A stretch of DNA of 52,072 nucleotides. Source: a virus. The position numbers and the translations under genes are program-made. The notes under the pieces were generated by a model. The model searched no databases and was not told the DNA's origin. It saw only the letters and a program-made list of their open reading frames with translations. Positions within the stretch are counted from its first letter, which is position 1. Every line of letters starts with the position of its first letter. Shown piece by piece: positions 1 through 52,072 of this stretch. The DNA is taken from the IMG/VR virus record IMGVR_UViG_3300013947_000055, positions 1 to 52,072 of that record; one strand, given 5' to 3'.

Positions 1-77
1 ATGGGCAAGCGCAGCCTGAAGGAAAAGAACTGAAAAATCACGAAAAGGTGCGATAGGGGTAGCTCCCAACAAGGAGC
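1..77. repeat. Terminal direct repeat, copy 1 (identical to 51996..52072); contig closes into a circle
   Basis: Both ends read atgggcaagcgcagcctgaaggaaaagaactgaaaaatcacgaaaaggtgcgataggggtagctcccaacaaggagc; bases 1..33 are the 3' end of the CDS that starts at 51369. Confidence 0.95.
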
Positions 78-126
78 ACCCCGAGCATCTTGTAGAAAAT
101 CGGAATAGAACCAAAGAATTCCAGAT

Positions 127-155
127 TTTACATTCCCGAATCTTTGGAGCATAAT
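127..155 (+). promoter_or_regulatory. Sigma-70-type promoter (TTTACA-N17-CATAAT) of the conserved TTTACnTTyCCGAAT family
   Basis: -35 tttaca 127..132, 17-nt spacer ttcccgaatctttggag, -10 cataat 150..155; same spacer core (TTCCGAAT) as minus-strand promoters at 23.5, 38.6 and 46.5 kb. Confidence 0.6.
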
Positions 156-185
156 TTTAACCATACTGAGAAAGGAGATTTTCGT

Positions 186-767
186 ATGCTTTACGATCTC
201 AACACCGAGCAGGAGCGGAAAGACTTCCTCCTGGAGCTGTTGGAAAAGTCCCATGTCCCCGTGCAGACCTTCCCTTATTATTGGCTATGCTCTACAGACT
301 TCTTCAGAGCGCCCGCATCCCGTAAGTACCACGCCGCTTACGAGGGTGGTCTCTTTGAGCACAGCATGAATGTGGCAAGGCAGCTCGTACAGATGACCTT
401 GGCTGGACTTACCTCACCATGGGGTAGACCCGAAAGCCCAGTGATCATTGGTGTGCTGCATGATGTCACCAAGATTGGTCTGTATGCTCCTGGACGCGGC
501 GTCAATCCTGACACTGGCGAGCAAGAGCTATACGTCAAGAACCCTGAGTACAAGACCTATGGCGGGCACGGAGCTGATTCTGTACTCAAGCTCAAGGAGA
601 TCATGATGCTTACCCCTGAAGAGGAGGCCTGTATCCGCTACCACATGGGAGCCTATGAAACAGCAGACTGGGAGGCCTATGGCAATGCTATCAAGCAGTT
701 CCCGAACGTCCTCTGGACGCATACGGCGGATATGTATGCCGCCAAGGTGATGGAGGCGAATGTATAA
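186..767 (+). CDS. HD-domain phosphohydrolase
   Basis: RBS aaaggag (171..177) before ATG 186; the ORF-track TTG start at 144 lies inside the promoter. Motifs KYHAAYEGGLFEHS and GVLHDVTK match the H...HD metal site of HD hydrolases. Confidence 0.6.
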   Translation: MLYDLNTEQERKDFLLELLEKSHVPVQTFPYYWLCSTDFFRAPASRKYHAAYEGGLFEHSMNVARQLVQMTLAGLTSPWGRPESPVIIGVLHDVTKIGLYAPGRGVNPDTGEQELYVKNPEYKTYGGHGADSVLKLKEIMMLTPEEEACIRYHMGAYETADWEAYGNAIKQFPNVLWTHTADMYAAKVMEANV

Positions 768-1459
768 TGTCTTACTACTACCATCCGGACAGCGTCCGCT
801 ACATTAACAAGCGTATGCGCAGCATTACCAACCTGATCCTCATCATTACTGCTGGCCTGTTGGGTTTTATCGTCGGCTGCTACATAACAATCAGTGCACA
901 GTTCCAGACCCTTCAGCAGGAGGTGGAGGAAGTCCTTCAGACGTCCTCTGAAGTCCTTCAGGAGACACGGGAGCTTCAGCAGGAACTTATGTACCCAGCC
1001 GAGCAAACTGACGTCCTCGAGGACGAGATCGTCATCGAAGAGTCCCTCGTGTTCAACGACCCCGTGTATGACCAGCCCGCTACCATCCCCGACCTCGGCT
1101 GGGACTGGGACTACGTGCTGGGAGTGGTGGCTCAGGAGTGCTGGGGCGAACCTTATGACGGTCAGATGGCTGTGGCTCAGTGCATTCTGGACACGGCGCA
1201 GCTCCGTAACATGACCCCTGAAGAGGTTGTCAAGCTCCCCGGGAGATACGCTTCCCCTCTCGATTATGACAAGGCTAAGTCCGCTGTAGAGGATGCCTGT
1301 ATTGCCGTCTTCATCCTGGGAGAGAGGATCACCCCCGAACCTATCGAGTACTTTTACTCTACGGCTGGAGGCAAGTACTCTCACTGGCATGAGACTGACC
1401 TCACTCATGTGATGACCATCGGTAATCACAAGTTCTTTAAGACTAAGGAGGCTTTATGA
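767..1459 (+). CDS. Membrane-anchored SleB/CwlJ-like cell-wall hydrolase
   Basis: TAATG overlap with upstream gene; N-terminal TM helix ITNLILIITAGLLGFIVGCYITI; acidic coiled-coil linker; GVVAQECWGEPYDGQMAVAQCILDT resembles the Hydrolase_2 (SleB) core. Confidence 0.5.
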   Translation: MSYYYHPDSVRYINKRMRSITNLILIITAGLLGFIVGCYITISAQFQTLQQEVEEVLQTSSEVLQETRELQQELMYPAEQTDVLEDEIVIEESLVFNDPVYDQPATIPDLGWDWDYVLGVVAQECWGEPYDGQMAVAQCILDTAQLRNMTPEEVVKLPGRYASPLDYDKAKSAVEDACIAVFILGERITPEPIEYFYSTAGGKYSHWHETDLTHVMTIGNHKFFKTKEAL

Positions 1460-2466
1460 AGACCAAGCCGAACGATACCCCCTATTGTGGCGTAAACCAG
1501 TTCAAGATCCACGGTGCTCATCCCAAAGTCAACAACACCAACCTGAGAATCCTGTACAACTACATTCAGCGCCGCTATCAGGTTCACCTTCGTAAGGACG
1601 TGCTCAAGTTATCTGCACCATGGACGTCCGATACCATCCTTGCAGAGTATAGGTTCACCAACGTCCGGCGTGAGCACGACAGAGAGACCAGATGGCTTAT
1701 TGAGCACATCACCTCCAACAGAAAGCTGTCCTACGTAGACAAGATCTACAACTGTGTCCTATTCCGGCTGTATAACAAGCACCAGACTGCAGAACTACTT
1801 GGCTTACCTATCAAGTTCTCTGACGGCAACTTCGACCCTGAGAATTATGATGGTGTCTGGCAGGATGCCTTGGACGAGGATCCCAAACGAGTCTTCTTTA
1901 CGGGCGCATTCATGACCTCTGGTATGAAGCGCGTTCTCAGTCAGTACGTGCCAGAGGATCTGGGCGGGGACATTGCAGAAATGCGTCCCCTCTGGTTTAT
2001 GAAGTACCTTACCGAGCGCAACTTTGCGGGTATGTTGTCCTTCTGTGCTGATCAGAGCGAGGCCTATGAGCAGATCGCCGCTTACAATGGTATCGGCCGA
2101 TTCCTGGCCTACCAGATCTTTGTGGACTTTACCTACATAGAGGACTTCCCATACTCGGAGAATGAGTTCACGGTAGCCGGTATTGGCTGCAAGCGTGGTA
2201 TCAAGTATCTGTTTACCGATAGGGATCACCTGAATTACGAGGAGTGCCTGTTCTGGCTGCGAGACAACCTCGAAGACCTGTTTGCTAAACACCTTGGCAA
2301 GGACTTTGACCCTAAGACCCTCTTCTGGGATCTCCCTGAGGAAGACCGTTACATGAACGTCATGAGTCTGGAGAACTGTATGTGTGAGCTGTCCAAGTAC
2401 CTCAAGCTGATGCACGGTACAGGGCGTCCCCGTAAAAAGTACGTTCCCAGCGAGGAGGATTTATGA
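1456..2466 (+). CDS. aGPT-Pplase-like DNA base hypermodification protein (alpha-glutamyl/putrescinyl thymine pyrophosphorylase family)
   Basis: ATGA overlap with upstream gene; APWTSDTILAEYRFTNVRREHDRETRW matches my recollection of the family N-terminal signature (PWT-D-IL-YRF-NV-RE-DR-T). Confidence 0.5.
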   Translation: MKTKPNDTPYCGVNQFKIHGAHPKVNNTNLRILYNYIQRRYQVHLRKDVLKLSAPWTSDTILAEYRFTNVRREHDRETRWLIEHITSNRKLSYVDKIYNCVLFRLYNKHQTAELLGLPIKFSDGNFDPENYDGVWQDALDEDPKRVFFTGAFMTSGMKRVLSQYVPEDLGGDIAEMRPLWFMKYLTERNFAGMLSFCADQSEAYEQIAAYNGIGRFLAYQIFVDFTYIEDFPYSENEFTVAGIGCKRGIKYLFTDRDHLNYEECLFWLRDNLEDLFAKHLGKDFDPKTLFWDLPEEDRYMNVMSLENCMCELSKYLKLMHGTGRPRKKYVPSEEDL

Positions 2467-3275
2467 TCCCTGTATTTGTACCATCTTACCGGCGTCCTGA
2501 CGCCAAGTTCCTGCGGCGCAGCATGAACCAGAAGTTCCCGCTCTATGTCTTTGTCCGCAAGGAGGAGAAGGAAGCCTACTCCTGGATCAAAGCCAGACCC
2601 AACACCACCCTCGTCCTCATATCCAACGTGTCCAACATAGGTGAGACTCGCAGGGTCATGTTCAACTATGCAGTACACAAGGGCTTCGACAAGATCATCA
2701 TGCTCGACGATGACGTTACCCGACTTGACCTCTCCATGGTTGACCCAAAGTCCGGGAAGGTCAAGGCCTCCGGCAATGTCATCGGTTATGTGGAGGATTG
2801 GCATAAGGTGCTGCTGTGTTGGGAGGCAATCTGGACTGACGAAGCTATGCTGGGTGCAAGTTACCGTCCCTTTAGCTGGTCTCTTACCGAGGATGAGATC
2901 CCTATCCTCCGCAGATCCCAGCTCCAACAGGCTGTGGGGATCAACGTCAAGGCCATCCACAAGGCCGGTCTGAATTACCAGAGTAACGACCTTGTAGGCA
3001 ATGAAGATCTCTTCCTTCAGTTGGAGTGTTACCAGAAGGGACTGGAATGTGTCAAAACTAATGCAATCCAGTATGACTGTCCGGCCATGGGCGCGGGAAC
3101 AGGCGGTTGCAATGCGTCCGAGCTCGGCTCTATTCAGCAGAAGCAGCACAAGAGAGTAGCTCAGTTCGTGTTGGCCTGTAAGGATCCTACCCTTATCAAG
3201 ATCGCTAAGACTCGGTCAGGTGTGGAATCCGTCAAGTTCAACTGGAAAGCAATCAAATTCATCATGGAGGACTAA
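2463..3275 (+). CDS. GT-A-fold glycosyltransferase-like protein (TET/JBP-associated glycosyltransferase-like)
   Basis: ATGA overlap with upstream gene; N-terminal beta-strand IPVFVPSYRRP, DxD-type motif IIMLDDDV, later GNEDLF acidic motif. Confidence 0.45.
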   Translation: MIPVFVPSYRRPDAKFLRRSMNQKFPLYVFVRKEEKEAYSWIKARPNTTLVLISNVSNIGETRRVMFNYAVHKGFDKIIMLDDDVTRLDLSMVDPKSGKVKASGNVIGYVEDWHKVLLCWEAIWTDEAMLGASYRPFSWSLTEDEIPILRRSQLQQAVGINVKAIHKAGLNYQSNDLVGNEDLFLQLECYQKGLECVKTNAIQYDCPAMGAGTGGCNASELGSIQQKQHKRVAQFVLACKDPTLIKIAKTRSGVESVKFNWKAIKFIMED

Positions 3276-3278
3276 GAA

Positions 3279-3761
3279 ATGAATACTGACAAGCAATGGC
3301 TTGATATGGCATATAAGTACGCTATCGCTCACTCAGGTTGCCAGAAGGTCTCAGTAGGGTGTGTCATTACCAAGGGAGTCAACGGTACTGAAACTACTGC
3401 CAGTATGGGCGCAAACCGTACTCTTCCGCAGAACTGCAAGCTCATGGGATGCTGGCGTAAACAGATCCATGGGAATGACAGTAAAGCTCACCGTGGACCG
3501 GCTGATTGCATGGCTCTACACAGTGAGATCGACGCTTTAGCTATGGCAGCTCGTAACGGTGTGAGAGTGTTTGGCTCCACGGTCTATGTGACCCGCTACC
3601 CATGTGAGGCCTGTGCCCGAGCTCTCTGTGCTGCTGGAGTGGCTGAGGTCATTTATGGCGGTACAGCCGAGATCTCTATCATGACTGAACACATTTTCCG
3701 CAGCAACTGTGTAAAAGTACGTCACATCACCGACTGGATGGACGACAACTCTGACCGTTAA
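3279..3761 (+). CDS. dCMP/cytidine deaminase-family zinc enzyme
   Basis: RBS ggagg; HSEIDAL (H-x-E) and PCEACARAL (PCxxC) zinc/catalytic motifs; 160 aa. Confidence 0.8.
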   Translation: MNTDKQWLDMAYKYAIAHSGCQKVSVGCVITKGVNGTETTASMGANRTLPQNCKLMGCWRKQIHGNDSKAHRGPADCMALHSEIDALAMAARNGVRVFGSTVYVTRYPCEACARALCAAGVAEVIYGGTAEISIMTEHIFRSNCVKVRHITDWMDDNSDR

Positions 3762-3771
3762 GGAGACCTAT

Positions 3772-4350
3772 ATGAGTCACACAAAATACCTTACCAGCAC
3801 GCATCTCCAGATCCTAAAGAAAGCCCGTGACACCTACGGTGAGACCAACCAGATTCTGGTCTCCTGTGAAGAGCTGACTGAGCTTGCAGCCGTATGTGCC
3901 AAGTATCCCCGCTACACTGACCATGAGAAAGCTCACAACGACTTGTACGTCAAGGCACTGGATGAGGTCGCTGACGTGCTCATTGTCCTTGACCATGTGA
4001 TCAACATTTTTGACATCAAGCCCTATGACCTTCAGCAGCGCATCCATGGCAAGGTGAGCCGTCTTGAGCACTGGATGAACACATCTTCCAGCATGGAGCA
4101 GACCACCGTCGACAGAGAGGTTCCTGGACAGACTTCCCTTGAGGACTACAAGTGCCAGTCTTGTGTGTTTAAGAGCACTCCCGACTACATCTTCCCCTGT
4201 TCAGACTGCCACAACTTTGATCGCTACGTGAAAGCTACCCCGTGTGTAGGTTGTGCTCACAACGGTGACTATAAGCAGCTCAAAGAGGGCGGCGCTTGCG
4301 CTGAGTGCGTGAAAGATCCCGGCTGCAGATTCGTTAAAAAGGAGAACTAA
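3772..4350 (+). CDS. MazG-like all-alpha NTP pyrophosphohydrolase fused to a Cys-rich (multi-CxxC) C-terminal domain
   Basis: RBS aaggag; CEELTELAAV (EExxE) and LDEVADVLIVL (E..AD) motifs; C-terminus CQSC..CSDC..CVGC..CAEC. Confidence 0.6.
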   Translation: MSHTKYLTSTHLQILKKARDTYGETNQILVSCEELTELAAVCAKYPRYTDHEKAHNDLYVKALDEVADVLIVLDHVINIFDIKPYDLQQRIHGKVSRLEHWMNTSSSMEQTTVDREVPGQTSLEDYKCQSCVFKSTPDYIFPCSDCHNFDRYVKATPCVGCAHNGDYKQLKEGGACAECVKDPGCRFVKKEN

Positions 4351-4353
4351 TAC

Positions 4354-6282
4354 ATGAAACTGAGTGAGTTTGATGCCCTTGTAGGTCAAGATAGTTACGT
4401 CCGCTGCATGGGCAAGAAGCGCCTTGATACTGCCATCGTGAATCAGGCCGCTGCTGATGCTCACATTTTCTCTGGTGGACAGATCGGCTGGTGGGTCAGG
4501 ACAGGGTACATAATTGTTGACATCGATGAGGGTAAGGCTCAAGCCCTTAAGATGATCAAACGCCTTGGTCTGAAGACCCTCATGGCTAAGACCCCGAAAG
4601 GGCTGCACTTGTACTTCAAGTGTGACAAAGACTACCCTCAGAAGGTCGGCATGATTCTCCCATGTGGTCTTAAGTGTGACTTCCGTTGTGCTAACAAGGG
4701 CTACGTCATCTTACCGTTCGGGTCTGAGAACCGTTCCTTTAACAAGTGCAGAGAGATAGCAGAGCTGTCCCCTGAGTGGACTCCTATGGTCAATCGTAAG
4801 GAGACTCTCCTTGGTCTTAAGGATGGTGATGGGCGCAATGCTACCCTCTTTGCTCACCTCATGGCCTATAAGAACAGGGGAGCTTCTGACCAGCAGATTG
4901 ATGAGATGGCTCACGCTATCAATGACATCATCTTCAGTGAGCCTATGGCTGACTCTGAGCTTGAGAAGATCATTGAGAACACCAAACGCTATGAGGCAGC
5001 TCATGAATTTGATAACCCCTATCTTATCTACAACAGCAAAGGTGTTCCCAACAGTGTCAACTACCGTGCCATCTGTGACTACTTTGTCAACCGTGGTGAC
5101 ATCTTTGTTCTGGGTGGTGAGTGCTACCTTTACAGAGAAGGTATTTACGCCGAGGCGAGTAGTTATGTACGCAATGCCATCAAGGACATGATTGTCGTAG
5201 ACCACCTTATCACACAGACCAGAATTATGGAGGCCTACCGCCTTATCTGTGACGACGTGCGCTTACAGCGGCTTCCCAGTCAGCTCAACCAGGACAAGAA
5301 CCTTATCAACTTTCAGAACGGGGTATGGGACATCGAGGCTCACAAGCTGTTGCCTCATGACAGCAAGTACCTCCAGACCCTACAGATCCCTCATGAAGTC
5401 GGCGAGTATGTACCCTTTAAGCAGACTCGGCTCTATGACTTCTTTAAGAAAACTAAACTCCCTACCGAAGACATCAAGATGCTCCTCAAGTATATGGCAT
5501 ACTGCATGACTCTTGACTACGGTCTTAAGACGTTCATGATCCTCTGTGGTCAGTCAAATACAGGTAAGTCAGTCCTGATCCGCTTCTTTGAGACCCTTGT
5601 AGGAAGACAGAATGTGTCCTCTTTGAGTATGCATGAGCTCAATATGCGGTTCTATCCGGCGCAGCTCTATAACCGGCTGCTAAACTCCTGTGCAGATAAC
5701 TCGTCCTTACCTCTGTCTTCTATTGAAAACCTTAAGAAGATCACCGGCGGTGACCAGATCATGCACGAGCGCAAGGGTAAAGAGCCGTTCTTCTTCGTAC
5801 CGTTCTGTAAGCTTATCTTCTCCTTTAACCAGCTTCCGCTCCAGTTGGAGGAAAAGTCCAACGCATTCTATAAGCGCATGAGGATCCTGTTTATGAACAC
5901 GGAGCTGTTCTTGAACAATGACTACGTGAATGACCTGTGCAGCGAAGAGGGTGTGTCCGAGGTCATTCCTTACCTGTTGTCCCTGTTACCGGTCAAGGAG
6001 ATTCCTCGTACCAGCCTGAGCGACAAGTACGTGGAGTCCCTCCGTCAGGATAGTGATAGCATCCACGCATTCCTCGCCAAGCACTGTGAAATGGATAGTG
6101 ACCTTACCGTCGAGAAGAACGCTTTGTATGAGTCCTATTGCCGGTTCTGTATCGATACCGGTCGAGAGTCTCACAAGAAGCATGCTTTTATGCGCAACAT
6201 ACGTGCTCAGGGCTTTAGAGAGATCCGTGACAGCAAGACCAGAGATTACCTCTGGGCAGGACTTGGACTTAAAGGGCGGTGA
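4354..6282 (+). CDS. Bifunctional primase-polymerase / D5-P4-type SF3 helicase
   Basis: N-terminal prim-pol motifs (IIVDIDEG, KGLHLYF); Walker A CGQSNTGKS in the C-terminal half; 642 aa. Confidence 0.85.
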   Translation: MKLSEFDALVGQDSYVRCMGKKRLDTAIVNQAAADAHIFSGGQIGWWVRTGYIIVDIDEGKAQALKMIKRLGLKTLMAKTPKGLHLYFKCDKDYPQKVGMILPCGLKCDFRCANKGYVILPFGSENRSFNKCREIAELSPEWTPMVNRKETLLGLKDGDGRNATLFAHLMAYKNRGASDQQIDEMAHAINDIIFSEPMADSELEKIIENTKRYEAAHEFDNPYLIYNSKGVPNSVNYRAICDYFVNRGDIFVLGGECYLYREGIYAEASSYVRNAIKDMIVVDHLITQTRIMEAYRLICDDVRLQRLPSQLNQDKNLINFQNGVWDIEAHKLLPHDSKYLQTLQIPHEVGEYVPFKQTRLYDFFKKTKLPTEDIKMLLKYMAYCMTLDYGLKTFMILCGQSNTGKSVLIRFFETLVGRQNVSSLSMHELNMRFYPAQLYNRLLNSCADNSSLPLSSIENLKKITGGDQIMHERKGKEPFFFVPFCKLIFSFNQLPLQLEEKSNAFYKRMRILFMNTELFLNNDYVNDLCSEEGVSEVIPYLLSLLPVKEIPRTSLSDKYVESLRQDSDSIHAFLAKHCEMDSDLTVEKNALYESYCRFCIDTGRESHKKHAFMRNIRAQGFREIRDSKTRDYLWAGLGLKGR

Positions 6283-6288
6283 TCCCCT

Positions 6289-6501
6289 ATGGTATACAAA
6301 GAAGTCAATATGCAGCCTATCCCCGGCTTTGGTGGTAAGTACCTTATCTGCAAGGAAGGAATCGTGGTCAACAACAGGGGTCACCTGATCAAGGGTATTG
6401 AAACTATGCAGGGTACATCTGTGGAGCTTTACCACCTTGGTCAGAGGGAGATTATCCCCATCAAGACCCTGTTAGAAAGGACGTTCCATGACAATACATG
6501 A
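6289..6501 (+). CDS. NUMOD4-motif protein (probable homing-endonuclease remnant)
   Basis: IPGFGGKYLICKEGIVVNNRGHLIKG resembles the NUMOD4 motif at the N-termini of HNH/GIY-YIG homing endonucleases; only 70 aa, no nuclease domain. Confidence 0.45.
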   Translation: MVYKEVNMQPIPGFGGKYLICKEGIVVNNRGHLIKGIETMQGTSVELYHLGQREIIPIKTLLERTFHDNT

Positions 6502-6817
6502 TATGTATGAGCTCGTCATCCACCTGATGAAGAAGCAACTCAAGGAGAATCCTGGGAAAACCTACAAGAACAGGAACGGCGAGCGTGTGACCCTTGACGA
6601 GGTCATTCAGCAGTTTACCCTCCTGTCTAACTGGGTATACCCGTCCTTTACCACGGATGATGTGGCTAAGATAGTTCGCTGCAAGAAGTGCAAGCATTAC
6701 AAGAGGTACAAGAAGAAAGGCGTCATAAAGGCAAGGGTCATTCATGCCTGTGAGCTTGACAAGAAGCCCCGTGACCCTGAGTTCTTCTGTGGAGATGGCG
6801 ATGAGGTGATTCTATGA
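6488..6817 (+). CDS. Hypothetical Cys-rich protein
   Basis: Overlapping operon arrangement; RCKKCKHYKRY...HACEL...FFCGDGDE zinc-ribbon-like pattern shared with 50602..50850. Confidence 0.55.
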   Translation: MTIHDMYELVIHLMKKQLKENPGKTYKNRNGERVTLDEVIQQFTLLSNWVYPSFTTDDVAKIVRCKKCKHYKRYKKKGVIKARVIHACELDKKPRDPEFFCGDGDEVIL

Positions 6818-7173
6818 CATCTTTGAATGAAGACAAGGGCAAGACCATCAGCGAGCTGGAGCTCACACTGAGAGCTATAAAGCATCTGCTCCGGCAAAAG
6901 GCTAAGGAAAAGCCTGATGGTGGCCTTGTGATGGCAAAAGGCAAAAAGAACGAGATCCGGCTGTCATGGTCTGACATGGTCGACGTAGTTGACAGTCTTG
7001 AGTCAAAGCTCGGTATGGAGGGCTGCTTCAGTCAGGGTATTTGCAAGACTTGTAAGAGCTTCAATACTCGAGTAACTGCTGGAGGCTTCTGGGGACAGTG
7101 TGGTACAGTTATGCACCATGAGTATGACTCCTGTCCCAGACATTCTAAGAAGGGAGGCGGATTTGGCCTATGA
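6814..7173 (+). CDS. Hypothetical Cys-rich protein
   Basis: ATGA overlap with upstream ORF; ICKTCKSFN...GQCG...DSCPRH pattern. Confidence 0.55.
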   Translation: MTSLNEDKGKTISELELTLRAIKHLLRQKAKEKPDGGLVMAKGKKNEIRLSWSDMVDVVDSLESKLGMEGCFSQGICKTCKSFNTRVTAGGFWGQCGTVMHHEYDSCPRHSKKGGGFGL

Positions 7174-7580
7174 ACAGACGAGAGCGCAGAGCACTGGAGC
7201 GTCAGGGTAAGCTCCCAAAAGCTGAGCCTGTGTACAGCATGAAGCCCTCTGATATGAAGAAGTCTATGCTGTCTGGCATTGCCAAGACTGCTCTCAGAGA
7301 GGAGATCAATAAGCAGTGCCTTGAGGCAAGCAAGGGTCTGACCCTTGATATGGACGCTATGTACCTGTGGGCACTACACGTCCGGCACGGCTGGGGAGCT
7401 AAACGCCTATACCAGTTTTACAGGGATGTCTTTGAGGAGCACAAGACCATGCGGGAGTTCTACGAGATGGAGGATACCTACCCTGAGCGACAGAAACTCA
7501 AGGACATAGGTGTGGATCTGGAAGTCTGGTACGACGAGCTCTTTAATCCTGACGGGACATACAAGGAGGAAGAAGCATGA
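7170..7580 (+). CDS. Hypothetical protein
   Basis: ATGA overlap at both ends, codon usage like neighbours; no motif recognised. Confidence 0.55.
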   Translation: MNRRERRALERQGKLPKAEPVYSMKPSDMKKSMLSGIAKTALREEINKQCLEASKGLTLDMDAMYLWALHVRHGWGAKRLYQFYRDVFEEHKTMREFYEMEDTYPERQKLKDIGVDLEVWYDELFNPDGTYKEEEA

Positions 7581-7960
7581 ACAGAGTACCAGAAACTGCA
7601 AACACCTATGGTGTCTGTTGGTACTGTGGGAATACTGAAGGTCCGTTTGAGGTAGATCATGTATTCCCAAAGAGTTTAAGAAAAGACAATAGAAGGACTA
7701 ATCTGGTATGTTCCTGTAGAAAATGTAACAGAGAAAAGGGAGATAAAGCTCTGAGCTTTTTAGACCTGGAAGGAGAACCAGGATGGAGAGATCCCGATGT
7801 TATTGAGCAAGTTATAGATACCTATGCTCGTTTCTGTAGTGCTTTTGAGGAGGCACTTCCAGAAAAGTATGCTTCCTGGATCAAAAATCCCTTTGAGTCT
7901 TCTCATGTAAAATCTTTTAAGGAGGAACTTTCTCATGAGCTACCAGTTTGCCACGATTGA
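7577..7960 (+). CDS. Free-standing HNH endonuclease
   Basis: CWYCGNTEGPFEVDHVFPKS...NLVCSCRKCNREKGDK = classic HNH (CxxC...DH...N...CxxCN). Confidence 0.85.
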   Translation: MNRVPETANTYGVCWYCGNTEGPFEVDHVFPKSLRKDNRRTNLVCSCRKCNREKGDKALSFLDLEGEPGWRDPDVIEQVIDTYARFCSAFEEALPEKYASWIKNPFESSHVKSFKEELSHELPVCHD

Positions 7961-10001
7961 CATTGAAACTACTGGTCTTAACCGGTACAAAGACCGTATT
8001 ACATGGATTGGCGTCGGGCTTGCCAAAACTGTTGATGATGACCTGTCTAAGATTCTCATCTACGATGGCTCCAGCGAGGCTGATATGCGCAAGTTCCGTA
8101 ACGTCATGAAGCACGTCCGGGAAGCCAAGGCCAAGACTGTGTTCCAGAACGGTAAATTCGACACCCTCTTCATCGAGCACCATCTCGGTCTCAAGATCCC
8201 CATCCATGAAGACACGATGCTGATGGGTACAGCGTACGATCTTGTCGCTGAGCACGGTCTTAAAGCCATGGCTAAATCCTACCTTGGTGTACCTGACTGG
8301 GACATCAAGAAGAAGGACAAGCTCAGCGGTGATAAGGATACCATTGTTCCCTACCTGAAGTGTGACGTCAAGTACACATGGCAGCTCTATCAGTACCTGT
8401 GCTGCAACATGACCTCCCGACAGATGAAGCTCTACCGGGAGCTGCTCAGACCCGCTTATAGAGCATACAGAGACATTGAGCGCAATGGCCTCTACATTGA
8501 CCTTGATGCCTTACGGTCTGTACGCAAGAAGTACAATACTCAGGAGAAGAAGCTGCTTGCAGAGCTCAACAAGCACGCAAAGATCAACTGGAATAGCTCT
8601 GCACAGGTGGCAAAAGTGTTCTACGAACAGGAGAAAATGCCCATCATCAACTGGACAGCCAAGGGAGCTCCATCCATTGCTGCTGACGTTCTTAAGGAAC
8701 TCTCCATGCAGGGATATGAGACCCCGAAACTGCTGCTTGAGTACAAAGACGCTGCTACTCGTAACAAAATGTTCCTCAATCGTTGGGAGGACGACTGCTA
8801 TGAGAGCCGCATCCACCCGAGCTTCAATCTTACCAACGTGGTCTCAGGCAGAACAAGCTGTCTTACTGGGGATACTCCAGTGATGATTCCAGGGGGGTAT
8901 AAGCCCATTAAAGACATCAAAGTTGGAGACCTTGTGTATGGGTTTGACGAGAACCTAAAACCAAGACTATGCAAGGTCTCTTTTAGTGGGTGTACAGGAG
9001 TACGAGATGATGTGTACAGAGTTTGGTATAAGTCTCAAGGGACTCATGAGCTGAAGTACATAGACGCTACTTCTGATCATCTTGTACGGCTTACCTCTGG
9101 AGACTACCGAAGAGTTGATCAGTTGCATTGTAAAAAGAGAGATAGAGACCATGTACTTGCAATAGAACGTGGGTTCAAAGGAAGCAGAGAAAATCCACGT
9201 GGATATAGGATTTATCCAACAGGATGTGACACAGAGTTAGAGCATGTCTTTATCTTTAAGGAGCTACATGGGTACACTCCAGAGCATGTGCACCACAAAG
9301 ATGAAAATCCTCTGAATGATGAACCTGAGAATCTCATTGGACTCTCCGTAAGTGATCACGCAAGACTCCACATTCAGGAAAAGGGTGCTGACTGGCATAA
9401 GAAAGGAAATGCAGCTTCCTTAAAGACACGACAGAGTAAGGAATATAAAGAGTCCCTACATAGCTCAATTATGGAGTCCCGTTTATCCAAGAAAGACCTT
9501 GTAAAGGCTCTTAAAGAGGGTAACGGTCTGGTAGGAGCTGCTAAACTCCTTGGGAGAGACATCGGCTTTGTTGGTAATCGGATGAAGTACTATGGAGTAA
9601 CCTATGATGGTCGTTCTCATCGTAAAAAGAATAACCACACCATTTGGAAAGTAGAAAAACTTCCAGGAAAGTATGGAGTGTATGACATTTCTGTACCGGA
9701 AACTGAATGCTTTATTGCTAATGGAATCTGTGTCCATAACTGTAACAATCCCAACCTCCAGCAAGTACCCAGAACCAAGGACATCCGAGGTCTGTTTGCG
9801 GGCGCTCCAGGCATGATCCTCTTCGAGGCGGACTACTCTCAGTTGGAGCTACGCATTGCTGCTCACTACGCCAACGAGAAGACCATGCTGGACATTTACC
9901 GTAACAATGGTGATATTCATACTGAGACAGCCAAACTCTTTACCAACGGTCGCGCTCCTACTAAGGAGGAGAGAGGGAAAGCCAAGGCCGTGAATTTCGG
10001 T
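7935..10001 (+). CDS. DNA polymerase I (family A), exon 1, including an in-frame intein (8859..9740)
   Basis: RBS aaggagg; Exo I ATIDIETTG, Exo II NGKFDTLF, Exo III YLKCDVKY; motif A ILFEADYSQLELRIAAH; ends KAKAVNFG (first half of motif B). The TAA at 10002..10004 is intron sequence. Confidence 0.9.
8859..9740 (+). mobile_element. Intein (294 codons) with HNH homing-endonuclease domain, inserted in SGRTS|CNNPNLQQVP
   Basis: Starts CLTGDTPV (block A), TSDH (block B), VYDISVPETECFIANG (block F), ends GICVHN followed by +1 Cys; internal HVHHKDENPLNDEPENLIGLSVSDHARLH. Confidence 0.85.
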
Positions 10002-10633
10002 TAACCTACAAAGTAAGGCCGAATTAAAATCCCCTCAAAACGGTTGACCCTAAACGGAAACATATGGGAATCCCGTGCCTGTGTAAAAGCAGTGTGTAAC
10101 GACTTATCATGAATCGCTATCCTATGGATAAATCAATCGAATTCATGTATACGGGGGACAACGAAATCTGTGTAAGAAAGGAGGTATCTTGTAATGGCTT
10201 ATGCAAAAGTAACCTGTACAATCTGTGGTAAACAGTTCCAGCAAAAGAGCTGGAATCAGCATTTATGCTCTGATAAGTGTAGAACTGAGTTCTACGCGAG
10301 AAAAGGGCTTACTCGTATCTATGAGAATGGTAAATACGTAAAACATGGGTATGATCAAAAAGGAGAAAAGAATAACGCTTGGAAATATGGTTGTGCTTAT
10401 CGTCATCTTATTTCTATGGAACACTGTGAATGGTGTGGATCTACTAAGAACTTACTGGTACACCATAAGGATGGAGATCATAAACATAATGAAGTAAGCA
10501 ATCTGGTATGTCTTTGTAAAAGATGTCATCAGCAGTACCATTGCAAGAGAGATTCTCTCGGGAGATACACTACACATCGTTGAAGGTATAGTCTAGACCC
10601 CTAATAAATATCGGGAAACCGAGGGTATTATCG
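10002..10633 (+). mobile_element. Group I intron (632 nt) splitting polymerase motif B (NFG|FLYGM)
   Basis: Exon 1 ends in T (10001) that can form a U-G pair within P1: exon ttcggt (9996..10001) with intron gccgaa (10018..10023). Intron ends in G (10633). GAAA-tetraloop hairpin tcgg-gaaa-ccga 10611..10622. Joining 10001 to 10634 restores the frame and KAVNFGFLYGM. Confidence 0.75.
10194..10583 (+). CDS. Intron-encoded HNH homing endonuclease
   Basis: Own RBS aaaggagg; CTICGK...CSDKC zinc finger; LLVHHKDGDHKHNEVSNLVCLCKRCHQQYH HNH motif. Confidence 0.85.
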   Translation: MAYAKVTCTICGKQFQQKSWNQHLCSDKCRTEFYARKGLTRIYENGKYVKHGYDQKGEKNNAWKYGCAYRHLISMEHCEWCGSTKNLLVHHKDGDHKHNEVSNLVCLCKRCHQQYHCKRDSLGRYTTHR

Positions 10634-11155
10634 TTTCTATATGGTATGCAAGCAAAGAAGTTCGTCAAGTATGCTCTGGACAGCTATGGTCAAGTCTTTA
10701 CTCAGCGAGAGGCTGAGCACATCCGTGACCTGTTCTTTGCAAAGTATGCTCGGCTGTTACCTTGGCATAAGGAACAGGAAGATCTCTGTGAAATGCAGGG
10801 CGGCGTGGCGAATATGTTTGGTCGCTTCCGCAAGCTCCCTCTCATCTATTCCGCAAACAAGTGGGAACGGGCAAGTGCAGCTCGCCGTGCTATCAATACT
10901 CCAGTTCAGGGTTCAGGGTCTGATCTACTGATCTCTGCTGTGACCCAGATTAATAGGGAGCTCAAAGGTGTGGCATGGATCGGCGCTACTGTACACGACT
11001 CCATTATCGGTGAGTGCCGAGTTGAGGACAAGGACTTTGTGGATGAGACCATTCGCAGGGTCATGAAGCACCCTAAGGTCTTGGATGACTTTGGTGTTGA
11101 GCTCAGAGTGCCCTTGGATGTGGACATCGGATGGGGTCCTTGGGGAACTCACTAA
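10634..11155 (+). CDS. DNA polymerase I (family A), exon 2
   Basis: In-frame FLYGMQAKKF completes motif B; motif C ATVHDSIIGE; the ORF-track ATG at 10646 is internal to the exon. Confidence 0.8.
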   Translation, partial: FLYGMQAKKFVKYALDSYGQVFTQREAEHIRDLFFAKYARLLPWHKEQEDLCEMQGGVANMFGRFRKLPLIYSANKWERASAARRAINTPVQGSGSDLLISAVTQINRELKGVAWIGATVHDSIIGECRVEDKDFVDETIRRVMKHPKVLDDFGVELRVPLDVDIGWGPWGTH

Positions 11156-11243
11156 AATTTCGAAAACTGTAGAAAAACCAAGATTGGACAAGGGATTCTT
11201 GTGAATCTCAACAAAAATAATCCAAACTCCTGAAAAATAATGC

Positions 11244-11272
11244 TTGCTTTTTCCAGGAGGATAATATATACT
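11244..11272 (+). promoter_or_regulatory. Sigma-70-type promoter TTGCTT-N17-TATACT
   Basis: gcTTGCTTtttcc core also seen at 47364 (+) and 39830 (-); precedes the 11337 gene. Confidence 0.6.
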
Positions 11273-11336
11273 TCATGGTGTAAGCAGGAGCGGTGAACCG
11301 CTTCCACAATAAAATCTTTTTAAGGAGTGTAACAAA

Positions 11337-11792
11337 ATGCTGAATCTCAAGAAGGGCGATAAGGTCATCGTCAAAGGTTTCACTGGTATCAAGCTGTGTG
11401 TGTCTGAGGTCGCCAAGGCCGACAAGAAGACCATCACTGTTCTCAAGAAGAACGGCGACGAGATGATCTTCGACCGCAAGACCGCCAAGCAGATCAACGT
11501 CGAAGAGGGCAAGGAGAAGTTCGCCAACAGCGTCATGGAGGACGACGGCAGTTACGAGGGTCACGCCCCCGTCAGCAAGAAGAAGGGTAAGAAGGCCACC
11601 AAGACTGCTCCCAAGAAGGTCAAGCCCGAGCCGGAGGAAGTCGAAGACGAGGATGCGGACGAAGACGAGGAAGAGGAAGTCAAGCCCGCTAAGAAGTCCA
11701 AGAAGCCTGCGAAGAAGCCCGCCAAGAAGACCAAGAAGGTCGAAGATGACGACGATGACGACTTCGAGGAAGTCGACGAAGACGACGAGTAA
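11337..11792 (+). CDS. Hypothetical protein: small N-terminal beta-rich domain plus Lys-rich/acidic low-complexity tail
   Basis: RBS taaggag; the tail EEEEVKPAKKSKKPAKKPAKKTKKVEDDDDDD resembles the tail of 13900..14577. Confidence 0.7.
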   Translation: MLNLKKGDKVIVKGFTGIKLCVSEVAKADKKTITVLKKNGDEMIFDRKTAKQINVEEGKEKFANSVMEDDGSYEGHAPVSKKKGKKATKTAPKKVKPEPEEVEDEDADEDEEEEVKPAKKSKKPAKKPAKKTKKVEDDDDDDFEEVDEDDE

Positions 11793-11801
11793 ACCAGCGG
11801 C

Positions 11802-11817
11802 GGGGGCAACAGCCCCC
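11802..11817 (+). terminator. GC hairpin (gggggc-aaca-gccccc) 10 nt after the stop codon
   Basis: Perfect 6-bp G/C stem with tetraloop; no strong T-tract, so terminator function is tentative. Confidence 0.4.
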
Positions 11818-12192
11818 TCTGCCTAATGCAGCTCAGGACTAACGGGGAGCTTTGTAGTATCTCAGTTGGAAGAGCACCTGAACGGTGACAAGCCCGTGTA
11901 AATGCAGAGTCAGGTATGAACTGGTAGCGGATGATCAGTAAGAGCTACCCAAAGAGGAGCGCGTGAAGACGTGACGGTGTGTACACCCGAAGTAGACGCA
12001 GCGCGTAGGAAAAAGCCTCCAGATCAGTTGACACGTATCCAAGGCTGATCACACTGTCTTGTGTGTGGGTAACAAGACATCTCCTCACGTATATAAGCTG
12101 AAGCCGTAATCATCAGCTCGTTGGTTCCTTCTCCCTCCAACGCTCCAGTGCAATTCTGGTAGGCAGAATACAGGAAAGGAGCGTGAGACAAC

Positions 12193-13146
12193 ATATTCAT
12201 CAGTTACTCAAGGCAAGCTACCTATCTTAACTGCCCTTACCAGCACTGGCTACGTTACGTCAGACGACTTGAGAAGAGAGCACCAGAGAGACCCTTGTAT
12301 TTTGGCACTGACTTCCACAAGCTGTTAGAGTTACGCAACGACCCTGAAGCTCTTAAAGAGGCAAGACGGGACATTAAGGACACTTATTATGAGTTACCCC
12401 CTTCCCAGCAGAGCATCCTCGGTGAGGACTATGTTGAGGATCTGTTCACTATCTTTAAGGACTACAGAAAGGTCTACAAGGGTGTAAGACAGCCTCAGAT
12501 CACTGAGAAGCCCTTTGAGATCGAGGTCGGTAACTACAGAGGTGAGCCGATCGTCTTTGTAGGTAAGATCGATGAGCTGTATTTGCTCAAGCACCATGGA
12601 GTGAAGTCCATTACCGTTGGCGAGCACAAGACGTTCTCCAACAAGCCATCAATGGACATTCTCATCATGAATACACAAAAGTGCTTGTACGCAAAGGCAG
12701 TTCAATTTTTGAAGGGCATTTTACCTGATAAAGTAAAATGGGACTACATCAAGTCCACTCCGGCCGCTGAACCTATCTGGCTTGAAAAGACAGGACGGTT
12801 TAGTGAGGCTGTCTCCAGTAAGATCACCCCTATGAGCTGGAAACGAGCTTGCAAGCGCAGAGACATCATTGATCCAGAGATAATTCAAAAAGGAGAAAGA
12901 TACAGAGACAACATTCCAGAGTTCTTCTTCCAGGTGGAGCTCGACATTGACCCTAAGATGGTCGACATCATTTGGGATGGGTATCTGTTTACAGCGCAGC
13001 AAATCATTCGGTCTGGCAGAGACAACAAGACCCGGAATGTTACCAAGAACTGTTCTTGGTGTTCCTACCATGACATCTGCTACGCAGAAATGACCGGTGG
13101 AGACACTGAGTACGTCATAGCAAAAGACTTTGTAGAAAAGGAGTAA
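12193..13146 (+). CDS. PD-(D/E)XK Cas4/RecB-like exonuclease with 4-Cys cluster; start codon uncertain (no ATG/GTG/TTG upstream of the conserved N-terminus)
   Basis: Frame is open from 12187. Upstream of the ORF-track TTG (12295) it encodes ISYSRQATYLNCPYQHWLRYV...LYFGTDFHKLLE, including the N-terminal Cys. C-terminus has CSWCSYHDIC; central GKIDELY...GEHKT motif; RBS aaggag 12176..12181. Confidence 0.7.
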   Translation: MFISYSRQATYLNCPYQHWLRYVRRLEKRAPERPLYFGTDFHKLLELRNDPEALKEARRDIKDTYYELPPSQQSILGEDYVEDLFTIFKDYRKVYKGVRQPQITEKPFEIEVGNYRGEPIVFVGKIDELYLLKHHGVKSITVGEHKTFSNKPSMDILIMNTQKCLYAKAVQFLKGILPDKVKWDYIKSTPAAEPIWLEKTGRFSEAVSSKITPMSWKRACKRRDIIDPEIIQKGERYRDNIPEFFFQVELDIDPKMVDIIWDGYLFTAQQIIRSGRDNKTRNVTKNCSWCSYHDICYAEMTGGDTEYVIAKDFVEKE

Positions 13147-13150
13147 CCAC

Positions 13151-13882
13151 ATGGGAATTCTCGATTCTGCCGTCGATATCCAGGAGCTCGGTCAGCGTAA
13201 TTTCTGGGTACTGTATGGCAAATCCAACAGTGGTAAGACCTATGTTGCATCCACGTTCCCCAAGCCCCTTCTGTATATCCAGATCGGTGACGATGGCTCT
13301 AACACCATCGCTCGGGTTGAGGGTATTAAGGCTATCTCTATTGAGAACATTGAGCAGTTCAAGGCTCTCTGTGAGGAGCTGAAGAAGGACAAGAAGTACG
13401 CGACCATTGTCGTTGACACTTTCTCTATGGTCGTCAACGAATGGGTGCAGCAGAAGGTAACTACCAAGGGCAAGAAGATGACTCAGCAGCTTTGGGGCGA
13501 CCTGAAGACTGAGCAGGAAGAACTGATTAAAGCACTCCAGCGTCTTGCCAAGAAGCACATCGTTGTGGCAACTTGCCACGAGAGTATGGACACTATCGAG
13601 GGTATGGAGGATGAGATCACACCTGACATCCGTCCTTCGGTCTCTAAGGGTGCTCGTACCTATCTTGAGGGTATGGCGAACTATGGTATCCATACCACCA
13701 AGATCATCAAGGAAGTCACCAAGGGCAACGAGACCAAGGAAGTTGTCAAGTATGCAGCCGATATCGGTCCGAACCCCTACTACTGGACTAAGCTCCAAGT
13801 CGATCCCAGCATTAAAGTTCCTAAACGCATCATCAATCCGACCTATGACAAATTTATGGAAGTCATCGGTCAGGGTGAATAA
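13151..13882 (+). CDS. Sak4-like (AAA_24) RecA-fold ATPase / single-strand annealing-associated protein
   Basis: RBS aaggag; Walker A LYGKSNSGKT; Walker B IVVDTFS; sits between the Cas4-like nuclease and DUF669-like SSB, as in known phage recombination modules. Confidence 0.65.
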   Translation: MGILDSAVDIQELGQRNFWVLYGKSNSGKTYVASTFPKPLLYIQIGDDGSNTIARVEGIKAISIENIEQFKALCEELKKDKKYATIVVDTFSMVVNEWVQQKVTTKGKKMTQQLWGDLKTEQEELIKALQRLAKKHIVVATCHESMDTIEGMEDEITPDIRPSVSKGARTYLEGMANYGIHTTKIIKEVTKGNETKEVVKYAADIGPNPYYWTKLQVDPSIKVPKRIINPTYDKFMEVIGQGE

Positions 13883-13899
13883 ATTTTGGAGGTATTACA

Positions 13900-14577
13900 A
13901 TGAGCAGAAAACTTAAAGTTGACATGACCGGTGTTGAGAGCTTTACCCGCTGCCCCGAGGGTCAGTTCCCCGCCAAGATCGTTAAGATCGAGGAGTGCAC
14001 CATTCAGGGTTCTGGTGATGACGGCCTCAAGGTGCAGTTTGAGGTCACTGGTGGCTCTGGTAAGGGCTGCAAGGTCTTTGAGACCCTGTCCCTTGGTGAA
14101 AAGGCTCTCTGGAAACTCAAGATGCTCCTCGAAGCCCTCGGCATGAAGGCTACCGGCAAGCTCACCATCGATCTGGACAAGCTGCTGAATAAGGCTTGCG
14201 CCATCGAGGTCATCCATGACGAGTACAATGGTCAGAAGCGCGCCAAGATTTCCCAGTACCTCAAGCTCTCTGAGCTGGACGAAGAGGATGAAGTCGATGA
14301 GGACGATGACGACCTCGACGACGAGGAGGACGAGGAAGAGGTCAAGCCCGCCAAGAAGAATGTCACTAAGAAAAAGTCCAAGAAGCAGCCCGAGCCCGAA
14401 GAGGACGACGAGGATGATGAGGACGAGGATGAAGATGAGGATGACGACGAGGAGGAAGAAGAGCCCGCTCCCAAGTCCAAGAAGTCATCTAAGAAAGCCC
14501 CTGTTAAAAAGGCAACCAAGTCCTCCAAAAAGTCCAAGAAGGACGACGAGGATGATTGGGAAGAAGATGATGACTGA
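13900..14577 (+). CDS. DUF669-like ssDNA-binding protein with long acidic/Lys-rich tail
   Basis: RBS ggagg; N-terminus CPEGQFPAKIVKIEE...LKVQFEVTGG...KVFETLSL...ALWKLKMLLEALG fits the DUF669 pattern; tail EEDEEEVKPAKK...DDEDDEDEDEDEDDDEEEEE. Confidence 0.6.
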   Translation: MSRKLKVDMTGVESFTRCPEGQFPAKIVKIEECTIQGSGDDGLKVQFEVTGGSGKGCKVFETLSLGEKALWKLKMLLEALGMKATGKLTIDLDKLLNKACAIEVIHDEYNGQKRAKISQYLKLSELDEEDEVDEDDDDLDDEEDEEEVKPAKKNVTKKKSKKQPEPEEDDEDDEDEDEDEDDDEEEEEPAPKSKKSSKKAPVKKATKSSKKSKKDDEDDWEEDDD

Positions 14578-14625
14578 ACTCCAGTCTGCATAAAGGGCTT
14601 CCCACCTCAGTATTTACCATTCTAA

Positions 14626-14645
14626 GGGGGAGCACAAGCTCCCCC
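14626..14645 (+). terminator. GC hairpin (gggggagc-acaa-gctccccc)
   Basis: Perfect 8-bp stem with tetraloop, 49 nt after the stop codon; same GGGGG/CCCCC style as 11802..11817. Confidence 0.45.
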
Positions 14646-14664
14646 TCACATAAAGGAGACTATC

Positions 14665-15045
14665 ATGGACAAGATTAAGATCCACGAGCAGCTCTGCAAG
14701 GAAATGCATGAGCTGTACGAACGCAAGAATGCAGACTACGGGGATAGTTTTGCTCAACTCCGCAAGCGTTACCCGAACTTTGTCTGTATGCGCCTGTTTG
14801 ATAAGCTCAACCGTCTGGATACTGTCATCCAGCCTGAGTACGCGCTCAAGGTCTCTGATGAGACTGTTGAAGATACCCTCATGGACATTGCCAACTATGC
14901 CATCATGGAGCTGACTGAGCGTAGAGCAGCTCGTGAGGGGCTGAAGGAATCTATGTTTGCACAGGACGGCTGTAAGCCCTGCAATGAATCGATCAGGCCT
15001 CCTAACAAGTTGCCGGTGAACCTGACGACAGGAGGTTACAGATGA
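14665..15045 (+). CDS. DUF1599 (nucleotide modification associated domain 1), all-alpha NTP-PPase-like
   Basis: RBS aaaggag; ERKNADYGDSF, RLFDKLNRLDTV, EDTLMDIANYAIMEL match my recollection of DUF1599; translationally coupled (ATGA) to the ThyA-family gene. Confidence 0.65.
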   Translation: MDKIKIHEQLCKEMHELYERKNADYGDSFAQLRKRYPNFVCMRLFDKLNRLDTVIQPEYALKVSDETVEDTLMDIANYAIMELTERRAAREGLKESMFAQDGCKPCNESIRPPNKLPVNLTTGGYR

Positions 15046-15770
15046 TTTCTATCTATCAGGGCAGAAGCGTCAATGATGTCTGGCAACAGGCATTCGCAGA
15101 CCTCATCAAACAGGCTTCTGAGGGCTTTGAGAATGGCTCTCGGGATGGTGCAGTGGTCGGTGAAGTCATCAATGCTGCATTCTGTGTCGAAGACCCTACC
15201 CGTAACATTGTCACCAGTAAGTACCGCAAACTGCCTATGCGCTACGCAGTTGGTGAGCTGCTGTGGTATCTGTCTGGGTCTAACAAGACGACAGACATTG
15301 CTCAGTTCGCTCCTAAGTGGAATGAGCTCTCTGATGATGGTGTCCACGCAAACTCCGCCTATGGATACCGCATCGGCAAGAAGTTCGGCTTTGATCAGTG
15401 GGCTTATGCGGTTGATCTGCTCCGCAAAGACCCTGATAGTCGTCAGGCGGTTATCCACATTAAGGACGCTGACAATGCCAAGACCAAGGATCTGCCTTGC
15501 ACGGTCTACCTCCAGTTCCTGATCCGTGAAGGTAAGCTCCACATGATGGTGCACATGAGATCCAACGACATTTGGATGGGTGTTCCTTACGACATGTTCA
15601 GTTTCTGCTCCATGCAGATGCTGATGGCTATGCAGCTTGGAGTACAAGTCGGCAGTTACACTCATTATGCAGGCTCTCTGCACCTCTACAAGAGGGACTA
15701 TGAGACTGCCAAACACAACATGGAGGAGCTGAACCCCTATGGCAATACCCAGAGACGAGAAGCTCATTAA
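15042..15770 (+). CDS. Thymidylate synthase-family pyrimidine C5 (hydroxy)methylase, predicted dCMP-specific
   Basis: Catalytic Cys in DLPCTVY (15498..15500); ELLWYLSG, NSAYGYR, DPDSRQAV, MRSND; Asp184 (gac 15591..15593) in GVPYDMFS at the position of ThyA Asn177 / T4 dCMP hydroxymethylase Asp179. Confidence 0.75.
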   Translation: MISIYQGRSVNDVWQQAFADLIKQASEGFENGSRDGAVVGEVINAAFCVEDPTRNIVTSKYRKLPMRYAVGELLWYLSGSNKTTDIAQFAPKWNELSDDGVHANSAYGYRIGKKFGFDQWAYAVDLLRKDPDSRQAVIHIKDADNAKTKDLPCTVYLQFLIREGKLHMMVHMRSNDIWMGVPYDMFSFCSMQMLMAMQLGVQVGSYTHYAGSLHLYKRDYETAKHNMEELNPYGNTQRREAH

Positions 15771-16110
15771 GGTTATGGTCAAAGTCCTCAATGAGGACAG
15801 GGACGAACTGCGGTGGGAGCATCTTTGCTATGCTCCCGCCCTCCTGTACCTCAAGTTCTTAACTGTCAAGGATATTGAGCGCTTTGAACTGGCTGAGTAC
15901 CTGTCTAAGTGGGCTATGTTCGACTTTAATATAGACCTACAAATGACAAAAAGTAGTGACCTTGCACTTCTTAAGGAGCTCATTGTAAATCGTTACAAAA
16001 AGATGTTCCCTTACCTTGCAAGGTCTTTTAATGACAGCCATGTAGACCACCAAGGATGGGTGAGAATCTGGCTGACAGACCACATGGAAAGGGAGCTGAA
16101 GAGAAAATGA
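15739..16110 (+). CDS. Hypothetical protein (start uncertain; an alternative ATG is at 15775)
   Basis: ORF in the operon with 32-nt overlap on the upstream gene; no motif recognised. Confidence 0.45.
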   Translation: MAIPRDEKLIKVMVKVLNEDRDELRWEHLCYAPALLYLKFLTVKDIERFELAEYLSKWAMFDFNIDLQMTKSSDLALLKELIVNRYKKMFPYLARSFNDSHVDHQGWVRIWLTDHMERELKRK

Positions 16111-16532
16111 CTGAACCTAACTGGAAGAAGACCCTGCCTAAGATCGTAGCCGTGGACTTTGATGGTACACTGGTAAAGGATGCCTACCCTAACGTAGGTG
16201 AACCTATTTGGTCTATGATAAACTATTGCAAAGCCCTCAGAAAGGCCGGGGTCAAGCTAATTCTCTGGACCAGCAGAGACAATGAGACTCCTGACAGAGC
16301 ACTTGACAGAGCTGTAAACTGGTGCAAGGACAATGGTCTTGAGTTTGATGCAGTAAATGAGAATCTGCCTGAGCTCAAGGAAATTTTCCAGAATGATACC
16401 CGTAAGGTCTATGCAGACCTGTACATTGACGACAAGGCTGTGTTTGCTGGTCAGCATCCTATTCATTGGCTACATAGGATTGGTCTCAGCTGGGATGCTT
16501 TGGTAAAGGGGTTTTATGGGCTTAGAAAGTAA
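16107..16532 (+). CDS. HAD-superfamily phosphatase
   Basis: ATGA coupling at 16107; motif I VAVDFDGTL, motif II LWTSRD, motif IV YIDDK. Confidence 0.6.
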   Translation: MTEPNWKKTLPKIVAVDFDGTLVKDAYPNVGEPIWSMINYCKALRKAGVKLILWTSRDNETPDRALDRAVNWCKDNGLEFDAVNENLPELKEIFQNDTRKVYADLYIDDKAVFAGQHPIHWLHRIGLSWDALVKGFYGLRK

Positions 16533-16893
16533 CTTTCAGTCCAGAGCTCTGGAGTATCTCAATTCTATTCCTGGCTGCAAGGCTGAGAACGTGTCCGGCA
16601 ATGCCATGCAGTCGGGTAGACCTGACATCAATGGCTGCTTTCATGGTCGTGCGTTCAAACTGGAGCTAAAAGTTCCTGACCACAAGAACGCGACCAGTAA
16701 AAAGCAGGAGCTTGAGCTTCGTAAATGGGCTACCGTAGGCTGTTCTATCGGAGTCCTCTATTCTATGACTGCCCTAAAAGACTGGGTCAGCACAATGCAG
16801 CATCTCTGTAAGGAGAGTTATTGGACTGGAGAGCCTTGGGTAGTGACCAAGAGGGAAGAGGAGAACGGTTGTGAATCTTGGTTCTGGGTCTAA
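16516..16893 (+). CDS. VRR-NUC domain nuclease
   Basis: GRPDING...AFKLELK matches the PD-(D/E)XK core of VRR-NUC; lies directly upstream of an SNF2 helicase, a common phage pairing. Confidence 0.55.
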   Translation: MGLESNFQSRALEYLNSIPGCKAENVSGNAMQSGRPDINGCFHGRAFKLELKVPDHKNATSKKQELELRKWATVGCSIGVLYSMTALKDWVSTMQHLCKESYWTGEPWVVTKREEENGCESWFWV

Positions 16894-18301
16894 GTTCATA
16901 TTCAAGACGAAGCCTTGGGCACATCAGCTCAAGGCTCTTGAATATATGTATCCTCGGGATGCAGCAGCTCTATACACAAAACCTGGATCAGGTAAGACCA
17001 AGATCATGATTGACCTCGTGGTCAATAGGGGCTTTAAGAGGGTGTTGGTAGTAGCTCCTAAAAAGCCCTGTGACGTCTGGAAACCTCAGATTCAACTCCA
17101 CTCTGACATTCCTCCTGACCATGTGTATGAGCTGCACAACATGACCGGCAAGGAAAAGGCGGCCTTGTTAAAAACCTTTAAGCCCGTAAAGCCCGGAGAG
17201 GGCTGCACTATCTTTATCTGTAACTATGACTCTATCTGGCAAAAGCCTGTGGACAAGGTCTGGTTCTATAAGAAACTGGGGATTGACTGCGTCATCTGTG
17301 ATGAGAGCCATCGTATCAAGTCCCCGTCAAGCAAGTGCTCATGCTTCTTAGCCCGATTAGGCAGAGTTGTACCTCACCGCTACCTACTGACAGGTACTCC
17401 TCTGGCAGAGAATCCCTTGGACGTATACGCGCAGTACAGATTCCTTGACCGGTCTATTTACGGTACGAATTACTCTGCATTCTGTGACAAGTACCTGAAC
17501 ATTGACGTCAACCTCAGTGCCAGAGTTGGCTTCCCTATAAAGGACAAGAAGCAGCCTTACAAAAACCTTGATGATCTTAGGGAGAAGATGTTTAGCTGTG
17601 CGTTCTACATGAAGTCCACGGTAAAGCTCGCCAAGCCTACTCACATGGTTAAGAAGATTCCAATGCCCGCTGGACTGGAATATCTGTATAAGGAACTGTC
17701 TAAAGAAGGTGCTCTCGAGATGGACGAGGGCTACATGACCGTGAATAATGCTCTGTCTATGGTCATCCGCAAGCAGCAGGTGACGAGTGGATACTTACCT
17801 TTAGAGCATGACGATGGCACAACCGAGCTGAAGCGGATAAGCACCTACCGGCGCACATATCTGTATCAGTTCCTCAAGGGTCTACCTGAGTCTGAACCAG
17901 TGGTCATTTTCGCAAAGTTCTCGAAAGACCTGTATGCTATCCGCAAGGTGGCCGAAAGGCTCGGCTGTGGATACTCTGAGGTATCAGGAAAAGAGGACTC
18001 CCTAAGAGTCTGGAAGTCTGGCAAGACTCGTATCCTCGGGGTACAGTATACAGCAGGGTCGGAGAGTATTGACCTGACAAGAGCTCACCTGTGCATCTTC
18101 TATACCCTTGACCATTCTTTAGGTAAGTATGACCAAGCCCGTGCTCGTGTTCGCCGTCCTGGTCAGGAAAAGCCTTGTATTTACTATCACTTTGTAGCAA
18201 CCATGTCTTCGGGTAAGACCATCGACCAAGAGATTCTTCAGTGCTGGAAGGACAAGAAAAACTACATAGACTTTGTCATGGAAAATTCTCAAAAATCATG
18301 A
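16871..18301 (+). CDS. SNF2/Rad54-family helicase
   Basis: Motif I KPGSGKT, motif II VICDESHRIK, LLTGTPLAENPLD, C-terminal helicase domain (QARARVRRPGQ). Confidence 0.85.
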   Translation: MNLGSGSKFIFKTKPWAHQLKALEYMYPRDAAALYTKPGSGKTKIMIDLVVNRGFKRVLVVAPKKPCDVWKPQIQLHSDIPPDHVYELHNMTGKEKAALLKTFKPVKPGEGCTIFICNYDSIWQKPVDKVWFYKKLGIDCVICDESHRIKSPSSKCSCFLARLGRVVPHRYLLTGTPLAENPLDVYAQYRFLDRSIYGTNYSAFCDKYLNIDVNLSARVGFPIKDKKQPYKNLDDLREKMFSCAFYMKSTVKLAKPTHMVKKIPMPAGLEYLYKELSKEGALEMDEGYMTVNNALSMVIRKQQVTSGYLPLEHDDGTTELKRISTYRRTYLYQFLKGLPESEPVVIFAKFSKDLYAIRKVAERLGCGYSEVSGKEDSLRVWKSGKTRILGVQYTAGSESIDLTRAHLCIFYTLDHSLGKYDQARARVRRPGQEKPCIYYHFVATMSSGKTIDQEILQCWKDKKNYIDFVMENSQKS

Positions 18302-18404
18302 GTTTTCTTTATTTTCGGGTATTTTCCTTACAGATTCACAGAGAAAAGTCCTAAAGTCTTGCATTTCTGTAAGTTTTCCAAACTTATCTACAAGATTTTA
18401 GGGC

Positions 18405-18433
18405 TTTACTTCTGTGAAGGGATGATATATGAT
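18405..18433 (+). promoter_or_regulatory. Consensus-family promoter gcTTTACT-N17-TATGAT with no protein gene downstream
   Basis: -35 tttact 18405..18410, spacer tctgtgaagggatgata (17 nt), -10 tatgat 18428..18433; same gcTTTACTT core as the late promoters. Confidence 0.55.
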
Positions 18434-18439
18434 GTAATC

Positions 18440-18692
18440 ACGATAAGGACAGCACCCTCACCGTTCGTGGTACGATCAAGGCTCACTCCGAGTACCACGG
18501 TGTACGTCAAACGGAGCTCCCTCGGTGCAAAGTCGCGTGAATCCCGTTCTTCAGTCAGTTTATCTAAGTAATTTCGTCAGCTACGAGGTGGGGGTAGGTG
18601 AGTTTGCCCCCGGAAGTCAGCTGACCTCCTCGAGGATTTCAGCTTAGAAAGATCTCCCCCGCCTGTGACGAGGGAGATCTTCCTTATTTATT
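18440..18692 (+). ncRNA. Candidate structured non-coding RNA (about 250 nt) between promoter 18405..18433 and terminator 18649..18681
   Basis: No ATG and no RBS-preceded ORF. Predicted helices: caccg-ttc-gtggtac with gtaccacggtg; gggggt...gccccc; gtcagct...agctgac. Confidence 0.4.
18649..18681. terminator. Convergence-point hairpin terminator (aagatctccc-N13-gggagatctt)
   Basis: Perfect 10-bp stem followed on the plus strand by ccttatttatt; lies between the convergent plus and minus arms. Confidence 0.6.
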
Positions 18693-18814
18693 CGGACTGT
18701 ACGGAACAATGCGCTGCTCGGCTTCACTCCAGACATACATAGGGACGTCAAAGTGAGGGTGATCTACAATGACATAGCGGTCGTTACCGACCCTTATGAA
18801 TAACTGAGGCTGAC

Positions 18815-19423
18815 TCAGCAGATGTCCACACCGATCGTCTTGCATTTCTCTTTATACTCCTCATGGTATTTGTCCTGAAGCATCTGCACGTACTCAGAGC
18901 TGTAATCCACAGCACGGAGCTCCAAGCACAGGCGTTCCAGATACTTGAGCTCCATGTCCACGTCACAGATGAGGCCGTTGACCTTGTTGAAGTCTGCGAT
19001 GCAATGCCACTCCAGCAGATAGTGAGCGCACTTCTCAAAGAGCGCCTTGGTCTCAGTCTCCCAAGACTTGTACTGCTCCATGGCTTTCTGCACGGTCTGT
19101 TTACGTACCCCAGCGGGGACGTCAGTCCGGTTGTACTGATACCAGTCGTACGGGATGATCTCTACGGGCTCCAGGTCCTCCTCAGGGATCAGCGACCCGT
19201 GGTGGTTGATATAGTACCTCTTGATGGCACGGTGCTCAGCAGACTCGGCGAAGTACTGATACTCGTGCATCCGTTTGAAGCCCCTTAGACCCAGAAAATC
19301 AAACAGGTCAGCCATCTCATCATGGAACATGAGAGCCGTGATCTGTCTGGCATTGATGTCAGTAAAGACTTCCTTAACGTCTTTAGGAGCATACTCTTCC
19401 ACAGAGAGCTTCATCTTTGCCAT
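18815..19423 (-). CDS. Hypothetical protein, possibly ferritin-like four-helix bundle
   Basis: LGLRGFKRMHEYQYFAESAEHRAIKRYYINHHG loosely parallels the ferritin helix B E-x-x-H region; last gene of the minus arm. Confidence 0.3.
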   Translation of the reverse strand: MAKMKLSVEEYAPKDVKEVFTDINARQITALMFHDEMADLFDFLGLRGFKRMHEYQYFAESAEHRAIKRYYINHHGSLIPEEDLEPVEIIPYDWYQYNRTDVPAGVRKQTVQKAMEQYKSWETETKALFEKCAHYLLEWHCIADFNKVNGLICDVDMELKYLERLCLELRAVDYSSEYVQMLQDKYHEEYKEKCKTIGVDIC

Positions 19424-19623
19424 TATGTCACCTCCAGTTTGGTAAGAAGTTTGGACAGCTTCTCATCCTGGTCAGCAAGGTGTCTGTGAATGTCATCCAC
19501 AGCAGCCTGCACAGTCTTGCTCATGGTACTTTGGTCAACATTCTCACCGTAGTTAGCAAGACCAATAAGGAATGACACTACGGTCATAGCATCCAGGACG
19601 GTGAACTGTTCTCGGTTATTCAT
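19423..19623 (-). CDS. Hypothetical small protein
   Basis: 66-aa ORF coupled on both sides (overlapping start/stop codons). Confidence 0.5.
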   Translation of the reverse strand: MNNREQFTVLDAMTVVSFLIGLANYGENVDQSTMSKTVQAAVDDIHRHLADQDEKLSKLLTKLEVT

Positions 19624-20042
19624 GCCAGCTTTACCACTCCAACACAGGTGTGATTGACGTTGCCAGCCACACCACTGATATTGAGGGTAATGAGAGGACG
19701 GTTCACACAGCAGGTGATGATCTCCAGGTCGGTCTCAACGTGAGCAGTGTACACGTCACCGGCTGCGACCGTCTGCTGAGAGATAGCACAGGGGAGCGCC
19801 ACACCGTCCTTATAGAGCTGGACAATGGCAACACCCGCAGCAGTCGGGGTATAGGTAACGTCTGCAGACAGATGATATAGGCCAGACTTATTGACCCGGA
19901 TGCTCGCCGTGTTGAGGGTGAGAGAGCAGCCACTATCCACAACCGGAGTGCCCTCAAGGTTGAGCGGGGTAAGTGCAGCAGTGAACGCCTGAGCCGTGTT
20001 GTTATATACGCGGATGCAGGACTTAGCATACTGGTTATTCAT
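19620..20042 (-). CDS. BclA C-terminal/C1q-TNF-like jelly-roll protein (tentative)
   Basis: RBS ggaaggag before ATG 20042 (the ORF-track start 20060 contains the RBS); IRVNKSGLYHLSADVTYTP...LYKDGVALP pattern resembles exosporium BclA-C/C1q-like domains. Confidence 0.35.
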   Translation of the reverse strand: MNNQYAKSCIRVYNNTAQAFTAALTPLNLEGTPVVDSGCSLTLNTASIRVNKSGLYHLSADVTYTPTAAGVAIVQLYKDGVALPCAISQQTVAAGDVYTAHVETDLEIITCCVNRPLITLNISGVAGNVNHTCVGVVKLA

Positions 20043-20067
20043 GGTAGATTCTCCTTCCATAATAAAC

Positions 20068-20091
20068 AGAGGAGGGCGCTTGCCCTCCTCT
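20068..20091 (-). terminator. Rho-independent terminator (agaggagggc-N4-gccctcctct)
   Basis: Perfect 10-bp stem; on the minus strand it is followed by gtttatt. Confidence 0.6.
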
Positions 20092-20129
20092 TAAAGTTGG
20101 GCATAATTATATGCCAAGGGTGATGCAGT

Positions 20130-20819
20130 TCAGCAGCCGCAGTTGTTACCGCAGCCGTAAGAGCCGTAACCATTCGCAGCCGTGTACGGGCTGCAAGTGA
20201 TGTAGGCCGGAGTCGGGAACGGGCGCAGCGTACCGATGAGAGTCTGCGTCTGAGACAGTGTACCAAGCTGGAGCTGAGCCGCCTGAAGCTGGTCACGGAG
20301 CTCCTGGATGGTGTTCTGGGTCATGAGCGCACGAGTCGCATCGCCGTCGGCCTTGATCACATTGACGATGTCACAGGTGTTACGAGCATTCTCGTAACGG
20401 ACGGCGTCAATGTTACGGTTGGTTTCGCAGCAGCACTGCTGAGCAGCAAAGCGGCTCTCAGTGATGTTGTTGTTCACCCCGTTGAAGCCCTGACAGAGCT
20501 GAGACTGGATGCCATTCATGCCCTGAAGCATGGTCGTGTTCTGAGTGTAGAAGCCATCACAGAGACCGTTCTGGATGCCACGGATACCGTTCTCAAGACC
20601 CTGATTGTTCAGACCCTCGTAGAGCTCAGCACGGGTGAGAGCGCCCTGTGCAGCGGCATTGTTACCAAAGCCGAAACCGCCACCGCCCCATGCCAGCAGG
20701 AAGAACAGGAAGAACACCCACACCCAAGTGCCTCCTGCACCACCGAACATGCCGTCAGTGTTTCTGTTCTGCAGCGCGGCAACATCCGCTACAGACAGGC
20801 CACCAGATTCCATACCCAT
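20130..20819 (-). CDS. Hypothetical membrane protein, Gly/Trp-rich TM segment and Cys-rich ectodomain
   Basis: GTWVWVFFLFFLLAWGGGGFGFG TM segment; repeated G(L/I)Q-x-(G/Q)LC-x-GF units; QQCCCETN; C-terminus YGCGNNCGC. Confidence 0.55.
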   Translation of the reverse strand: MGMESGGLSVADVAALQNRNTDGMFGGAGGTWVWVFFLFFLLAWGGGGFGFGNNAAAQGALTRAELYEGLNNQGLENGIRGIQNGLCDGFYTQNTTMLQGMNGIQSQLCQGFNGVNNNITESRFAAQQCCCETNRNIDAVRYENARNTCDIVNVIKADGDATRALMTQNTIQELRDQLQAAQLQLGTLSQTQTLIGTLRPFPTPAYITCSPYTAANGYGSYGCGNNCGC

Positions 20820-20848
20820 TGTTAGTACCTCCTTGTTAGAATTTTATA

Positions 20849-21067
20849 TCAACCCAGTGGAAACTGGGATTGAAACTGAGCCCAAGCATCATCGAAGTCA
20901 ATGCCTCTCTGCTTGCATACATTTATGCAGATCTCTTTAATCTGCTCTGGAGTTTTACCCTGAGTCATCTGCTGAGCCTGACGGAACATAGGATTAGCTC
21001 CAAACTGTTTACTAATGAAGGACATAGGGTTCATCATAGCACCCATCATCTGCATAGGATTCATCAT
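20849..21067 (-). CDS. Hypothetical Met/Gln-rich small protein
   Basis: MMNPMQMMGAMMNPMSF low-complexity N-terminus; overlaps the stop of the upstream gene. Confidence 0.5.
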   Translation of the reverse strand: MMNPMQMMGAMMNPMSFISKQFGANPMFRQAQQMTQGKTPEQIKEICINVCKQRGIDFDDAWAQFQSQFPLG

Positions 21068-21549
21068 TTGTTACCTCCCTTGTTATTGTTGACAGGTTTC
21101 TGCTCGATCTTGGAGAGCCTTTGTTCAACCAGCTCGTTGATGAGGGACTCTACCTCGGAGCGCTTCACATACCCAGATAGGTCAATCTGTTTGGTCGGGG
21201 CTGCCATAGGTGCAGCCTCAGGGGGCTGGTCGATGCTGTACTTCTCAAAGATGATGTTACCATCAAGACCGAGTTGTTTGGTGTAGATCTTGCCATGTGC
21301 TTTGTCAGGGAAAATGAATAAAGACCCATCGAAGTCGATCATGACAGCGTTAGCCTCTTGCTCGTTAGACACGGGTCTACCCTTGAGTACCGGTGCAGCA
21401 GGGGTCTGAGGCTGAGGGGAAGGGGGCTGACCAATAGGCTGACCATAATTGGTAGCAAACTGTGGATACTGAGCCTCCATCATCTGAAGACGCTGCTGTG
21501 CACTCTGCATTGCGGGATTGCCATAAGGATAAGGCATTTGTCCATACAT
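21064..21549 (-). CDS. Hypothetical protein with Gln/Pro/Tyr-rich N-terminus
   Basis: MYGQMPYPYGNPAMQSAQQRLQMMEAQYPQF...PPSPQPQTPAAP followed by a globular C-terminal half. Confidence 0.55.
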   Translation of the reverse strand: MYGQMPYPYGNPAMQSAQQRLQMMEAQYPQFATNYGQPIGQPPSPQPQTPAAPVLKGRPVSNEQEANAVMIDFDGSLFIFPDKAHGKIYTKQLGLDGNIIFEKYSIDQPPEAAPMAAPTKQIDLSGYVKRSEVESLINELVEQRLSKIEQKPVNNNKGGNK

Positions 21550-21642
21550 AGCTGTACCTCCATACTATGAGTTCTCCTGAGTATAAGTATATATCTTTAC
21601 AGGTACAGGATGTATGACTGATGGTTGCCGAATGTATGCAAA

Positions 21643-21680
21643 AAGAATACCCCTACTACTTAGGTAGTAGGGGTATTCTT
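21643..21680 (-). terminator. Rho-independent terminator (17-bp stem) after the sigma-like gene
   Basis: aagaatacccctactac (21643..21659) pairs with gtagtaggggtattctt (21664..21680); on the minus strand it is followed by tttttgc. Confidence 0.8.
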
Positions 21681-21683
21681 GCT

Positions 21684-21914
21684 TTAGAACAGCTTACCCA
21701 GCTTTACGAGGGCTTTAGCGTGTCTTTGTTTAATTGTGATCTCTGCATAGCCGAGCGTGTCTGCTATGTACCGGAAGTCTTTGCCCTTCAGGTAGTGTAA
21801 CCGAAGGATCTCCTTATCCTCATCGGTTAAGGTTGATTGCTCCAACAGGTCATCAAAGCGGCACACACTTGGGATCGCTTTGAGTCGTTTCCTGGTCTCA
21901 ATGTGGGCGCTCAA
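21684..21914 (-). CDS. Sigma-70 region 4-like HTH late transcription regulator
   Basis: LTDEDKEILRLHYLKGKDFRYIADTLGYAEITIKQRHAKALVKL is a typical region 4.2 / ArpU-RinA-like HTH. Confidence 0.65.
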   Translation of the reverse strand: MSAHIETRKRLKAIPSVCRFDDLLEQSTLTDEDKEILRLHYLKGKDFRYIADTLGYAEITIKQRHAKALVKLGKLF

Positions 21915-22035
21915 TCAGAACACTCCTCACTTAGACCGGTACTTACCACAGGTAGGGCATCGGTTCGGATTCCCACCACCATGACCGCCGATGTTGGTCT
22001 TGCCAGCGGGACTGGACTTGGTGACTGTAGAACCT

Positions 22036-22413
22036 TTAGGACTGTAAGTCCGTGTCACTGTCCGGACTGTAATAGTTTGCTTCGCCATTCGGTGTTACCT
22101 CCTCAGAATTTCCTTGGATGTAATTGGCATTCTCACCTGACTGGTAGACGCTGTTGCCAGATCCTTCTCCAGTGTCTTGTTCGACCGTAGTAATGGTCTC
22201 CGTTGTGACCATACCTTTCTCGTACTGCACAAAGATAGTGGCAATGAGTACGTTTGCGAGGATGCTGATGATGAGGATGATCCTGAGCCAGAAGTCCTCT
22301 CGACGCTTGGACTCCAGCATGGTCATAACGATGTGGTTAAGTGCCACACTCTGGTCAAGAGCATCCTCTTCCTTGCGCAGAGTTTCGAGATCGTTGATGG
22401 GATTGTCGAGCAT
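22036..22413 (-). CDS. Membrane protein (holin-like, lysis module)
   Basis: Central TM helix FWLRIILIISILANVLIATIFV; located downstream of the endolysin. Confidence 0.45.
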   Translation of the reverse strand: MLDNPINDLETLRKEEDALDQSVALNHIVMTMLESKRREDFWLRIILIISILANVLIATIFVQYEKGMVTTETITTVEQDTGEGSGNSVYQSGENANYIQGNSEEVTPNGEANYYSPDSDTDLQS

Positions 22414-22417
22414 ACAT

Positions 22418-22732
22418 TCAGCTCCTGTCTTCGTGAGCTCTTAAGATTCTTAAGATCTCAAGGATCGCTTGATTGGTAACATTTGCGTCTTCTTGGTTCT
22501 TAAAGAGAGTCTTGATCTTTTCTTCGTGGGAGTTGACCTTGAGGGAGAGGGAGTTCTGCTGCGAAGTAAGACCCTTAATGTCACTCTTGAGCTCCTCAAT
22601 GCCGTCGACGGCCTGATTGATCTTCTGTAAGACCACACCATCGTTCTTAGCACGGCTGTTCATCCCTACGACGAAGGTTAAGACTCCGATGATGCATGCC
22701 ACAAGGCTGCATACAAAGAGAATAGCCTCCAT
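22418..22732 (-). CDS. Membrane protein with coiled-coil ectodomain (holin/XhlA-like, lysis module)
   Basis: N-terminal TM ILFVCSLVACIIGVLTFVVG then a heptad-rich region; immediately downstream of the endolysin. Confidence 0.45.
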   Translation of the reverse strand: MEAILFVCSLVACIIGVLTFVVGMNSRAKNDGVVLQKINQAVDGIEELKSDIKGLTSQQNSLSLKVNSHEEKIKTLFKNQEDANVTNQAILEILRILRAHEDRS

Positions 22733-22746
22733 AGAGGTGTACCTCC

Positions 22747-23481
22747 TTAGTCAAGTTTCCCAAGACGGTCAAGAACCGTAAGGGCGCGGCATAAGTCTTC
22801 CGATACATTGAGAACCCCATTCTGGTCTCCCTTGAGAGCACCCTTATCGACAACCTTCTGGATACTGGGTCTGTACCAGCTCGGGACATCCTTCAGGGTT
22901 TTGTAAGTTACCACTTCATCGTCATCCTCCTTTCCAGCAGACTTGTTGTACTCTCGTGCATCAATGACCCAGTAGTAAGCAGCCTCGTTACGGAAGGTGT
23001 TCATGTCACCCTCGACACGAGTGGTCTTAGTACTCGCAGGGTCATTGATGTAAACCTTACCATCAGCCCACCAGACCACAACAAAATGACCACTGGAAGT
23101 CCAGTTGCCCTTCTTCATCAAGGTGATGAGGTAGTACCCCTGTTTAAGGAGTGCAAGGGCTTTGTCATGGACGCTGGAGTTAGGCTTATGGTAGGTGTTC
23201 TCCCAGCTCAACTGATAGCAGTGGATACCGAAGTAGGCAAACTGAGGTACAAAGTACGAGTAGTATGTACCCTGTTTGACCGCCTTGTATCCATGCTGAA
23301 GAGACCATTTACAAGCATCCTCCGGGGTAAAGGTCTTGCCAGTAAGGGTCTCAATCAGCATAGCTGCCGCCGTCGGTCCGCAGCCAGAAGCACCGATAGT
23401 AGTGGACTCACCCTTGGCGGAGTAATCTTTGTTCTTCCACCGAGGGTCTGTTTGCAGATAGGAAACAGGTTTCTTATTCAT
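22747..23481 (-). CDS. Endolysin: C39-like/papain-fold cysteine peptidase with C-terminal SLH-like wall-binding motif
   Basis: YLQTDPRWKNKDY...TIGASGCGPTAAAMLIE catalytic-Cys motif; C-terminus KDVPSWYRPSIQKVVDKGALKGDQNG is SLH-like; own consensus promoter. Confidence 0.7.
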   Translation of the reverse strand: MNKKPVSYLQTDPRWKNKDYSAKGESTTIGASGCGPTAAAMLIETLTGKTFTPEDACKWSLQHGYKAVKQGTYYSYFVPQFAYFGIHCYQLSWENTYHKPNSSVHDKALALLKQGYYLITLMKKGNWTSSGHFVVVWWADGKVYINDPASTKTTRVEGDMNTFRNEAAYYWVIDAREYNKSAGKEDDDEVVTYKTLKDVPSWYRPSIQKVVDKGALKGDQNGVLNVSEDLCRALTVLDRLGKLD

Positions 23482-23496
23482 TTTGAGTCCTCCTTC

Positions 23497-23525
23497 ATTA
23501 TATATCTTTCATTCGGAAAAGTAAA
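23497..23525 (-). promoter_or_regulatory. Promoter gcTTTACTtttccgaat-N-TATAAT
   Basis: Minus strand: -35 TTTACT (23520..23525), 17-nt spacer tttccgaatgaaagata, -10 TATAAT (23497..23502), then aaggagg RBS and ATG 23481. Confidence 0.7.
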
Positions 23526-23528
23526 GCC

Positions 23529-24389
23529 CTATTTTTCGCTGATGTGGGGGATAGCGTAGTCGTCTTCCACGGACTGAGTAGCAGCCTCATTCACGAGGGT
23601 GAAGTACTGCCCCACGACCTCGTGCGGCAGATACTGCAAGACGATCTTGCCGCCCGCGGCCTCGCCCGTGCGCTCGCACAGGTACGTCTTGCCGTCCTCG
23701 CTGTCGAGGTAATACTTGCCGTACTCGTACTCCATACCGCGCGAGGCGGGGATGGGGTCATCCTGCGTGCCCGCGTGCTCCACGTCGACCACGACCCACA
23801 GCGCGGGCGTTGCGGCGGGGTTCCAGCCCTCCTGCGAGGTGTGCGCCTGCTGGCACTTGTAGAGCTTGTCAGCGTCGCCCACGCGGTCGCCCACGGCGTA
23901 GCTGACGGGGTACTCCCACGCGGGGAACAGCTCGACCGCCTTTGCCGCCTCGCCGTCCGGCAAACTCACCGCTGCCGCCTCGATGACGGGGCGCAGCTCC
24001 GCCGCGCGCTGCGGCGTGATGCTCTGTCCGACCAGCGCCGTGACGGTCGCCGCCGAAAGCTCAGATTCCGTGGGCTTGCCCATCTTCACGCTCACCGTGC
24101 CGTCGCGGTAGTCGGTGATGTCGCCCGCGAGGCTGTACTCGCTGTTGTCGTACTCGGTTACGACCTCTTCCGTCTGGCCGGTCAGCATACCGTTCTCGTC
24201 CAGCACGTCGCGCTGCTCGCGCATGACGATGCTCCACGGCGTGCCGGAGGGTAGCAGCGCGAGCGCATCCTCGTAGCTCATGGTCAGGTGGATGGTTTTG
24301 GTATCACGATCGCCCCAGTCGCGGTCTTTCAGGTTTCCGTTGACCGTAGCCGGATACTCCGTGTCGTTGATTTTTACGTAGATGCTCAT
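23529..24389 (-). CDS. Tail fibre-associated protein with CBM5/12-like carbohydrate-binding motif
   Basis: YAVGDRVGDADKLYKCQQAHTSQEGWNPAATPALWVVV matches the CBM_5_12 aromatic pattern; strongly GC-rich relative to its neighbours. Confidence 0.5.
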   Translation of the reverse strand: MSIYVKINDTEYPATVNGNLKDRDWGDRDTKTIHLTMSYEDALALLPSGTPWSIVMREQRDVLDENGMLTGQTEEVVTEYDNSEYSLAGDITDYRDGTVSVKMGKPTESELSAATVTALVGQSITPQRAAELRPVIEAAAVSLPDGEAAKAVELFPAWEYPVSYAVGDRVGDADKLYKCQQAHTSQEGWNPAATPALWVVVDVEHAGTQDDPIPASRGMEYEYGKYYLDSEDGKTYLCERTGEAAGGKIVLQYLPHEVVGQYFTLVNEAATQSVEDDYAIPHISEK

Positions 24390-24401
24390 AAATAAACTCC
24401 T

Positions 24402-25766
24402 TTATGCGATGATGTGCATGTCGGCGTCGACGATAGTGTCAGCAGATAAAATAAACGCTGGACGATAGCCGTAGTCATAGTTGCCGCTCGAACTCGTTTC
24501 TTGGCCTGTAGTGGAGACCCATCTCCACCCGTTGTTGCTAATTGTTCTACTCCACCAACTAACAGCATTTCCGTTATAGCGTGCAATCCTGTCTGCATTA
24601 TCTTTTCCGATAAAATAGGAAAGCGTCACGCCATCCACGGTTCCTATAGTATCCATTGCAAACCCGGCTTCGATTATTGACAGAAAAAATGCCCGCCGCT
24701 GTAGGCCGTTTGCTCCAGAGTGAGACGTCGCGAATCCGAGTTCATCGCGGGCTATATAGGGGATTTTTACAGTTTTTACAGAGGCGAGTAATTCGGAAGA
24801 AAACTTCCCAATAAACGTGGTATTCAACCATGTATCACCAACATCGTCCGGGTAGTAAAAAGTAGTGCCCGATGCAGCTATTTTACCAAGTGCATAGATA
24901 TCTTCGGTCATGACCCAAATGCCGTTACAGCTTGCATCGTACATAGACCCGGGTAAGCCCTTATGCACAATTCGCAAGGCTGTTGCTTCGCCATCAATTT
25001 CCCCGTATATAATTGACCCAACAGGAAGGTCGGAAAGCGGTGTTGTGCTACCCGGAAAAATAATTTCAACCCCTGTGCCATCAATTAGTGTTTTCCCTTT
25101 TTTTACGTCGTAGCCAACGCCGTTAACAAGACAGCGGCTCCCGCCTTGAATGCTGTATATGGTTCCATCAATCAACACCCTATGTGCTTCGGAATTTTCC
25201 GGTCCAGCGGTAAACGCACCTGTTCCTGCATTAGCATAGAACGCGCTGTTGGTGTTGTCCCACAAGCCAATAGTGCCCGAAGCGTTCTTGCAAGGGATAA
25301 AGTCCCTGATAAGCGTTCCGTTATCATATATCCGGCAAGAATAGAGTTTGCCGGACACATAACCTTTTCTGGCGTTTGCGGAGTTTAGGCAAAGCAAATA
25401 AAGGTTGTAGCCTGACTGGAATGTTTGTGTAGGATGTGTAACTGTGTAGCCTGCGACGGTGGTAACATTTTTATTTTTGTCAATCGTGCGTCGTCCCGTG
25501 CTTGATGGACCAGTGATTTGAAGTCGACTTGTCCCGTAGTCGCTGTACCACAATTTTGCGGAAATTCCATACTGACAGTACACGCCAAAGCTCTTGTTGT
25601 TCGCAGCCTGACGACCATCGAAAAACCAGTCGTCAACGCCGTTATCTTTCGGATTGACATCCATCACGACACGTGTATCCTGATTCGGCTTGAACCCCGT
25701 ATCAATGTACTGCGTCCCCGTGCTCTCGATATACTCAAGCCTTGTATACCCGCTTGGTAAGCTCAT
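24402..25766 (-). CDS. Putative receptor-binding/tail fibre protein
   Basis: N-terminus LPSGYTRLEYIESTGTQYIDTGF recurs in Firmicutes phage fibre proteins as far as I recall; lies in a low-GC cassette within the fibre module. Confidence 0.5.
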   Translation of the reverse strand: MSLPSGYTRLEYIESTGTQYIDTGFKPNQDTRVVMDVNPKDNGVDDWFFDGRQAANNKSFGVYCQYGISAKLWYSDYGTSRLQITGPSSTGRRTIDKNKNVTTVAGYTVTHPTQTFQSGYNLYLLCLNSANARKGYVSGKLYSCRIYDNGTLIRDFIPCKNASGTIGLWDNTNSAFYANAGTGAFTAGPENSEAHRVLIDGTIYSIQGGSRCLVNGVGYDVKKGKTLIDGTGVEIIFPGSTTPLSDLPVGSIIYGEIDGEATALRIVHKGLPGSMYDASCNGIWVMTEDIYALGKIAASGTTFYYPDDVGDTWLNTTFIGKFSSELLASVKTVKIPYIARDELGFATSHSGANGLQRRAFFLSIIEAGFAMDTIGTVDGVTLSYFIGKDNADRIARYNGNAVSWWSRTISNNGWRWVSTTGQETSSSGNYDYGYRPAFILSADTIVDADMHIIA

Positions 25767-25778
25767 CGCCGCACCCCC

Positions 25779-27683
25779 TTAGCCGTAAACCCAGTTGATG
25801 AAGCCATTCTTAGTAGGTGTGGTCTCCGTGCTCACAAGGTTTTGCTCAGAGATGTTCGATGACCTTATAGGGTGGGTATAACTATATGTCACCGTCCATG
25901 TTGTCGAGGTAGGGTCGGGATCGTGTGCATAGGCGATATCAAGGGTCATATAGAATTCTCTATACTGGCCAGCAAGCGCTGGGATTGACGCCCCGTAATT
26001 CAAGTGCATAACAAACCTAAGAGTTGTATACTGATTGCTATCGGTGCCCAGCATCAATTGAGACATTTCGCCCAGCGATATAGCTCCAAGGTTTGCTATG
26101 ACAAGGGCTCCTCTCTCAAAAGCGCTTGCAATCTCTCCTTGGGTTTTATCAGCTTCTATGGTGCTCGCAGTAAGGTCCATTAAGTCGAAGCAAACTTCAA
26201 GGAACTCCTTCGGGTGCACATGGTCGCCCCTTGCAAACGTCTCCTCTGTGCCCGCGCTGGCTGTCCCCGCCGCTTTTGGTGTGGTCGTGGATGCAGAGGG
26301 AGAAGAAACCGTCACCGCGCCCGTCTGCCCGTTGACGCTCGTCACGGGGTAAGGCGGTGGATTGCTCGCGCTGTACTGCTTGACGTTATCCACGTTGCCG
26401 AGGCCGACCTCGCTCTTGCTGTAGCTCGGCTTGCTCGCTGCCTTTGCCCACGCGGGCACGGTCGGGTCGGTCTCCGTGTAGCTCTGCAACGCGCTGTCCG
26501 CCTTGCCCAAACTCGTCTGCACGTCGCTTGCGAGGTCGGACTTGGCCACCGTCGACTTGAACGCCAGACTGCCGAGGTCGCTGAACCACTTCGCGATCTT
26601 GCCAAACAGCACGGAGAGCTTTTCGCCCGTCGCGATGTTCGCCCGCGTCGTCGCCGCCGTGAACTTCGCTGTGACGCTGCTGCCGTCGCCCGTCTTGTCA
26701 AGCTTGCCGGAGATGTCCTGATGCTGTGTCAGATAGCCGCTGTCGTTGGAGAGCTGCGAGGTCTTGGTCGGGATAAGCCCGCGAATGTACGGGTGTGCTG
26801 CCTCGCTCTCATTGTGCGCCTTGATCTGCGCGGAAACATCCGGCGTGGGGATTGCCCCGATGGCGTCATCTACGTAAGCAAACACGTCCTGATGCTTCCC
26901 CTGCGGGTCGTACACATTTGCCAGCATATCGCCCGTACCCGCACCTGCTTGACCGCGGCAATATCCCGCGTCGTAGCTCGTGCCGTCCGAGAGCGTGACA
27001 ATAAGATGGTAGTCGCTCTGCCGGATGGTGATGCCGGTAATGGTAGGCGCGTCCGCGCCGGGATTGCCTTGCGGGCCGGTGGGGCCTTGCGGGCCAGTTG
27101 CGCCTGTCTCGCCCTGTTCCCCCTGTGGGCCGGTCGCACCTGTCGCGCCGGTATCACCCTTTTCACCCTGAATACCCTGTTCGCCTTGTGGGCCGCGCGG
27201 GCCGGTATCGCCCGTCTCTCCCTTATCGCCCTTTTCGAGCACAAGGTTTAAAACCTGATTCGGCGCTGTGCCGGTGATGGTGGCGCTTGCCACCTTGCCG
27301 GACGTGACCGTACCGATTTTCAAAGTGTTCGCGGGGCCGGTATCGCCCTTCTCGCCCTGAATGCCCTGCTCACCCTTCTCACCCTGAATGCCTTGCTCGC
27401 CCTGTGGGCCGGTATCACCTGTCGCGCCGGTATCACCCTTTGCGCCTTTGTCACCCTGCGGGATGCCGAGCGCCAGCGTGCCGGTCGACTTATCATAGCT
27501 CGCCGTTGCGTTGCTCCCGGCGGGCAAAGTGGTCACAGTGACCTTTACGACACTCAGGGTAACAAAGTTCAGCAGCGTTTCGCCTAAAAGGCTTTTAGCC
27601 TCGCCGTTCTGTTCGAGCACGAACCGATCCGCTTTGGTGATCTGCGTCGCTTGGGTGAGGTCGGTAATTGCTTTGTCAGCCAT
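25779..27683 (-). CDS. Collagen-like tail fibre
   Basis: Two G-X-Y blocks ([41 protein letters not shown] and [58 protein letters not shown]); 26-nt exact repeat at 27137..27162 and 27416..27441. Confidence 0.8.
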
Positions 27684-27894
27684 TGGCGGCCTCCTTCATT
27701 TTCTTTTCTCGCTCTTCCTGCTTCTCACGTGTCTGCTCGCCCTTGATGCGCTCCACGTCCTGCACGAGCAAAGAATACGCTCTGCGCAGTTCATTGCGCG
27801 CCATGTACATCTTGTCCGTTTCGGATGCGGCGATAAGCACCGTGTCGAGGATATCGAATGCTTTCATCATCGTCTGCATTGCCTGTTCTTCCAT
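27676..27894 (-). CDS. Hypothetical coiled-coil protein (fibre assembly/chaperone candidate)
   Basis: ATG at 27894, 2 nt after the stop of the upstream gene; the ORF-track N-terminal extension to 28167 overlaps that gene. Confidence 0.5.
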
Positions 27895-27895
27895 A

Positions 27896-28621
27896 TCAAA
27901 CACCTCGTTTCCATGTCGTCCCTCCCGTGCAGACCCACGGGATGCCTTTCCGCCAATAGGTCGTGTAGAGCCATATGATGCCGTGATTGTAGCCTGTGCC
28001 GTTGGGGGATAGCCACACGCGTCCGCTCGTGTCCTCCGTCCACACGGCATACAGCGTGTGACTGTAGCCGGGAGAGACGGTCGTGCCACTGTATAAGATG
28101 ATCTTCGCTCCCGCGCCGTAAATGTTGCCCGTGCCTGCCGAGTTGAGCGCCCAACCGGCGAATACATATCCGGGCCGCGTCGGCGTGGTAGACGGCAGAT
28201 AAAAGGTCACGTAGCCCGTATTGTTGGTCTCGCTTCCGTACTGCGTGCTCGGCGCGCCGCTGCCGCCGTTGGCGTTAAAATTGATGTATGCGTAATATGT
28301 CTTTGCTGCGGGCGGGGCCGTGGTAAACGAGCCGTTGTCCTCGTAGCTTGCTGTGCCCCAGCCACCCGTGACGCGCACTTGGAGCTGGCACTGCCAGTAA
28401 TACGTTGTGTTTGGGTCCAGCCCCGTGATCGTGCCGGAAAACGTATTGTAGCCGCCGCTCGTCTGCGGGGATTCAAAGTAATACGACGCATTGCCAAGCA
28501 CAGTCAAGTAGATGCGCTTGCTGTAGCTGTAATCGGATGCGCCGCCGGAAAATACACCGCTGACGTATGCCCGCGTCCCGTCGCTCGCATCCGGCGTGAT
28601 AGTTACACTGAACGTCGCCAT
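27896..28621 (-). CDS. Tail protein with FN3-like and Listeria-Bacteroides (Flg_new) repeat motifs
   Basis: GLDPNTTYYWQ (FN3-like); NFNANGGSG...RPGYVFAGW...LYAVW (Flg_new pattern). Confidence 0.5.
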   Translation of the reverse strand: MATFSVTITPDASDGTRAYVSGVFSGGASDYSYSKRIYLTVLGNASYYFESPQTSGGYNTFSGTITGLDPNTTYYWQCQLQVRVTGGWGTASYEDNGSFTTAPPAAKTYYAYINFNANGGSGAPSTQYGSETNNTGYVTFYLPSTTPTRPGYVFAGWALNSAGTGNIYGAGAKIILYSGTTVSPGYSHTLYAVWTEDTSGRVWLSPNGTGYNHGIIWLYTTYWRKGIPWVCTGGTTWKRGV

Positions 28622-29716
28622 TTAGCTCACCAACTGGATGTATAGCTGCCCCGCCACGCCCGTACCGCTCGGCGCGGACGGGCCAAAGCTCGCTGTAGCC
28701 AGACACAGCGCCGCCGAGCCGAGCTGTACGAGGCCGCTCTGCACCGTGATGCTTCCGCCCGTACCGGCCTGTAAAAAGATATTGCCTGCGGGCTGTATCT
28801 TGATACCTCCCCACGTGGTCGTCATGCCCAAGCCCACGCTTGTAGTCGTGTCCGCCAGCGTAAAGCCGCCAATCGTGTTGTTGCTGCCGTCTTTCAGCGC
28901 GATAGTACTGCCCCGCAGTGTGGATGCTTCCACGCCGAGCGCATAGATGTAATCCGTCGTAACCGTGCCGTTGATAATAGTGGTTACGCCCTGTGCTGTC
29001 TGATAGCCGCTGTCATTGTATAGCTGGCTCATGCTGGTCGGAATGTCGCTCGTCTCCGCTACGGAACTTGGCAACTGCCCAATGGTCAGTGTACCTGTGA
29101 TGTTTGCCGAGCTGACTTTGAGCGTGGTCGTCTCAATGCTGCTGCCCTTGATACGCGTCGTGCCGCTTTGGTCCGTGATGGTCACGCCGTCAATGGTGGT
29201 CTTCAGCTCCGTGTACTTGCCATCGATCCCCTCGACCTTGAGCATGATCTCCTCGCTGGTCTTGGCGATCAGCGACCGCGCCTTTGCCATGTTGCGCTCG
29301 ATCTGCCGCTGCGTTGGCGACTTGTAAGGGTACTCGTCGTCGATCTCGTCCGCGTCCGGCGCGGAGATATCAGCTCTATACAGAGCATCAAATTGCAGGT
29401 TCTGCTCAGCAATGACTGTATAGATACCGCCGATTGTAATACCATCACCAAGCTCAGCCGCCGGATCAAGCAGAGCATTCCTACCCTCATAGGAACGCTG
29501 TACATAACCCTCAGTCTGAGACAAGATGTAGGCCGCCATAGCATCTGTACCGTCAGGATTGACTACCGACAGAGTCTTACCATTAGGAATGTTTGTAGAG
29601 GAGGCTTCAGCAAGGACGTCCCCGTTATCATCAAGGATCTCGACCTTGTTGATGGGTAAGGACTCAATACCGGGGAGTAGGGTCTCTACTTGAGAGCCAA
29701 GAAAAATCTTGTCCAT
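28622..29716 (-). CDS. Tail tip/baseplate protein
   Basis: Position downstream of tape measure and distal tail genes; composition switches from phage-typical to GC-rich near 29370. Confidence 0.5.
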   Translation of the reverse strand: MDKIFLGSQVETLLPGIESLPINKVEILDDNGDVLAEASSTNIPNGKTLSVVNPDGTDAMAAYILSQTEGYVQRSYEGRNALLDPAAELGDGITIGGIYTVIAEQNLQFDALYRADISAPDADEIDDEYPYKSPTQRQIERNMAKARSLIAKTSEEIMLKVEGIDGKYTELKTTIDGVTITDQSGTTRIKGSSIETTTLKVSSANITGTLTIGQLPSSVAETSDIPTSMSQLYNDSGYQTAQGVTTIINGTVTTDYIYALGVEASTLRGSTIALKDGSNNTIGGFTLADTTTSVGLGMTTTWGGIKIQPAGNIFLQAGTGGSITVQSGLVQLGSAALCLATASFGPSAPSGTGVAGQLYIQLVS

Positions 29717-29728
29717 TCAGCACCCTCC

Positions 29729-30427
29729 TTACACAATGATCCTGTCTCCACCAAAAGTAATTGCTTCCCCAACATTAGTGATGAGGTAAGAAGTTTCTTC
29801 TGGGATGGAGTTAAGACCGACTAAGAGCAGTTTACCTTCATCAGAAATGATCCAGTTACCAGCATTAGCAACAGCGATTCTTTTAAGGACTTCTCTCATG
29901 GTCATGTCACCAGCCGTGTCCACAGGGTATTGTACCGGGAACGCTGTGTTCAGTGTGGTACGGCTGTCAACTGCTACACCCATGCGGTCAGCGATGTCGT
30001 TGACTGCGTCAACCACGGGCATAGGCCACGTCTGGGTATCATAGGTGGAATCAAGCCAGACCTCTTCGGCCTTGAGCATTGCATCGTAGCCATGCACGGT
30101 CATGACTCCAGTAAGCCGGTCAGTTTCTCTTGTCGAAAAGAAGAACACACCCTTGGGGATCCATTCACTTGCCTGAGTACCAAGTACAAGTCTTACAAAG
30201 ACCTGGATCTTAGCCTGACGAGGAATGGAACCCTTGGGATAGATCTCCACGTCGATCTGTCCGGCTACGGCGTTACCCACGCCAAAAGTGCTATACAGAC
30301 TGTTCGGTACAGACAGGGAGACAATGTTTCCCATGCCGTAGTCTGTACCAGCGATGGTCAGTTTGATCTCCTTGGTATGGTTGGGATTGCTGAGTAGCTG
30401 CTTGTACAGCGCAGTCGTTGTATGCAT
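29729..30427 (-). CDS. Tail tip/baseplate protein
   Basis: Position only. Confidence 0.45.
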   Translation of the reverse strand: MHTTTALYKQLLSNPNHTKEIKLTIAGTDYGMGNIVSLSVPNSLYSTFGVGNAVAGQIDVEIYPKGSIPRQAKIQVFVRLVLGTQASEWIPKGVFFFSTRETDRLTGVMTVHGYDAMLKAEEVWLDSTYDTQTWPMPVVDAVNDIADRMGVAVDSRTTLNTAFPVQYPVDTAGDMTMREVLKRIAVANAGNWIISDEGKLLLVGLNSIPEETSYLITNVGEAITFGGDRIIV

Positions 30428-30431
30428 CTAC

Positions 30432-30788
30432 TCACCTCTCTTCCAAGGAGAGAGTGCCGCCGTTCCAGTACTCCAAGTCATTGTACTTGAGTGCAGTATC
30501 ATACGGAATGTAGCTGACCCTCATGCTCTGGATAACCTCACCATAGTGAGGACTCTCGTAGGTAACTTCCATTACGGTCTTACGAAGCATATAGCTGAGG
30601 GAAATGGCTTGCTCTCTGGTAAGAGGTAAAACCTTTGCAGACCAAGTACTCTTCCAGCGGATAACCCTGTCGTGAGTAACGCCGTCAAGGGTCTGTACCT
30701 GAGTTGTAGTAACTGGCTTGGCGTCCACATGGACAGTCTCTTCATCAAACCAGCTACTAACGTCAACGCCATCAAATTTTAAGATCAT
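30432..30788 (-). CDS. Distal tail protein candidate
   Basis: ATGA overlap with the tape measure stop; position. Confidence 0.45.
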   Translation of the reverse strand: MILKFDGVDVSSWFDEETVHVDAKPVTTTQVQTLDGVTHDRVIRWKSTWSAKVLPLTREQAISLSYMLRKTVMEVTYESPHYGEVIQSMRVSYIPYDTALKYNDLEYWNGGTLSLEER

Positions 30789-33043
30789 CCGTTCGCCCTC
30801 GCTTCCTGGAGCTGCCTCTTAGTAACCACCTGAGTGATCTTCTTACCATCAAGATAGATGGGACTGACCACCGTGATGTCACCAGAAGTGCCCTTGTTCT
30901 TAAGAGCCTCGATGAGCTCGTTGGTTTCCTGTTTGGTCCAGATGCTTTCACCCTCATGGACTCTGACATCCATGTCTCTGGGGACATAGTCCAGACCACT
31001 TGCGTAGGAACCCTGTCTGTTACCACTAAACCCGCCACCACGGCCGGAGCTCACCTTGCTGGACTCAGTGTTCCAGAGGCTGACCTTTTCCTTAATCCAG
31101 TTGACAGCATCTGTAACCCAGGATGTAATGTTGCTCCAAACGGACTTGAGGCCATTCCACAGGGCAGTAAAGATGTCCTTACCGGCCTGTAGCATGGACG
31201 GGATAAGGTTTTTAAGGATATTGACAGGATCCTTAGATGCCTGAGAAAACCAACTCTTAATGCTGTTCCAGATCTCCTTAAAGACATTCAGTAAGCCTTG
31301 GAACAGGCTCTTACCAGCACCCCAAAGCTGAGCCGTGATGGTAACAAGTGCATTTACAAGACCATTAAGGAACTCAGAGAAGAACTTCTTAATGAGGTCC
31401 CAGATGGTAGCACCGATGTCTTTAAGGTTTTCCCAAGCTTCTTCCCAATCACCCGAAAAGGCTGCTGCAAAAGCTCCAAACAGATCAGAAATGATCTTGA
31501 ATGCGCTCTCAAACACAGTCTCAATAGCTTGCCACGCAGTCTCCAAAATGGTTCTAATGCCGAAGAGGTTGTTCTCCCACAGCATAGTGATGAGATCAAG
31601 CGCAGCAGAGATAATTTCGCCGATGCTGGTAAAGATCTCCGACGTGTACTCTCTAATGTTGCCGAAGTCAGTTACCCACGCAGCCGTAAGTGCAGCCACA
31701 AGGCTGATCACAATCCCTAACGGACCAGTGAGCAGACCAAACACAGCAGCCAATCCGCCCGTACCACCGATCAGGCCGATAATGGCCGAGATGGACGTAG
31801 CCATCTTACCAAAAATAAGAAGCATCGGTCCAATAGCAGCCACGATCATACCGAACGTAAGGATAGCCTGTTTGGTATCATCGTCCATGGCATTGAGACT
31901 GTCAACGAATTCAGTAAGATGACGTACACCCTCAGTCAGAGAGGGCACGAGCATCTCACCGAAGGAGATTGCCAGACCTTCCAAGGCAGAGCCAAGGATG
32001 GTAAGCTGACCACCAAGGTTATCCAGCATGGTATCAGCCATGTCTTGAGCAGTACCATCAGCAGCATTGATAGCCTCCGTGAGCTTGTTGAAGTCGGCCT
32101 CGCTTGCGTTAACAATAGCCAACAGACCAGACATACCCTCTTTACCAGCAAGATTAGCTGCTACCTCTGCTTGTTCAGCCTGACTGAGCTGACTGAAGCC
32201 ATTTCTCAGGTCAACCATGACCTCGTTCAAGGACTTCATGTTGCCCTCATTATCGGTAAGAGAGACATTCAGTCTTCTCATAGCCCAGTCCATATTGTCG
32301 GTCGGATTGACCATGTTGGTAAGCAAGGTTCTAAGTGCTGTACCAGCCTGAGAAGCCTTAATACCACTGTTAGCCATAAGACCAAGAGCGACAGACGTGT
32401 CTTCCACGCTGTACCCAAGAGAACCCGCCACAGGTGCTACATACTTAAAGGACTCACCCAACATGGATACGTTAGTGTTAGCACTGTTAGATGCAACTGC
32501 AAGCACGTCAGCAAAGTGAGCGGAATCCTGAGCCTGAAGACCAAACGCCGTAAGTGCATCAGTTACGATGTCAGACGTAAGAGCCAGATCTTCACCAGAT
32601 GCAGCGGCGAGGTTCATAATGCCCTCAATACCGTTGAGCATATCCTCAGTCTTCCAACCTGCCATCGCCATGTAGGTAAAGGCGTCTGCAGACTCAGAGG
32701 CCGTGAACTTGGTCTGAGCACCCATCTCTTTAGCCTTTTCTCTAAGAGCATCCAACTCATCACCAGTTGCTCCAGAGATGGCCTCAACCTTTGCCATAGA
32801 GCTGTCAAAATCAGAGGTCATCTTGACAGCCGCCGTACCAATACCCACAAGGGGTAAGGTAACAGATTTGGTGAGACTTGACCCAACAGAAGTCATTGCA
32901 CTACCCATGGCTGCAAACTTGTCACCCACGGTAGAGCTCTCGTCCTGGAAGGTCTTCATTGATTTCATGGCTTTGTCGAACCCAGACTCAAAGCCAGAAG
33001 CATCAAGTAACAGGTATCCTACCGCAGAGCCAACATCAATCAT
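30785..33043 (-). CDS. Tail tape measure protein
   Basis: 752 aa, alpha-helical, central hydrophobic TM-like segments (ILTFGMIVAAIGPMLLIFG...), repeated W-x-x-I/W motifs; downstream of the chaperone pair. Confidence 0.85.
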   Translation of the reverse strand: MIDVGSAVGYLLLDASGFESGFDKAMKSMKTFQDESSTVGDKFAAMGSAMTSVGSSLTKSVTLPLVGIGTAAVKMTSDFDSSMAKVEAISGATGDELDALREKAKEMGAQTKFTASESADAFTYMAMAGWKTEDMLNGIEGIMNLAAASGEDLALTSDIVTDALTAFGLQAQDSAHFADVLAVASNSANTNVSMLGESFKYVAPVAGSLGYSVEDTSVALGLMANSGIKASQAGTALRTLLTNMVNPTDNMDWAMRRLNVSLTDNEGNMKSLNEVMVDLRNGFSQLSQAEQAEVAANLAGKEGMSGLLAIVNASEADFNKLTEAINAADGTAQDMADTMLDNLGGQLTILGSALEGLAISFGEMLVPSLTEGVRHLTEFVDSLNAMDDDTKQAILTFGMIVAAIGPMLLIFGKMATSISAIIGLIGGTGGLAAVFGLLTGPLGIVISLVAALTAAWVTDFGNIREYTSEIFTSIGEIISAALDLITMLWENNLFGIRTILETAWQAIETVFESAFKIISDLFGAFAAAFSGDWEEAWENLKDIGATIWDLIKKFFSEFLNGLVNALVTITAQLWGAGKSLFQGLLNVFKEIWNSIKSWFSQASKDPVNILKNLIPSMLQAGKDIFTALWNGLKSVWSNITSWVTDAVNWIKEKVSLWNTESSKVSSGRGGGFSGNRQGSYASGLDYVPRDMDVRVHEGESIWTKQETNELIEALKNKGTSGDITVVSPIYLDGKKITQVVTKRQLQEARANG

Positions 33044-33057
33044 ATTCTCACCTCCAG

Positions 33058-33267
33058 TTATTCATATTGAGCATACAAGTCAGAGAAGCTGGAATACTGC
33101 CGGTTGAATGCTATCTCGTCGCCAGCATCCAGCCTCCCTGCAATGAACGCACAGGCCTCATCAAAGCAATAGGCCGTGTAATCATCGTCTATGCTCAGCA
33201 GCTCAGAGGGACGCCTCCTGTACCGCTGCGCCATCGACAGGACGTTCATAATGTTTGGACTGGACAC
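33058..33267 (-). CDS. Small protein between tail chaperone and tape measure (gpT-like position)
   Basis: Overlaps the 3' end of 33203..33643 by 65 nt in the +1 frame; no RBS seen. Confidence 0.4.
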   Translation of the reverse strand: MSSPNIMNVLSMAQRYRRRPSELLSIDDDYTAYCFDEACAFIAGRLDAGDEIAFNRQYSSFSDLYAQYE

Positions 33268-33643
33268 GAAAGGAATCCAAAGCCTGAACTCCCTTCTGGG
33301 TATACTGAAAGATGAACATCATCTGCTCATCAGTCAACTCCACGCCAGCGTCCTTAATCTGCTGGTAGGTAGGCTCAACGAAGCAAGCCTCACAAATGAC
33401 ATCCAGAACCTTGAAGAGATCCTTCAGAGCATTGTTGTCCTTGTCGTTAATACCCTTACCAACAAACAGGCTGTTAGCCTTGGTCAGCAGAGTGTTAGGG
33501 ATCTGTCCAGACTTTGCAAGGACAAGCATAGAGGGACGCTTAATGCGTGCCACAAAAGGCTGACCCTCAGCAAAGTCAGGGAATTGAACCACCTGACCAC
33601 GGGAATACTGAGCGAGCTGCTCAATGCTTGTAATTTCGTTCAT
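33203..33643 (-). CDS. Tail assembly chaperone (gpG-like)
   Basis: Position between major tail and tape measure; 146 aa acidic protein. Confidence 0.6.
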   Translation of the reverse strand: MNEITSIEQLAQYSRGQVVQFPDFAEGQPFVARIKRPSMLVLAKSGQIPNTLLTKANSLFVGKGINDKDNNALKDLFKVLDVICEACFVEPTYQQIKDAGVELTDEQMMFIFQYTQKGVQALDSFRVQSKHYERPVDGAAVQEASL

Positions 33644-33669
33644 GATAGTCCTCCTTGTACTTGTAGCTC

Positions 33670-34269
33670 TTACGAAACACTGGGAAGCTCGTCCATATAA
33701 GAGATCTTATAGGGGGCTTCACCAGTGTTGGGGGCGGAATTGATGGTGTACTCCGGGGCGCGGAATACGTTGTCCTCGCTGCTGAGCGCGACAGGCGTAC
33801 CCTGACAGTTCGGATATTCGATCTTCTCGTAACCTGTGCAGAGACCAGCAGCATTATAGATAGCCGAGTAGGCACACAGAACAAAGACCTCACCCTTGTC
33901 CTTAGAACCTGCAACAGGCGGCGTATAGGAGCTGACGCCAAAACCAGCATCAGTGTCACCCTCAGTGGTCTTCTCTTCACTGGTCCAGTACTTGACCGTA
34001 CCACCCTGAAGAATCTTGACGACCTCAGGATTGAAGACGTTATCCGTGAGCGTGATAGTGTTACCGGTGAGGGTCGTAGTGGTAGGCTTCTGAGCGATGA
34101 GAACACCCTTGACCACCAACTTGACCGCGTCCTGAGTGTCCGTCTGAGGACTGACCGCGATCTTGGAGGAAGTGTTCAAGCCGATCTCAGCGCCGTTGCT
34201 TGCCTTACTCTTGATGGTCACAAGGGACACATCAATCGTAGGGATCTCATGACCTTTCTTGAGAGCCAT
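33670..34269 (-). CDS. Major tail protein
   Basis: 199 aa, beta-rich; position after the head-tail connector set and before the chaperone. Confidence 0.65.
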   Translation of the reverse strand: MALKKGHEIPTIDVSLVTIKSKASNGAEIGLNTSSKIAVSPQTDTQDAVKLVVKGVLIAQKPTTTTLTGNTITLTDNVFNPEVVKILQGGTVKYWTSEEKTTEGDTDAGFGVSSYTPPVAGSKDKGEVFVLCAYSAIYNAAGLCTGYEKIEYPNCQGTPVALSSEDNVFRAPEYTINSAPNTGEAPYKISYMDELPSVS

Positions 34270-34283
34270 ATTGTACCTCCTTG

Positions 34284-34646
34284 TTAAATGATTTGTCTGT
34301 AATTTTTGTACTGCACACTGACCATGTGACCCTTGATAGTGTCATCGTAGAATGACTGGGTCTGAGTGTAGGTCGGCTTAATCATAGGGACAAGACCTTT
34401 CATGGCTTCCTTTACCTGTTCAAGGAAAGGCTCCAGTGTGCTAAAAGCATCCTTAGGGACGTAGCACATGATGTCGTAGTAAGTGATGGTGCTGGAAAAG
34501 TTGAGATATTTCGTGGTAGTTGCATCCTTTACCACAACATAAGGCTCAGTACACTCCCCTTGATGCTGAGTAGGGTAATACACCTTGAAGCCAGACTTCT
34601 TCAGGTGTAAGAAGATGTCCTGGATACGGCTCTGTGCCATAATCAA
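34284..34646 (-). CDS. Tail terminator/completion protein
   Basis: Position; coupled to neighbours. Confidence 0.45.
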   Translation of the reverse strand: MIMAQSRIQDIFLHLKKSGFKVYYPTQHQGECTEPYVVVKDATTTKYLNFSSTITYYDIMCYVPKDAFSTLEPFLEQVKEAMKGLVPMIKPTYTQTQSFYDDTIKGHMVSVQYKNYRQII

Positions 34647-34993
34647 CCCAGCCTTTCAAGGAGATTTTCAAACCCTGTCATGATGTCGTTGGAGTTGGCA
34701 AGGATCGTCGGCTGAATGATAGCGAACCGCTTCTCATTAGCCAGCTCAAGCCAAATACCGTAATCTACGCCATGGGACAGAGTTAGCTTGTAGACGCTGG
34801 ACTGTTTTGTAACGTCACAAGTCAGGCGCTGACGAGCGTGACCTGTACGGTCAGTCCAAGGTCGGTGTTCTTTAGCGTAATTTTGGAGCTGGAGGGCTGC
34901 CGTCTCTGCATAAGCCCAGATGGCAGACTCTCCTCTATCCTCGAATTCCATCAACCCAGAGAGTAAACCCTCTGCATCCAGCTTGAAGGCCAT
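34643..34993 (-). CDS. HK97 gp10-like tail-component protein
   Basis: AAALQLQNYAKEHRPWTDRTGHARQRL resembles the HK97 gp10 family signature. Confidence 0.55.
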   Translation of the reverse strand: MAFKLDAEGLLSGLMEFEDRGESAIWAYAETAALQLQNYAKEHRPWTDRTGHARQRLTCDVTKQSSVYKLTLSHGVDYGIWLELANEKRFAIIQPTILANSNDIMTGFENLLERLG

Positions 34994-34994
34994 C

Positions 34995-35363
34995 TTAGCC
35001 CACCTGCACTTCCTCTAAGGAAATGTCAGCGATAATGTTGGCCTCAGCCAGATTCTTGATCTCACCGATGATGTACTTCTTATCATTGTAGGTAAGAGTA
35101 TCCTTGTGCTGTAAGAGCTCTGCGCTCTCCCACAGACAAAGGATCATCGGGGAGGGCTTCCTACGGGTCGTGGAACCATCAGTGGCGTTCTTCTGAAGAT
35201 AGGAAGTCGTTTCGTGATATAGCCCCTTGCAACTCACAGTGGATACGACCACACCGTTAGGCTCACCAAACTCATTCTCACCCTCACGCTCGAACACAAA
35301 CCAGTTACCCAGAGTATTGATGGCTCGCCGAGTCTTGTTAAGCTGAAACGCGCTTGCGTACAA
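34995..35363 (-). CDS. Head closure/head-tail adaptor protein
   Basis: Position. Confidence 0.45.
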   Translation of the reverse strand: MYASAFQLNKTRRAINTLGNWFVFEREGENEFGEPNGVVVSTVSCKGLYHETTSYLQKNATDGSTTRRKPSPMILCLWESAELLQHKDTLTYNDKKYIIGEIKNLAEANIIADISLEEVQVG

Positions 35364-35364
35364 G

Positions 35365-35622
35365 TTAACCGCCTCCTTTGAGTACTCCGGAATTGTTTGG
35401 CCTGTACCGAGCAGCCAGACGACGGAAGTATTTGGAGCTGTCCCCAGTACTCAAACCAGAGACCTGAAGCTCCGTGTTCTCAGCCTTAATGAGCAGACAC
35501 TGGTAGGCTGTGAGACTGTAATCTCCGCCGTTTTCTCTTAGGTAGAACTCCAACTGTTCATCCGTGAAGAACGGGATGTCACTTTCCCGCAGTACAATCT
35601 TCAGATCTTCCAAGCTGCTCAT
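35365..35622 (-). CDS. gp6-like head-tail connector protein
   Basis: LEDLKIVLRESDIPFFTDEQLEFYL is typical of the N-terminus of this family; position. Confidence 0.5.
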   Translation of the reverse strand: MSSLEDLKIVLRESDIPFFTDEQLEFYLRENGGDYSLTAYQCLLIKAENTELQVSGLSTGDSSKYFRRLAARYRPNNSGVLKGGG

Positions 35623-35632
35623 AGGAGCCTCC

Positions 35633-36007
35633 TTAGTTCTTCAGATGCTCACGGATGATGCCGCGCAGCTCCTTCTTGGAGCGGATGCCCTCACGATTGA
35701 GACCAAGCTGGTCGGCGTAATCACAGAGCTCATCGTAGCCAAGCTCACTGAGAGGGACTTCGGAGTAGTCAACGGACTGCTCCTCGTCATCCTCAGACTC
35801 TTCCGGCTCAGACTCCTCAGAGTCCTCTTCCTCGTCCTCCTGCTGACCCAGATGAGGCGGCCGGAAGTCGTCGGGGGTATTGCTACCCCCATCGGCTTCG
35901 GTACTCAGAGAGGATCCTTCGAGGACGAATCCGGCCGGTTTGAACATGGTCTCGAATGCACTCTGGGAAACATCCAGAGTAATACGACCATTCGTAATGC
36001 GGATCAT
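35633..36007 (-). CDS. Hypothetical protein with acidic linker and Rho-N/HeH-like C-terminal motif
   Basis: LSELGYDELCDYADQLGLNREGIRSKKELRGIIREHL resembles the Rho_N/SAP-like helix-extension-helix. Confidence 0.45.
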   Translation of the reverse strand: MIRITNGRITLDVSQSAFETMFKPAGFVLEGSSLSTEADGGSNTPDDFRPPHLGQQEDEEEDSEESEPEESEDDEEQSVDYSEVPLSELGYDELCDYADQLGLNREGIRSKKELRGIIREHLKN

Positions 36008-36023
36008 CTCGATAGCCTCCTTA

Positions 36024-37064
36024 TCAGCCCTTCTTGACGTCGAGGAGGTAAACGCTGTCTGCGGACTCGAACGACGGCAGACAGATCATCGTGACCTTGG
36101 TCTCGACGTTGACAGGGTCAGCTTTCTGGATGGTGGTAACAGCCACACCCAGATCGGTGATGGACACGTTGGCGACCTTGCCACCCATCAGATCGGACTC
36201 CTCGGGGGTAGTACCGAACCACGTGTTACCCAGAGTACCCTCGGGGAACAGAGTGACCACATCGTCAGGGACGAACTGAGTCGCCGTACCAGCGTCGTTC
36301 TTGTAGCGCTTGCCATAGACGATGAGCTCCAGGCCGAGCTCGTCCATGAGATACTGACTCAGGCGGGCGTCAGACAGCGCCGTGACCTGACCATTGGACA
36401 GAACGAAGATGGACTTGATGATCTTCTGGTTGACACGGAGATAGCCCCAAGTCTTACGAGTGCAGACGCCGCGAGTGGGACGGACGCCGGTGTCATCCTC
36501 GATCTTGTCCATAGCGTTGCGCATATCCTCGATCGGGTCAGAGCTGGTGTCGGACCAAGAGGTGTCAACCTCGGACTTATGCGTGGAGGGGATACCGTAG
36601 TCATAGCTGTACGCCTGACCGTTAGCGGTGATGGCGATAGCGCCAGTGGTGAGAGCCATCATGCGCATCTGCTCACGACGGGCACGAGCACCCTCCAGGA
36701 GATGCATTTCGTCGGCAAAGACACGGTTCATGACGGAATCAATGTATGCCTGATTGCCGGTCTCGAGAACCATGTTGAGCTGCTGACGGAGCTCTTCGTC
36801 GATGTAAGTGCTCTCCTTGAAGAAGGGCATTTCGGTCTCCAGCTTGTCGAAGCCGATACGCGGACGGGGCACAGCACCCACATCAAACGCAGAGGGCTTG
36901 AGGACGACGGGCAGACCGTTCGCACCCTTGATCCAGTCGAGCTTCAGGCCGAGCTTCTTGTCGGCGGGGAACAGCTCCTCACCGAGGTAAGGAGGCATAT
37001 CCTGAGTATGCTCTTCCCAGTAAGCAGTGAGCTCAGGAGCTTTGACGAGGTCGAAAATAGTCAT
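36024..37064 (-). CDS. Major capsid protein (lambda gpE-like family)
   Basis: 346 aa; N-terminus MTIFDLVKAPELTAYWE; preceded by scaffold and decoration genes in lambda-like order. Confidence 0.75.
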   Translation of the reverse strand: MTIFDLVKAPELTAYWEEHTQDMPPYLGEELFPADKKLGLKLDWIKGANGLPVVLKPSAFDVGAVPRPRIGFDKLETEMPFFKESTYIDEELRQQLNMVLETGNQAYIDSVMNRVFADEMHLLEGARARREQMRMMALTTGAIAITANGQAYSYDYGIPSTHKSEVDTSWSDTSSDPIEDMRNAMDKIEDDTGVRPTRGVCTRKTWGYLRVNQKIIKSIFVLSNGQVTALSDARLSQYLMDELGLELIVYGKRYKNDAGTATQFVPDDVVTLFPEGTLGNTWFGTTPEESDLMGGKVANVSITDLGVAVTTIQKADPVNVETKVTMICLPSFESADSVYLLDVKKG

Positions 37065-37085
37065 TGTGTAGTTCTCCTTTCTTAC

Positions 37086-37490
37086 TTACTTGAGGAACTT
37101 GATGGACGGCATTTCGCCCTGACGAGTAGCCGTAAGCAGCGCTGCCGTGGTAGCGTCGATCTTGTTCAGATCAACGAAGCCCCAAATGAGCAGTGTGCCA
37201 TTGGTGTCACCATCAGTGACATCAACATCGTGCAGCAGCACACCCGTAGCGGGCTTGCCATTGGAAGCACCAGACTCAGCCGTGTTGTCTACGGCCTTGA
37301 CAAACGCAGTGTTACGCGCCGTCAGGCTGCCAGACAGGGGAGTGCCAGCGGGAACGATCTTGCGACCGTCGCGGGTGACGGAATAACCGTCGTCGACCAC
37401 GATGCTGACCGAGACCTGATTCTGCACGTCAAACAGAATCTGGACAGGCGCTGCACCAGTGGTCTTCTTGATACCAGTCTTGTTGAACAT
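37086..37490 (-). CDS. Head decoration protein (gpD-like)
   Basis: 134 aa immediately upstream of a gpE-like capsid gene; GVLLHDVDVTDGDTNGTLLIWGFVD fits the pattern. Confidence 0.5.
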   Translation of the reverse strand: MFNKTGIKKTTGAAPVQILFDVQNQVSVSIVVDDGYSVTRDGRKIVPAGTPLSGSLTARNTAFVKAVDNTAESGASNGKPATGVLLHDVDVTDGDTNGTLLIWGFVDLNKIDATTAALLTATRQGEMPSIKFLK

Positions 37491-37513
37491 TGATTTTCCT
37501 CCTTGTTCATGAT

Positions 37514-38158
37514 TTATTTTGTGAAGTAGCTACTCTTCACACTGGTTTTGTGTGCCTTGGCAAGTCTCTGGCCAAGACCTTCCGCTCCAGCGGACTGTTT
37601 ACGCTTAGGATTCGTGGAGCCTCCAGTACCTGAGCTACCCTTGTCTTCACCAAAGAATGCGGGGTACTTTTCCTTGAGGCTGGTGAGCACCTGTTCAATG
37701 GTGGTGTTCTCATTAACCTTGCCAAGAGCCAAGGTAATGACATCTTCGACCGAATCAGGATTAACACCTGCCTTGAGGGCTGCAACCTGCATTTCGAGTC
37801 GGGATGCTTTGGCGTTAGCCTCATCACGGGCAGTCTCGGCGGCTTTCTTAGCCTCAGCATCGAGCTGAGCCTGAGTCTTACCAGCGTCAAGAGTCTTCTT
37901 GAGGTCTGCGACCGTCTGCTTGTAGGCTTTCTCATCCTTGAGCTCAATGCCCAAATCCTTGAGCAGAGCCTGACGCGCCGTGCGCTTCTCATTCGCCATC
38001 ATGGCGTTGATCTGCTCCTGCGTGTAGGTCTTACCAGCAGGGGGATCCTGAGGCGGGTCAGCCGGAGGATCGGCGGTCGGATCGGCGGTAGGGTCTTCAG
38101 GGGGATCAGCAAAGAGTTGAAGACCGACGCCTTTGAGTGTAGTCAGATACTTTTCCAT
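37514..38158 (-). CDS. Capsid scaffolding protein (DUF4355-like)
   Basis: RBS aaggagg before ATG 38158 (the ORF-track extension to 38272 overlaps the upstream gene); LQLFADPPEDPTADP..., alpha-helical Lys/Glu/Ala-rich body. Confidence 0.7.
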   Translation of the reverse strand: MEKYLTTLKGVGLQLFADPPEDPTADPTADPPADPPQDPPAGKTYTQEQINAMMANEKRTARQALLKDLGIELKDEKAYKQTVADLKKTLDAGKTQAQLDAEAKKAAETARDEANAKASRLEMQVAALKAGVNPDSVEDVITLALGKVNENTTIEQVLTSLKEKYPAFFGEDKGSSGTGGSTNPKRKQSAGAEGLGQRLAKAHKTSVKSSYFTK

Positions 38159-38183
38159 AGGTTCCTCCTTACAATATCCATGT

Positions 38184-38582
38184 TCATCGCACATGGTAGC
38201 GATAATCCAGTTGATAAGTATCACCGTCAAGCTGGTAAACGGCTTCATTAAACTCCGGAGCGTGCTGTTCACGCTTGAAGTCTAATTTCCTGTTGAGTTT
38301 GAGGAGCTGGTTCTGGAGCTTTTTGGGCACGGGCTTGTGCCTGTTAAGGTAGCTGAGCTTTCTAAGGTACAACCACTTTACTGAGCTCAGCAGCTCCTTG
38401 GTCTCCCAGTCGTCCACGATCACCGCGTAGGACTTACCACAGTGCGGGCAGTTTACGAACGTCACATCGCACTTACACTCAGCGCCGCTCTTTAACTGAA
38501 GGGTGAGCTGCTTCTCCTCGAGAATCTGAGGGATTACCTGGATCTCCCCCTGACAGAGGTCACAGTGTGTGATATTCGTCAT
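38184..38582 (-). CDS. Hypothetical zinc-ribbon protein
   Basis: CDLCQG...CPHCGK; own promoter and aaggagg RBS. Confidence 0.6.
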   Translation of the reverse strand: MTNITHCDLCQGEIQVIPQILEEKQLTLQLKSGAECKCDVTFVNCPHCGKSYAVIVDDWETKELLSSVKWLYLRKLSYLNRHKPVPKKLQNQLLKLNRKLDFKREQHAPEFNEAVYQLDGDTYQLDYRYHVR

Positions 38583-38643
38583 AAATCGACGCCTCCTTTA
38601 TTTATATGTGTGAAAATAATACTATTAGTATATTTCCGGAAAT

Positions 38644-38672
38644 ATTATACTATATGTTTTCGAAAAAGTAAA
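38644..38672 (-). promoter_or_regulatory. Promoter gcTTTACTttttcgaaa-N-TATAAT
   Basis: Minus strand: -35 TTTACT (38667..38672), 17-nt spacer, -10 TATAAT (38644..38649); palindrome atactattagtat at 38619..38631 just downstream. Confidence 0.7.
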
Positions 38673-38692
38673 GCCCCTTTTTCAGGGGCTTT
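38670..38692 (-). terminator. Rho-independent terminator overlapping the -35 of the next promoter
   Basis: aaagcccc-N7-ggggcttt; on the minus strand it is followed by actttttcg. Confidence 0.65.
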
Positions 38693-38718
38693 ACAAGATT
38701 GAGGAAAATATTTTCATT

Positions 38719-39570
38719 TTACCCGACGTTTTCGACGATGAAGTCGGCCACCTGTTTCAAATGGTCTCTCTCCGTCCTCTGAAGGACGCTCAGCCACTCC
38801 GACGGGATCTGGGTACACCCACACCGAGCTCCAGCTAAACCGCCCGCCAGCGCCGCGATGGTGTCCGAGTCGCCACCGTCATTCACCGCCGCGATGATGG
38901 TGTCCCGGAACGTGCGCCCGCCTCGGTTCCACCAGATGGCGTTCCGGAGGGTATTCTCCACGTGACCGGTAGGAGTAGTCTTGGTCAGCGGCGGGAGAGC
39001 GTTGCTCGGGGCGAGCTTGGTGAGGCACGTCCACAGAGCGTGATAGTACTGCCGGACTGCGTAGTCACAGATGTCGTTGGTGTGAGTAAGCTGAGACTGC
39101 ATCACAGCCAGCTCCTCCTGACCCATCAGGCACGGCACGAGACATCTCATCAGGCCACCATTGCCAAGGTCTTGAATCTTACAGGACTTCTGACTGAACT
39201 CGTTGTTCCAAGACCAGTCATTCCAAGGTTTACCCTCGTTACGGATAATAGACCGGTAACAGGTGTTGCCCACATCCTTCGGCTTGGTAGCAAGCCAGTT
39301 CTCAAAGTTTGTGCAGATGCCCTGCATAACGGTGTTCTCGTTAGGCCAGTTGTCCATGATGGCGTCAGCCACACAGAGAGTCATCTGAGTATCGTCAGTG
39401 ACCTCTCCGGCCTTGAGCTGTAACCAACCGCCACCAATAATCTGGTCAACCTGACCGTACCGAGCTTGGATGTTTGCAGCAGTCATGAACTCAGTGGTAG
39501 CACCCATGGCGTCACCGATAGCGAACCCGTACAGAGCTCCAAGGACTTTATCGTACTTTAAGGTATTCAT
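38719..39570 (-). CDS. ADP-ribosylglycohydrolase (DraG/ARH family)
   Basis: RBS gggaggagg; N-terminal GALYGFAIGDAMGATTEF signature; C-terminal GGDSDTIAALAGGLAGA metal-binding motif. Confidence 0.85.
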   Translation of the reverse strand: MNTLKYDKVLGALYGFAIGDAMGATTEFMTAANIQARYGQVDQIIGGGWLQLKAGEVTDDTQMTLCVADAIMDNWPNENTVMQGICTNFENWLATKPKDVGNTCYRSIIRNEGKPWNDWSWNNEFSQKSCKIQDLGNGGLMRCLVPCLMGQEELAVMQSQLTHTNDICDYAVRQYYHALWTCLTKLAPSNALPPLTKTTPTGHVENTLRNAIWWNRGGRTFRDTIIAAVNDGGDSDTIAALAGGLAGARCGCTQIPSEWLSVLQRTERDHLKQVADFIVENVG

Positions 39571-39772
39571 CACAGGATCCTCCTCCCAAGACTTTAGTCG
39601 GCTTCAGGGTAAACTTCTTACAGCGAGCAGTATTACCAAAGACCTTATTGTCAGGGAATCTGTAGCCACAGTCCTTACAAACGAGATCGTTGTTGGTGAT
39701 ACGCACGCAAGCCCGAGCCTCAGATGCGATACGCTGCTTCATGCTCTTGTCAGAGCTTTTCTTAGCACTCAT
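39548..39772 (-). CDS. Hypothetical zinc-ribbon protein
   Basis: VCKDCGY...ARCKKF...GGGSCDEY; own consensus promoter and aaggagg RBS. Confidence 0.55.
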   Translation of the reverse strand: MSAKKSSDKSMKQRIASEARACVRITNNDLVCKDCGYRFPDNKVFGNTARCKKFTLKPTKVLGGGSCDEYLKVR

Positions 39773-39801
39773 ATTGTAGCCTCCTTGTAATTGATGAAAC
39801 C

Positions 39802-39830
39802 ATTATATACTATCTTCTTGCAAAAAGCAA
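39802..39830 (-). promoter_or_regulatory. Promoter gcTTGCTT-N17-TATAAT
   Basis: Minus strand: -35 TTGCTT (39825..39830), spacer tttgcaagaagatagta, -10 TATAAT (39802..39807). Confidence 0.7.
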
Positions 39831-39839
39831 GCACTATTT

Positions 39840-41420
39840 TTACGGAAGTATCTCCAGATACATACGGATGCTTGAACTCATGTGACCGTCAGACTCCTCA
39901 ATCCTTAGAATTCGTACCTGTGTGCCAGCATTCAAGAGAGTCTCACCCTCTGCTGTACCGAATTGAGAAATACCCATAATGGACGACGCCTGTGTACCCT
40001 CAGGGGCATAGAACACAACTTCAACTGGACCAGAAAAGCCCTTGTCCCACATGGATGAGGTACTCGTAAAACCCTTGTACTCACCAATAGTGTTTGCATA
40101 CAGCTTGTTGAGCTTACTTGCAGACATCTGTTCGAGTTCCCACTGGGTCTGGTCAAAATCCTTTGCACCGATAAGGCCAGCCAGATCGCCAAGGTCTGTA
40201 CCCCGTCTAAGGACGGCAGGACGTTCAAAGGCAGACTTTGAGAGCGCTTGCTTTGCAGCTTCGATCTGTTCAGCTTCTCCAGGTCTAAGGTCAGACCGAG
40301 TACCTCTCAAGTACCCGTTCCAGCGTCTATAGGAGCTGCCTGTATACGTGCGGAGTGCATCCTTTTCGACACCTGTAAACTTCTCAAAGTTGGCTGCCTC
40401 AATGTCGAGCATGTCCTGAAGCTCAACCTGTTTGATGATGTTAGTCCAGTCCTCGGCAGAAGGGATGTTACCACTTGTGTTAGCCATCTGGGACGCCCGC
40501 TGCACGTTAGGGAGATTCTTTGCATCAACCCCCATGCTCTCCAGCCACTTGTCTATATCCGAGTCGGCGTTACCCAAAGCCCAGTCAGCCAGCCGGTTAG
40601 AAATATCAACCATATTCCCACTGAGCACGGCCTCAAAGGTACACATTCCATTAGGATGGTCGAGTGGGAGTTTATCCTTGGGATAGTGCTGACCATCACG
40701 AGCCGCACAGATCTCACACATCCGCTCACCACCAGACGACAGCCAGATGTACTCTGTCACGAAGGGATTATTCTGGGTCGTCCTAACGAATGCCTGTTGA
40801 TAGGCATGGGATACCATGGTGCGAGCCAACCTCTGTGCAGAGTAGTCCACCTTACGCCTTGTACCGGGATAGACCTTGTTCCAGTCCCAGTCCTTCCTTG
40901 CGTCTGGTTTTAGGTACTTCTCCAAATCCTTGGCAATATCGTAAGCACTCTTGTTGGCTGCTATACCTGTAGCGACCACTGTGTTGATGTCGTACTGGGT
41001 CTTCATGTGGTCTTTCCAGAGGGCACGGCTCAGTGACCATTTACCCTCATAAAGCTGACCCGTAGCCACCATCTTGACGATCTCAGTCGGGACTTTGGAG
41101 TAAGCACCCTCAATGGTAAGGCCAACATTCTTGAGGAACTGTAAGTTGTCCTTGACCACTGCCTGAGCAGCCGACTCCATGTTGTCATAGATCTCACCCT
41201 TGAGAGCTTGCTCAGCAGTGGTAAGTTGTGCTTTAAGTTCCTTCTTGAGCTTATTGAGCTCGGACTTGTACAGAGGAGAGGACGGCGTGTTAGGCAAAGA
41301 CCTCGCCTTTCTACCAACAGACAGAGCAGCATTCTTGTAGATCTGGGCAATATGCTTCTGCTGCTTCTGGGTCAGGCTGACCCTTGCCTGTTGCGCTGTA
41401 TTCAAGTTGAGCTTTGCCAT
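39840..41420 (-). CDS. MuF/SPP1 gp7-like minor head protein fused to a C-terminal ADP-ribosyltransferase toxin domain
   Basis: Position right after the portal. N-terminal half with CEICAARDGQHYP (MuF-like). C-terminal ART triad: YTGSSYRRWNGYLRG...VLRRGTD (Arg), GFTSTSS (STS), TAEGETLL (ExE). Confidence 0.8.
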   Translation of the reverse strand: MAKLNLNTAQQARVSLTQKQQKHIAQIYKNAALSVGRKARSLPNTPSSPLYKSELNKLKKELKAQLTTAEQALKGEIYDNMESAAQAVVKDNLQFLKNVGLTIEGAYSKVPTEIVKMVATGQLYEGKWSLSRALWKDHMKTQYDINTVVATGIAANKSAYDIAKDLEKYLKPDARKDWDWNKVYPGTRRKVDYSAQRLARTMVSHAYQQAFVRTTQNNPFVTEYIWLSSGGERMCEICAARDGQHYPKDKLPLDHPNGMCTFEAVLSGNMVDISNRLADWALGNADSDIDKWLESMGVDAKNLPNVQRASQMANTSGNIPSAEDWTNIIKQVELQDMLDIEAANFEKFTGVEKDALRTYTGSSYRRWNGYLRGTRSDLRPGEAEQIEAAKQALSKSAFERPAVLRRGTDLGDLAGLIGAKDFDQTQWELEQMSASKLNKLYANTIGEYKGFTSTSSMWDKGFSGPVEVVFYAPEGTQASSIMGISQFGTAEGETLLNAGTQVRILRIEESDGHMSSSIRMYLEILP

Positions 41421-41430
41421 GTGTCACACC

Positions 41431-42930
41431 TCACCCTTCTAAGGATTCACCTGTTGGATTCTGTACGAAGCTGTCTTCAAGGATCTGACGCTCCAAGGCG
41501 ATCTGCCGCAGCTCTTCGTCGGCCTCGTCATCAGTAAGGTTGCGCCATTTCTTCATGTAGGCTTTCTTGGACATGGTCTGCGCCGTAACCTCAGACAAGT
41601 CGGTCTGCTTCTCTTCGGCCTCGTCCTCAGGGAGCGGGTACTGGTTGTCCACACGGACAGAGTATTGATCGTCAGGCAAAGTGTCCTCAATGTAGAACTT
41701 AGCTGCCTCCGGATACAGACGAGCACCCTCAATGATGCACTGTACCATGAACTCCAGCGCCGGACGCCAAACCAACATCTTCTCCTCACAGCGGACAATC
41801 AGATCCCAGTAGATAGCCTTAAGAGTCTTACCCGAAGAGACAACACCCTTCATGGCCTCGGGGCTGACGTTAGGAACAGCACACTGCTCATACATGGTAT
41901 TCTTGATACGGTCAAGTGTACTTGTAAGAGCCGAGCTGTAACTCATCTGAGTGTCCAGCACACCGACTTGTGCATACGTGTCAGAGGCTCTGTTCTGGTC
42001 AGATGCAATGTCCCAGAATGCGCCCGCCGAGATGCTGAGGTCCTTTGTACTCTCAGGGGAAGCGTCGATCGTGTAGCGAATAGGATTCATGCCTTTGCGC
42101 TCAGCATCCATGTCTGCACCGGCAAGACGGCTGTACCAACTTTCATAATTTGCAAGCTGCTCAATCTCAGACACGCCGATCAGGTCACCACTCAAGCCAT
42201 CATTCACAATGACGCAAGCCGGAATGAACTCAAACAGAGTATTGGTCGGCTCAGAGATGGTCTCAACCAGAGCGCCAAGACCATCATAAACCTCCTCAGA
42301 GTACCAGCACACGCCGTTCTCTAACCAGTACTTCTTCTTGTAAATGCGCTGATCCTGCTTGGACTTCTCGTCGTTGATGCTGTAAAAGGCAACGATCTTC
42401 GTGAGCTTGTTGTAATCACTGGGATCAACATCATATACAAACTCCAGGCTCGGCAGGAAGCTCACCTGAATGCCTGTGTCCACGTTGACATTGTACATCA
42501 TAGCCACACGTTTGCCGATGAAGCAGTCCTTTGCAGCCTGAAGCAACGCGCTCTTGAACTTGTTCTTCTTAAGGACTTCATTCACGAGGTTCTGGTAGAT
42601 CGTAGAGGTCTCCTGTGCAGTCTGTCTGTCTTCCTTGGAATCACCAAGATTGACATCAACCCAGATGTCTGGGGACTTGGAGAACAGGAATCGTGCCTCT
42701 TTGTCCAGTAGTGCTCTGGACGTTTTGTAGCGCAGATCAGCCGGAGTGTAGTCTCCGTTGCTGTCAGTGGTGAATTCTGCACCAGTCTCATAAATGCTGT
42801 AGAGCTTGATGATGTCGTACATATCCCTAAGGACAGCCGAGCCATACAGACCCTCGAGCTCATTCTTGATGAGACCTGTAGGAATATTTAAGAGTCTTGT
42901 AACGTCAATAAAAACAGGTTCAGTAGCCAT
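41431..42930 (-). CDS. Portal protein (SPP1 gp6-like size class)
   Basis: RBS ggaggtg 6 nt before ATG 42930; about 500 aa between terminase and MuF genes. Confidence 0.75.
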   Translation of the reverse strand: MATEPVFIDVTRLLNIPTGLIKNELEGLYGSAVLRDMYDIIKLYSIYETGAEFTTDSNGDYTPADLRYKTSRALLDKEARFLFSKSPDIWVDVNLGDSKEDRQTAQETSTIYQNLVNEVLKKNKFKSALLQAAKDCFIGKRVAMMYNVNVDTGIQVSFLPSLEFVYDVDPSDYNKLTKIVAFYSINDEKSKQDQRIYKKKYWLENGVCWYSEEVYDGLGALVETISEPTNTLFEFIPACVIVNDGLSGDLIGVSEIEQLANYESWYSRLAGADMDAERKGMNPIRYTIDASPESTKDLSISAGAFWDIASDQNRASDTYAQVGVLDTQMSYSSALTSTLDRIKNTMYEQCAVPNVSPEAMKGVVSSGKTLKAIYWDLIVRCEEKMLVWRPALEFMVQCIIEGARLYPEAAKFYIEDTLPDDQYSVRVDNQYPLPEDEAEEKQTDLSEVTAQTMSKKAYMKKWRNLTDDEADEELRQIALERQILEDSFVQNPTGESLEG

Positions 42931-42968
42931 GTAAGTCACCTCCATTTGGTCCATGGCAGAGTATTATT

Positions 42969-43169
42969 TTACTTGTTGTCGAGTGCGTCCTGGTTCTTCT
43001 GGGACTGAGTGCCGAAGTAGAATGCGATGATAGAGCTGTAGACCATCATAAATTGCTCAGCAGAGATTCTGTCCATAACGAAACCGAACACCATTGCGCC
43101 GGTAGCGATGATGGTCACGATGCTCTTCACGCTCAAAAGATTAGCCAGCCGTTTCTTCATCAGATCCAT
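42969..43169 (-). CDS. Small membrane protein
   Basis: Two hydrophobic helices (IVTIIATGAMVFGFVM; MMVYSSIIAFYFG). Confidence 0.5.
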   Translation of the reverse strand: MDLMKKRLANLLSVKSIVTIIATGAMVFGFVMDRISAEQFMMVYSSIIAFYFGTQSQKNQDALDNK

Positions 43170-43449
43170 ACTGTGTACCCCCTTCCTCTACGCTCTGTCC
43201 AAAGAGCTTACTGTTGTTGTGCTCAAAAATATTTTCAAGAACTTTGAGAATACCCACTCCCAAGATGGTATGGATAGCGGGCTCTGACAGCTCTGCCATG
43301 GTGTAGACCTGCTGTAACTTGACCGTCGAGTAGACGGCAATCCCATAGCTGATAAACACCCACACAAGCGCCGACACCTGTGTAGTTATGAACAGCATCC
43401 TCGTGATGCTCACCATCTTGGCTTTGGTAAGTCTTTTGCCTTTGCTCAT
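43141..43449 (-). CDS. Small membrane protein
   Basis: ATGA coupling to the terL stop; hydrophobic helices ([23 protein letters not shown]; [11 protein letters not shown]). Confidence 0.5.
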
Positions 43450-44771
43450 GCAATCTCTCCTCTCCTGCTGTTGCGCGGGATGTACTTAATGTCTGCGACC
43501 TCGTAAGTGTCCAGAGCGTACCAGATCGCCGAGAACGTATGCGGGTCAATGTTGAACTCGTCATAGATGAGGTTGTCCTGCTTGTCCTTGGCATAGATTA
43601 GCGTGCTGAGCTCCCTTATCGTGTTAGGACAGTTGGGAGAACAGACAATCTTGTGGAAACGCTTGACTTTCCTCGTGTTGGCGAGTCGTGACCCTGCATA
43701 CTTGTGACAACCACGCATTCTAAATCCCGACTGTCGATAGAATGCAATGGCTTTAGGATCTTCGCAGTCGGCGATAATTTGAACCTTGTCAAGTCCATCC
43801 TTCTTGAGCTCCTTCTCAGTTTTGTCGTCAGTCATGTGGTTGCGGTAGTACTCGTAGTAAATGTAAAGGATCTTCTGTGCGTCGTCTATGGCGACCTTGA
43901 CCACCGCATTGTAAGACTCCTCAAAGCCGAAGTCCATGCCGCAGAACTTGAACTTGTCCGGAATCACTGCAACCGCAGCCATCACAGCCTTGTGGGACGC
44001 AGCCACCTCAAACTGAGGCAGAACCCTCTTACCGTTGAGGCCAAACCTACCAAGACGGGCGATTCTGTACAGGTCGGGATCGTACTCTCGCATCTGGTCA
44101 AGGGTCTCTATATAAGACTGAGGTAAGAACAGGTTGTCGTCAGCCACACTGTGATGGTAGTACACTCCATTCTTGACGATCGTACGACGCTTGTACAGGA
44201 CTTTGTCATCAAGAGTGATGTGCTCATTACCCTCATCGTCCAGCCGCTTAAAGAAGTGCTGGTACACCCAGTTTTCCGTCCCAACCGGATTTGTAGACAG
44301 AATAAAATGCAGCGACAGCGTAGGATGACGCAGACGACCGAGCAGCTCCTTGTAGCCAGCATATTTGATCTCAGAGCACTCTTCCAGCCAGACTATTGTC
44401 ACGCCGTTAATGGACTTGAGCTTTGTGGGCTTGTCCATGCCCTTGAAGATAATCACAGACCCGTTAGGGAACCTGATCTTCATAGGGGAGACGGAGCAGC
44501 GGACTTTGTTCTTGCTTGTGCCAACAAGGTCAAACTCCTCCAAGATCTCGACCAACAGGTCATAGCAAGAGTCACGGATGGTATCAAACACCTCTCTGAC
44601 CACAAGCACCTTTCTCTTCTCTTGGAGACACTTTAAGATGATCTTGAGCGCAATGTGGTAGGACTTACTCGACCCGTAACCACCGACCAGAAGGTAAGTC
44701 TTGTAATCCCAGTCCCAAATGAAGCTCTCGAATCTGGGATTGACTTCCTTATCCACAACCATTGATGTCAT
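43446..44771 (-). CDS. terL: Terminase large subunit
   Basis: Walker [12 protein letters not shown], Walker B VWLEE, C-terminal RNase H-like nuclease region (GMDFG...IADCE). Confidence 0.9.
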
Positions 44772-44925
44772 CCCCGTTCAGTATATTTATTAAATAGGTG
44801 TATATACTAATTTTGCGCTGTAAATTGCTCACCGCCCGTGTGTCACCTCGAGCCTCGGCTACGTCAAGGTTGATCTTACAGCGGCGGAGCTGCACCTGAC
44901 AGAAGCGGAGGGCGTCGTCTCTCAT
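44749..44925 (-). CDS. Small hypothetical protein (58 aa) upstream of terL; not in the ORF track
   Basis: Hand translation: [58 protein letters not shown]; RBS aaggggtg; 23-nt overlap with the terL start. Confidence 0.35.
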
Positions 44926-44942
44926 TTGTCATCACCCCTTTC

Positions 44943-45542
44943 TTAGACCTCGTCACCGGCAAGGAGCTTCTTAAGGAGCTGGTTCTTTACTTCCTCAATG
45001 GTCTTCTGCTTTTCCAGATCCCTATCCTCTGCATCCTGCAAGCTCCTCTTCAGTCTTTTATTTTCTGCTTTGAGCACTGTAACCTGCTCTTTAAGAGACT
45101 GTACCATCTCACTCTTCAAGATTCTTGCCTTTTCAGGACGAAGCTGATCATACCCAGAAAGAACGAGTTCCACGGCCTCAGCTCGTTCTTGAGCTTCAGG
45201 GCAGATGTAGTATCCATGTTTTCTGAGAGAGGGAAGCACTACTGATGTAACCCAGTGCTTGAATTCTTTTGCGAACTCAGTCTTGCTTGCGAAAATAAGA
45301 CTGTAAAGACCGGACTCGTTAACTAACACGACGTTTGGATTACCTCTCTTACCACTGTGAGCAGTACCCTGTAAATTGTACAGAATGCGATCTTCTTCAT
45401 CCACCCAGCGGGAAACAGTTCGTTCAGGATGACGCAGCCTAAGAGCGGAAAGTACGTCGGTGGCAACAAACCAAGGCTGATCGTCAATTTCGACGAGTCT
45501 GAGTTTTCCGAGCGCGAGATTTTCATAAGATATAATGTTCAT
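44943..45542 (-). CDS. Bro-N domain protein (antirepressor-like) with coiled-coil C-terminus
   Basis: LRLVEIDDQPWFVATDVLSALRL...NVVLVNESGLYSLIF matches the Bro-N pattern. Confidence 0.75.
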   Translation of the reverse strand: MNIISYENLALGKLRLVEIDDQPWFVATDVLSALRLRHPERTVSRWVDEEDRILYNLQGTAHSGKRGNPNVVLVNESGLYSLIFASKTEFAKEFKHWVTSVVLPSLRKHGYYICPEAQERAEAVELVLSGYDQLRPEKARILKSEMVQSLKEQVTVLKAENKRLKRSLQDAEDRDLEKQKTIEEVKNQLLKKLLAGDEV

Positions 45543-45556
45543 AAAATGTCCTCCTT

Positions 45557-45715
45557 TTCATAAATAAATGGTCATAATTCCCCCCCCGATCGGGGGGTGT
45601 ATTTCCCGGAAGGGAGGCGTGTTTCACACCCACCTTCATAAATAAATCATAAAGGGGGGGGTCGAAACGACCCCCCTTTTCCCTCGGAAGGGTCATCGAC
45701 CATGAATACCCGTGT
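45557..45715. repeat. Degenerate tandem duplication (about 78-nt period), each unit with ttcataaataaat plus a homopolymer G/C hairpin
   Basis: ttcataaataaat at 45557..45569 and 45635..45647; hairpins cccccc-gatc-gggggg (45582..45597) and ggggggtcg-aaa-cgacccccc (45656..45676); related tails tttcccggaaggga / ttccctcggaaggg. Confidence 0.7.
45656..45676. terminator. Hairpin terminator downstream of terS (T-tracts on both strands)
   Basis: 9-bp stem ggggggtcg/cgacccccc with aaa loop, flanked by tttt on the plus strand and tttatgattt on the minus strand. Confidence 0.55.
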
Positions 45716-45736
45716 CACCACTTGACGGGGGGTAGG

Positions 45737-46474
45737 TTATTCTTCCTCGTCTTTACCTGTACTATCCTTGCGTCTACCACGAACGATGTTGATCGTAAGC
45801 TCATCGTCACCACCAGAGTCCTCAAGGAGCTTCTTCTTGAGCTCAAACTCCTCACGCTTCATGGCAATCTCAGCATGGATCTTCTGGATCTCGGCAAGCT
45901 CCTTACTGGATACCCACTTAGACCCGCAAGCGCAATCCAGAACGTGTCTTGCACCATTCGCACCGTCACGATCGTACAAGCGCTTCTCGGCGTATGCCTC
46001 AATCCTTTGCTTGGCTCTTGTCAATGCGCGTGAGAAAGTTAAGATATCATCCGTGTCGCACCTTAACTCATCCAAGATCGGGTCTACGTCGCCGTCTCTA
46101 TACATGAGAATCGATCCCGTTGTAATTCCCATGTGATACGCAAACCCTGACATGGTATAGGGCTCGACTTGACCCGTAAGAATCTCGCCGTGCTTGTCCC
46201 GCTGTAAAGTGCCATACTTGTCAAAGATAGGACCATTACAAGAATCAAAGTACCCGTCGATTCTGGCCTGTAAATCTTCTGCAGAATAGAAATAAATTCT
46301 TCGACCGGGATTGTGAGTCATGCCAACTTTCCCCGGCAACCGGATACCCCTAAAGTCAACCACAAGATGCCTGTCGTCGACCCATCTTGACCGTACCACA
46401 GGATGCCTTGGCACTCTGATTGTGACCTCCTCATAAGGCTGCTCCCAGGGTCTGGGGGGCTTTTTCTTAGGCAT
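45737..46474 (-). CDS. terS: Terminase small subunit (tentative)
   Basis: First gene of the late arm; VEPYTMSGFAYHMGITTGSILMY resembles the HTH segment of P27-type small terminases. Confidence 0.5.
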   Translation of the reverse strand: MPKKKPPRPWEQPYEEVTIRVPRHPVVRSRWVDDRHLVVDFRGIRLPGKVGMTHNPGRRIYFYSAEDLQARIDGYFDSCNGPIFDKYGTLQRDKHGEILTGQVEPYTMSGFAYHMGITTGSILMYRDGDVDPILDELRCDTDDILTFSRALTRAKQRIEAYAEKRLYDRDGANGARHVLDCACGSKWVSSKELAEIQKIHAEIAMKREEFELKKKLLEDSGGDDELTINIVRGRRKDSTGKDEEE

Positions 46475-46529
46475 ACATATCCTCCTTCCGAATACTGTTA
46501 GTATTCATCTATCTCAACTTTCCACATAT

Positions 46530-46558
46530 ATTATACTATTAGTATTCGGAAAAGTAAA
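46530..46558 (-). promoter_or_regulatory. Late-arm promoter gcTTTACTtttccgaat-N-TATAAT with embedded palindrome
   Basis: Minus strand: -35 TTTACT (46553..46558), 17-nt spacer, -10 TATAAT (46530..46535). Palindrome atactattagtat at 46533..46545 and a near copy atactgttagtat at 46492..46504 in the 5' UTR. Confidence 0.7.
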
Positions 46559-46559
46559 G

Positions 46560-47300
46560 CACATTTTCCGTCCATTTTCACCCCATCTTGTCGAAAAAAT
46601 CTCATTTTACTCCTCCGAGTTATGATTTCGTTTGGGCAGTTTTATTTTCCATCTTGGAAAAGTTCATTTTCGTCTCCAAGATTCCTCCGAAAATCCACCC
46701 AAAGGAATTTTTTCGAACCCGGAAAATCGGTCACTTTTCGATTTTTCCACCGCGACGATTTTCGATTTTACTCCACCCTCACCACCTGCCATTTTCCCAA
46801 GTTACAAGATCACTTTTTCCGCGAAAAAAAGTCGGATTTCTTGTGTTTCCGCCTTTTTTTGAACTCATAAAAAAGTCGGACCACCTTGTGAGCACCCCTC
46901 CCTTCCTTGTATATTACTCCATGGAGAAATGCAAAAAAAGTCGGATTCGCCCAAGATGAGCCCAAGATCTACAACGACTTTTTTTACTCCTTCTTACTTC
47001 ATTAAGAGAATAAAATTTAATATATTAAACAAAAGTTAAGCAGCATAAAACATAACATTTTCCCTTAATTAAAAAATCCGGGGCAAAAAAAGTCGGACTC
47101 TTCCGCCTGTAATTCTCTATAAAAACACCACCTTTTTCACCCTTTTTATCATTACTCCACGGAGTAATATCCTTGTAATTTCACAAGCCCCACAAGACCT
47201 CCACTTCCGCTCGTTCCGACTTTTTTTGAACCCGTTTTTACATTCCACGCCTTTTTTACCGTTTCCTCATGGAGTAATGAACAAGATTCCAACCCCGCCA
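46560..47300. repeat. Repeat-dense, ORF-poor divergence region (candidate replication origin / regulatory hub)
   Basis: A6-7GTCGGA boxes at 46824..46836, 46869..46880, 46933..46945, 47085..47097 (+) and 47215..47227 (-), plus a degenerate copy at 46973..46985 (-). ATTACTCC/GGAGTAAT motifs include the inverted repeat 47151..47168. Many CAyTTTyC repeats. AT-rich core with 14-nt palindrome tttaatatattaaa at 47016..47029. Confidence 0.75.
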
Positions 47301-47363
47301 CACCGAAAACCCTACTCTCCCTAAGAGTTTCCCACCTCAACTGAAAATCTTTACAAAAAGGGC

Positions 47364-47392
47364 TTGCTTTTTCCGAAAAATGAGAGTATGAT
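47364..47392 (+). promoter_or_regulatory. Early promoter gcTTGCTT-N17-TATGAT
   Basis: -35 ttgctt 47364..47369, spacer tttccgaaaaatgagag, -10 tatgat 47387..47392; 50 nt upstream of ATG 47443. Confidence 0.7.
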
Positions 47393-47442
47393 GAATTCAT
47401 AAATCAAGCAGCTCACACAAATCTACACTATAGGAGGCCACC

Positions 47443-47799
47443 ATGTCTACCACTACCCCCACTACCCCCATCCGTCCCAGCACCAACGCCTACAACCTCA
47501 AGGCAAGGCTGTTCAGTTGTAAGTACAACGACATCGTCAACATCCCTGCCTACGAGAACGCCTCCGGCGACCGCAGAATCGCCTACAACCTGTACCACAT
47601 CTACCTCCGTGACTGTGCCGAGATGGAGAAAGCAACCTCATCCCTGACCACTCTTCCCCCTATTATCACGAGCCCGTCCATCCGCTGCGCTGTCAACAAG
47701 ATGCTCAAAGAGTCCGACACTGAGCTCGAGTCGTTGGTCAGTCATCTGGAGAACCTTACCTACAACCCCGACACACGTGACTGGGAGGCCAGAAAATGA
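47443..47799 (+). CDS. Hypothetical early protein
   Basis: RBS taggagg; first gene of the early arm. Confidence 0.65.
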   Translation: MSTTTPTTPIRPSTNAYNLKARLFSCKYNDIVNIPAYENASGDRRIAYNLYHIYLRDCAEMEKATSSLTTLPPIITSPSIRCAVNKMLKESDTELESLVSHLENLTYNPDTRDWEARK

Positions 47800-47951
47800 T
47801 CACTCTCACCACCTCACAGGTCATCTTCATCACCATTGGAGTTTCCACAACGGTCAACACCCTGTGTAAGTTCCTGTTCATGCTGGACACTCCCCGCCGC
47901 TCCCGCAGCCACACCACCAACCGCCACAACCATCACACCACCAACCACTAA
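47796..47951 (+). CDS. Small membrane protein (51 aa), not in the ORF track
   Basis: ATGA coupling; hand translation MITLTTSQVIFITIGVSTTVNTLCKFLFMLDTPRRSRSHTTNRHNHHTTNH: one TM helix plus a basic tail. Confidence 0.4.
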   Translation: MITLTTSQVIFITIGVSTTVNTLCKFLFMLDTPRRSRSHTTNRHNHHTTNH

Positions 47952-47963
47952 GGAGGATCGACA

Positions 47964-48524
47964 ATGTACTATGGCAACATCAAGGACTGTGACATCGCCA
48001 ACGGAGAGGGGGTAAGAATTTCCCTGTTCGTGTCGGGATGCACAAACCACTGCCGAGGCTGCTTCCAGCCCGAGACGTGGGACTTCAAGTATGGCAGTCC
48101 ATTCACTTTCAAGGTACAGGATGACATCCTGAGTATGCTCGCACCATCCTATATCGATGGTCTCACCGTCCTGGGAGGCGAACCCTTTGAGCCGTCCAAT
48201 CAGCACTCCCTCCTGCCGTTCCTGGAGCTGGTACACAACATTTACCCCGACAAGACCATCTGGATGTACACAGGCTTTACCTACGAGGACCTCATCACTC
48301 CCGGAGCTCATCCTCACACTGCTATCACCAGCAAGATCCTCGGTCTCATCGACGTCCTTGTAGATGGTCCATTCGACATCGACCAGAGCGACATCTCACT
48401 CAGGTTTAGAGGCTCACGCAACCAGCGCATCATCGACGTACCACCTACGCTCTCCACGGGTCACGTAGTCCTTTACGACGAGGTCGCACATCATCCCTGG
48501 ATGACCAAGCACTCCCAGTTCTGA
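47964..48524 (+). CDS. nrdG: Anaerobic ribonucleoside-triphosphate reductase activating protein (radical SAM)
   Basis: RBS taaggagg; DCDIANGEGVRISLFVSGCTNHCRGCFQPETW (CxxxCxxC) and GLTVLGGEP, collinear with T4 NrdG as I recall it. Confidence 0.85.
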   Translation: MYYGNIKDCDIANGEGVRISLFVSGCTNHCRGCFQPETWDFKYGSPFTFKVQDDILSMLAPSYIDGLTVLGGEPFEPSNQHSLLPFLELVHNIYPDKTIWMYTGFTYEDLITPGAHPHTAITSKILGLIDVLVDGPFDIDQSDISLRFRGSRNQRIIDVPPTLSTGHVVLYDEVAHHPWMTKHSQF

Positions 48525-48533
48525 GGTGCAGTC

Positions 48534-48779
48534 ATGTATCACTTTGAGTTGTTACCTCGCGCCCCCGGTCATCCCACACAACCCTGTCAGCGGGATTGTC
48601 CAAACCGGACGGCAACCTGTAAACCTACCTGTCCTAAGTGGACCGAGTACGAGGCTGCCCTCACCGCGTGGAGGGCGTCCACTCACCCGGAGACACTTTT
48701 CCTCACAAGTACATACACCGCCGCAAAGGAGTCCAAATTCCGTCAGTTTTCCAAGACGAAAAAGCATCACTACCGCTGA
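48534..48779 (+). CDS. Hypothetical Cys-rich small protein
   Basis: PCQRDCPNRTATCKPTCPKWTEYE pattern; RBS gaggtg. Confidence 0.55.
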   Translation: MYHFELLPRAPGHPTQPCQRDCPNRTATCKPTCPKWTEYEAALTAWRASTHPETLFLTSTYTAAKESKFRQFSKTKKHHYR

Positions 48780-48912
48780 CCACCCCCACACCTACCTCAC
48801 CCCCTCCGCTGACGAAATCGTCCTGTAAAACCACCCGAGAATCAGGACTTTCGGATCGCACCCGTCCCCCACACCCCCGCGCACACTATATCACCGAAAG
48901 GAGACCACTATC

Positions 48913-49176
48913 ATGAAGTTAACCCCTATAACAGTCGAGGAGGCTCATAAAGTCCCCAAACACAAGCATGACGCGCCCTGTAATGACGTCCTCGGCACAC
49001 TGAACCAGTTCATTGTATCTGGTAAAGAGGCCGCCCTTGTCGAGGTCACACCGGGAGACTACACAAGCGTTCACTCAGCGTTCTCGTCCTTCTACAAGGC
49101 CATCAAGACCAAGAACTACCCCGTCACGGCAGAACTCAGGTCTGGCTGCCTGTACCTGTACCGAACCCACATTTAA
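48913..49176 (+). CDS. Hypothetical protein
   Basis: RBS aaaggag; 87 aa. Confidence 0.6.
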   Translation: MKLTPITVEEAHKVPKHKHDAPCNDVLGTLNQFIVSGKEAALVEVTPGDYTSVHSAFSSFYKAIKTKNYPVTAELRSGCLYLYRTHI

Positions 49177-49194
49177 GAAAGGAGACTTACCCAC

Positions 49195-49431
49195 ATGAAC
49201 AGCATCAACATCGGTCTTGGCAACTTTGTCAACAGTGACCACGTCATCGCCATTGTGAGCCCTGAATCGGCTCCGGTCAAGCGCCTCGTACAGGACGCCA
49301 AGGACAACAACCGTGTCATTGACGCCACCTATGGTCGCCGCACCAGATCTGTCGTCATCATGACCAACGGCACAGTCGTGCTGTCGGCCAGCCAGCCCGC
49401 AACCATCATCGATCGCAACAACAAAGACTAA
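49195..49431 (+). CDS. RemA-like (DUF370) DNA-binding regulator
   Basis: [68 protein letters not shown] is collinear with B. subtilis RemA as I recall it. Confidence 0.8.
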
Positions 49432-49454
49432 CTACACTGTAAAGGAGAACAACC

Positions 49455-49829
49455 ATGACAGACTTAGAACTCACCAACCACATTCACGACATCCTCAAGG
49501 ATTTAGGATGCCCCATCAGCATGAGTGGCTTCGATTATGTCACCTACGGCGTCAAGCTCATGTACAATTCCTCACGCAGACTTGCCATCACCAGAGAGCT
49601 GTATCCCGCCATCGCATCTCAGTATAACACCACGGACACTAGGGTCGAGCGTTGCATCAGAACCTTTGTCCAGACCACTCTGGACCGAGGCTCCTATGTG
49701 GACATTCACAAGGTGTTCGGCAATGTCTTCCGTGACAAGTCCGGCACTATTGTCAATGGTGACTTCTTGTATGGTCTCAAGTATGAGCTTGAGCGCCGGA
49801 TCCAGGCAGAGGAGAAGAGCTGTGATTAA
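49455..49829 (+). CDS. Spo0A C-terminal (effector/DNA-binding) domain protein without receiver domain
   Basis: ITRELYPAIASQYNTTDTRVERCIRTFVQTT matches the Spo0A_C recognition helix region (ITK-LYPDIAKK-NTT-SRVERAIRHAIE). Confidence 0.8.
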   Translation: MTDLELTNHIHDILKDLGCPISMSGFDYVTYGVKLMYNSSRRLAITRELYPAIASQYNTTDTRVERCIRTFVQTTLDRGSYVDIHKVFGNVFRDKSGTIVNGDFLYGLKYELERRIQAEEKSCD

Positions 49830-49830
49830 G

Positions 49831-50004
49831 ATGATAGTCCTTTCAGAGGACGACTACAATGCAGTCCTTGCTCAGCTTAATGATGCAAGAGTTGTATGTG
49901 CTGAAGCTCAGGCTGCAAGATTCACTGCCACTCACACCTATTATCTGTCAGAAATTGACAGACGACTGGAGTCTATTCAGGGTATTTTGAAGAAGGGGGA
50001 ATAA
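49831..50004 (+). CDS. Hypothetical small protein
   Basis: ATG 2 nt after the upstream stop; the ORF-track version (49525..) overlaps the Spo0A-like gene out of frame. Confidence 0.45.
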   Translation: MIVLSEDDYNAVLAQLNDARVVCAEAQAARFTATHTYYLSEIDRRLESIQGILKKGE

Positions 50005-50006
50005 TT

Positions 50007-50219
50007 TTGGTTACTTTACGAGTATTCCTGAAGTCAGGTCAGAGCTTTGACATTCGTGCCGAAGGTGGTAGCTGTGGCTACAACACCCTTACTGGAGAGC
50101 TGAAGTCATTCAAGTATGAGGGTGCTGTCGCCGATATTCCGATCTACCTGAATCCTACACAGGTGGAGGCCATCGTGCAGGTGCATAAGGATGACGAGGA
50201 GGAGGGACTCCTGAAATGA
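50007..50219 (+). CDS. Hypothetical small protein (TTG start)
   Basis: RBS aaggggg 8 nt upstream of the TTG. Confidence 0.45.
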   Translation: MVTLRVFLKSGQSFDIRAEGGSCGYNTLTGELKSFKYEGAVADIPIYLNPTQVEAIVQVHKDDEEEGLLK

Positions 50220-50303
50220 CCGGCAAAGACATTTTGACCCTCTTCTGTATGGTCTGGGTATTCTTGGTCGCAGTTGGCTGCCATGCAGGGAGGAGGTGAT
50301 ATT

Positions 50304-50609
50304 GTGACTGAATACATTGAGCGCGAAGCCGTCGTCAAGCGCATTCAAGAGATTTATTGCATAGGGTGCAATAGCTACCACGGAGTAAGATGCCGTGCGT
50401 GCGGAACAGGCGACGCGATTGATATTGTCGAGGATTTTTCTGCCGCTGACGTTGCGCCGGTGGTACATGCGCGGTGGATTGACGGTAAATGCTCAAACTG
50501 CGGCGTGGATATCCCGACCGACGACGCTCACGGTGTTATCTTTGGGAGCGAGTGCCGTTTTTGCTACTATTGTGGCGCTCGGATGGACGGAGGCGATGGC
50601 GATGAGTGA
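50304..50609 (+). CDS. Hypothetical Cys-rich protein, paralog of 50602..50850
   Basis: RBS aggaggtga then GTG 50304; EYIEREAVVKRIQEIYCIGC...CRAC...DVAPVVHARW...CSNCG...CYYCG. Confidence 0.55.
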   Translation: MTEYIEREAVVKRIQEIYCIGCNSYHGVRCRACGTGDAIDIVEDFSAADVAPVVHARWIDGKCSNCGVDIPTDDAHGVIFGSECRFCYYCGARMDGGDGDE

Positions 50610-50850
50610 ATACGTCTCAAGAGAAGACGCTGTAAAAGCTATTCGAGAAAGATGCTCGCCTTGCGGAGAGGCCATTGAGGCTATCAGGGATGCTCCCACC
50701 GTCGACGCCGTGGTCGTGACGCGCTGCAAGGATTGTGCACGTTATCGTTTAGGATTGAACGATGGTGTACCGGAGAACTGGTGTGGCAGAACTGGATTTG
50801 TTCAGCGAGATGACGATTTTTGTAGTCATTCTAAGGTAAAGAGGGACTAA
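50602..50850 (+). CDS. Hypothetical Cys-rich protein, paralog of 50304..50609
   Basis: EYVSREDAVKAIRERCSPCG...VDAVVVTRCKDCARY...NWCG...DFCSH; 8-nt overlap with the upstream gene. Confidence 0.55.
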   Translation: MSEYVSREDAVKAIRERCSPCGEAIEAIRDAPTVDAVVVTRCKDCARYRLGLNDGVPENWCGRTGFVQRDDDFCSHSKVKRD

Positions 50851-50858
50851 TTTTAAGA

Positions 50859-50884
50859 GCTCCCTGAGGGAAACCTTGGGGAGC
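50859..50884 (+). terminator. Hairpin terminator (gctccct-N12-ggggagc) followed by attttctttg
   Basis: Located 9 nt after the stop at 50850; followed by a T-rich tract. Confidence 0.55.
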
Positions 50885-51017
50885 ATTTTCTTTGAAAATT
50901 TTCAAAATTTGTGATTTTTCTGTAAAATCTGGTGTTTTCCAAACTTGTGCTACCTATAAGAGGACGAAAAATCTTTTTTTCTTGTAGAATCCTAACTATT
51001 TCTTACAAAACTGTAAC

Positions 51018-51046
51018 TTTACAACTGTAGAAATATGAAGTATGAT
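51018..51046 (+). promoter_or_regulatory. Promoter TTTACA-N17-TATGAT
   Basis: -35 tttaca 51018..51023, spacer actgtagaaatatgaag (contains the CTGTAGAA motif), -10 tatgat 51041..51046. Confidence 0.65.
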
Positions 51047-51088
51047 ATGTTCACAAGTTAAGCAACACACCACTTCAAGGAGGACAAC

Positions 51089-51355
51089 ATGAACAAGATT
51101 AAGAGAAGTATGCTCAAGGAGATCGCTGAAAAGTTACAGGAGCTGGAAGGGCTCAGGGACGAGATCCTTGAAGATCTGCAGCAAGTCATCGATGACGAGC
51201 AGGAATCCTACGACAACCTTCCCGAGTCGATCCAGGACAGTGAGCGCGGCGAACAGATGCAGGAGTATCTCGATACCCTGAATGAGGTGCTCAGCGAAAT
51301 CGAGAGTATGGATTGTGACGCTACTCAATGGGCTGATACATTATCTGACATCTAA
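51089..51355 (+). CDS. Hypothetical acidic protein
   Basis: RBS aaggagg; 88 aa, strongly acidic helical protein. Confidence 0.6.
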   Translation: MNKIKRSMLKEIAEKLQELEGLRDEILEDLQQVIDDEQESYDNLPESIQDSERGEQMQEYLDTLNEVLSEIESMDCDATQWADTLSDI

Positions 51356-51368
51356 GGAGGACACTACA

Positions 51369-52028
51369 ATGACTGGCATGAACAAGATCGCTGACAAGAT
51401 CCAGAAGCTCCTCAATCTGGCTGGCAATAATCCCAACGAGGAAGAGGCTCAGGCTGCTTTGCTCAAGGCTCAGGCTCTGATGGCTCAGTACAATGTGGAC
51501 ATGGAGTCCCTTGGTCAGGAAGAGAAGATCAAGTACTCTCTGGAGATCACCAAGGTAAAGGCAAACCCCCGCGACAATCAGCTCCAGGTCATTATAGCTA
51601 ACGCATTCGCTTGCAAGGCCATTATCTCGGCGAACCGCAAGATCATGTTCTTCGGTCGTGAGGACAACTCCAAGGCTGCTAAGGAGTGTATGGAGTTCAT
51701 TCACCGGACAATGGAGCGCGGTATCAACCGTGCATGCAAGGCTCAGGGTCTGGCGTCCAGCGCCGTTGCGGGTGCATCCGAGATCTACAATGGCTACGCC
51801 AAGGGCTTCATTGAGGGTCTGAAGGAATCCATTGACGCCCAGACTGTAGCGCTCGCCATTGTGGTTCCTGAGGATGTCAAGACTGAGTTCTCCAAGAAGT
51901 TCCCCAACCTTGGCAAGTACCACAGCAAGGGCAGCAGTTGGAATCCTAAGTTCCAGGATGCCTACAGACAAGGCAAGACCGATGGTCGCTCGGCCATGGG
52001 CAAGCGCAGCCTGAAGGAAAAGAACTGA
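51369..52028 (+). CDS. DUF2786-like protein
   Basis: RBS aaggagg before ATG 51369; IADKIQKLLNLAGNNPNEEEAQAALLKAQALMAQYNV is the typical DUF2786 N-terminus. Confidence 0.65.
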   Translation: MTGMNKIADKIQKLLNLAGNNPNEEEAQAALLKAQALMAQYNVDMESLGQEEKIKYSLEITKVKANPRDNQLQVIIANAFACKAIISANRKIMFFGREDNSKAAKECMEFIHRTMERGINRACKAQGLASSAVAGASEIYNGYAKGFIEGLKESIDAQTVALAIVVPEDVKTEFSKKFPNLGKYHSKGSSWNPKFQDAYRQGKTDGRSAMGKRSLKEKN

Positions 52029-52072
52029 AAAATCACGAAAAGGTGCGATAGGGGTAGCTCCCAACAAGGAGC
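51996..52072. repeat. Terminal direct repeat, copy 2 (identical to 1..77)
   Basis: See 1..77. Confidence 0.95.

What the first reader, a model, noticed from the sequence alone, without database searches (positions are those of the whole stretch)
1456..3275. Coupled aGPT-Pplase-like and GT-A glycosyltransferase-like genes: candidate undescribed DNA base hypermodification pathway
Genes 1456..2466 and 2463..3275 are translationally coupled through ATGA overlaps and sit inside the early/replication arm.
- The first protein carries APWTSDTILAEYRFTNVRREHDRETRW. I recognise this as the N-terminal signature of the alpha-glutamyl/putrescinyl-thymine pyrophosphorylase (aGPT-Pplase) family. That family was predicted by Iyer et al. 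2013 and shown by Lee et al. 2018 to build thymidine hypermodifications on hydroxymethylated DNA.
- The second protein starts IPVFVPSYRRP and has IIMLDDDV. These are the beta1 strand and DxD elements of GT-A sugar transferases, as in TET/JBP-associated glycosyltransferases.

Described systems take one of two routes. T-even phages glycosylate 5hmC. phiW-14, SP10, ViI and M6 use aGPT-Pplase together with a P-loop 5-hmdU DNA kinase on 5hmU. Here both enzyme types are adjacent, I cannot recognise a dedicated 5-hmdU DNA kinase, and the only pyrimidine (hydroxy)methylase (15042..15770) looks cytosine-specific. That combination matches no pathway I know, so the virion DNA may carry an uncharacterised modified base.
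Basis: partly seen in the sequence, partly recalled or inferred. Interest (0 to 1): 0.8.

Follow-up and report, generated by a model that had tools for sequence, protein, structure and literature searches.

The report
Reduced phage cytosine-hypermodification gene set
Two overlapping phage genes encode a DNA sugar-transferase and an uncharacterised relative of thymine-hypermodifying enzymes, inside a pathway built to make hydroxymethyl-cytosine, so the viral DNA probably carries sugar-decorated cytosines and perhaps a further unknown change.

Summary
ORFs 1456..2466 (P1) and 2463..3275 (P2) are real, overlap by ATGA, and are under strong purifying selection.

- **P1** belongs to Pfam HMUDK_hel, the former aGPT-Pplase clade 1. 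It is not the experimentally proven clade 2 transferase, and no function is assigned to clade 1.
- **P2** is a TAGT-family GT-A DNA glycosyltransferase with the R…DDD…ED signature.
- **The only ThyA homologue** (15042..15770) carries the three diagnostic residues of T4-type dCMP hydroxymethylases.
- **No P-loop 5-hm-pyrimidine DNA kinase or clade 2 transferase** is present.

The window is a reduced variant of an abundant phage lineage, probably infecting Clostridia. In that lineage P1, dCMP deaminase and a cytosine-type hydroxymethylase are core genes. TAGT, clade 2 transferase plus kinase, and radical-SAM genes come and go in cassettes.

Most likely product: glycosylated 5hmC, a known kind of modification. 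P1 keeps the catalytic Cys/Glu motif and stays under purifying selection without a kinase, so it probably does something further to 5hmC DNA. That activity is unknown. Rating: a new variant of a known kind, moderately interesting.

The parts
1456..2466 (+). P1: standalone aGPT-Pplase clade 1 / HMUDK_hel protein (336 aa). All-helical, HhH-glycosylase-like fold. Conserved Glu306...Cys310-Glu311...Lys314 motif.
   Evidence: Pfam PF18723 E=1.9e-63 over residues 30-321. phrog_2396 E=4.9e-78. AF2 pLDDT 96.8. BFVD matches to SP10 gp186, PhiW-14, 'Pplase1 clade 1' and, remotely, AADT models. Best PDB fold match is PaMx11 gp46, but weak. hhalign places C310 on gp46 C247 and E306 on E243. Cys, Glu and Lys are each conserved in 79/81 family representatives. 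dN/dS 0.05.
2463..3275 (+). P2: TAGT-family GT-A DNA glycosyltransferase (270 aa) with R11, D82-D83-D84 and E181-D182.
   Evidence: Pfam PF20691 E=5.1e-14, 53 bits against a cut-off of 27.5. phrog_842 'beta-glucosyl-HMC-alpha-glucosyltransferase' E=5.8e-14. These residues are invariant in alignment A3 and match the R...DDD...ED(Y/F) signature of phage GT-A DNA glycosyltransferases. AF2 pLDDT 92. All top PDB fold hits are GT-A enzymes at probability 1.0. dN/dS 0.016.
3279..3761 (+). dCMP deaminase. With P1 it is a core gene of the lineage.
   Evidence: PF00383 E=1.4e-14 and phrog_174 E=9.7e-24. Found next to P1 in nearly all relatives.
3772..4350 (+). MazG-like NTP pyrophosphohydrolase with a Cys-rich tail. 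Candidate for excluding canonical dNTPs (for example dCTP).
   Evidence: phrog_2245 E=1.8e-11. Conserved in relatives. Substrate not determined.
15042..15770 (+). ThyA-family dCMP hydroxymethylase (predicted 5hm-dCMP synthase).
   Evidence: PF00303 E=8.7e-32. Best solved relative is MilA, a CMP hydroxymethylase, E=2.6e-33. Diagnostic residues are Asp at -3 from the catalytic Cys (equivalent to L143D), Asp169 retained, and Asp at the Asn177 position. Their meaning comes from PMC13326640.
14665..15045 (+). DUF1599 ('nucleotide modification associated domain 1'), overlapping the start of the hydroxymethylase gene.
   Evidence: PF07659 E=4.1e-9 and phrog_1485 E=4.8e-24. Recurs upstream of the ThyA homologue in relatives.
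14578..14664 (.). Empty cassette slot between DUF669 and DUF1599/ThyA homologue. Relatives carry AADT + kinase and/or TAGT + radical-SAM + dNMP kinase here.
   Evidence: Sak4-anchored census of 46 lineage contigs. The window has no AADT (best E 0.16-0.48, filters off) and no kinase.
144..767 (+). HD-domain phosphohydrolase upstream of the module. Possible nucleotide-pool enzyme; its membership of the pathway is uncertain.
   Evidence: phrog_28876 E=1e-26. Conserved upstream of P1 in close relatives.

Best explanation
The phage makes 5-hydroxymethyl-dCMP before replication, using a T4-type dCMP hydroxymethylase (15042..15770). A dCMP deaminase and MazG-like/HD nucleotide hydrolases shape the nucleotide pools. 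The phage incorporates 5hmC into its DNA. P2, a TAGT-family GT-A enzyme, then transfers a sugar from a host NDP-sugar onto the 5-hydroxymethyl group of 5hmC in DNA. The result is glycosyl-5hmC, which shields the genome from restriction.

P1 is a separate core enzyme of the lineage, not a dedicated partner of P2. It is a base-flipping, HhH-glycosylase-like protein of aGPT-Pplase clade 1 that keeps the Cys/Glu pair used by clade 2 enzymes for covalent attack on pyrimidine C6. It most likely performs a second, kinase-independent reaction on 5-hydroxymethyl-pyrimidine in DNA, here 5hmC. The product is unknown.

**Shown:** family memberships, folds, diagnostic residues, gene content, distribution, and selection.
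**Inferred:** substrates, order of steps, sugar identity, and any catalysis by P1.
For: **Hydroxymethylase.** It has the Asp(-3)/Asp169/Asp177 signature, identical to T4-like 5hm-dCMP synthases and MilA and different from the proven dUMP enzymes of SP10 and PaMx11, which have Asn177.

**P2.** Pfam TAGT above the curated cut-off, a GT-A fold, and the R...DDD...ED motif. It is the only glycosyltransferase in a complete genome. GT-A DNA glycosyltransferases are commonly found with ThyS homologues and dCMP deaminase.

**P1.**
- Strong PF18723 membership.
- C310, E311 and K314 are each conserved in 79/81 representatives, including the orthologues in SP10, PaMx11, CBA120 and Microbacterium phages.
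- C310 aligns with the catalytic Cys247 of gp46, and the fold is related to AADT models.
- P1 is present in relatives with or without a P1-adjacent TAGT, and with or without a kinase/AADT cassette.
- dN/dS is 0.05 between two genomes that both lack a kinase and AADT.
- P1 is intact in three or four kinase-less genomes whose P1 proteins are about 50% (L003, L009) to 94% (L010) identical to the window's.
- P1-family genes recur with cytosine-type hydroxymethylases in unrelated Microbacterium phages.
Against: - No dNMP kinase for 5hm-dCMP was found (T4 needs gp1). Relatives and Microbacterium phages encode one, so the level of 5hmC substitution here is uncertain.
- Clade 1 proteins were dispensable for in-vitro thymidine hypermodification and no activity has been shown for any member.
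- The homology between P1 and clade 2 is remote (hhalign E=0.015; Foldseek probability 0.6 to gp46), and P1 lacks the clade 2 Asp175 'FKDP' element.
- In the described systems the leaving group is a phosphate installed by a kinase. No such activation step is available here.
- The acceptor base and the sugar were not and cannot be determined from sequence.
- The deaminase could in principle convert 5hm-dCMP to 5hm-dUMP.
Confidence: 0.5

Rival explanations
1. P1 is a non-catalytic, or only substrate-presenting, DNA-binding and base-flipping adaptor, as the Pfam name 'kinase helical domain' implies. It hands 5-hydroxymethyl-pyrimidines to whichever small DNA-modifying enzyme the phage carries: the kinase in most phages, and the TAGT glycosyltransferase P2 here.
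For: P1-family domains are fused to the 5-HMUDK kinase in SP10 gp186, P0187 and L051. In PaMx11 the P1 homologue gp50 overlaps the kinase gene gp49. In the window P1 is translationally coupled to P2. In an unrelated uracil-type contig, L108, the genes TAGT, P1 and the hydroxymethylase are consecutive and no kinase is present.
Against: The near-invariant Cys-Glu aligned with the catalytic Cys of clade 2 is hard to explain for a pure adaptor. Kinases and GT-A DNA glycosyltransferases work without it in vitro or in vivo. In some relatives other genes separate P1 from the TAGT.
Confidence: 0.17
2. P1 is the long-missing enzyme that converts 5-hydroxymethyl-pyrimidine in DNA into the 5-methyl base (5hmU to T in PhiW-14, SP10 and ViI-type phages). 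It would use Cys addition at C6, loss of the hydroxyl or phosphate, and reduction of the exocyclic methylene. In this phage it would turn unglycosylated 5hmC into 5mC.
For: Lee 2018 states that in-situ conversion of 5hmdU to thymidine occurs and that its enzyme is unknown. Clade 1 is the one conserved, unassigned member of these systems. A clade 2 enzyme plus borohydride yields thymidine through the same methylene intermediate. P1 keeps the Cys/Glu motif.
Against: This is purely inferential. No reductant-binding motif was identified. The window has no kinase to activate the hydroxymethyl group. There is no evident benefit in making 5mC from 5hmC.
Confidence: 0.12
3. The DNA-level acceptor is 5hmU, not 5hmC. 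The cytosine-type hydroxymethylase makes 5hm-dCMP, the adjacent dCMP deaminase converts it to 5hm-dUMP, and P2 makes a base-J-like glycosyl-5hmU. P1 then works on 5hmU as in the described systems.
For: The dCMP deaminase is invariably linked to P1. P1, the kinase and AADT are otherwise known only from 5hmU systems. The TAGT family is related to the base-J glucosyltransferase. From memory, not tested here: T-even dCMP deaminases can accept 5-substituted dCMP.
Against: All proven 5hmU phages use an Asn177 hydroxymethylase, which is the simpler route. Asp177 is strictly conserved across more than 40 lineage contigs. T4 also pairs a dCMP deaminase with a dCMP hydroxymethylase simply to supply dTTP. 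That is established knowledge, and the ThyS/deaminase association is noted.
Confidence: 0.15
4. P2 does not act on DNA. It glycosylates a host surface polymer such as wall teichoic acid, and P1 is an unrelated relic.
For: Structural neighbours of P2 include teichoic-acid glycosyltransferases such as RmlT.
Against: P2 passes the curated TAGT cut-off and has the DNA-GT-A motif set. It lacks the extra domains of RmlT-type enzymes, being 270 aa against about 600 aa. It sits in the nucleotide-metabolism operon of an apparently lytic genome. Both genes are under strong purifying selection.
Confidence: 0.04

Closest known systems
T-even phage 5hmC pathway (T4 gp42 dCMP hydroxymethylase, gp56 dCTPase, Cd deaminase and DNA glucosyltransferases; the T6 TAGT-family second-glucose transferase)
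   Same: Pre-replicative hydroxymethylation of dCMP by a ThyA homologue with the same diagnostic residues. A dCMP deaminase and an NTP pyrophosphatase are present. Glycosylation happens after replication. P2 shares its Pfam/PHROG family with the T6 enzyme.
   Different: No dNMP kinase is recognisable. The single glycosyltransferase is GT-A (TAGT), not the GT-B alpha/beta-GT, so it must act as the base-proximal transferase. An extra clade 1 aGPT-Pplase gene is present. The host is probably a Clostridia-type Firmicute and the virion type is different.
Metavirome GT-A DNA glycosyltransferases (Burke 2021; Pyle 2023/2024) and the trypanosome base-J glucosyltransferase
   Same: GT-A fold and the R...DDD...ED motif. 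This family is frequently found next to ThyS homologues and dCMP deaminase.
   Different: The tested enzymes came from C5-MT/TET (post-replicative 5hmC) clusters. Here 5hmC is made before replication. The co-occurring clade 1 protein is not discussed in those papers.
Thymidine hypermodification systems of ViI/CBA120, M6/PaMx11, PhiW-14, SP10 and SH-Ab 15599 (dUMP hydroxymethylase + 5-HMUDK kinase + clade 2 AADT, with or without clade 1)
   Same: P1 is a homologue (24-38% identity) of ViI gp160/CBA120 orf156, PaMx11 gp50, PhiW-14 gp72 and SP10 gp186C. A dCMP deaminase and a ThyA-family hydroxymethylase are present.
   Different: The hydroxymethylase is cytosine-type (Asp177), not uracil-type. 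The window has no kinase and no clade 2 transferase. A TAGT glycosyltransferase is present instead.
Microbacterium phages such as Juanyo (Elerivirus)
   Same: The same toolkit in an unrelated phage group: clade 1 protein (gene 58), cytosine-type ThyA homologue (gene 49), TAGT glycosyltransferase (gene 45) and MazG.
   Different: The genes are dispersed rather than adjacent. A nucleotide kinase (gene 44) sits next to the glycosyltransferase. No DNA-modification chemistry was found for these phages in the library searched.

Membership tests
aGPT-Pplase clade 1 / Pfam PF18723 HMUDK_hel | Profile match above the curated threshold over the whole domain | tested here: met
   214.9 bits against a cut-off of 25; residues 30-321 match profile positions 4-277 of 281.
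aGPT-Pplase clade 1 / Pfam PF18723 HMUDK_hel | Family-conserved residues (PWT...FTNxRRxxD, GxGxFxAYQ..D, GPGC, ENCxCExxKY) | tested here: met
   All are present in P1. Conservation counts come from 81 representatives.
aGPT-Pplase clade 1 / Pfam PF18723 HMUDK_hel | All-helical HhH-glycosylase-like fold shared with SP10 gp186C and PhiW-14 gp72 | tested here: met
   AF2 pLDDT 96.8. BFVD matches at probability 1.0 and TM up to 0.91.
aGPT-Pplase clade 1 / Pfam PF18723 HMUDK_hel | Genomic association with (or fusion to) a P-loop 5-hmdU DNA kinase, PF18748 | tested here: not met
   No kinase in the window. A kinase is present in most relatives and fused to P1 in P0187, SP10 and L051.
aGPT-Pplase clade 1 / Pfam PF18723 HMUDK_hel | Occurrence in a 5hmU-producing phage (dUMP hydroxymethylase) | tested here: not met
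   The ThyA homologue has Asp177 (cytosine type) here and throughout the lineage.
Amino acid:DNA transferase (AADT, aGPT-Pplase clade 2, PF18724) | Profile match to PF18724 | tested here: not met
   Only PF18723 was reported at E<=0.1. The AADT HMM against P1 gives E=5.6.
Amino acid:DNA transferase (AADT, aGPT-Pplase clade 2, PF18724) | Essential catalytic Cys with a neighbouring Glu (gp46 Cys247/Glu243) | tested here: inconclusive
   hhalign aligns P1 C310/E306 with gp46 C247/E243, but the scores are weak: E=0.054 with a single sequence and 0.015 profile against profile. No 3D superposition was possible.
Amino acid:DNA transferase (AADT, aGPT-Pplase clade 2, PF18724) | Base-contacting Asp175 in the 'FKDP' motif | tested here: not met
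   P1 has 'AG(P/I)GC' at the aligned position.
Amino acid:DNA transferase (AADT, aGPT-Pplase clade 2, PF18724) | Transfer of an amine or hydroxyl nucleophile to 5-phosphomethyl-pyrimidine in DNA | not testable with these tools
   Requires biochemistry.
TAGT / phage GT-A DNA glycosyltransferases (PF20691) | Profile match above the curated threshold | tested here: met
   53.1 bits against a cut-off of 27.5; residues 2-204.
TAGT / phage GT-A DNA glycosyltransferases (PF20691) | GT-A fold | tested here: met
   AF2 pLDDT 92.1. 78 PDB matches at E<=1e-3; all of the top 50 listed are GT-A-fold enzymes, mostly glycosyltransferases.
TAGT / phage GT-A DNA glycosyltransferases (PF20691) | Active-site motifs R...DDD...ED(Y/F) | tested here: met
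   R11, D82-D84 and E181-D182 are invariant in A3. The motif definition is from Pyle et al.. The third element reads EDL-F.
TAGT / phage GT-A DNA glycosyltransferases (PF20691) | Neighbourhood containing a source of 5-hydroxymethyl-pyrimidine (TET/JBP or ThyS homologue) | tested here: met
   No TET/JBP is present. A ThyS-type dCMP hydroxymethylase lies 12 kb downstream in the same arm.
TAGT / phage GT-A DNA glycosyltransferases (PF20691) | Sugar transfer to 5hmC or 5hmU in DNA | not testable with these tools
   Requires an enzyme assay or nucleoside mass spectrometry.
T4-type dCMP hydroxymethylase (ThyA superfamily) | ThyA fold with a catalytic Cys | tested here: met
   PF00303 E=8.7e-32. The Cys aligns with C146.
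T4-type dCMP hydroxymethylase (ThyA superfamily) | Asp at the Asn177 position (dCMP rather than dUMP) | tested here: met
   VPYDMFSF against LPFNIASY.
T4-type dCMP hydroxymethylase (ThyA superfamily) | Acidic residue at the Leu143 position (hydroxymethyl rather than methyl product) | tested here: met
   KDLPC places Asp at -3 from the Cys, as in MilA (DVAC).
T4-type dCMP hydroxymethylase (ThyA superfamily) | Asp169 retained (Asn here would indicate a 5-hydroxy-dCMP synthase) | tested here: met
   RSND.
T-even-like complete C-to-5hmC replacement pathway | Phage dNMP kinase able to phosphorylate 5hm-dCMP | tested here: not met
   No kinase-like ORF was found in the whole genome. Relatives carry a dNK/thymidylate-kinase-like gene.
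T-even-like complete C-to-5hmC replacement pathway | dCTPase that excludes canonical dCTP | tested here: inconclusive
   MazG-like and HD-domain hydrolases are present, but their specificity is unknown and they show no similarity to the counterparts of known systems.

The most novel reading that the evidence does not exclude
Clade 1 aGPT-Pplases such as P1 are active, Cys-dependent DNA enzymes that work on 5-hydroxymethyl-cytosine and need no kinase. This abundant phage lineage, probably infecting gut Clostridia, performs on cytosine the chemistry so far known only for thymine: kinase + AADT + radical-SAM tailoring, combined with GT-A glycosylation. The window's virion DNA would then carry, besides glycosyl-5hmC, a second undescribed cytosine derivative made by P1, for example 5-(X-methyl)C, or 5mC made after replication from 5hmC.
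Probability: 0.25. Interest if true: 0.85.

Novelty: new variant of a known kind. Interest (0 to 1): 0.6.

Why it matters
**What is ordinary.** If only glycosyl-5hmC is made, this is one more member of a known anti-restriction strategy, now in a widespread lineage of phages that probably infect gut Clostridia.

**What deserves attention.** An enzyme family known only from thymine hypermodification and with no assigned function (clade 1 aGPT-Pplase/HMUDK_hel) is a conserved core gene of a lineage whose hydroxymethylase is cytosine-specific. It is kept under purifying selection even where the kinase and the clade 2 transferase are absent.

**Why this genome is useful.** It is a natural minimal system containing a hydroxymethylase, clade 1 and one glycosyltransferase. 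It could be used to:
- assign a function to clade 1;
- test the hypothesis that clade 1 is the unidentified enzyme converting hydroxymethyl-pyrimidine to methyl-pyrimidine in DNA;
- test whether kinase/AADT chemistry extends to cytosine in the sister genomes.

New DNA-modifying enzymes of this type have been turned into tools for mapping 5hmU and 5hmC. The modifications also determine phage sensitivity to restriction, type IV and CRISPR defences.

Tried and rejected
- **Nucleotide search:** megablast of the first 8 kb against about 50,000 phage genomes found no match.
- **NCBIfam:** no model hits P1 or P2.
- **Sequence search of the PDB:** nothing for P1 or P2.
- **Foldseek of P1 against the PDB:** only weak matches. 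No solved structure represents clade 1, so no active-site superposition was possible.
- **Search for a kinase:** Walker-A scan, filter-off phmmer with the 5-HMUDK domains, and Pfam on all remaining ORFs. None found.
- **Search for a clade 2 AADT:** none found.
- **Residue separating P1 orthologues of cytosine-type and uracil-type phages:** no consistent discriminating position.
- **Nucleotide-pool enzymes (HD, MazG, DUF1599, HAD) against those of PaMx11, CBA120, Juanyo and VPE25:** only the deaminases are related.
- **Agathobaculum phage AB434P2:** it has the closest annotated ThyA homologue, but its annotated genome layout differs and no P1-type gene is annotated; a direct search of it for P1 was planned but not run.
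- **5-hydroxy-dCMP synthase (RB69 type) for the ThyA homologue:** rejected because Asp169 is retained.
- **Reading 'P1/P2 form an obligate translationally coupled pair':** rejected because of the variable gene order in relatives.
- **Literature searches:** one was wasted on non-specific terms, and one found nothing on Microbacterium phage DNA chemistry.
- **Iyer et al. 2013 and the published Pyle et al. 2024:** not held in the library. The Pyle preprint was used instead.

Full report
**1. Observation**

The ATGA overlaps at 1456-1459 and 2463-2466 and strong Shine-Dalgarno sequences are visible in the DNA. The quoted peptide motifs are present.

The genes are real. Orthologues occur in many related viral contigs. 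Against the nearest relative, dN/dS is 0.05 for P1 and 0.016 for P2, at dS of about 0.4-0.6.

The window's ends repeat (at least 50 nt), so it is probably a complete, circularly assembled genome of about 52 kb. It has no close nucleotide relative among about 50,000 deposited phage genomes. A Spo0A C-terminal-domain gene points to a spore-forming Firmicutes host. Related contigs include sample names that look like gut metagenomes, though the source was not verified.

**2. What the two proteins are**

*P1.* P1 matches Pfam PF18723 'HMUDK_hel' at 1.9e-63 over residues 30-321, which leaves no room for another domain. Older annotations call the same family 'aGPT-Pplase1 / clade 1'.

Its cultured-phage homologues (24-38% identity) are:
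- ViI gp160/CBA120 orf156
- PaMx11 gp50
- PhiW-14 gp72
- the C-terminal half of SP10 gp186
- a Microbacterium phage protein

However, the enzymes that Lee et al. proved to be transferases are clade 2 (PF18724, AADT). Clade 1 proteins were in the original lysate mixes but were not required, and no function is assigned to them in the literature I could read.

*P2.* P2 passes the curated TAGT threshold and hits the PHROG of the T6 second-glucose transferase. It folds confidently as GT-A. It also has invariant R11, D82-D84 and E181-D182, which is the R...DDD...ED signature of phage and JGT-type DNA glycosyltransferases.

**3. The pathway around them**

The only ThyA homologue (15042..15770) has as its best solved relative the CMP hydroxymethylase MilA. 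Three diagnostic positions, taken from PMC13326640, classify it:

| ThyA position | What it decides | Window enzyme |
|---|---|---|
| Asn177 | Asp means dCMP substrate, Asn means dUMP | Asp |
| Leu143 | Asp/Glu means hydroxymethyl product, Leu means methyl | Asp (at -3 from the catalytic Cys) |
| Asp169 | Asn marks 5-hydroxy-dCMP synthases | Asp retained |

The window enzyme therefore has the T4-type 5hm-dCMP synthase signature. The proven dUMP hydroxymethylases of SP10 and PaMx11 have Asn177.

A dCMP deaminase, a MazG-like pyrophosphatase, an HD hydrolase and a DUF1599 protein complete a T4-like nucleotide module. No P-loop DNA kinase, dNMP kinase, clade 2 AADT, TET/JBP, second glycosyltransferase or sugar-nucleotide gene exists anywhere in the genome.

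**4. Evidence from relatives**

The window belongs to an abundant lineage of contigs of about 41-57 kb with conserved synteny. A Sak4-anchored census gave 46 contigs with both anchors.

Core genes: P1, the deaminase and a ThyA homologue that has the cytosine-type signature in the great majority of contigs where it could be read (Asp169 and Asp177 in all of those; four could not be parsed and three gave Ala at the -3 position).

Variable cassette in the slot between DUF669 and the ThyA homologue:

| Cassette content | Contigs |
|---|---|
| AADT + 5-HMUDK-like kinase (with or without DUF1599 or a dNMP kinase) | 21 |
| AADT alone | 3 |
| TAGT with or without radical-SAM/SPASM and dNMP kinase | 15 |
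| Kinase + dNMP kinase | 2 |
| AADT + kinase + TAGT + radical SAM | 1 |
| No enzyme cassette (the window and two others) | 3 |
| Radical-SAM-like ORF only (the window's 94-99% identical twin) | 1 |

Other findings from relatives:
- At least six contigs with a P2-type TAGT next to P1 also carry AADT + kinase.
- In some relatives a SleB-like or small ORF separates P1 from the TAGT.
- The commonest relatives have P1 followed by the deaminase with no glycosyltransferase between them.

Three conclusions follow:
- P1 and P2 are neighbours at an insertion hot-spot, not an obligate pair.
- The absence of a kinase is a derived or minority state.
- The lineage as a whole combines 'thymidine-type' enzymes (kinase, AADT, clade 1) with a cytosine-type hydroxymethylase.

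**5. Is P1 an enzyme?**

The family is large: 3,080 representatives at 50% clustering, almost all standalone proteins of 290-360 aa. A few are fused to a PF18748 kinase (P0187, SP10 gp186, L051). In PaMx11 the gene overlaps the kinase gene. These fusions and overlaps are presumably the reason for the Pfam name.

Evidence for catalysis:
- Alignment of 81 diverse members shows invariant R40, F67 and D75.
- The motif ...ENCxC310-E311xxK314Y is near-invariant: Cys, Glu and Lys are each present in 79/81.
- The AF2 model is excellent (pLDDT 96.8). Its best PDB match is the clade 2 enzyme PaMx11 gp46, but only weakly (probability 0.6, TM about 0.3).
- In the viral model library it matches clade 1 proteins strongly and AADT-domain proteins remotely (probability 1.0, TM about 0.5).
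- Profile-profile alignment (E=0.015) puts P1's HhH-like GIGxFLAYQ segment and 'DR..N....E306...C310' on gp46's 'DR..N....E243...C247'. Cys247 and the neighbouring Glu are the essential catalytic residues of clade 2.

P1 lacks the clade 2 Asp175 'FKDP' element and has a family-specific 'AGPGC' loop there.

I take this as moderate evidence that P1 is a catalytically competent, base-flipping, Cys-dependent enzyme rather than an inert helical domain. It is a different enzyme from AADT. P1 is under purifying selection between two genomes that both lack kinase and AADT. It is also intact in kinase-less genomes whose P1 proteins are about 50% identical to the window's. Both points argue for a kinase-independent role.

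**6. Which base?**

P1-family genes occur with uracil-type hydroxymethylases in PaMx11, Ackermannviridae-like contigs, and contigs including L054, L056, L086, L088, L091, L098-L103, L107 and L108. They occur with cytosine-type ones in this lineage, L052, L061 and Microbacterium phage Juanyo. I found no residue in P1 that tracks the base.

For the window, the parsimonious acceptor is 5hmC. A route through deamination of 5hm-dCMP to 5hm-dUMP cannot be excluded from sequence.

**7. Most likely mechanism**

- *Shown:* family membership, fold, motifs, gene content, distribution and selection.
- *Inferred:* dCMP is converted to 5hm-dCMP by the ThyA homologue. Host kinases make the triphosphate, which is a weak point because no phage dNMP kinase is present. 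5hmC is incorporated into DNA, and P2 transfers a sugar from a host NDP-sugar to give glycosyl-5hmC.
- P1 acts separately on 5-hydroxymethyl-pyrimidine in DNA, and its product is unknown.

Rival readings of P1 and of the pathway:
- P1 is an adaptor for P2 or the kinase. This is supported by the fusions and by a second, independent TAGT-P1-hydroxymethylase arrangement in the uracil-type contig L108.
- P1 is the unidentified enzyme that turns hydroxymethyl-pyrimidine in DNA into the methyl base. Lee 2018 says this enzyme is still unknown.
- The pathway feeds 5hmU rather than 5hmC.

**8. Comparison with what is known, and novelty**

The hydroxymethylase + deaminase + GT-A glycosyltransferase part is a new member of known kinds. 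T-even phages do the same with GT-B enzymes. GT-A DNA glycosyltransferases in ThyS/deaminase contexts have been catalogued from metagenomes.

Kinase or aG/PT-PPlase action on 5hmC has been proposed for a few TET contigs but never shown.

I did not find the following described anywhere:
- a clade 1 protein as a conserved core gene of a cytosine-type lineage;
- its persistence without a kinase or AADT;
- the lineage-wide mixing of AADT/kinase/radical-SAM and TAGT cassettes on a cytosine-type hydroxymethylase.

I therefore rate the finding a new variant of a known kind, with interest 0.6.

Noticed in passing
L013 15888-20487 and L031 10426-11265 (IMGVR_UViG_3300045988_165964); also L052 16970-20644: A distant relative carries a contiguous cluster: AADT (PF18724), 5-HMUDK kinase (PF18748), TAGT-like, radical SAM/SPASM, TAGT, dNMP kinase, then a ThyA homologue with the cytosine-type signature (KDTPC..RSND..LPYD). 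A clade 1 gene lies upstream. This suggests amino-acid- and sugar-type hypermodification built on 5hmC rather than 5hmU.
   Followed up: partly
Loci L109-L166 (Sak4-anchored relatives); window slot 14578..14664: The region between DUF669 and the ThyA homologue is a hot-spot with at least eight cassette variants: AADT+kinase, AADT alone, TAGT+rSAM, TAGT+dNK, kinase+dNK, all four, an rSAM-like ORF alone, and empty. This looks like rapid modular exchange of DNA-modification genes within one phage lineage.
   Followed up: partly
L108 7405-10020 (IMGVR_UViG_3300031951_002195): In an unrelated 15-kb contig, TAGT, a clade 1 protein and a uracil-type (Asn177) hydroxymethylase are consecutive and overlapping, and no kinase or AADT is present on the contig. 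This is a second, independent TAGT + clade 1 pairing.
   Followed up: no
L109 (IMGVR_UViG_3300029248_000010), between DUF669 and DUF1599: The window's nearest relative (94-99% protein identity) has about 1 kb of extra sequence here, with a radical-SAM-like ORF that the window lacks (Sak4-to-ThyA distance 2105 nt against 1127 nt).
   Followed up: no
window 7935..11155: The family-A DNA polymerase is interrupted. The 689-aa ORF contains an intein-splicing/HNH insertion, followed by a free-standing HNH gene (10194..10583) and a separate C-terminal polymerase fragment (10646..11155). Relatives have an uninterrupted polymerase of about 568 aa.
   Followed up: no
window 49455..49829: A phage-encoded Spo0A C-terminal (DNA-binding) domain protein (PF08769, E=1.8e-22). 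It implies a spore-forming Firmicutes host and possible interference with sporulation control.
   Followed up: no
window 47964..48524: A Fer4_12/radical-SAM activase-like protein (PF13353, E=2.2e-46; NrdG/QueE-like) with no recognisable partner enzyme nearby.
   Followed up: no
window 16056..16532: A small HAD-like phosphatase (sub-threshold Pfam hits) is conserved just downstream of the hydroxymethylase in relatives (for example L031 11545-11901). It could be a nucleotidase belonging to the pool-shaping module.
   Followed up: no
L001 (Microbacterium phage Juanyo ON526972), genes 42-58: Actinobacteriophages of this group combine a clade 1 protein, a cytosine-type ThyA homologue, a TAGT glycosyltransferase, a kinase-like gene and MazG. 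I found no published DNA-modification chemistry for them in the library searched.
   Followed up: partly
BFVD hit Q56ED1 (Aeromonas phage 31 ORF233c, 795 aa): A T4-like Aeromonas phage encodes a large protein with a clade 1-like domain (TM 0.72 to the P1 model). This is another possible link between the family and cytosine-modifying phages.
   Followed up: no
window 1..50 and the 3' end: The first and last 50 nt (or more) of the window recur elsewhere in it, consistent with a terminal overlap from circular assembly, which would mean the genome is complete.
   Followed up: partly

Follow-up and report, generated by a model that had tools for sequence, protein, structure and literature searches.

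An HNH-bearing insertion with the features of a mobile group I intron in motif B of a phage family-A DNA polymerase gene

Results

An insertion within motif B of polA and its empty alleles

The window analyzed here is the whole stretch of 52,072 nt that makes up positions 1 to 52,072 (one strand) of the IMG/VR record IMGVR_UViG_3300013947_000055. It contains a polymerase gene (polA) that is interrupted twice, by an in-frame intein and by a 632-nt insertion (Table 1). The polA frame opening at 7935 reads ...ERGKAKAVNFG and then meets TAA at 10002-10004, while FLYGMQAKKF is read from 10634 onwards; this stop and resumption, reported in a preliminary description made from the sequence alone, were confirmed to the nucleotide. 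Exon 1 matches the Pfam DNA_pol_A profile up to position 216 and exon 2 covers profile positions 218-377, and the two polymerase pieces therefore abut almost exactly. The insertion lies between the G and F codons of motif B, which we take to correspond to the boundary between G763 and L764 of E. coli Pol I in the customary Pol I numbering.

When the protein predicted from the spliced gene, with the intein removed, was used to scan viral contigs, 21 loci of the same phage group were found, 18 of which have an uninterrupted polA of 1704 nt (...KAKAVNFG-FLYGM...), and joining 10001 to 10634 restores the same reading without a gap. The closest relative, L006, shares 90-95 % nucleotide identity with the window across 5000-13464 (91-95 % in the exons). 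Three blocks are found in the window and not in L006: a free-standing HNH gene at about 7581-7917, the intein (8862-9740 in this comparison), and 10002/3-10633. The insertion is precise, with a boundary that is ambiguous by a single T (10002 vs 10634), and its limits were set to 10002-10633 because of the rule that a U precedes the intron and a G ends it. The ligated exon junction derived from the sequence reads ...AATTTCGGT followed directly by TTTCTATATGG, and the corresponding L006-type empty allele reads GTGAACTTCGGT followed by TTTCTGTATGG. The polA of Bajarodcaudo virus 5, annotated as intron-less and 57 % identical, reads KAKSVNFGYLYGMQSK and is gap-free at the junction as well. With the frame restored and no gap against uninterrupted homologues, the splice sites fall at 10001 and 10634, exactly where they had been proposed.

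The insertion has a G+C content of 39 %, compared with 50 % for the window. A scan of 9800-10800 for promoters and terminators gave nothing above chance, and the internal ATG at 10646 is without a usable Shine-Dalgarno sequence, the nearest GAGGG lying ~20 nt upstream. Among about 30 related alleles, intein and insertion occur together in the window only. The preliminary description had called this combination in one polymerase gene unusual; it is indeed uncommon, but it is not new in kind, as crAss-like phages carry dense introns and inteins (PMC7886860).

Table 1. Features of the polA locus in the window.
Feature	Position	Strand	Basis or remark
polA exon 1	7935..10001	+	3'-5' exonuclease domain and N-terminal part of polymerase domain; Pfam DNA_pol_A_exo1, DNA_pol_A
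Intein, in-frame within polA exon 1	8859-9740	+	Pfam Intein_splicing/HNH_3; comparison with L006
Putative group I intron, 632 nt	10002..10633	+	absent from L006 and 17 other relatives
polA exon 2	10634..11155	+	motif B from FLYGM, then motif C, to stop codon
P1 5' strand, last six exon bases UUCGGU	9996..10001	+	U10001 is the 5' splice-site U
Internal guide sequence GCCGAA (P1 3' strand)	10018..10023	+	six pairs with 9996-10001, the last a U.G
5' core, P3 5' strand to P7 5' strand, including J6/7	10030..10106	+	model R1 match, pairing and covariation
P3	10030-35/10153-58	+	3' strand GGGGGA
P4	10040-43/10073-76	+	pairing
P5	10048-50/10066-68	+	pairing
P6	10077-78/10094-95	+	pairing
P6a	10079-81/10090-92	+	pairing
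P7	10101-04/10590-93	+	3' strand AGUC
P7.1	10108-16/10138-47	+	five compensatory pairs
P7.1a, hairpin inside P7.1	10119-22/10126-29	+	two compensatory pairs
P8	10160-64 + 10169-74 / 10571-76 + 10577-81	+	AACGA, 4-nt bulge, UGUGUA
Shine-Dalgarno AAGGAGG	10178..10184	+	9 nt before ATG at 10194
HNH endonuclease ORF, 129 aa	10194..10583	+	profile matches; stop and last codons overlap P8 3' strand and J8/7
J8/7 GAAGGUAU	10582-89	+	aligns to Rfam consensus UgAAGAUAUAGUCu
P9.0	10596-97/10631-32	+	family-wide covariation
P9	10598-600/10623-25 and 10611-14/10619-22	+	GAAA loop; TCGG-GAAA-CCGA at 10611-10622
Terminal G (omega-G)	10633	+	predicted by P9.0 rule

A small HNH protein encoded within the insertion

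The HNH ORF with its own ribosome-binding site that had been noted within the insertion was borne out by a match to PHROG 1271 'HNH endonuclease' (E 4e-12); Pfam HNH_2/HNH_3 were matched with E 0.003, below their curated cut-offs. The translation shows HHKDG...N...CxxCH, with a C-terminal HNH domain containing CxxC...CxxC, and a zinc-ribbon-like CxxC...CxxxC motif at the N-terminus. Only five relatives of the protein were found in a large protein collection. The relatives at 95 % and 75 % identity come from the same intron, which in these members of the phage group sits at the same codon boundary of a polA that has no intein. Comparison with solved structures gave marginal matches only, to DotN (E 0.02) and I-HmuI (1u3e, E 0.16). 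By analogy, the 129-aa protein is predicted to be an active nuclease, and its putative target is likewise proposed by analogy, as discussed later.

Ribozyme architecture

Group I introns have a U before the 5' splice site, which forms a U.G wobble with the guide sequence in P1, and end in an omega-G that is positioned next to P7/P9.0. The corresponding landmarks listed in the preliminary description are all present in the window: P1 forms six pairs between TTCGGT and GCCGAA with the U.G at the splice site, the last base of the insertion is G, and a GAAA hairpin lies near the 3' end. In total, fifteen helices are fully paired at the exact coordinates of the window. The P3-P8 core is present, including the P3/P7 pseudoknot and the J8/7 and J6/7 junctions, P2 is absent, and the HNH ORF sits in the P8 loop. 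The core is atypical in that P4 stops after four pairs at a U-C mismatch and P6 is without the usual internal loop. A possible P10 has three pairs (UUU with AAG at 10015-17) and is weak; because it is not conserved in the variant copy L150 (see below), we do not claim it.

P7.1 and P7.1a lie between P7 and P3', and the core is homologous to that of the Twort introns. The intron may belong to subgroup IA2, the phage-type subgroup marked by the extra pairings P7.1/P7.2 at this position and by a core sequence closest to IA2 references. The phage 'IA2' subgroup is itself heterogeneous (PMC11878797).

The minimum-free-energy fold of the ORF-deleted intron was no more stable than those of shuffled sequences (z = -0.6) and recovered only P1, P7.1, P8, and P9, missing P3-P6. 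As the ribozyme is pseudoknotted, the folding-energy test is uninformative here.

Close copies and covariation

Three further loci (L147-149) carry this 632-nt element, and five (L150-154) a variant of it. L150 and the window agree at 89.9 % of positions in the core (10018-10176) and at 93.7 % in the 3' core, compared with 69.2 % in the ORF, in which the differences by codon position (30/18/65) are concentrated at the third; the P1 loop is 37.5 % identical, and the adjacent guide GCCGAA is conserved. In addition, L025 (IMGVR_UViG_3300013426_000050) has an ORF-less homologue of the window core in polA, inserted 10 nt upstream of the window site, after the second base of a Val codon. Apart from the copies of the window intron itself, it has the ribozyme core most similar to the window's, with long identical strings common to both, and every helix is kept through compensatory changes (P3, for example, is UCCCUU/GAGGGA). 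Its guide is retargeted to GCCGCC, pairing with GGCGGU so that P1 is kept through two compensatory pairs, its P8 is a 4-bp hairpin that is without the ORF and contains one compensatory pair, and its P5 and P9 differ from those of the window.

The ORF-deleted window, L149, and L150 introns were aligned with the native L025 intron. Compensatory changes occur in 17 of the 62 pairs, compared with 4.7 +/- 1.7 in shuffled alignments, none of 500 of which reached 17. They are spread over P1, P3, P5, P6a, P7.1, P7.1a, P8, P9.0, and P9. Controls in which the partners were slid by 1-3 columns gave 31-43 % pairing and 1-6 compensatory pairs. In the alignment itself 97.1 % of the cells are paired, a percentage that is inflated since the structure was derived from one of only four distinct sequences, which does not apply to the compensatory count. 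The RNA structure is thus conserved and covarying.

Homology of both halves to a phage intron family

For the last 55 nt of the insertion (10579-10633), matches of 90-98 % identity are present in 236 phage records, most of them from Herelleviridae infecting Listeria, Staphylococcus, Enterococcus, and Bacillus. In all four records fetched, the match directly precedes the downstream piece of an interrupted gene; P100 and VL10 have it in the gene for the terminase large subunit, AVP and Grass in that for the DNA polymerase. A 40-nt 3' block, ATAGTCTANNCCCCTAATAAATATCGGGAAACCGAGGGTA, occurs once in the window (0 expected) and also in >120 viral contigs. Two variable bases of this block pair with the two bases before the downstream G in 77 of 88 distinct sequences, using ten different dinucleotide pairs (P9.0); permutation gave a mean of 33.8 and a maximum of 48, with none of 2000 runs reaching 77. 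This covariation rule places the terminal G at 10633, the very base proposed beforehand.

The 5' half of the intron gave nothing by BLAST. We therefore turn to R1, a covariance model of the P3-P7 domain built from 14 ORF-less family introns with the window left out, whose consensus fold comprises P4, P5, P5a, P6, and P6a, with compensatory changes in 13 of 19 pairs. On either strand of the window, R1 has a single match, at 10027-10106 over the full model length (20 bits, E 0.0086); the match is modest and the E-value rough. Outside the window, R1 scored 41-57 bits on the three introns of Twort orf142, 36 bits on that of the Grass polymerase gene, and 25.6 and 22.5 bits on the window-type copies L150 and L147, respectively; it had no match in the empty alleles L005 and L006. 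The core of the insertion is thus homologous to that of introns known to splice. The L025 intron is detected by neither R1 nor Rfam.

Across the P100/AVP-type sub-lineage, P3 is formed at the same position by six different complementary sequences: UCCCCU/GGGGGA, CUCUAC/GUAGAG, CUCUG/CAGAG, CCUUG/CAAGG, UUACC/GGUAA, and UUCCGU/AYGGAA. Automated P3 finding over all family loci was noisy, with P3 cleanly readable in this sub-lineage only, and it gave no confident P3 in the 'GCUAACGG' sub-lineage. Scans for close relatives were of little yield: the viral scan with TAAATCAATCGAA...GGGACA returned only the contig of L025 itself and three chance matches in coding sequence, and none of the 120 loci returned by a single metagenome scan had a 3' core.

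The Rfam group I model

The scan with Rfam group I models that had been suggested as a check produced nothing significant. At the gathering threshold of RF00028 (50 bits) the whole window gave no match, and a permissive search of the whole intron region gave 12.8 bits (E 1.9). With truncated-hit scoring of the isolated halves, the 5' half gave nothing and the 3' half 9 bits. The compact, ORF-less Twort introns, used as a control, scored 64-101 bits, so that the miss reflects the split, atypical core of the window intron and not a general blindness of the model. Split Herelleviridae genes whose introns have ORFs or expansions (L001-L004) likewise gave no match. The RF00028 threshold is an operational criterion and not a defining property of the group I class; the positive ribozyme evidence is the family-specific model together with the comparative data, not Rfam.

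Comparison with known introns

The orf142 introns of Staphylococcus phage Twort belong to subgroup IA2, were reported to self-splice (Landthaler & Shub 1999), and include one (I2) for which a ribozyme crystal structure has been solved. The Twort record annotates the orf142 CDS as containing group I introns, in agreement with the Rfam scores given above. Their P3-P7 domain is homologous to that of the window intron (P4, P5, P6, P6a, J6/7, and the P7 5' strand), as R1, which was built from neither, matches both (41-57 vs 20 bits). Both also share the ...AUAGUC... J8/7-P7 element and the extra P7.1 pairing between P7 and P3'. By contrast, the Twort introns are without an ORF, lie in a structural gene, and are recognized by Rfam, whereas the window intron has the HNH ORF in P8, no P2, shorter P4 and P6, and a different P9 region.

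A closer parallel in position is the polymerase intron of Aerococcus phage vB_AviM_AVP (MH729379), which lies at the identical codon boundary (...AKAITFG-LIYGK). It shares with the window intron J1/3 UUAAAA, the P3-AAACGG arrangement, and the J8/7-P7-P9 block, its guide is GCUGAA, and its P3 and P9.0 covary with those of the window; however, its endonuclease is larger (231 aa) and is placed in P6a, not in P8. The TerL introns of Listeria phage P100 and Staphylococcus phage VL10 and the polymerase intron of Bacillus phage Grass share the 40-nt 3' block with the window. AVP, P100, VL10, and Grass are low-G+C myoviruses of 130-150 kb, whereas the window's group has genomes of ~52 kb with 50 % G+C and is known only from metagenomes. 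None of these four records annotates the intron; the split genes are given as separate CDSs or the intron is left unannotated.

Group I introns in phage polymerase genes of SPO1 and its relatives had been named as the precedent, which holds for the kind of element but not for the site. As in the window, the SPO1-type genes have a group I intron with an HNH endonuclease gene in a conserved region of a family-A polymerase; the SPO1-type introns are of subgroup IA2 and their enzymes nick DNA. The published sites in phage family-A polymerases correspond to E. coli 674 (SPO1, SP82, Bastille, and Pf-WMP3), 676 (phiL7), and 881 (PhiI and W31), and not to motif B, and the intron ORF is in P6a in Pf-WMP3, PhiI, and W31 (PMC3428280). 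In Pf-WMP3 the first bases of the intron, UAA, stop exon 1 (PMC3428280), just as the opening UAA does in the window. The window intron differs from the SPO1-type introns in its site, 763/764, and in its HNH enzyme, which is at best remotely similar to I-HmuI, is much smaller (129 aa) than the SPO1-type enzymes, and has the N-terminal zinc-ribbon-like motif. In Bastillevirinae, one to three group I introns, for the most part IA-like, often interrupt the polymerase gene, and in many of these introns a nuclease ORF breaks up the ribozyme (PMC11878797). The element thus belongs to a well-known kind. A literature search for an intron site in motif B found nothing specific, and no published description of such an intron in the window's phage group was found.

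Discussion

Proposed splicing of the polymerase transcript

Overall, the empty alleles, the homology of both halves, the covariation, and the restored frame support the preliminary reading of a group I intron with an HNH ORF in motif B, and we consider it very probable that the insertion is a mobile group I intron and that it belongs to the Twort/Herelleviridae-type IA lineage. Going by the known group I pathway, the RNA would fold into P1-P9 after transcription, with GCCGAA pairing with the last six exon bases and U10001 in the U.G wobble. An exogenous guanosine bound in P7 would then attack the 5' splice site, after which the terminal G10633, positioned by P9.0, would enter the G site, and the free 3'-OH of exon 1 would attack the 3' splice site, ligating 10001 to 10634 into a continuous polymerase mRNA. 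Catalytic self-splicing of 10002-10633 is thus a prediction from that pathway.

Alternatively, the intron may be real in origin but no longer self-splice, either because it is decaying or because it depends on a host or phage protein cofactor, in which case the polymerase would be made inefficiently or only with help. The atypical core (the four-pair P4 with its mismatch, the merged P6/P6a, and the weak P10), the R1 score of 20 bits compared with 41-57 for Twort, the silence of Rfam, and a fold without thermodynamic excess over shuffles speak in favor of such an intron. However, no second family-A polymerase was seen in the region, and polA is presumably essential; across three lineages, the core is more strongly constrained than either the ORF or the exons, and it shows compensatory changes; and P9.0, the terminal G, and the U.G at the splice site are each preserved. 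We therefore regard a loss of self-splicing as unlikely.

Less likely still is that a free-standing HNH cassette has split polA into two genes whose products, ending at 10001 and starting at 10646, form a two-piece polymerase without RNA splicing. Comparable loci are publicly annotated as two separate 'DNA polymerase' CDSs, and an ATG is indeed present at 10646, but it has no properly spaced ribosome-binding site and its use would lose FLYG. Moreover, the break would lie inside the motif B helix, one residue after a conserved F; ~240 nt of non-coding flanks are conserved, covary as helices, and are homologous to annotated group I ribozymes; and the exon hexamer is constrained to match the guide sequence. 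Finally, translational bypass or recoding, or a group II intron, has nothing specific in its favor, was considered only because the frame is restored exactly, and is extremely improbable, given that a 632-nt gap greatly exceeds any known translational bypass, that neither a reverse-transcriptase ORF nor an Rfam match to group II domain V/VI is present, and that all group I landmarks are.

Probable spread of the intron and motif B as a recurrent site

If the group I intron is mobile as we propose, then in mixed infections its HNH enzyme, acting like I-HmuI, I-BasI, and I-PfoP3I, would be expected to nick or cleave polA alleles that have no intron, close to the motif B site, and repair copied from the intron-carrying allele would spread the intron (homing). 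The pattern of intron presence and absence is discordant with the divergence of the host gene: the site is polymorphic, with the nearest genome, L006, empty, and the element is more conserved than the gene that it interrupts. The window and L147 share 96.4 % identity in the intron but only 72-81 % in the polA exons, and this sequence comparison of two lineages indicates horizontal spread of the intron between phage lineages. The last exon hexamer is TTCGGT in all intron-carrying alleles, compared with 4 of the 18 empty alleles, a bias that fits the requirement for P1 pairing or co-conversion.

The same NFG-(L/F)xYG boundary holds introns of this family in Aerococcus phage AVP and in L091, L131, and L155. 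The last of these is an unrelated 92-kb phage with the same GCCGAA guide and a 42 %-identical HNH protein at the same polA site. Motif B (NFG-[L/F]xYG) may be a hotspot of recurrent homing in phage family-A polymerases, one not described before, served by what may be a new family of very small (129-176 aa) zinc-ribbon and HNH endonucleases. The window and L025 may in turn capture the retargeting of an intron, with the same core placed 10 nt away, the guide changed from GCCGAA to GCCGCC, and no ORF; a move of the L025 type could be explained by reverse splicing into an ectopic site or by recombination independent of the endonuclease. In addition, with its 39 % G+C and a 3' block also found in Herelleviridae-type phages, the intron may have come from low-G+C Gram-positive phages and entered an unrelated group of ~52-kb phages with 50 % G+C. 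Taken jointly, the motif B hotspot with its new small HNH family, the L025 retargeting, and the low-G+C transfer form a tentative proposal, which we hold to be possible rather than probable.

Implications

The locus leaves the current understanding of group I introns unchanged, and the kind of selfish element that it contains is well known. For annotation, polA is to be read as one gene, with a product of 568 aa after RNA and protein splicing, and not as two fragments and a stray nuclease. Three HNH-based selfish elements, i.e., the free-standing HNH gene, the intein, and the intron, lie within 3 kb of a presumably essential gene, with near-identical empty alleles at hand for comparison. The small HNH enzyme, with its predicted defined and highly conserved target, could be of interest for the engineering of nicking enzymes, and motif B joins the known intron sites in phage polymerases.

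Mobile elements in and around polA

In addition to the group I intron in motif B and the intein, an HNH gene lies directly ahead of polA and overlaps the polA start by 26 nt. As a block at ~7581-7917 is missing in L006, the closest relative, which is 90-95 % identical, this free-standing ORF brings the number of HNH-type mobile elements within 3 kb to three. The intein, with a G+C content of 42.5 %, was found in none of the 18 relatives with uninterrupted polA genes, nor in L147-L154, the loci of the same phage group that carry the intron or its variant; therefore, the window alone has both intein and intron.

Features of the window and of related loci
Feature	Size	Location	Context
Free-standing HNH endonuclease ORF	127 aa	window 7577-7960	directly upstream of polA
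Intein (CLTGDT...VHN/C), HNH_3 domain	294 aa	window 8859-9740	in polA at SGRTS/CNNPNLQQ
J8/7-P7-P9 block	40 nt	window 10588-10627	3' part of the intron
Exon 2, codons 1-2		window 10634-10639	TTT CTA
ORF-less intron	~207 nt	L025 ~4171-4377 (IMGVR_UViG_3300013426_000050)	ribozyme core homologous to that of the window
polA of L155		L155 1364-4962 (Logan SRR22387837 contig)	unrelated phage
Second intron core of L155		L155 3863-3959	in polA

Introns at or near the motif B site in other phages

The intron of L025 is inserted 10 nt further upstream than that of the window. It interrupts the Val codon after its second base (KAKAV/NFG), and its guide sequence has been altered to GCCGCC, which pairs with the exon sequence GGCGGU. 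It looks like the same intron retargeted to a neighbouring site, and it has no match with Rfam or with R1, our covariance model of the P3-P7 domain. In the 92-kb contig L155, the coding sequence of polA is broken into three or more parts. One of its introns occupies the same motif B site as that of the window, with the guide GCCGAA and an HNH protein related to the window's (42 % identity), while the second intron has a core with a strong R1 score (47.7 bits) and a Twort-like 3' end.

Conserved 3' block and variable elements of the family

Across more than 120 viral contigs with lengths of 5-300 kb (loci L027-L146), the J8/7-P7-P9 block is identical except for two bases, which covary. These contigs differ widely in the 5' half of the ribozyme, in the gene that hosts the intron, and in the position of the ORF. 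Among these loci, P9 and its internal loop (CUAAUAAAUA) are extremely conserved, for which a tertiary contact and a protein-binding site are possible candidates. Many family members also share a conserved GUGAAC-hairpin-GGUGU element upstream of P4 and a GAAG(C/U)GC motif before P8 (noted in L035, L037, L051, L063, L069, L075, L076, L129, and L143); the window's intron has neither.

Three relatives that likewise have an ORF in P8 (L027, L049, and L110) contain, at the start of the P8 loop, a near-consensus sigma-70 promoter (TTGACT or TTGACA, 17 nt, TATAAT) preceding the ribosome-binding site of the ORF. A promoter scan found no such promoter in the window's intron; translation of its ORF therefore presumably relies on the polA transcript or on the excised intron.

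Codons following the intron

Exon 2 opens with the codons TTT CTA in each of the three lineages that carry the intron (represented by the window, L147, and L150). CTA occurs at this position in none of the 18 empty alleles, which have CTG, TTA, or TTG instead. In the intron carriers, TTT CTA may lie in a co-conversion tract, may make the target resistant to the endonuclease, or may be required for splicing.

Follow-up and report, generated by a model that had tools for sequence, protein, structure and literature searches.

The stretch of DNA analysed here (the window, 52,072 nucleotides) comes from a Firmicutes phage of ~52 kb that has not been cultured, and its relevant features are collected in Table 1. 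This gut-phage lineage is abundant, with ~50 kb metagenome contigs numbering in the hundreds; its hosts are probably anaerobic, spore-forming Firmicutes.

Table 1 Nucleotide- and DNA-modification genes of the window, with motifs and key codons of the ThyA homologue
Feature	Position	Strand	Details
HD-domain metal-dependent phosphohydrolase	144..767	+	207 aa; PHROG 28876 1e-26
Clade-1 aGPT-Pplase homologue (PF18723 'HMUDK_hel')	1456..2466	+	336 aa; PF18723 1.9e-63
TAGT-like (GT-A) DNA glycosyltransferase	2463..3275	+	270 aa; PF20691 TAGT 5.1e-14
dCMP-deaminase-family enzyme	3279..3761	+	160 aa; PF00383 1.4e-14; PHROG 174 dCMP deaminase
MazG-like nucleoside triphosphate pyrophosphohydrolase	3772..4350	+	192 aa; PHROG 2245 1.8e-11
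DUF1599 / 'nucleotide modification associated domain 1' protein	14665..15045	+	126 aa; PF07659 4.1e-9
ThyA-family dCMP hydroxymethylase (predicted 5hm-dCMP synthase)	15042..15770	+	242 aa; PF00303 Thymidylat_synt 8.7e-32
Hydroxymethylase motifs (residue)			ELLWYLSG 72; NSAYGYR 104; DPDSRQAV 130; DLPCTVY 150; MRSND 172; MGVPYDMFS 179
Ser105	15354..15356		
Tyr107	15360..15362		
Arg134	15441..15443		
Asp150	15489..15491		
Cys153	15498..15500		TGC
Thr154	15501..15503		
Met172	15555..15557		
Ser174	15561..15563		
Asp176	15567..15569		
Asp184	15591..15593		GAC
Conserved 123-aa ORF	15739..16110	+	overlaps hydroxymethylase 3' end
HAD-type phosphatase	16056..16532	+	158 aa; NCBIfam BT0820-family HAD 4.8e-29, below cutoff; PHROG 24386/1238

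The ThyA homologue and its neighbours

Within the DNA replication module of this roughly complete genome lies a single ThyA homologue, the ATG start of which is preceded by GGAGG. The 242-aa ThyA-fold reading frame, all of its motifs and the codons of Cys153 and Asp184 are as described in an earlier note made from the sequence. A tblastn search revealed no second ThyA or hydroxymethylase gene in the window, and megablast comparison of positions 14000..19000 with GenBank phages gave no match.

The stop codon of the DUF1599 gene overlaps the start of the hydroxymethylase gene in the sequence ATGA, and in relatives the DUF1599 slot is likewise immediately upstream. The core of its product (residues 1-88) is highly conserved, with the motifs KNADYGDSF and EDTLMDIANY and the conserved acidic residues E66, E69, D70 and D74, and the protein is modelled as a helical bundle (pLDDT 77). 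The same note had described this neighbour as a coupled, all-alpha NTP-PPase-like DUF1599 protein; the domain and the overlap stand, but the NTP-PPase-like label finds weak support, the only match being a marginal one to 2P06 (AF_0060; Foldseek E 0.13, prob 0.98, TMt 0.61; phmmer E 0.61). The protein is a candidate nucleotide-pool enzyme. Reportedly, the predictions for aGPT-Pplase, TAGT and DUF1599 proteins originate with Iyer et al. 2013. Downstream, the conserved 123-aa ORF, which matches nothing in Pfam, PHROG or NCBIfam, directly follows the hydroxymethylase gene in 57 of 82 related loci. The HAD phosphatase is kept downstream in 59 of the 82, and we infer that it may act as a nucleotidase on the dNMP pool.

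Additional genes for nucleotide and DNA modification are present in the window. The dCMP-deaminase-family gene shows conserved synteny in relatives, where the MazG-like gene adjoins it too, and its product is a candidate for the deamination of dCMP, or of 5hm-dC nucleotides to 5hm-dU nucleotides. A preference for 5mdCTP or 5hmdCTP is common among phage deaminases that are associated with Asp177 ThyA homologues (10.1101/2024.12.05.627091); selectivity for 5mC or 5hmC is reported to be polyphyletic, without stated residue determinants. The MazG-like protein is a candidate dCTPase or dTTPase, and the HD-domain protein, conserved in locus L013 and several further relatives, is a candidate enzyme of the dNTP or dNMP pool. 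The TAGT-like protein is predicted to glycosylate a hydroxymethyl group in DNA; it matches PHROG 842 ('beta-glucosyl-HMC-alpha-glucosyltransferase', 5.8e-14) and has no sequence match in the PDB.

The clade-1 aGPT-Pplase homologue is named in Pfam as the "5-hmdU DNA kinase, helical domain", a label that we correct. It lacks a Walker A/P-loop, and we reject a kinase function because the protein resembles PaMx11 gp50 and the C-terminal half of SP10 gp186, to which it is homologous, and not the P-loop kinases gp49 and gp186N. It shares 37-38% identity with Ackermannviridae (ViI-like) proteins, among them one annotated as aGPT-Pplase clade 1, and gp55, the M6 paralogue of the clade-1 enzyme, is dispensable in vitro (PMC8989533). 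No match to the P-loop HMUDK (PF18748) or to ADDT (PF18724) was obtained in the window by tblastn at E<0.1 with queries from L016 and PaMx11, and no Walker A ORF of the window matches HMUDK, the clade-1 paralogue being the only such protein present. Genes for a T4-like beta-glucosyltransferase or a radical SAM enzyme (tblastn) and for DHFR were likewise absent from the window.

Active-site signature and fold

In pairwise HMMER alignments Asp184 stands opposite the Asn of 'gvpfNias' in solved ThyA structures and opposite the corresponding Asp of MilA; in MAFFT alignments it stands opposite E. coli ThyA Asn177 and T4 gp42 Asp179 (MRSNDVVFGFRND), the placement that had been predicted from the sequence. 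Three independent alignments agree on this position. Cys153 is the equivalent of E. coli C146 and T4 C148 and is invariant in the alignments. We summarised the active site as the eight residues at ThyA positions 80/143/146/147/165/168/169/177. The window enzyme reads WDCTMNDD, identical to T4 gp42 and to the homologues of phages VPE25 and ATCCB, whereas canonical ThyA reads WLCHQCDN and the dUMP hydroxymethylases read MDCNNNDN (SP10, PaMx11, CP-51) or ADCNNQDN (the ViI-like SM5). ThyA residues L143, H147, Q165 and N177 are accordingly replaced by D, T, M and D.

Asp184 is not a chance variant, because Asp occupies this position in 120/120 homologues (65-96% identity), in 149/150 representatives of 50%-identity clusters (38-68% identity), as well as in each of the 82 related viral loci. 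Viral contigs could be scanned with a profile of the closer alignment (A2), the diverse alignment (A3) having no sufficiently conserved stretch. Published work has established that N177D confers dCMP preference and that L143D/E gives the hydroxymethyl product (PMC13326640; PMC8670742; PMC6400193). In T4 dCMP hydroxymethylase (dCH), Asp179 is the cytosine determinant, and D179N lowers kcat ~3600-fold (PMC6400193).

The nature of the product is addressed by a second set of residues. The Leu143 equivalent is Asp150, and Ser105 and Tyr107 are equivalent to T4 Ser94 and Tyr96, which hold water (PMC6400193); all three are invariant in A2. Even D145N abolishes 5hm-dCMP formation by T4 dCH, and methylating TS-type enzymes have Leu here (PMC13326640; PMC6400193). 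The combination of Asp150, Ser105 and Tyr107 thus points to hydroxymethylation rather than methylation. The preference for CMP or dCMP is set by Ala176/Lys133 of MilA versus Ser/Arg (PMC5175136); in the HMMER alignment Ser174 and Arg134 of the window enzyme face the MilA Ala and Lys, which argues for dCMP rather than CMP as substrate.

The fold agrees with this assignment. Foldseek searches with an AF2 model (pLDDT 88.4) returned MilA as the best match among solved structures (TM 0.85, rmsd 2.0), with T4 dCH at TM 0.75, a significant match to HY126 AfhB at TM 0.73 and ThyA at ~0.70. MilA is also the best PDB match by sequence (2.6e-33, 118 bits), ThyA entries reaching at most 85 bits.

Predicted reaction and competing interpretations

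Taken together, residue signature and fold make it highly likely that the product of the gene is a T4 gp42-type dCMP hydroxymethylase that depends on folate and yields 5hm-dCMP; this confidence covers the substrate and product of the enzyme, the final base in DNA being much less certain. The earlier proposal of a dCMP-specific enzyme making 5-hydroxymethyl- or 5-methyl-dCMP is in agreement with the sequence and structure comparisons and can be narrowed to the hydroxymethyl product. The 5hm-dCMP would be destined for modified phage DNA. As an enzyme the protein offers little that is new: it is of an already known type, because Asp at the Asn177 position is a textbook feature and a published diagnostic of cytosine-specific ThyA homologues in metagenome-scale surveys. 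The analysis does, however, correct the database labels of the protein and its relatives, namely 'thymidylate synthase' or 'dUMP hydroxymethyltransferase'.

By homology, Cys153 would attack dCMP at C6, Asp184 would read and protonate the cytosine N3/N4 face and the methylene of CH2-THF would pass to C5. The exocyclic methylene would then be hydrated instead of reduced, because Asp150, Ser105 and Tyr107 would hold water where ThyA has Leu143, and 5-hydroxymethyl-dCMP and THF would be released. Judging from gene content, the DUF1599, MazG-like, HD and HAD hydrolases of the phage would shape the dNTP and dNMP pools. Phosphorylation of 5hm-dCMP would fall to the host, because no dNMP kinase is encoded in the window (tblastn), an absence that counts against our main reading. 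A phage family-A polymerase would incorporate the modified nucleotide, and the TAGT-like glycosyltransferase would act post-replicatively on its hydroxymethyl group. Some of the 5hm-dC nucleotides may additionally be turned into 5hm-dU by the deaminase-family enzyme, a diversion that would explain the presence of genes of the thymine-hypermodification type.

Taken at face value, the genomic context favours a uracil pathway, as in a different interpretation in which the enzyme is a dUMP hydroxymethylase (SPO1/SP10/M6/ViI type) that feeds thymine hypermodification and Asp184 is simply tolerated in the clade. Among cultured phages the closest homologue, that of Agathobaculum phage AB434P2 (55% identical), bears the annotation 'deoxyuridylate hydroxymethyltransferase', the clade-1 aGPT-Pplase of the window resembles proteins of 5hmU-hypermodifying Ackermannviridae, and dCMP deaminase, conserved here, supplies dUMP in hmU phages. 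Furthermore, sister loci carry homologues of the P-loop 5-hmdU DNA kinase (PF18748; 32/67) and of the amino-acid:DNA transferase ADDT (31/67), in most cases no more than 4 kb upstream of the gene for the Asp-type enzyme, and the one sister kinase that was compared, from L024, shares 47% identity with gp186N, the validated 5-hmdU DNA kinase of SP10. Against this, all four hmU-phage enzymes examined have N147, N165 and N177 and lack W80, whereas the window enzyme has T, M and D with W80, like T4 gp42; Asp is almost invariant across the clade, and the T4 D179N variant shows what loss of this residue costs. The AB434P2 annotation looks automatic, because that protein too carries the Asp signature, and the context can be reconciled with a dCMP enzyme because phage deaminases that convert 5hm-dC nucleotides to 5hm-dU are documented (10.1101/2024.12.05.627091). 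We therefore regard a dUMP hydroxymethylase as unlikely.

An Xp12-type dCMP methyltransferase, making 5-methyl-dCMP and releasing DHF, is very improbable. Asp at the Asn177 position is common to dCMP methylases, and N229D turns L. casei TS into one (PMC8670742; 10.1101/2024.12.05.627091), but position 143 carries Asp150 instead of a hydrophobic residue, Ser105 and Tyr107 match the water-holding T4 pair, and the window contains a glycosyltransferase that requires a hydroxyl. The window also has no DHFR gene, whereas Microbacterium phage Clayda5, which serves here as the methylase contrast in place of the Xp12 sequence itself, combines L143 and D177 with DHFR two genes upstream. More improbable still is a flavin-dependent 5-hydroxy-dCMP synthase (RB69 gp48, DLP3 gp80 or HY126 AfhB type) providing 5hoC for glycosylation. 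Such enzymes share the ThyA fold, N177D and L143D, the genome does encode a glycosyltransferase and AfhB is among the fold matches; MilA is nevertheless a far better structural match, and D169N, which marks 5hoC synthases (PMC13326640), is absent, the retained Asp176 at the ThyA D169 position being invariant (120/120 homologues, 150/150 representatives). Least credible are a canonical dTMP-making thymidylate synthase and a MilA-like enzyme that would hydroxymethylate the ribonucleotide CMP: relatives bear the label 'thymidylate synthase' and MilA is the best PDB match, but the scores against all NCBIfam ThyA equivalog models fall far short of the cutoffs (best 96 bits, cutoff 327), L143, H147, Q165 and N177 are all replaced, Ser174 and Arg134 are of the deoxy type and the gene sits among phage replication genes.

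If the dCMP hydroxymethylase assignment holds, the lineage pairs a cytosine-type hydroxymethylase with modules whose only known association to date is with thymine hypermodification. The context suggests either that 5hm-dC nucleotides are deaminated to 5hm-dU or that cytosine is hypermodified. It is tempting to speculate, though we would put this at somewhat less than an even chance, that the Asp-type dCMP hydroxymethylase is the only source of hydroxymethyl-pyrimidine and that either 5hm-dC is deaminated to 5hm-dU or the modules are retargeted to 5hmC. Were the conserved deaminase-family enzyme to act on a portion of the 5hm-dC nucleotides, both pyrimidines would be replaced: TAGT-like enzymes would glycosylate 5hmC, and the aGPT-Pplase, 5-HMUDK and ADDT modules would elaborate 5hmU. 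Retargeting, if true, would amount to an undescribed amino-acid or polyamine hypermodification of cytosine; a limited literature search found no report of a 5hmC DNA kinase or of amino-acid-type cytosine hypermodification, and the main text of the relevant papers gives no Pplase2 residues that tell uracil from cytosine. In either case, genes of the thymine-hypermodification type would be at work in the absence of a dUMP hydroxymethylase. The lineage therefore bears on whether 5hmC nucleotides can serve as a route to 5hmU, or whether 5hmC in DNA can itself undergo phosphorylation and aminoacylation.

Relation to known enzymes and phages

The predicted enzyme shares with T4 gp42 (PDB 1B49/1B5E; ternary complex PMC6400193) the fold, the identical eight-residue signature and the catalytic Cys, with Asp179, Asp145, Ser94 and Tyr96 of T4 corresponding to Asp184, Asp150, Ser105 and Tyr107. 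The two are of similar length (242 aa, against a T4 gene of 741 nt in L005), and genes for a DNA glycosyltransferase and a dCMP-deaminase-family enzyme are common to both phages. Overall identity, however, is only ~28%, and a ~52 kb phage of a Firmicute host is quite distinct from a T-even myovirus: the window has no gp1-type dNMP kinase, carries a TAGT-like glycosyltransferase instead of the T4 alpha- and beta-glucosyltransferases, and possesses a clade-1 aGPT-Pplase that is absent from T4.

MilA, the CMP 5-hydroxymethylase of Streptomyces rimofaciens (PDB 5JNH/5B6D), is the best match in both sequence (~35% identity) and fold, and is likewise cytosine-specific with Asp at the 177 and 143 equivalents (PMC13326640). 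It differs in its ribonucleotide preference, mediated by Ala176/Lys133 where the window enzyme has the Ser174/Arg134 of dCMP and dUMP enzymes, in its size (325-342 aa in deposited constructs) and in serving antibiotic biosynthesis rather than phage DNA modification.

The dUMP hydroxymethylases of SP10 (gp188), PaMx11 (gp51) and M6, ViI-like phages and CP-51 are 31-34% identical and share the ThyA fold and Asp at the Leu143 position, the mark of hydroxymethylation; their genes lie beside aGPT-Pplase and 5-HMUDK genes, an arrangement that recurs in the window's sister phages. Apart from the Asn residues and missing W80 that set them off from the D/T/M/W of the window enzyme, they bear C-terminal extensions of ~100-140 aa, which the latter lacks.

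Among phages, Enterococcus phages VPE25 and VFW and Lactobacillus phage ATCCB encode ThyA homologues that are 42-43% identical to the window enzyme and carry the same signature. Their genomes are larger (~80-86 kb), with Pol III-type replication and, in the regions examined, without aGPT-Pplase or TAGT genes; the gene for the ThyA homologue adjoins that for a T4-like beta-glucosyltransferase. The DNA of VPE25, whose enzyme is 43% identical to that of the window, is cytosine-modified and bisulfite-resistant (PMC4999554).

Active site of the ThyA-family enzyme

The 242-aa enzyme begins at an ATG that has GGAGG on its 5' side and overlaps the stop codon of the upstream gene as ATGA; the open reading frame and all of the motifs that an earlier note had quoted for it were found. 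That note had also claimed an Asp at the position of the specificity Asn, and alignment confirmed this. In HMMER alignments to solved structures, Asp184 pairs with the specificity Asn in several ThyA proteins ('gvpfNias') and with an Asp in the case of MilA; in MAFFT alignments it pairs with Asn177 of E. coli ThyA and Asp179 of T4 gp42. Asp177 (E. coli numbering) occurs in 120/120 homologues at 65-96% identity, in 149/150 sequences that each represent a 50%-identity cluster and in 82/82 related viral loci; the active-site signature is common to the whole clade.

Replacement of Asn177 by Asp moves preference from dUMP to dCMP (PMC8670742; PMC13326640), replacement of Leu143 by Asp or Glu accompanies hydroxymethylation rather than methylation, and flavin-dependent 5-hydroxy-dCMP synthases are marked by Asp169 to Asn (PMC13326640). 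At ThyA positions 80/143/146/147/165/168/169/177, which the literature regards as diagnostic, our enzyme reads WDCTMNDD, as do T4 gp42 and the enzymes of Enterococcus phage VPE25 and Lactobacillus phage ATCCB. The dUMP hydroxymethylases of SP10, PaMx11 and CP-51 read MDCNNNDN, that of a ViI-like phage (SM5) ADCNNQDN, and E. coli ThyA WLCHQCDN. In T4 dCMP hydroxymethylase a water is held by Asp145 with Ser94 and Tyr96, and D145N alone abolishes 5hm-dCMP formation (PMC6400193); Ser105 and Tyr107 are the counterparts of Ser94 and Tyr96. The preference of MilA for CMP over dCMP is set by Ala176/Lys133 replacing Ser/Arg (PMC5175136), and Ser174/Arg134 here are the deoxy-type residues. Scores against the NCBIfam ThyA equivalog models fell far under their cutoffs (96 bits vs 327). 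The AlphaFold2 model (pLDDT 88.4) is nearest to MilA (TM 0.85, rmsd 2.0), followed by T4 dCMP hydroxymethylase (0.75), HY126 dCMP hydroxylase (0.73) and ThyA entries (~0.70). The protein is thus very probably a dCMP hydroxymethylase, and the earlier proposal of a dCMP enzyme making either a hydroxymethyl or a methyl product is supported, with the product narrowed to hydroxymethyl. At the level of the residue the finding is correct and ordinary, Asp177 being a standard diagnostic previously used across metaviromes.

Nucleotide genes of the phage and its relatives

The window appears to be an almost complete phage genome of ~52 kb, encoding a large terminase, a small-terminase-like protein and a replication module of primase-helicase, split family-A polymerase, PD-(D/E)XK nuclease, Sak4 and SNF2; the same genes recur, their products 89-100% identical, on an IMG/VR contig of 53,317 bp. 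The Spo0A_C gene and the NrdG-like activase suggest a host among the anaerobic, spore-forming Firmicutes; no NrdD was noticed in the window. The DUF669 product, which probably binds ssDNA or assists recombination, has a C-terminal tail of ~100 residues with an extremely high content of Asp, Glu and Lys.

Coordinates of features in the window and in related viral loci (L handles)
Sequence	Feature	Position	Strand	Match
Window	SleB-type cell-wall hydrolase domain protein	767..1459	+	Hydrolase_2, 3.8e-6
Window	PF18723 protein	1456..2466	+	
Window	Interrupted family-A DNA polymerase gene	7935..11155	+	
Window	Polymerase ORF with intein splicing domain and HNH_3 endonuclease	7935..10004		
Window	Free-standing HNH ORF	10194..10583		
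Window	Polymerase C-terminus, separate ORF	10646..11155		
Window	DUF669 protein	13900..14577	+	
Window	DUF1599 protein	14665..15045		PF07659
Window	ThyA-family enzyme	15042..15770	+	Thymidylat_synt, 8.7e-32
Window	Cys153 codon (TGC)	15498..15500		
Window	Asp184 codon (GAC)	15591..15593		
Window	Large terminase	43446..44771	-	
Window	NrdG-type anaerobic ribonucleotide reductase activase	47964..48524	+	1.6e-50
Window	Spo0A C-terminal-domain protein	49455..49829	+	Spo0A_C, 1.8e-22
L001	AB434P2 'deoxyuridylate hydroxymethyltransferase' locus	416..4500		
L024	Kinase/ADDT module	8120..9642		
L031	Kinase/ADDT module	6005..9515		
L045	Kinase/ADDT module	7968..9516		
L091	Kinase/ADDT module	7630..9093		
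L091	DUF4406-domain protein	9097..9984		4.6e-25
L097	Clayda5 'thymidylate synthase'	4848..5762		

Directly 5' of the hydroxymethylase gene stands DUF1599 ('nucleotide modification associated domain 1'), a modelled helical bundle with a very conserved core of ~88 residues; structure and sequence comparison returned only a marginal match, to 2P06, which leaves NTP-PPase-like as a plausible but tentative label. On the 3' side lie a conserved ORF without assigned function and a HAD phosphatase. Among 67 related loci whose sequence extends 4 kb or more 5' of the Asp-type enzyme, this 5' slot holds DUF1599 in 19 and a dNMP kinase in 22, and never both (0/67; hypergeometric P ~1e-4, uncorrected for phylogeny), suggesting that the two are alternative cassettes or are functionally related in some way.

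A second nucleotide block, ~11-14 kb 5' of the enzyme and syntenic in relatives, encodes an HD phosphohydrolase, the PF18723 protein, a TAGT-like glycosyltransferase, a dCMP-deaminase-family protein and a MazG-like NTP-PPase. Between the first two sits the SleB-type ORF, an unusual site for a lysis-type enzyme. Pfam names PF18723 '5-hmdU DNA kinase, helical domain', and this is misleading: we rejected a kinase role because the protein lacks a Walker A motif and has no homology to PaMx11 gp49 or SP10 gp186N, which are P-loop kinases. Its homologues include PaMx11 gp50 and the C-terminal half of SP10 gp186, and it shares 37-38% identity with Ackermannviridae proteins, one annotated aGPT-Pplase clade 1; it is a clade-1 aGPT-Pplase homologue. 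A paralogue in this clade, M6 gp55, is dispensable for in vitro reconstitution and has no assigned function (PMC8989533). In the window, tblastn found no P-loop 5-hmdU DNA kinase, amino-acid:DNA transferase (ADDT/Pplase2), dNMP kinase or second ThyA homologue; the clade-1 Pplase stands without any kinase or ADDT.

Thymine-type modules and the final DNA base

Within the same 67 loci, homologues of the P-loop kinase occur in 32 and of ADDT in 31, the kinase lying within 4 kb 5' of the enzyme in 28. Pfam recovered the kinase (PF18748) at 8e-23 to 2.6e-28 in four such loci, with PF18724 weaker, and one sister-phage kinase shares 47% identity with the 5-hmdU DNA kinase of SP10, a validated enzyme. 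All checked cultured phages with kinase/ADDT modules carry Asn-type dUMP hydroxymethylases. In this lineage, therefore, a hydroxymethylase of the cytosine type occurs together with hypermodification genes of the thymine type; the interest lies not in the enzyme residue but in this context, which can be tested directly. Kinase and ADDT stand directly 5' of the enzyme in about half of the sister phages (examples among L021-L095 are tabulated), some of which also have TAGT and radical SAM genes. A 41-kb relative, L091, has ADDT and kinase fused in a single 488-aa ORF, with the DUF4406 gene between this ORF and the hydroxymethylase.

It is tempting to speculate, though tentatively, that the Asp-type enzyme feeds these modules without a dUMP hydroxymethylase, by one of two routes. 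The conserved deaminase could generate 5hm-dU by acting on 5hm-dC nucleotides: where phage enzymes of the dCMP-deaminase family are linked to Asp177 ThyA homologues, they often favour 5mdCTP or 5hmdCTP and yield 5hm-dU in vivo (2024 preprint, 10.1101/2024.12.05.627091), and the kinases' high identity to enzymes acting on 5hmU agrees with this route. Alternatively, 5hmC itself may be the substrate of the kinase and transferase modules, an activity for which we found no report in the literature searched. For the window phage, the simplest end product would be glycosylated 5hmC, since only a TAGT-like transferase and the clade-1 Pplase are present; 5hmU may also contribute.

Comparison with cultured phages

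The nearest cultured enzyme is that of an Agathobaculum phage. In Agathobaculum phage AB434P2 the 'deoxyuridylate hydroxymethyltransferase' bears the full cytosine-type signature, and its label is probably a misannotation; the genes upstream (dUTPase_2-like protein, dNMP kinase, choline-kinase-like protein, cytidylyltransferase) may reflect a different decoration of 5hmC. The 'thymidylate synthase' of Microbacterium phage Clayda5, with a DHFR gene two genes 5', combines Leu143 with Asp177, a signature that would be expected for a dCMP methylase (5mC) and not a dTMP synthase. T4-like beta-glucosyltransferase and ThyA-type genes are directly adjacent in ATCCB. In VPE25, whose enzyme is 43% identical to ours, a T4-like beta-glucosyltransferase gene lies one gene 3' of the enzyme gene, and the phage DNA is cytosine-modified and bisulfite-resistant (PMC4999554).

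Follow-up and report, generated by a model that had tools for sequence, protein, structure and literature searches.

That phages carry sporulation regulators has been proposed only recently, so far on purely bioinformatic grounds, and the locus described here raises the question of whether such genes manipulate the sporulation and biofilm decisions of the host or have been recruited into the service of the phage itself. How this is resolved would affect the interpretation of "auxiliary" sporulation genes in gut viromes and would give a first handle on what RemA does beyond Bacillus. The window, i.e., the whole 52,072-nucleotide stretch of DNA that was analyzed (IMG/VR record IMGVR_UViG_3300013947_000055), provides a compact test case, with two small proteins of DNA-binding families, a 1-kb repeat-rich control region, and natural variants that carry or lack each gene. 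The phage is a ~52-kb siphovirus from gut metagenomes that encodes TerS, TerL, an SPP1-type portal, capsid and tape measure proteins, PolA, a D5 primase, and an SNF2 helicase. Annotation of the genome revealed no integrase or repressor among its genes; hence, the phage is apparently virulent (lytic). It was recovered as permuted contigs of ~51 to 52 kb from at least 12 samples and never on a contig of >200 kb. No near-identical DNA was found among GenBank phages, no tRNAs were detected in the 52-kb window, and an Rfam search of 46300..50100 returned no RNA family at E ≤ 1.

An earlier note on this DNA had described two adjacent genes for proteins of 78 and 124 amino acids, and both open reading frames (ORFs) are present exactly as stated, 23 nt apart on the plus strand. 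The first ORF (49195..49431, + strand) follows a ribosome-binding site, AGGAGA at 49180-49185, 9 nt before its ATG. Its assignment to RemA held up, with the quoted motifs, DATYGRRTR among them, present and a strong match to the RemA-like (DUF370) family PF04025 of Pfam (E = 5.1e-32; 110 bits; cut-off, 26). The protein also scored 107 bits with NCBIfam PRK04323 (cut-off, 87), whereas the RemA equivalog model NF046064 gave 112.2 bits, under its cut-off of 140, and the RemB model matched at an E value of only 0.006. The sequence match in the PDB was 7BM2 (E = 5e-22); an AlphaFold (AF2) model with a pLDDT of 90.2 superimposed on the same structure with a TM score of 0.92 and matched no other structure family. 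Residues R50 and R51 of RemA are needed for DNA binding (PMC8481266), and R50/R51/R53 of GtRemA correspond to R48/R49/R51 of the phage protein, which, like the GRRTR loop, are invariant in 32 phage sequences. The data support that the 78-aa gene encodes a RemA-family protein, for which DNA binding is predicted. Two features set it apart. In GtRemA, an inter-subunit salt bridge between R18 and D59 sets the geometry of the 8-mer (PMC8481266); the phage has H16/T57 at these positions, so its oligomeric state is uncertain. Within the clade, R16 always occurs with D57, while H or Q at position 16 occurs with D, T, V, or I. In addition, the phage gene lies outside the chromosomal context yloC/csiA-remA-gmk-rpoZ that has been proposed as a rule for remA (bioRxiv 10.1101/2020.02.25.964569). 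Host assignment via the nearest bacterial RemA was tried and proved uninformative, as proteins of gut Clostridia/Oscillospiraceae (53 to 64% identity) and Bacillus (~58%) are nearly as close as each other.

The second ORF (49455..49829, + strand; ribosome-binding site AGGAGA at 49443-49448, 6 nt before the ATG) had been proposed to encode the C-terminal DNA-binding domain of Spo0A, with the motif ELYPAIASQYNTTDTRVERCIR, and this too was borne out by the profile search (Pfam PF08769, Spo0A_C; E = 1.8e-22; 79.8 bits; cut-off, 25) and by PDB sequence matches to 1LQ1/1FC3 (E = 3e-13). The AF2 model (pLDDT of 90.8) gave 1FC3 and 1LQ1 as the sole significant Foldseek matches, with TM scores of 0.81 to 0.89, and displays the complete six-helix effector fold with its helix-turn-helix (HTH). 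The claim that the phospho-receiver is absent was likewise upheld. The NCBIfam Spo0A model TIGR02875 aligned only at positions 145-248 of 262 (71.2 bits, below the equivalog cut-off of 200), which indicates that the 124-aa protein has no receiver domain; Pfam detected no Response_reg, while all cellular homologues compared combine PF00072 with PF08769. The phage recognition helix reads T-R-V-E-R-C-I-R and thus retains the residues equivalent to R211, E213, R214, and R217 of the Bacillus subtilis (Bsu) protein. E65/R66/I68/R69 of the phage domain, corresponding to Bsu E213/R214/I216/R217, are invariant in 22 to 26 aligned phage and cellular sequences.

Conservation does not extend far beyond these contacts. 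The DNA-binding domains of cellular Spo0A proteins are nearly invariant (SRVERAIRHAIEVAW), whereas the phage domain is 25 to 36% identical to any cellular Spo0A and retains only R-VER-IR; the rest of the recognition helix (HAIEVAW) is unconserved. The recognition helix has diverged in its second half, as has the helix that corresponds to the sigma-A-contacting region of Spo0A. The DNA specificity and activating ability of the phage domain may differ from those of Spo0A. Given the low identity and the retention of R-VER-IR alone, faithful mimicry of Spo0A by the phage domain should not be assumed.

Could the two ORFs simply be functionless relics of captured host genes that are decaying or hitch-hiking? 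Their small size, and nothing else, is in favor of this. Against it, the reading frames are intact and preceded by ribosome-binding sites, the catalytic and DNA-contact residues are invariant, identical RemA-like and Spo0A-like proteins were recovered from at least 20 contigs in different samples, and dN/dS ranges from 0.0 to 0.22 (0.00 to 0.10 for RemA and 0.16 to 0.22 for Spo0A_C). We find a functionless state scarcely credible; to judge from the invariant residues and dN/dS, it is already effectively refuted. Altogether, the ribosome-binding sites and purifying selection argue that both ORFs are functional genes.

The phage context and early location that the note had ascribed to both genes are consistent with the gene map, where "early" is judged from gene position and from a promoter identified by eye. 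A candidate sigma-A-type early promoter, TTGCTT-17-TATGAT, lies at 47364..47392 (+ strand) before the first plus-strand gene (47443), and no plus-strand terminator was predicted from this promoter to the two genes. The homologous position in the related phage L027 reads TTTACT-17-TATAAT. Both genes are thus inferred to belong to the early operon. Directly upstream of RemA is a conserved 87-aa gene (48913..49176, + strand) with no Pfam or PHROG match; its homologues (family 3) occur in 14 of 22 related RemA loci. On the other side of the control region lies the gene for the small terminase subunit, terS (45737..46474, - strand; phrog_606, E = 1.1e-9), which borders the box array described below and scores 23.6 bits with Pfam GP3_package, under the 29.4 cut-off. 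A sigma-70-like promoter, TTTACT-17-TATAAT, is predicted on the terS side at 46558-46530 (- strand).

The distribution of the two genes differs markedly. We sampled the clade through two independent markers, HD-phosphohydrolase and terS. RemA is present in 12/12 clade loci sampled via the former, in none of the HD phages that are more distantly related, and in all 17 evaluable clade loci sampled via the latter; Spo0A_C is found in 4/12 and 6/17 of these loci, respectively, at varying distances from RemA. RemA and Spo0A_C form no fixed unit, as RemA is clade-wide and Spo0A_C occurs in about one-third. Among GenBank phages, contigs with RemA and contigs with Spo0A_C make up non-overlapping sets. 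Compared to L019, RemA of the window is 98.3% identical in nucleotide sequence and the neighboring Spo0A_C 89.2%. By this pattern, Spo0A_C is an exchangeable, mosaic accessory module that appears to recombine. The RemA tree, which included the 80 closest bacterial RemAs, contains a pure viral clade of 20, and the best 120 RemA homologues in the database lie nearly all on contigs of 45 to 65 kb. RemA is absent from L236, L237, and L240 even at permissive thresholds; in the sister phages L237 and L240, the same early region carries sigma-70-family and SpoIIID-like genes instead.

The minus-strand terS and the plus-strand early operon are separated by a non-coding, divergent control region of 968 bp (46475..47442) that is packed with repeats and ten-fold enriched in TTTTC. 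The A(6-7)GTCGGA boxes that the note had pointed out here are real. The 13-nt boxes, AAAAAAAG[T/G]CGGA, form an array (46824..47227) with copies at 46824-46836 (+), 46848-46860 (-), 46868-46880 (+), 46933-46945 (+), 47085-47097 (+), and 47215-47227 (-). The sequence AAAGTCGGA occurs in exactly five copies, all inside 46828..47223, and the generalised box AAAAHRGKCGGA has seven matches in the 52 kb, all confined to 46567..47226, a count reached by 0 of 100 shuffles. The box family AAAAA[A/T/C][A/G]G[T/G]CGGA is found at the equivalent position throughout the clade, its commonest version being AAAAATAGGCGGA, and in L027, the box variants stand side by side as members of one 13-nt family. Altogether, sequence comparison within the clade indicates that boxes of the A-tract/GKCGGA kind characterise the control and packaging region of the whole lineage. 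Palindromes of the form ATTACTCC-NN-GGAGTAAT are located at 46913-46930, 47151-47168, and 47261-47278; their arms co-vary among related phages with complementarity maintained. A search for RemA-style AT-rich repeats with a 10-bp period in 46550..46830 found no periodicity, and a search for promoter elements at fixed distances 3' of the boxes (67 instances) found no positional signal beyond the box. Box types (GTCGGA, TAGGCG, TTAGGCG, and TCGG) were also considered as protein-linked specificity classes and rejected, because the type is tracked by no protein's identity and L027 mixes them.

We also asked how these boxes relate to the 0A box. The heptamer TGTCGAA reported at 46589..46595 is present and is the sole copy in the control region, but its presence is at chance frequency: the window holds nine copies compared to 6.6 expected, and 21 of 100 shuffles reach nine. 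Canonical 0A boxes as phage targets were set aside on the ground of this count. The loose resemblance that had been claimed between the phage boxes and the 0A box did not stand up well, as AGTCGGA agrees at 5/7 positions, with a chance p between 0.01 and 0.17 according to the null model used, and the commonest clade box, AAAAATAGGCGGA, at 4/7.

The explanation that we consider best is one of two functional early regulators, with RemA always needed and Spo0A_C an overriding accessory; as a whole, it has in our estimate about an even prospect of being right. Right after infection, host RNA polymerase would transcribe both genes from the sigma-A-type early promoter. Because neither protein has a signal-input domain, both are proposed to bind DNA constitutively. 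RemA would most likely be a DNA-wrapping transcriptional or architectural regulator; given that it is fixed in the clade and branches separately as a viral group, its function is most likely one that the phage constantly requires. Spo0A_C would most likely occupy Spo0A-type sites without the phosphorelay and override or block the host sporulation decision during lytic growth. The isolated DNA-binding domain of Spo0A binds legitimate targets without phosphorylation (PMC3485338), and Schwartz et al. (2023) proposed for gut phages that a receiver-less Spo0A binds DNA independently of signal and could override sporulation control (PMC10294663). Constitutive DNA binding by the receiver-less domain and an override of host sporulation are plausible and not a new idea.

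Three other readings bear on where the two proteins would act and what the boxes are for. RemA might, like Spo0A_C, be directed at the host, activating the matrix and surface-polysaccharide genes of the host RemA regulon or poisoning host RemA rings by co-assembly, which together with Spo0A_C would amount to a two-part developmental hijack; we regard this as possible but rather unlikely. In keeping with it, matrix operons of B. subtilis are controlled by both Spo0A and RemA (PMC8481266), remA/ylzA is a sporulation-signature gene (PMC9332280), and a phage-resistant isolate of Paenibacillus larvae has an Arg-to-Pro mutation in ylzA (PMC11257554). The phage protein is also 50 to 64% identical to bacterial RemAs with an identical DNA-binding loop, and its ring-interface residues differ from those of GtRemA, which could alter assembly. 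However, a clade-universal gene on a long-diverged viral branch fits this reading poorly, since host-manipulating accessory genes are usually patchy; to our knowledge, moreover, RemA has hardly been characterised functionally outside Bacillus. The opposite reading, which builds on the speculative last point of the earlier note, makes both proteins the phage's own transcription factors on 46475..47442, with Spo0A_C reading AGTCGGA and RemA wrapping the A-tracts to switch from early to late transcription. It accounts for the confinement of the boxes to the control region and for tandem boxes at 10- to 12-bp spacing in some clade members. AGTCGGA retains G2, C4, and G5 of TGTCGAA, which are specific base contacts of Spo0A (PMC3485338), and B. 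subtilis RemA binds to several AT-rich repeats that precede promoters (PMC8481266). Phages whose boxes have only the GTCG core (the window, L021, and L029) all have Spo0A_C with R-VER; in phages with AGGCGGA/TTAGGCG boxes, Spo0A_C is either missing or carries T[VI]ER or KVER. This helix-to-box covariation, however, comes from two independent lineages only, and the rule is blurred by L027, in which a Spo0A_C with the canonical SRVER helix sits next to a mixed array of AGTCGGA, AGGCGGA, and CGGTCGGA. The box is one conserved family clade-wide that is also present in 11 of the 17 terS-sampled clade phages, those without Spo0A_C, and in the RemA-less L236, L237, and L240; no protein's identity tracks the box variant, and the missing 10-bp periodicity in the window's region and the weak 0A-box similarity given above weigh in the same direction. 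The same arrays in relatives without Spo0A_C and in sister phages without RemA speak against the claim that these proteins act on the phage boxes, and we consider the joint action of both on this region improbable.

The array may instead be unrelated to both proteins, serving as a TerS recognition region (pac/cos-type repeats) or as an origin of replication in which iterons flank an AT-rich core; this is a serious contender, if somewhat short of an even prospect. In every clade member, as in the terS-sampled sisters without RemA, the array is found immediately 5' of terS; it is unique in the genome and contains inverted boxes (46975-46985 and 47085-47097) that flank a very AT-rich stretch of ~90 bp; the assemblies, furthermore, are circularly permuted. 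Yet 5 to 16 copies in both orientations over 0.4 to 0.9 kb exceed typical pac/cos sites, terS is far more variable (32 to 57% identity) than the box, and several boxes lie just 5' of -35-like hexamers, e.g., TTGTGA-18-TATATT at 46886-46915, which would suit promoters.

Returning to the two-regulator explanation, receiver-less spo0A in human-gut phages was already published in 2023 (PMC10294663). What looks new is that a whole phage lineage carries RemA as a fixed gene, with a sigma factor and a SpoIIID-like protein taking its place in sister phages; we found no report of a phage RemA in the literature. One may speculate further that a widespread lineage of gut siphoviruses of ~50 kb domesticated the ring-shaped RemA as an indispensable regulator acting on the A-tract/GKCGGA array, in an early-to-late or packaging-linked nucleoprotein switch like phi29 p6/p4, with Spo0A_C, SpoIIID-like, and sigma proteins as interchangeable plug-ins of the early slot. 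We think this unlikely; if true, phage "sporulation genes" would be primarily phage transcription machinery rather than a means of host manipulation.

Several known systems resemble parts of this locus. The phage RemA shares with RemA (YlzA) of Bacillus/Geobacillus (Hoffmann et al. 2021, PMC8481266; 7BM2) the fold, ~50% identity, R50/R51/R53, and most of the invariant core; unlike these, it is phage-borne, is only 78 aa long with a short C terminus, has H/T at R18/D59, and lacks the remA-gmk-rpoZ context. Spo0A_C has in common with cellular Spo0A of B. subtilis and Clostridia (1FC3, 1LQ1) the effector fold, R211-V-E213-R214-x-I216-R217, F236/G237, and N249/F252, but the receiver is absent, PAHIKGY and HAIEVAW, which are invariant in cells, are replaced, and there is no chromosomal spo0A context. 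The likeness to phi29/Nf (PMC2731898) lies in a lytic phage of a spore-former host with Spo0A-coupled development; phi29 also has a divergent early/late control region with regulator sites and the architectural proteins p4 and p6. There, host Spo0A acts on 0A boxes in the phi29/Nf genome, as reported by Castilla-Llorente et al. (2009) (PMC2731898), and these are bona fide phage 0A boxes, whereas here the regulator domain is carried by the phage and canonical 0A boxes are unenriched. Sigma factors of sporulation and genes like spoIIID have also been reported in phages (PMC10294663 and references therein), likewise host-type developmental transcription factors in Firmicutes phages but of different protein families; phage sigF/sigG homologues have already been expressed in B. 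subtilis, whereas RemA and Spo0A_C are known here from sequence. The gut-phage spo0A of Schwartz et al. (2023) is likewise an effector-only Spo0A in uncultivated gut phages, with the same proposed phosphorelay-free logic. Their survey covers 29 virome sequences, leaves RemA/ylzA unmentioned, and is without the genomic context given here, in which Spo0A_C emerges as a mosaic accessory within one clade, 25 to 36% identical to cellular Spo0A, in an early-operon slot that is variously filled.

The earlier note had read two adjacent genes of the window as a RemA homolog and a Spo0A effector domain, and profile, sequence and structure comparisons all bore this out. In Pfam searches, the 78-aa product of the ORF at 49195..49431 (+) matched the RemA-like family (PF04025, E 5.1e-32), and the 124-aa product of the ORF at 49455..49829 (+) matched Spo0A_C (PF08769, E 1.8e-22); each ORF is preceded by AGGAGA, and 23 nt separate the two. 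Against PDB sequences, the former matched Geobacillus RemA (GtRemA; 7BM2, E 5e-22) and the latter the Spo0A C-domains 1LQ1 and 1FC3 (E 3e-13). AlphaFold models (pLDDT 90.2 for RemA and 90.8 for Spo0A_C) gave 7BM2 (TM 0.92) and 1FC3/1LQ1 (TM 0.81-0.89), respectively, as their sole significant Foldseek matches. That the Spo0A-like protein has no receiver, as also claimed, follows from its NCBIfam alignment, which spans just positions 145-248 of the Spo0A model's 262. Compared with two close relatives, dN/dS was 0.00-0.10 for RemA and 0.16-0.22 for Spo0A_C; purifying selection acts on both genes. Altogether, both gene identifications are right.

We examined how RemA is distributed among phages. 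The best 120 database homologues (60-94% identity) lie almost all on 45-65-kb contigs. When loci were sampled through the HD phosphohydrolase, an independent neighbor, RemA was present in 12/12 loci of the same group and absent from all HD-bearing phages that are more distant; when sampled through terS (terS identity of at least 44%), it was present in all 17 evaluable loci. In a neighbor-joining tree that took in the 80 bacterial RemAs closest to it (53-64% identity; gut Clostridia and Oscillospiraceae MAGs are their main sources), the window protein and 19 IMG/VR RemAs formed a purely viral clade. Judged by this distribution, RemA is a lineage-defining phage gene, and its fixation in the clade favors an indispensable role. 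Residues R48/R49/R51, invariant across the phage clade, correspond to GtRemA R50/R51/R53, mutation of which abolishes DNA binding (PMC8481266). The ring-interface pair R18-D59 of GtRemA is replaced by H16/T57 in the window RemA. Across the phage clade, R at 16 is always accompanied by D at 57, consistent with a ring interface that is conserved in the clade and has drifted in the window's species.

Spo0A_C was found in 4/12 and 6/17 clade members in the HD phosphohydrolase and terS samplings, respectively, always downstream of RemA at a distance of 0.02-2.3 kb; among GenBank phage contigs, those with RemA and those with Spo0A_C did not overlap. This patchy presence favors a conditional, host-directed role for Spo0A_C. 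Between the window and the related locus L019 (1799-2436), DNA identity was 98.3% for RemA versus 89.2% for Spo0A_C, which indicates recombination, and the sharp change places the likely junction within or close to the 23-nt spacer. Phage Spo0A_C shares no more than 25-36% identity with cellular Spo0A proteins, in whose DNA-binding domains PAHIKGY...SRVERAIRHAIEVAW...TNSEFIA is nearly invariant. Of the recognition helix it keeps the front part (R-V-E-R-x-I-R), and farther along it retains F/G and N..F; the E, R, I and R of this helix are invariant in all aligned Spo0A_C sequences. These kept residues make DNA binding by phage Spo0A_C very likely, but the same specificity as Spo0A, or a sigma-A contact, need not follow.

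Over 20 contigs of different samples encode exactly these proteins, and none is longer than 200 kb; 12 contigs are of ~51-52 kb, each broken at different points. On the minus strand, terS (phrog_606, from 46474 downward) is followed by a Bro-N/anti-repressor-like gene, TerL, an SPP1-type portal, a MuF/ADP-ribosyltransferase protein, and capsid, tape measure, tail and lysis genes. The plus strand, from 47443 and wrapping to ~18 kb, carries small early genes, both regulators, a DUF2786 protein, the HD phosphohydrolase, a protein with a SleB/CwlJ-type Hydrolase_2 domain, 5-hmU DNA kinase, a TET/JBP-associated glycosyltransferase (Pfam TAGT), dCMP deaminase, D5 primase, PolA, a ThyA-like enzyme and an SNF2 helicase. 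Because of this gene content, and with no integrase or CI-type repressor seen, the phage is a complete, probably virulent siphovirus, its thymidine probably hypermodified. The hypermodification set (HMUDK_hel, the 5-hmU DNA kinase helical domain; TAGT; dCMP deaminase; and a thymidylate-synthase-like gene) lies at 1456-3761 together with 15042-15770. A sigma-A-like candidate promoter read by eye (TTGCTT-17-TATGAT, 47364-47392) precedes the plus-strand operon and no plus-strand terminator is predicted between it and the two regulator genes, from which we infer that they are early. Two genes upstream of RemA in this operon, an NrdG-like radical-SAM activase (47964-48524; Fer4_12, E 2e-46) suggests an anaerobic host; NrdD was not detected in the window. 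Relatives at the protein level are uncultivated phages from human feces.

Several other genes deserve mention. The Hydrolase_2 domain (spore-cortex-lytic family; 27.9 bits versus a cutoff of 27) is C-terminal in a 230-aa protein (767-1459) whose gene is grouped with those for replication, outside the lysis cassette, and is the third sporulation-associated homologue in this phage. The MuF-like head protein is fused with an ADP-ribosylating exotoxin domain (ADPrib_exo_Tox) and adjoins an ADP-ribosylglycohydrolase gene (39840-41420 and 38719-39573, minus strand); the two may be an ejected toxin with its antidote. The DNA polymerase A gene (7935-11155) is apparently split or interrupted, with weak intein/HNH matches inside an ORF of 689 aa; downstream, a DNA_pol_A fragment of 169 aa stands on its own.

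In L237 and L240, sister phages without RemA, the first early gene is of the sigma-70 family (Sigma70_r2, 28.4 bits versus a cutoff of 24; 5272-5808, minus strand, in L237) and a SpoIIID-like gene adjoins DUF2786 (PF12116, 30.2 bits versus 27; 1159-1419, minus strand, in L237). The clade member L056 has in the same stretch a small zinc-ribbon ORF, NrdR-like by eye. By gene content, the early region in this broader phage group is thus a slot filled by different host-type developmental or global regulators according to lineage, which fits either a common need to reprogram host developmental transcription or the co-option of these regulators by the phage to serve its own program.

The earlier note had also speculated that the two proteins might act on the phage genome through boxes resembling the 0A box, TGTCGAA. 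The A7-GTCGGA boxes do exist and occur solely in the 968-bp noncoding region between terS and the early operon (46475..47442), in which TTTTC is ten-fold in excess; given T hypermodification, modified bases would be clustered in their A7/T7 tracts. This architecture recurs in related phages, where 5-16 boxes are present, all of a single 13-nt family, AAAAA[A/T/C][A/G]G[T/G]CGGA; separate box types were rejected, as the related phage L027 has AAAAATAGTCGGA, AAAAATAGGCGGA and AAAAACGGTCGGA side by side. The resemblance itself holds in part: AGTCGGA shares with the 0A box G2, C4 and G5, the bases contacted specifically by Spo0A (PMC3485338), but the match is 5/7 (chance probability 0.01-0.17, depending on the null model) and only 4/7 for the commonest clade box. 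TGTCGAA occurs 9 times in the window versus 6.6 expected. Box arrays are present in clade phages without Spo0A_C and in the sister phages L236, L237 and L240, in which no RemA was found even at E<100 with filters off; sisters without RemA retain 15 AAAAATCGG boxes, arrayed upstream of terS. The box variant does not follow the identity of any protein, no 10-bp periodicity as in RemA footprints was seen in the window's control region, and no promoter element lies at a fixed distance 3' of the boxes. By these comparisons, the arrays are independent of both genes, and action through 0A-like boxes is supported neither by TGTCGAA frequency nor by comparative distribution, though the proteins may still bind there in the window phage itself.

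A small residual hint links the Spo0A_C helix to the box core: in the window, L021 and L029, every box has a GTCG core and Spo0A_C has R-VER, whereas phages with AGGCGGA boxes have T[VI]ER, KVER or no Spo0A_C. However, this pattern rests on two independent lineages and is blurred by L027, which pairs a canonical SRVER helix with its mixed array. Since the array adjoins terS in all cases and inverted boxes flank a very AT-rich core in the window, a role in terminase recognition or as an origin is no less likely than one as a platform for transcription factors. Three palindromes, ATTACTCC-NN-GGAGTAAT (46913-46930, 47151-47168 and 47261-47278), also occupy the region, and in the window and related loci a box often precedes them by 30-50 nt. 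Among phages the palindrome arms covary with complementarity kept (ACTCC/GGAGT, TACC/GGTA, ACTTC/GAAGT and TCTCC/GGAGA), which suggests a hairpin or cruciform more than a fixed site for a protein; Rfam gave no match. Separately, a 19-nt inverted repeat, TTCCGAATACTGTTAGTAT / ATACTATTAGTATTCGGAA (46486-46551), brackets the region's best sigma-70-like promoter (TTTACT-17-TATAAT, minus strand, 46558-46530), just upstream of terS, and looks like a putative operator.

We consider the chances roughly even that both proteins would be constitutive early DNA-binding regulators, with RemA serving a lineage-essential regulatory or architectural function and Spo0A_C occupying Spo0A-type sites independently of any signal. 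Human-gut phages have been reported to carry truncated spo0A homologues, which were proposed to bypass host signals (Schwartz et al. 2023, PMC10294663); as a class, the Spo0A element is already published together with its interpretation. Neither that paper nor its supplements mention remA/ylzA, and we found no report of phage-encoded RemA in the literature; some viral copies are automatically annotated as RemA by JGI. As a conserved phage gene, RemA appears to be unreported, and it is the more interesting part of the finding.
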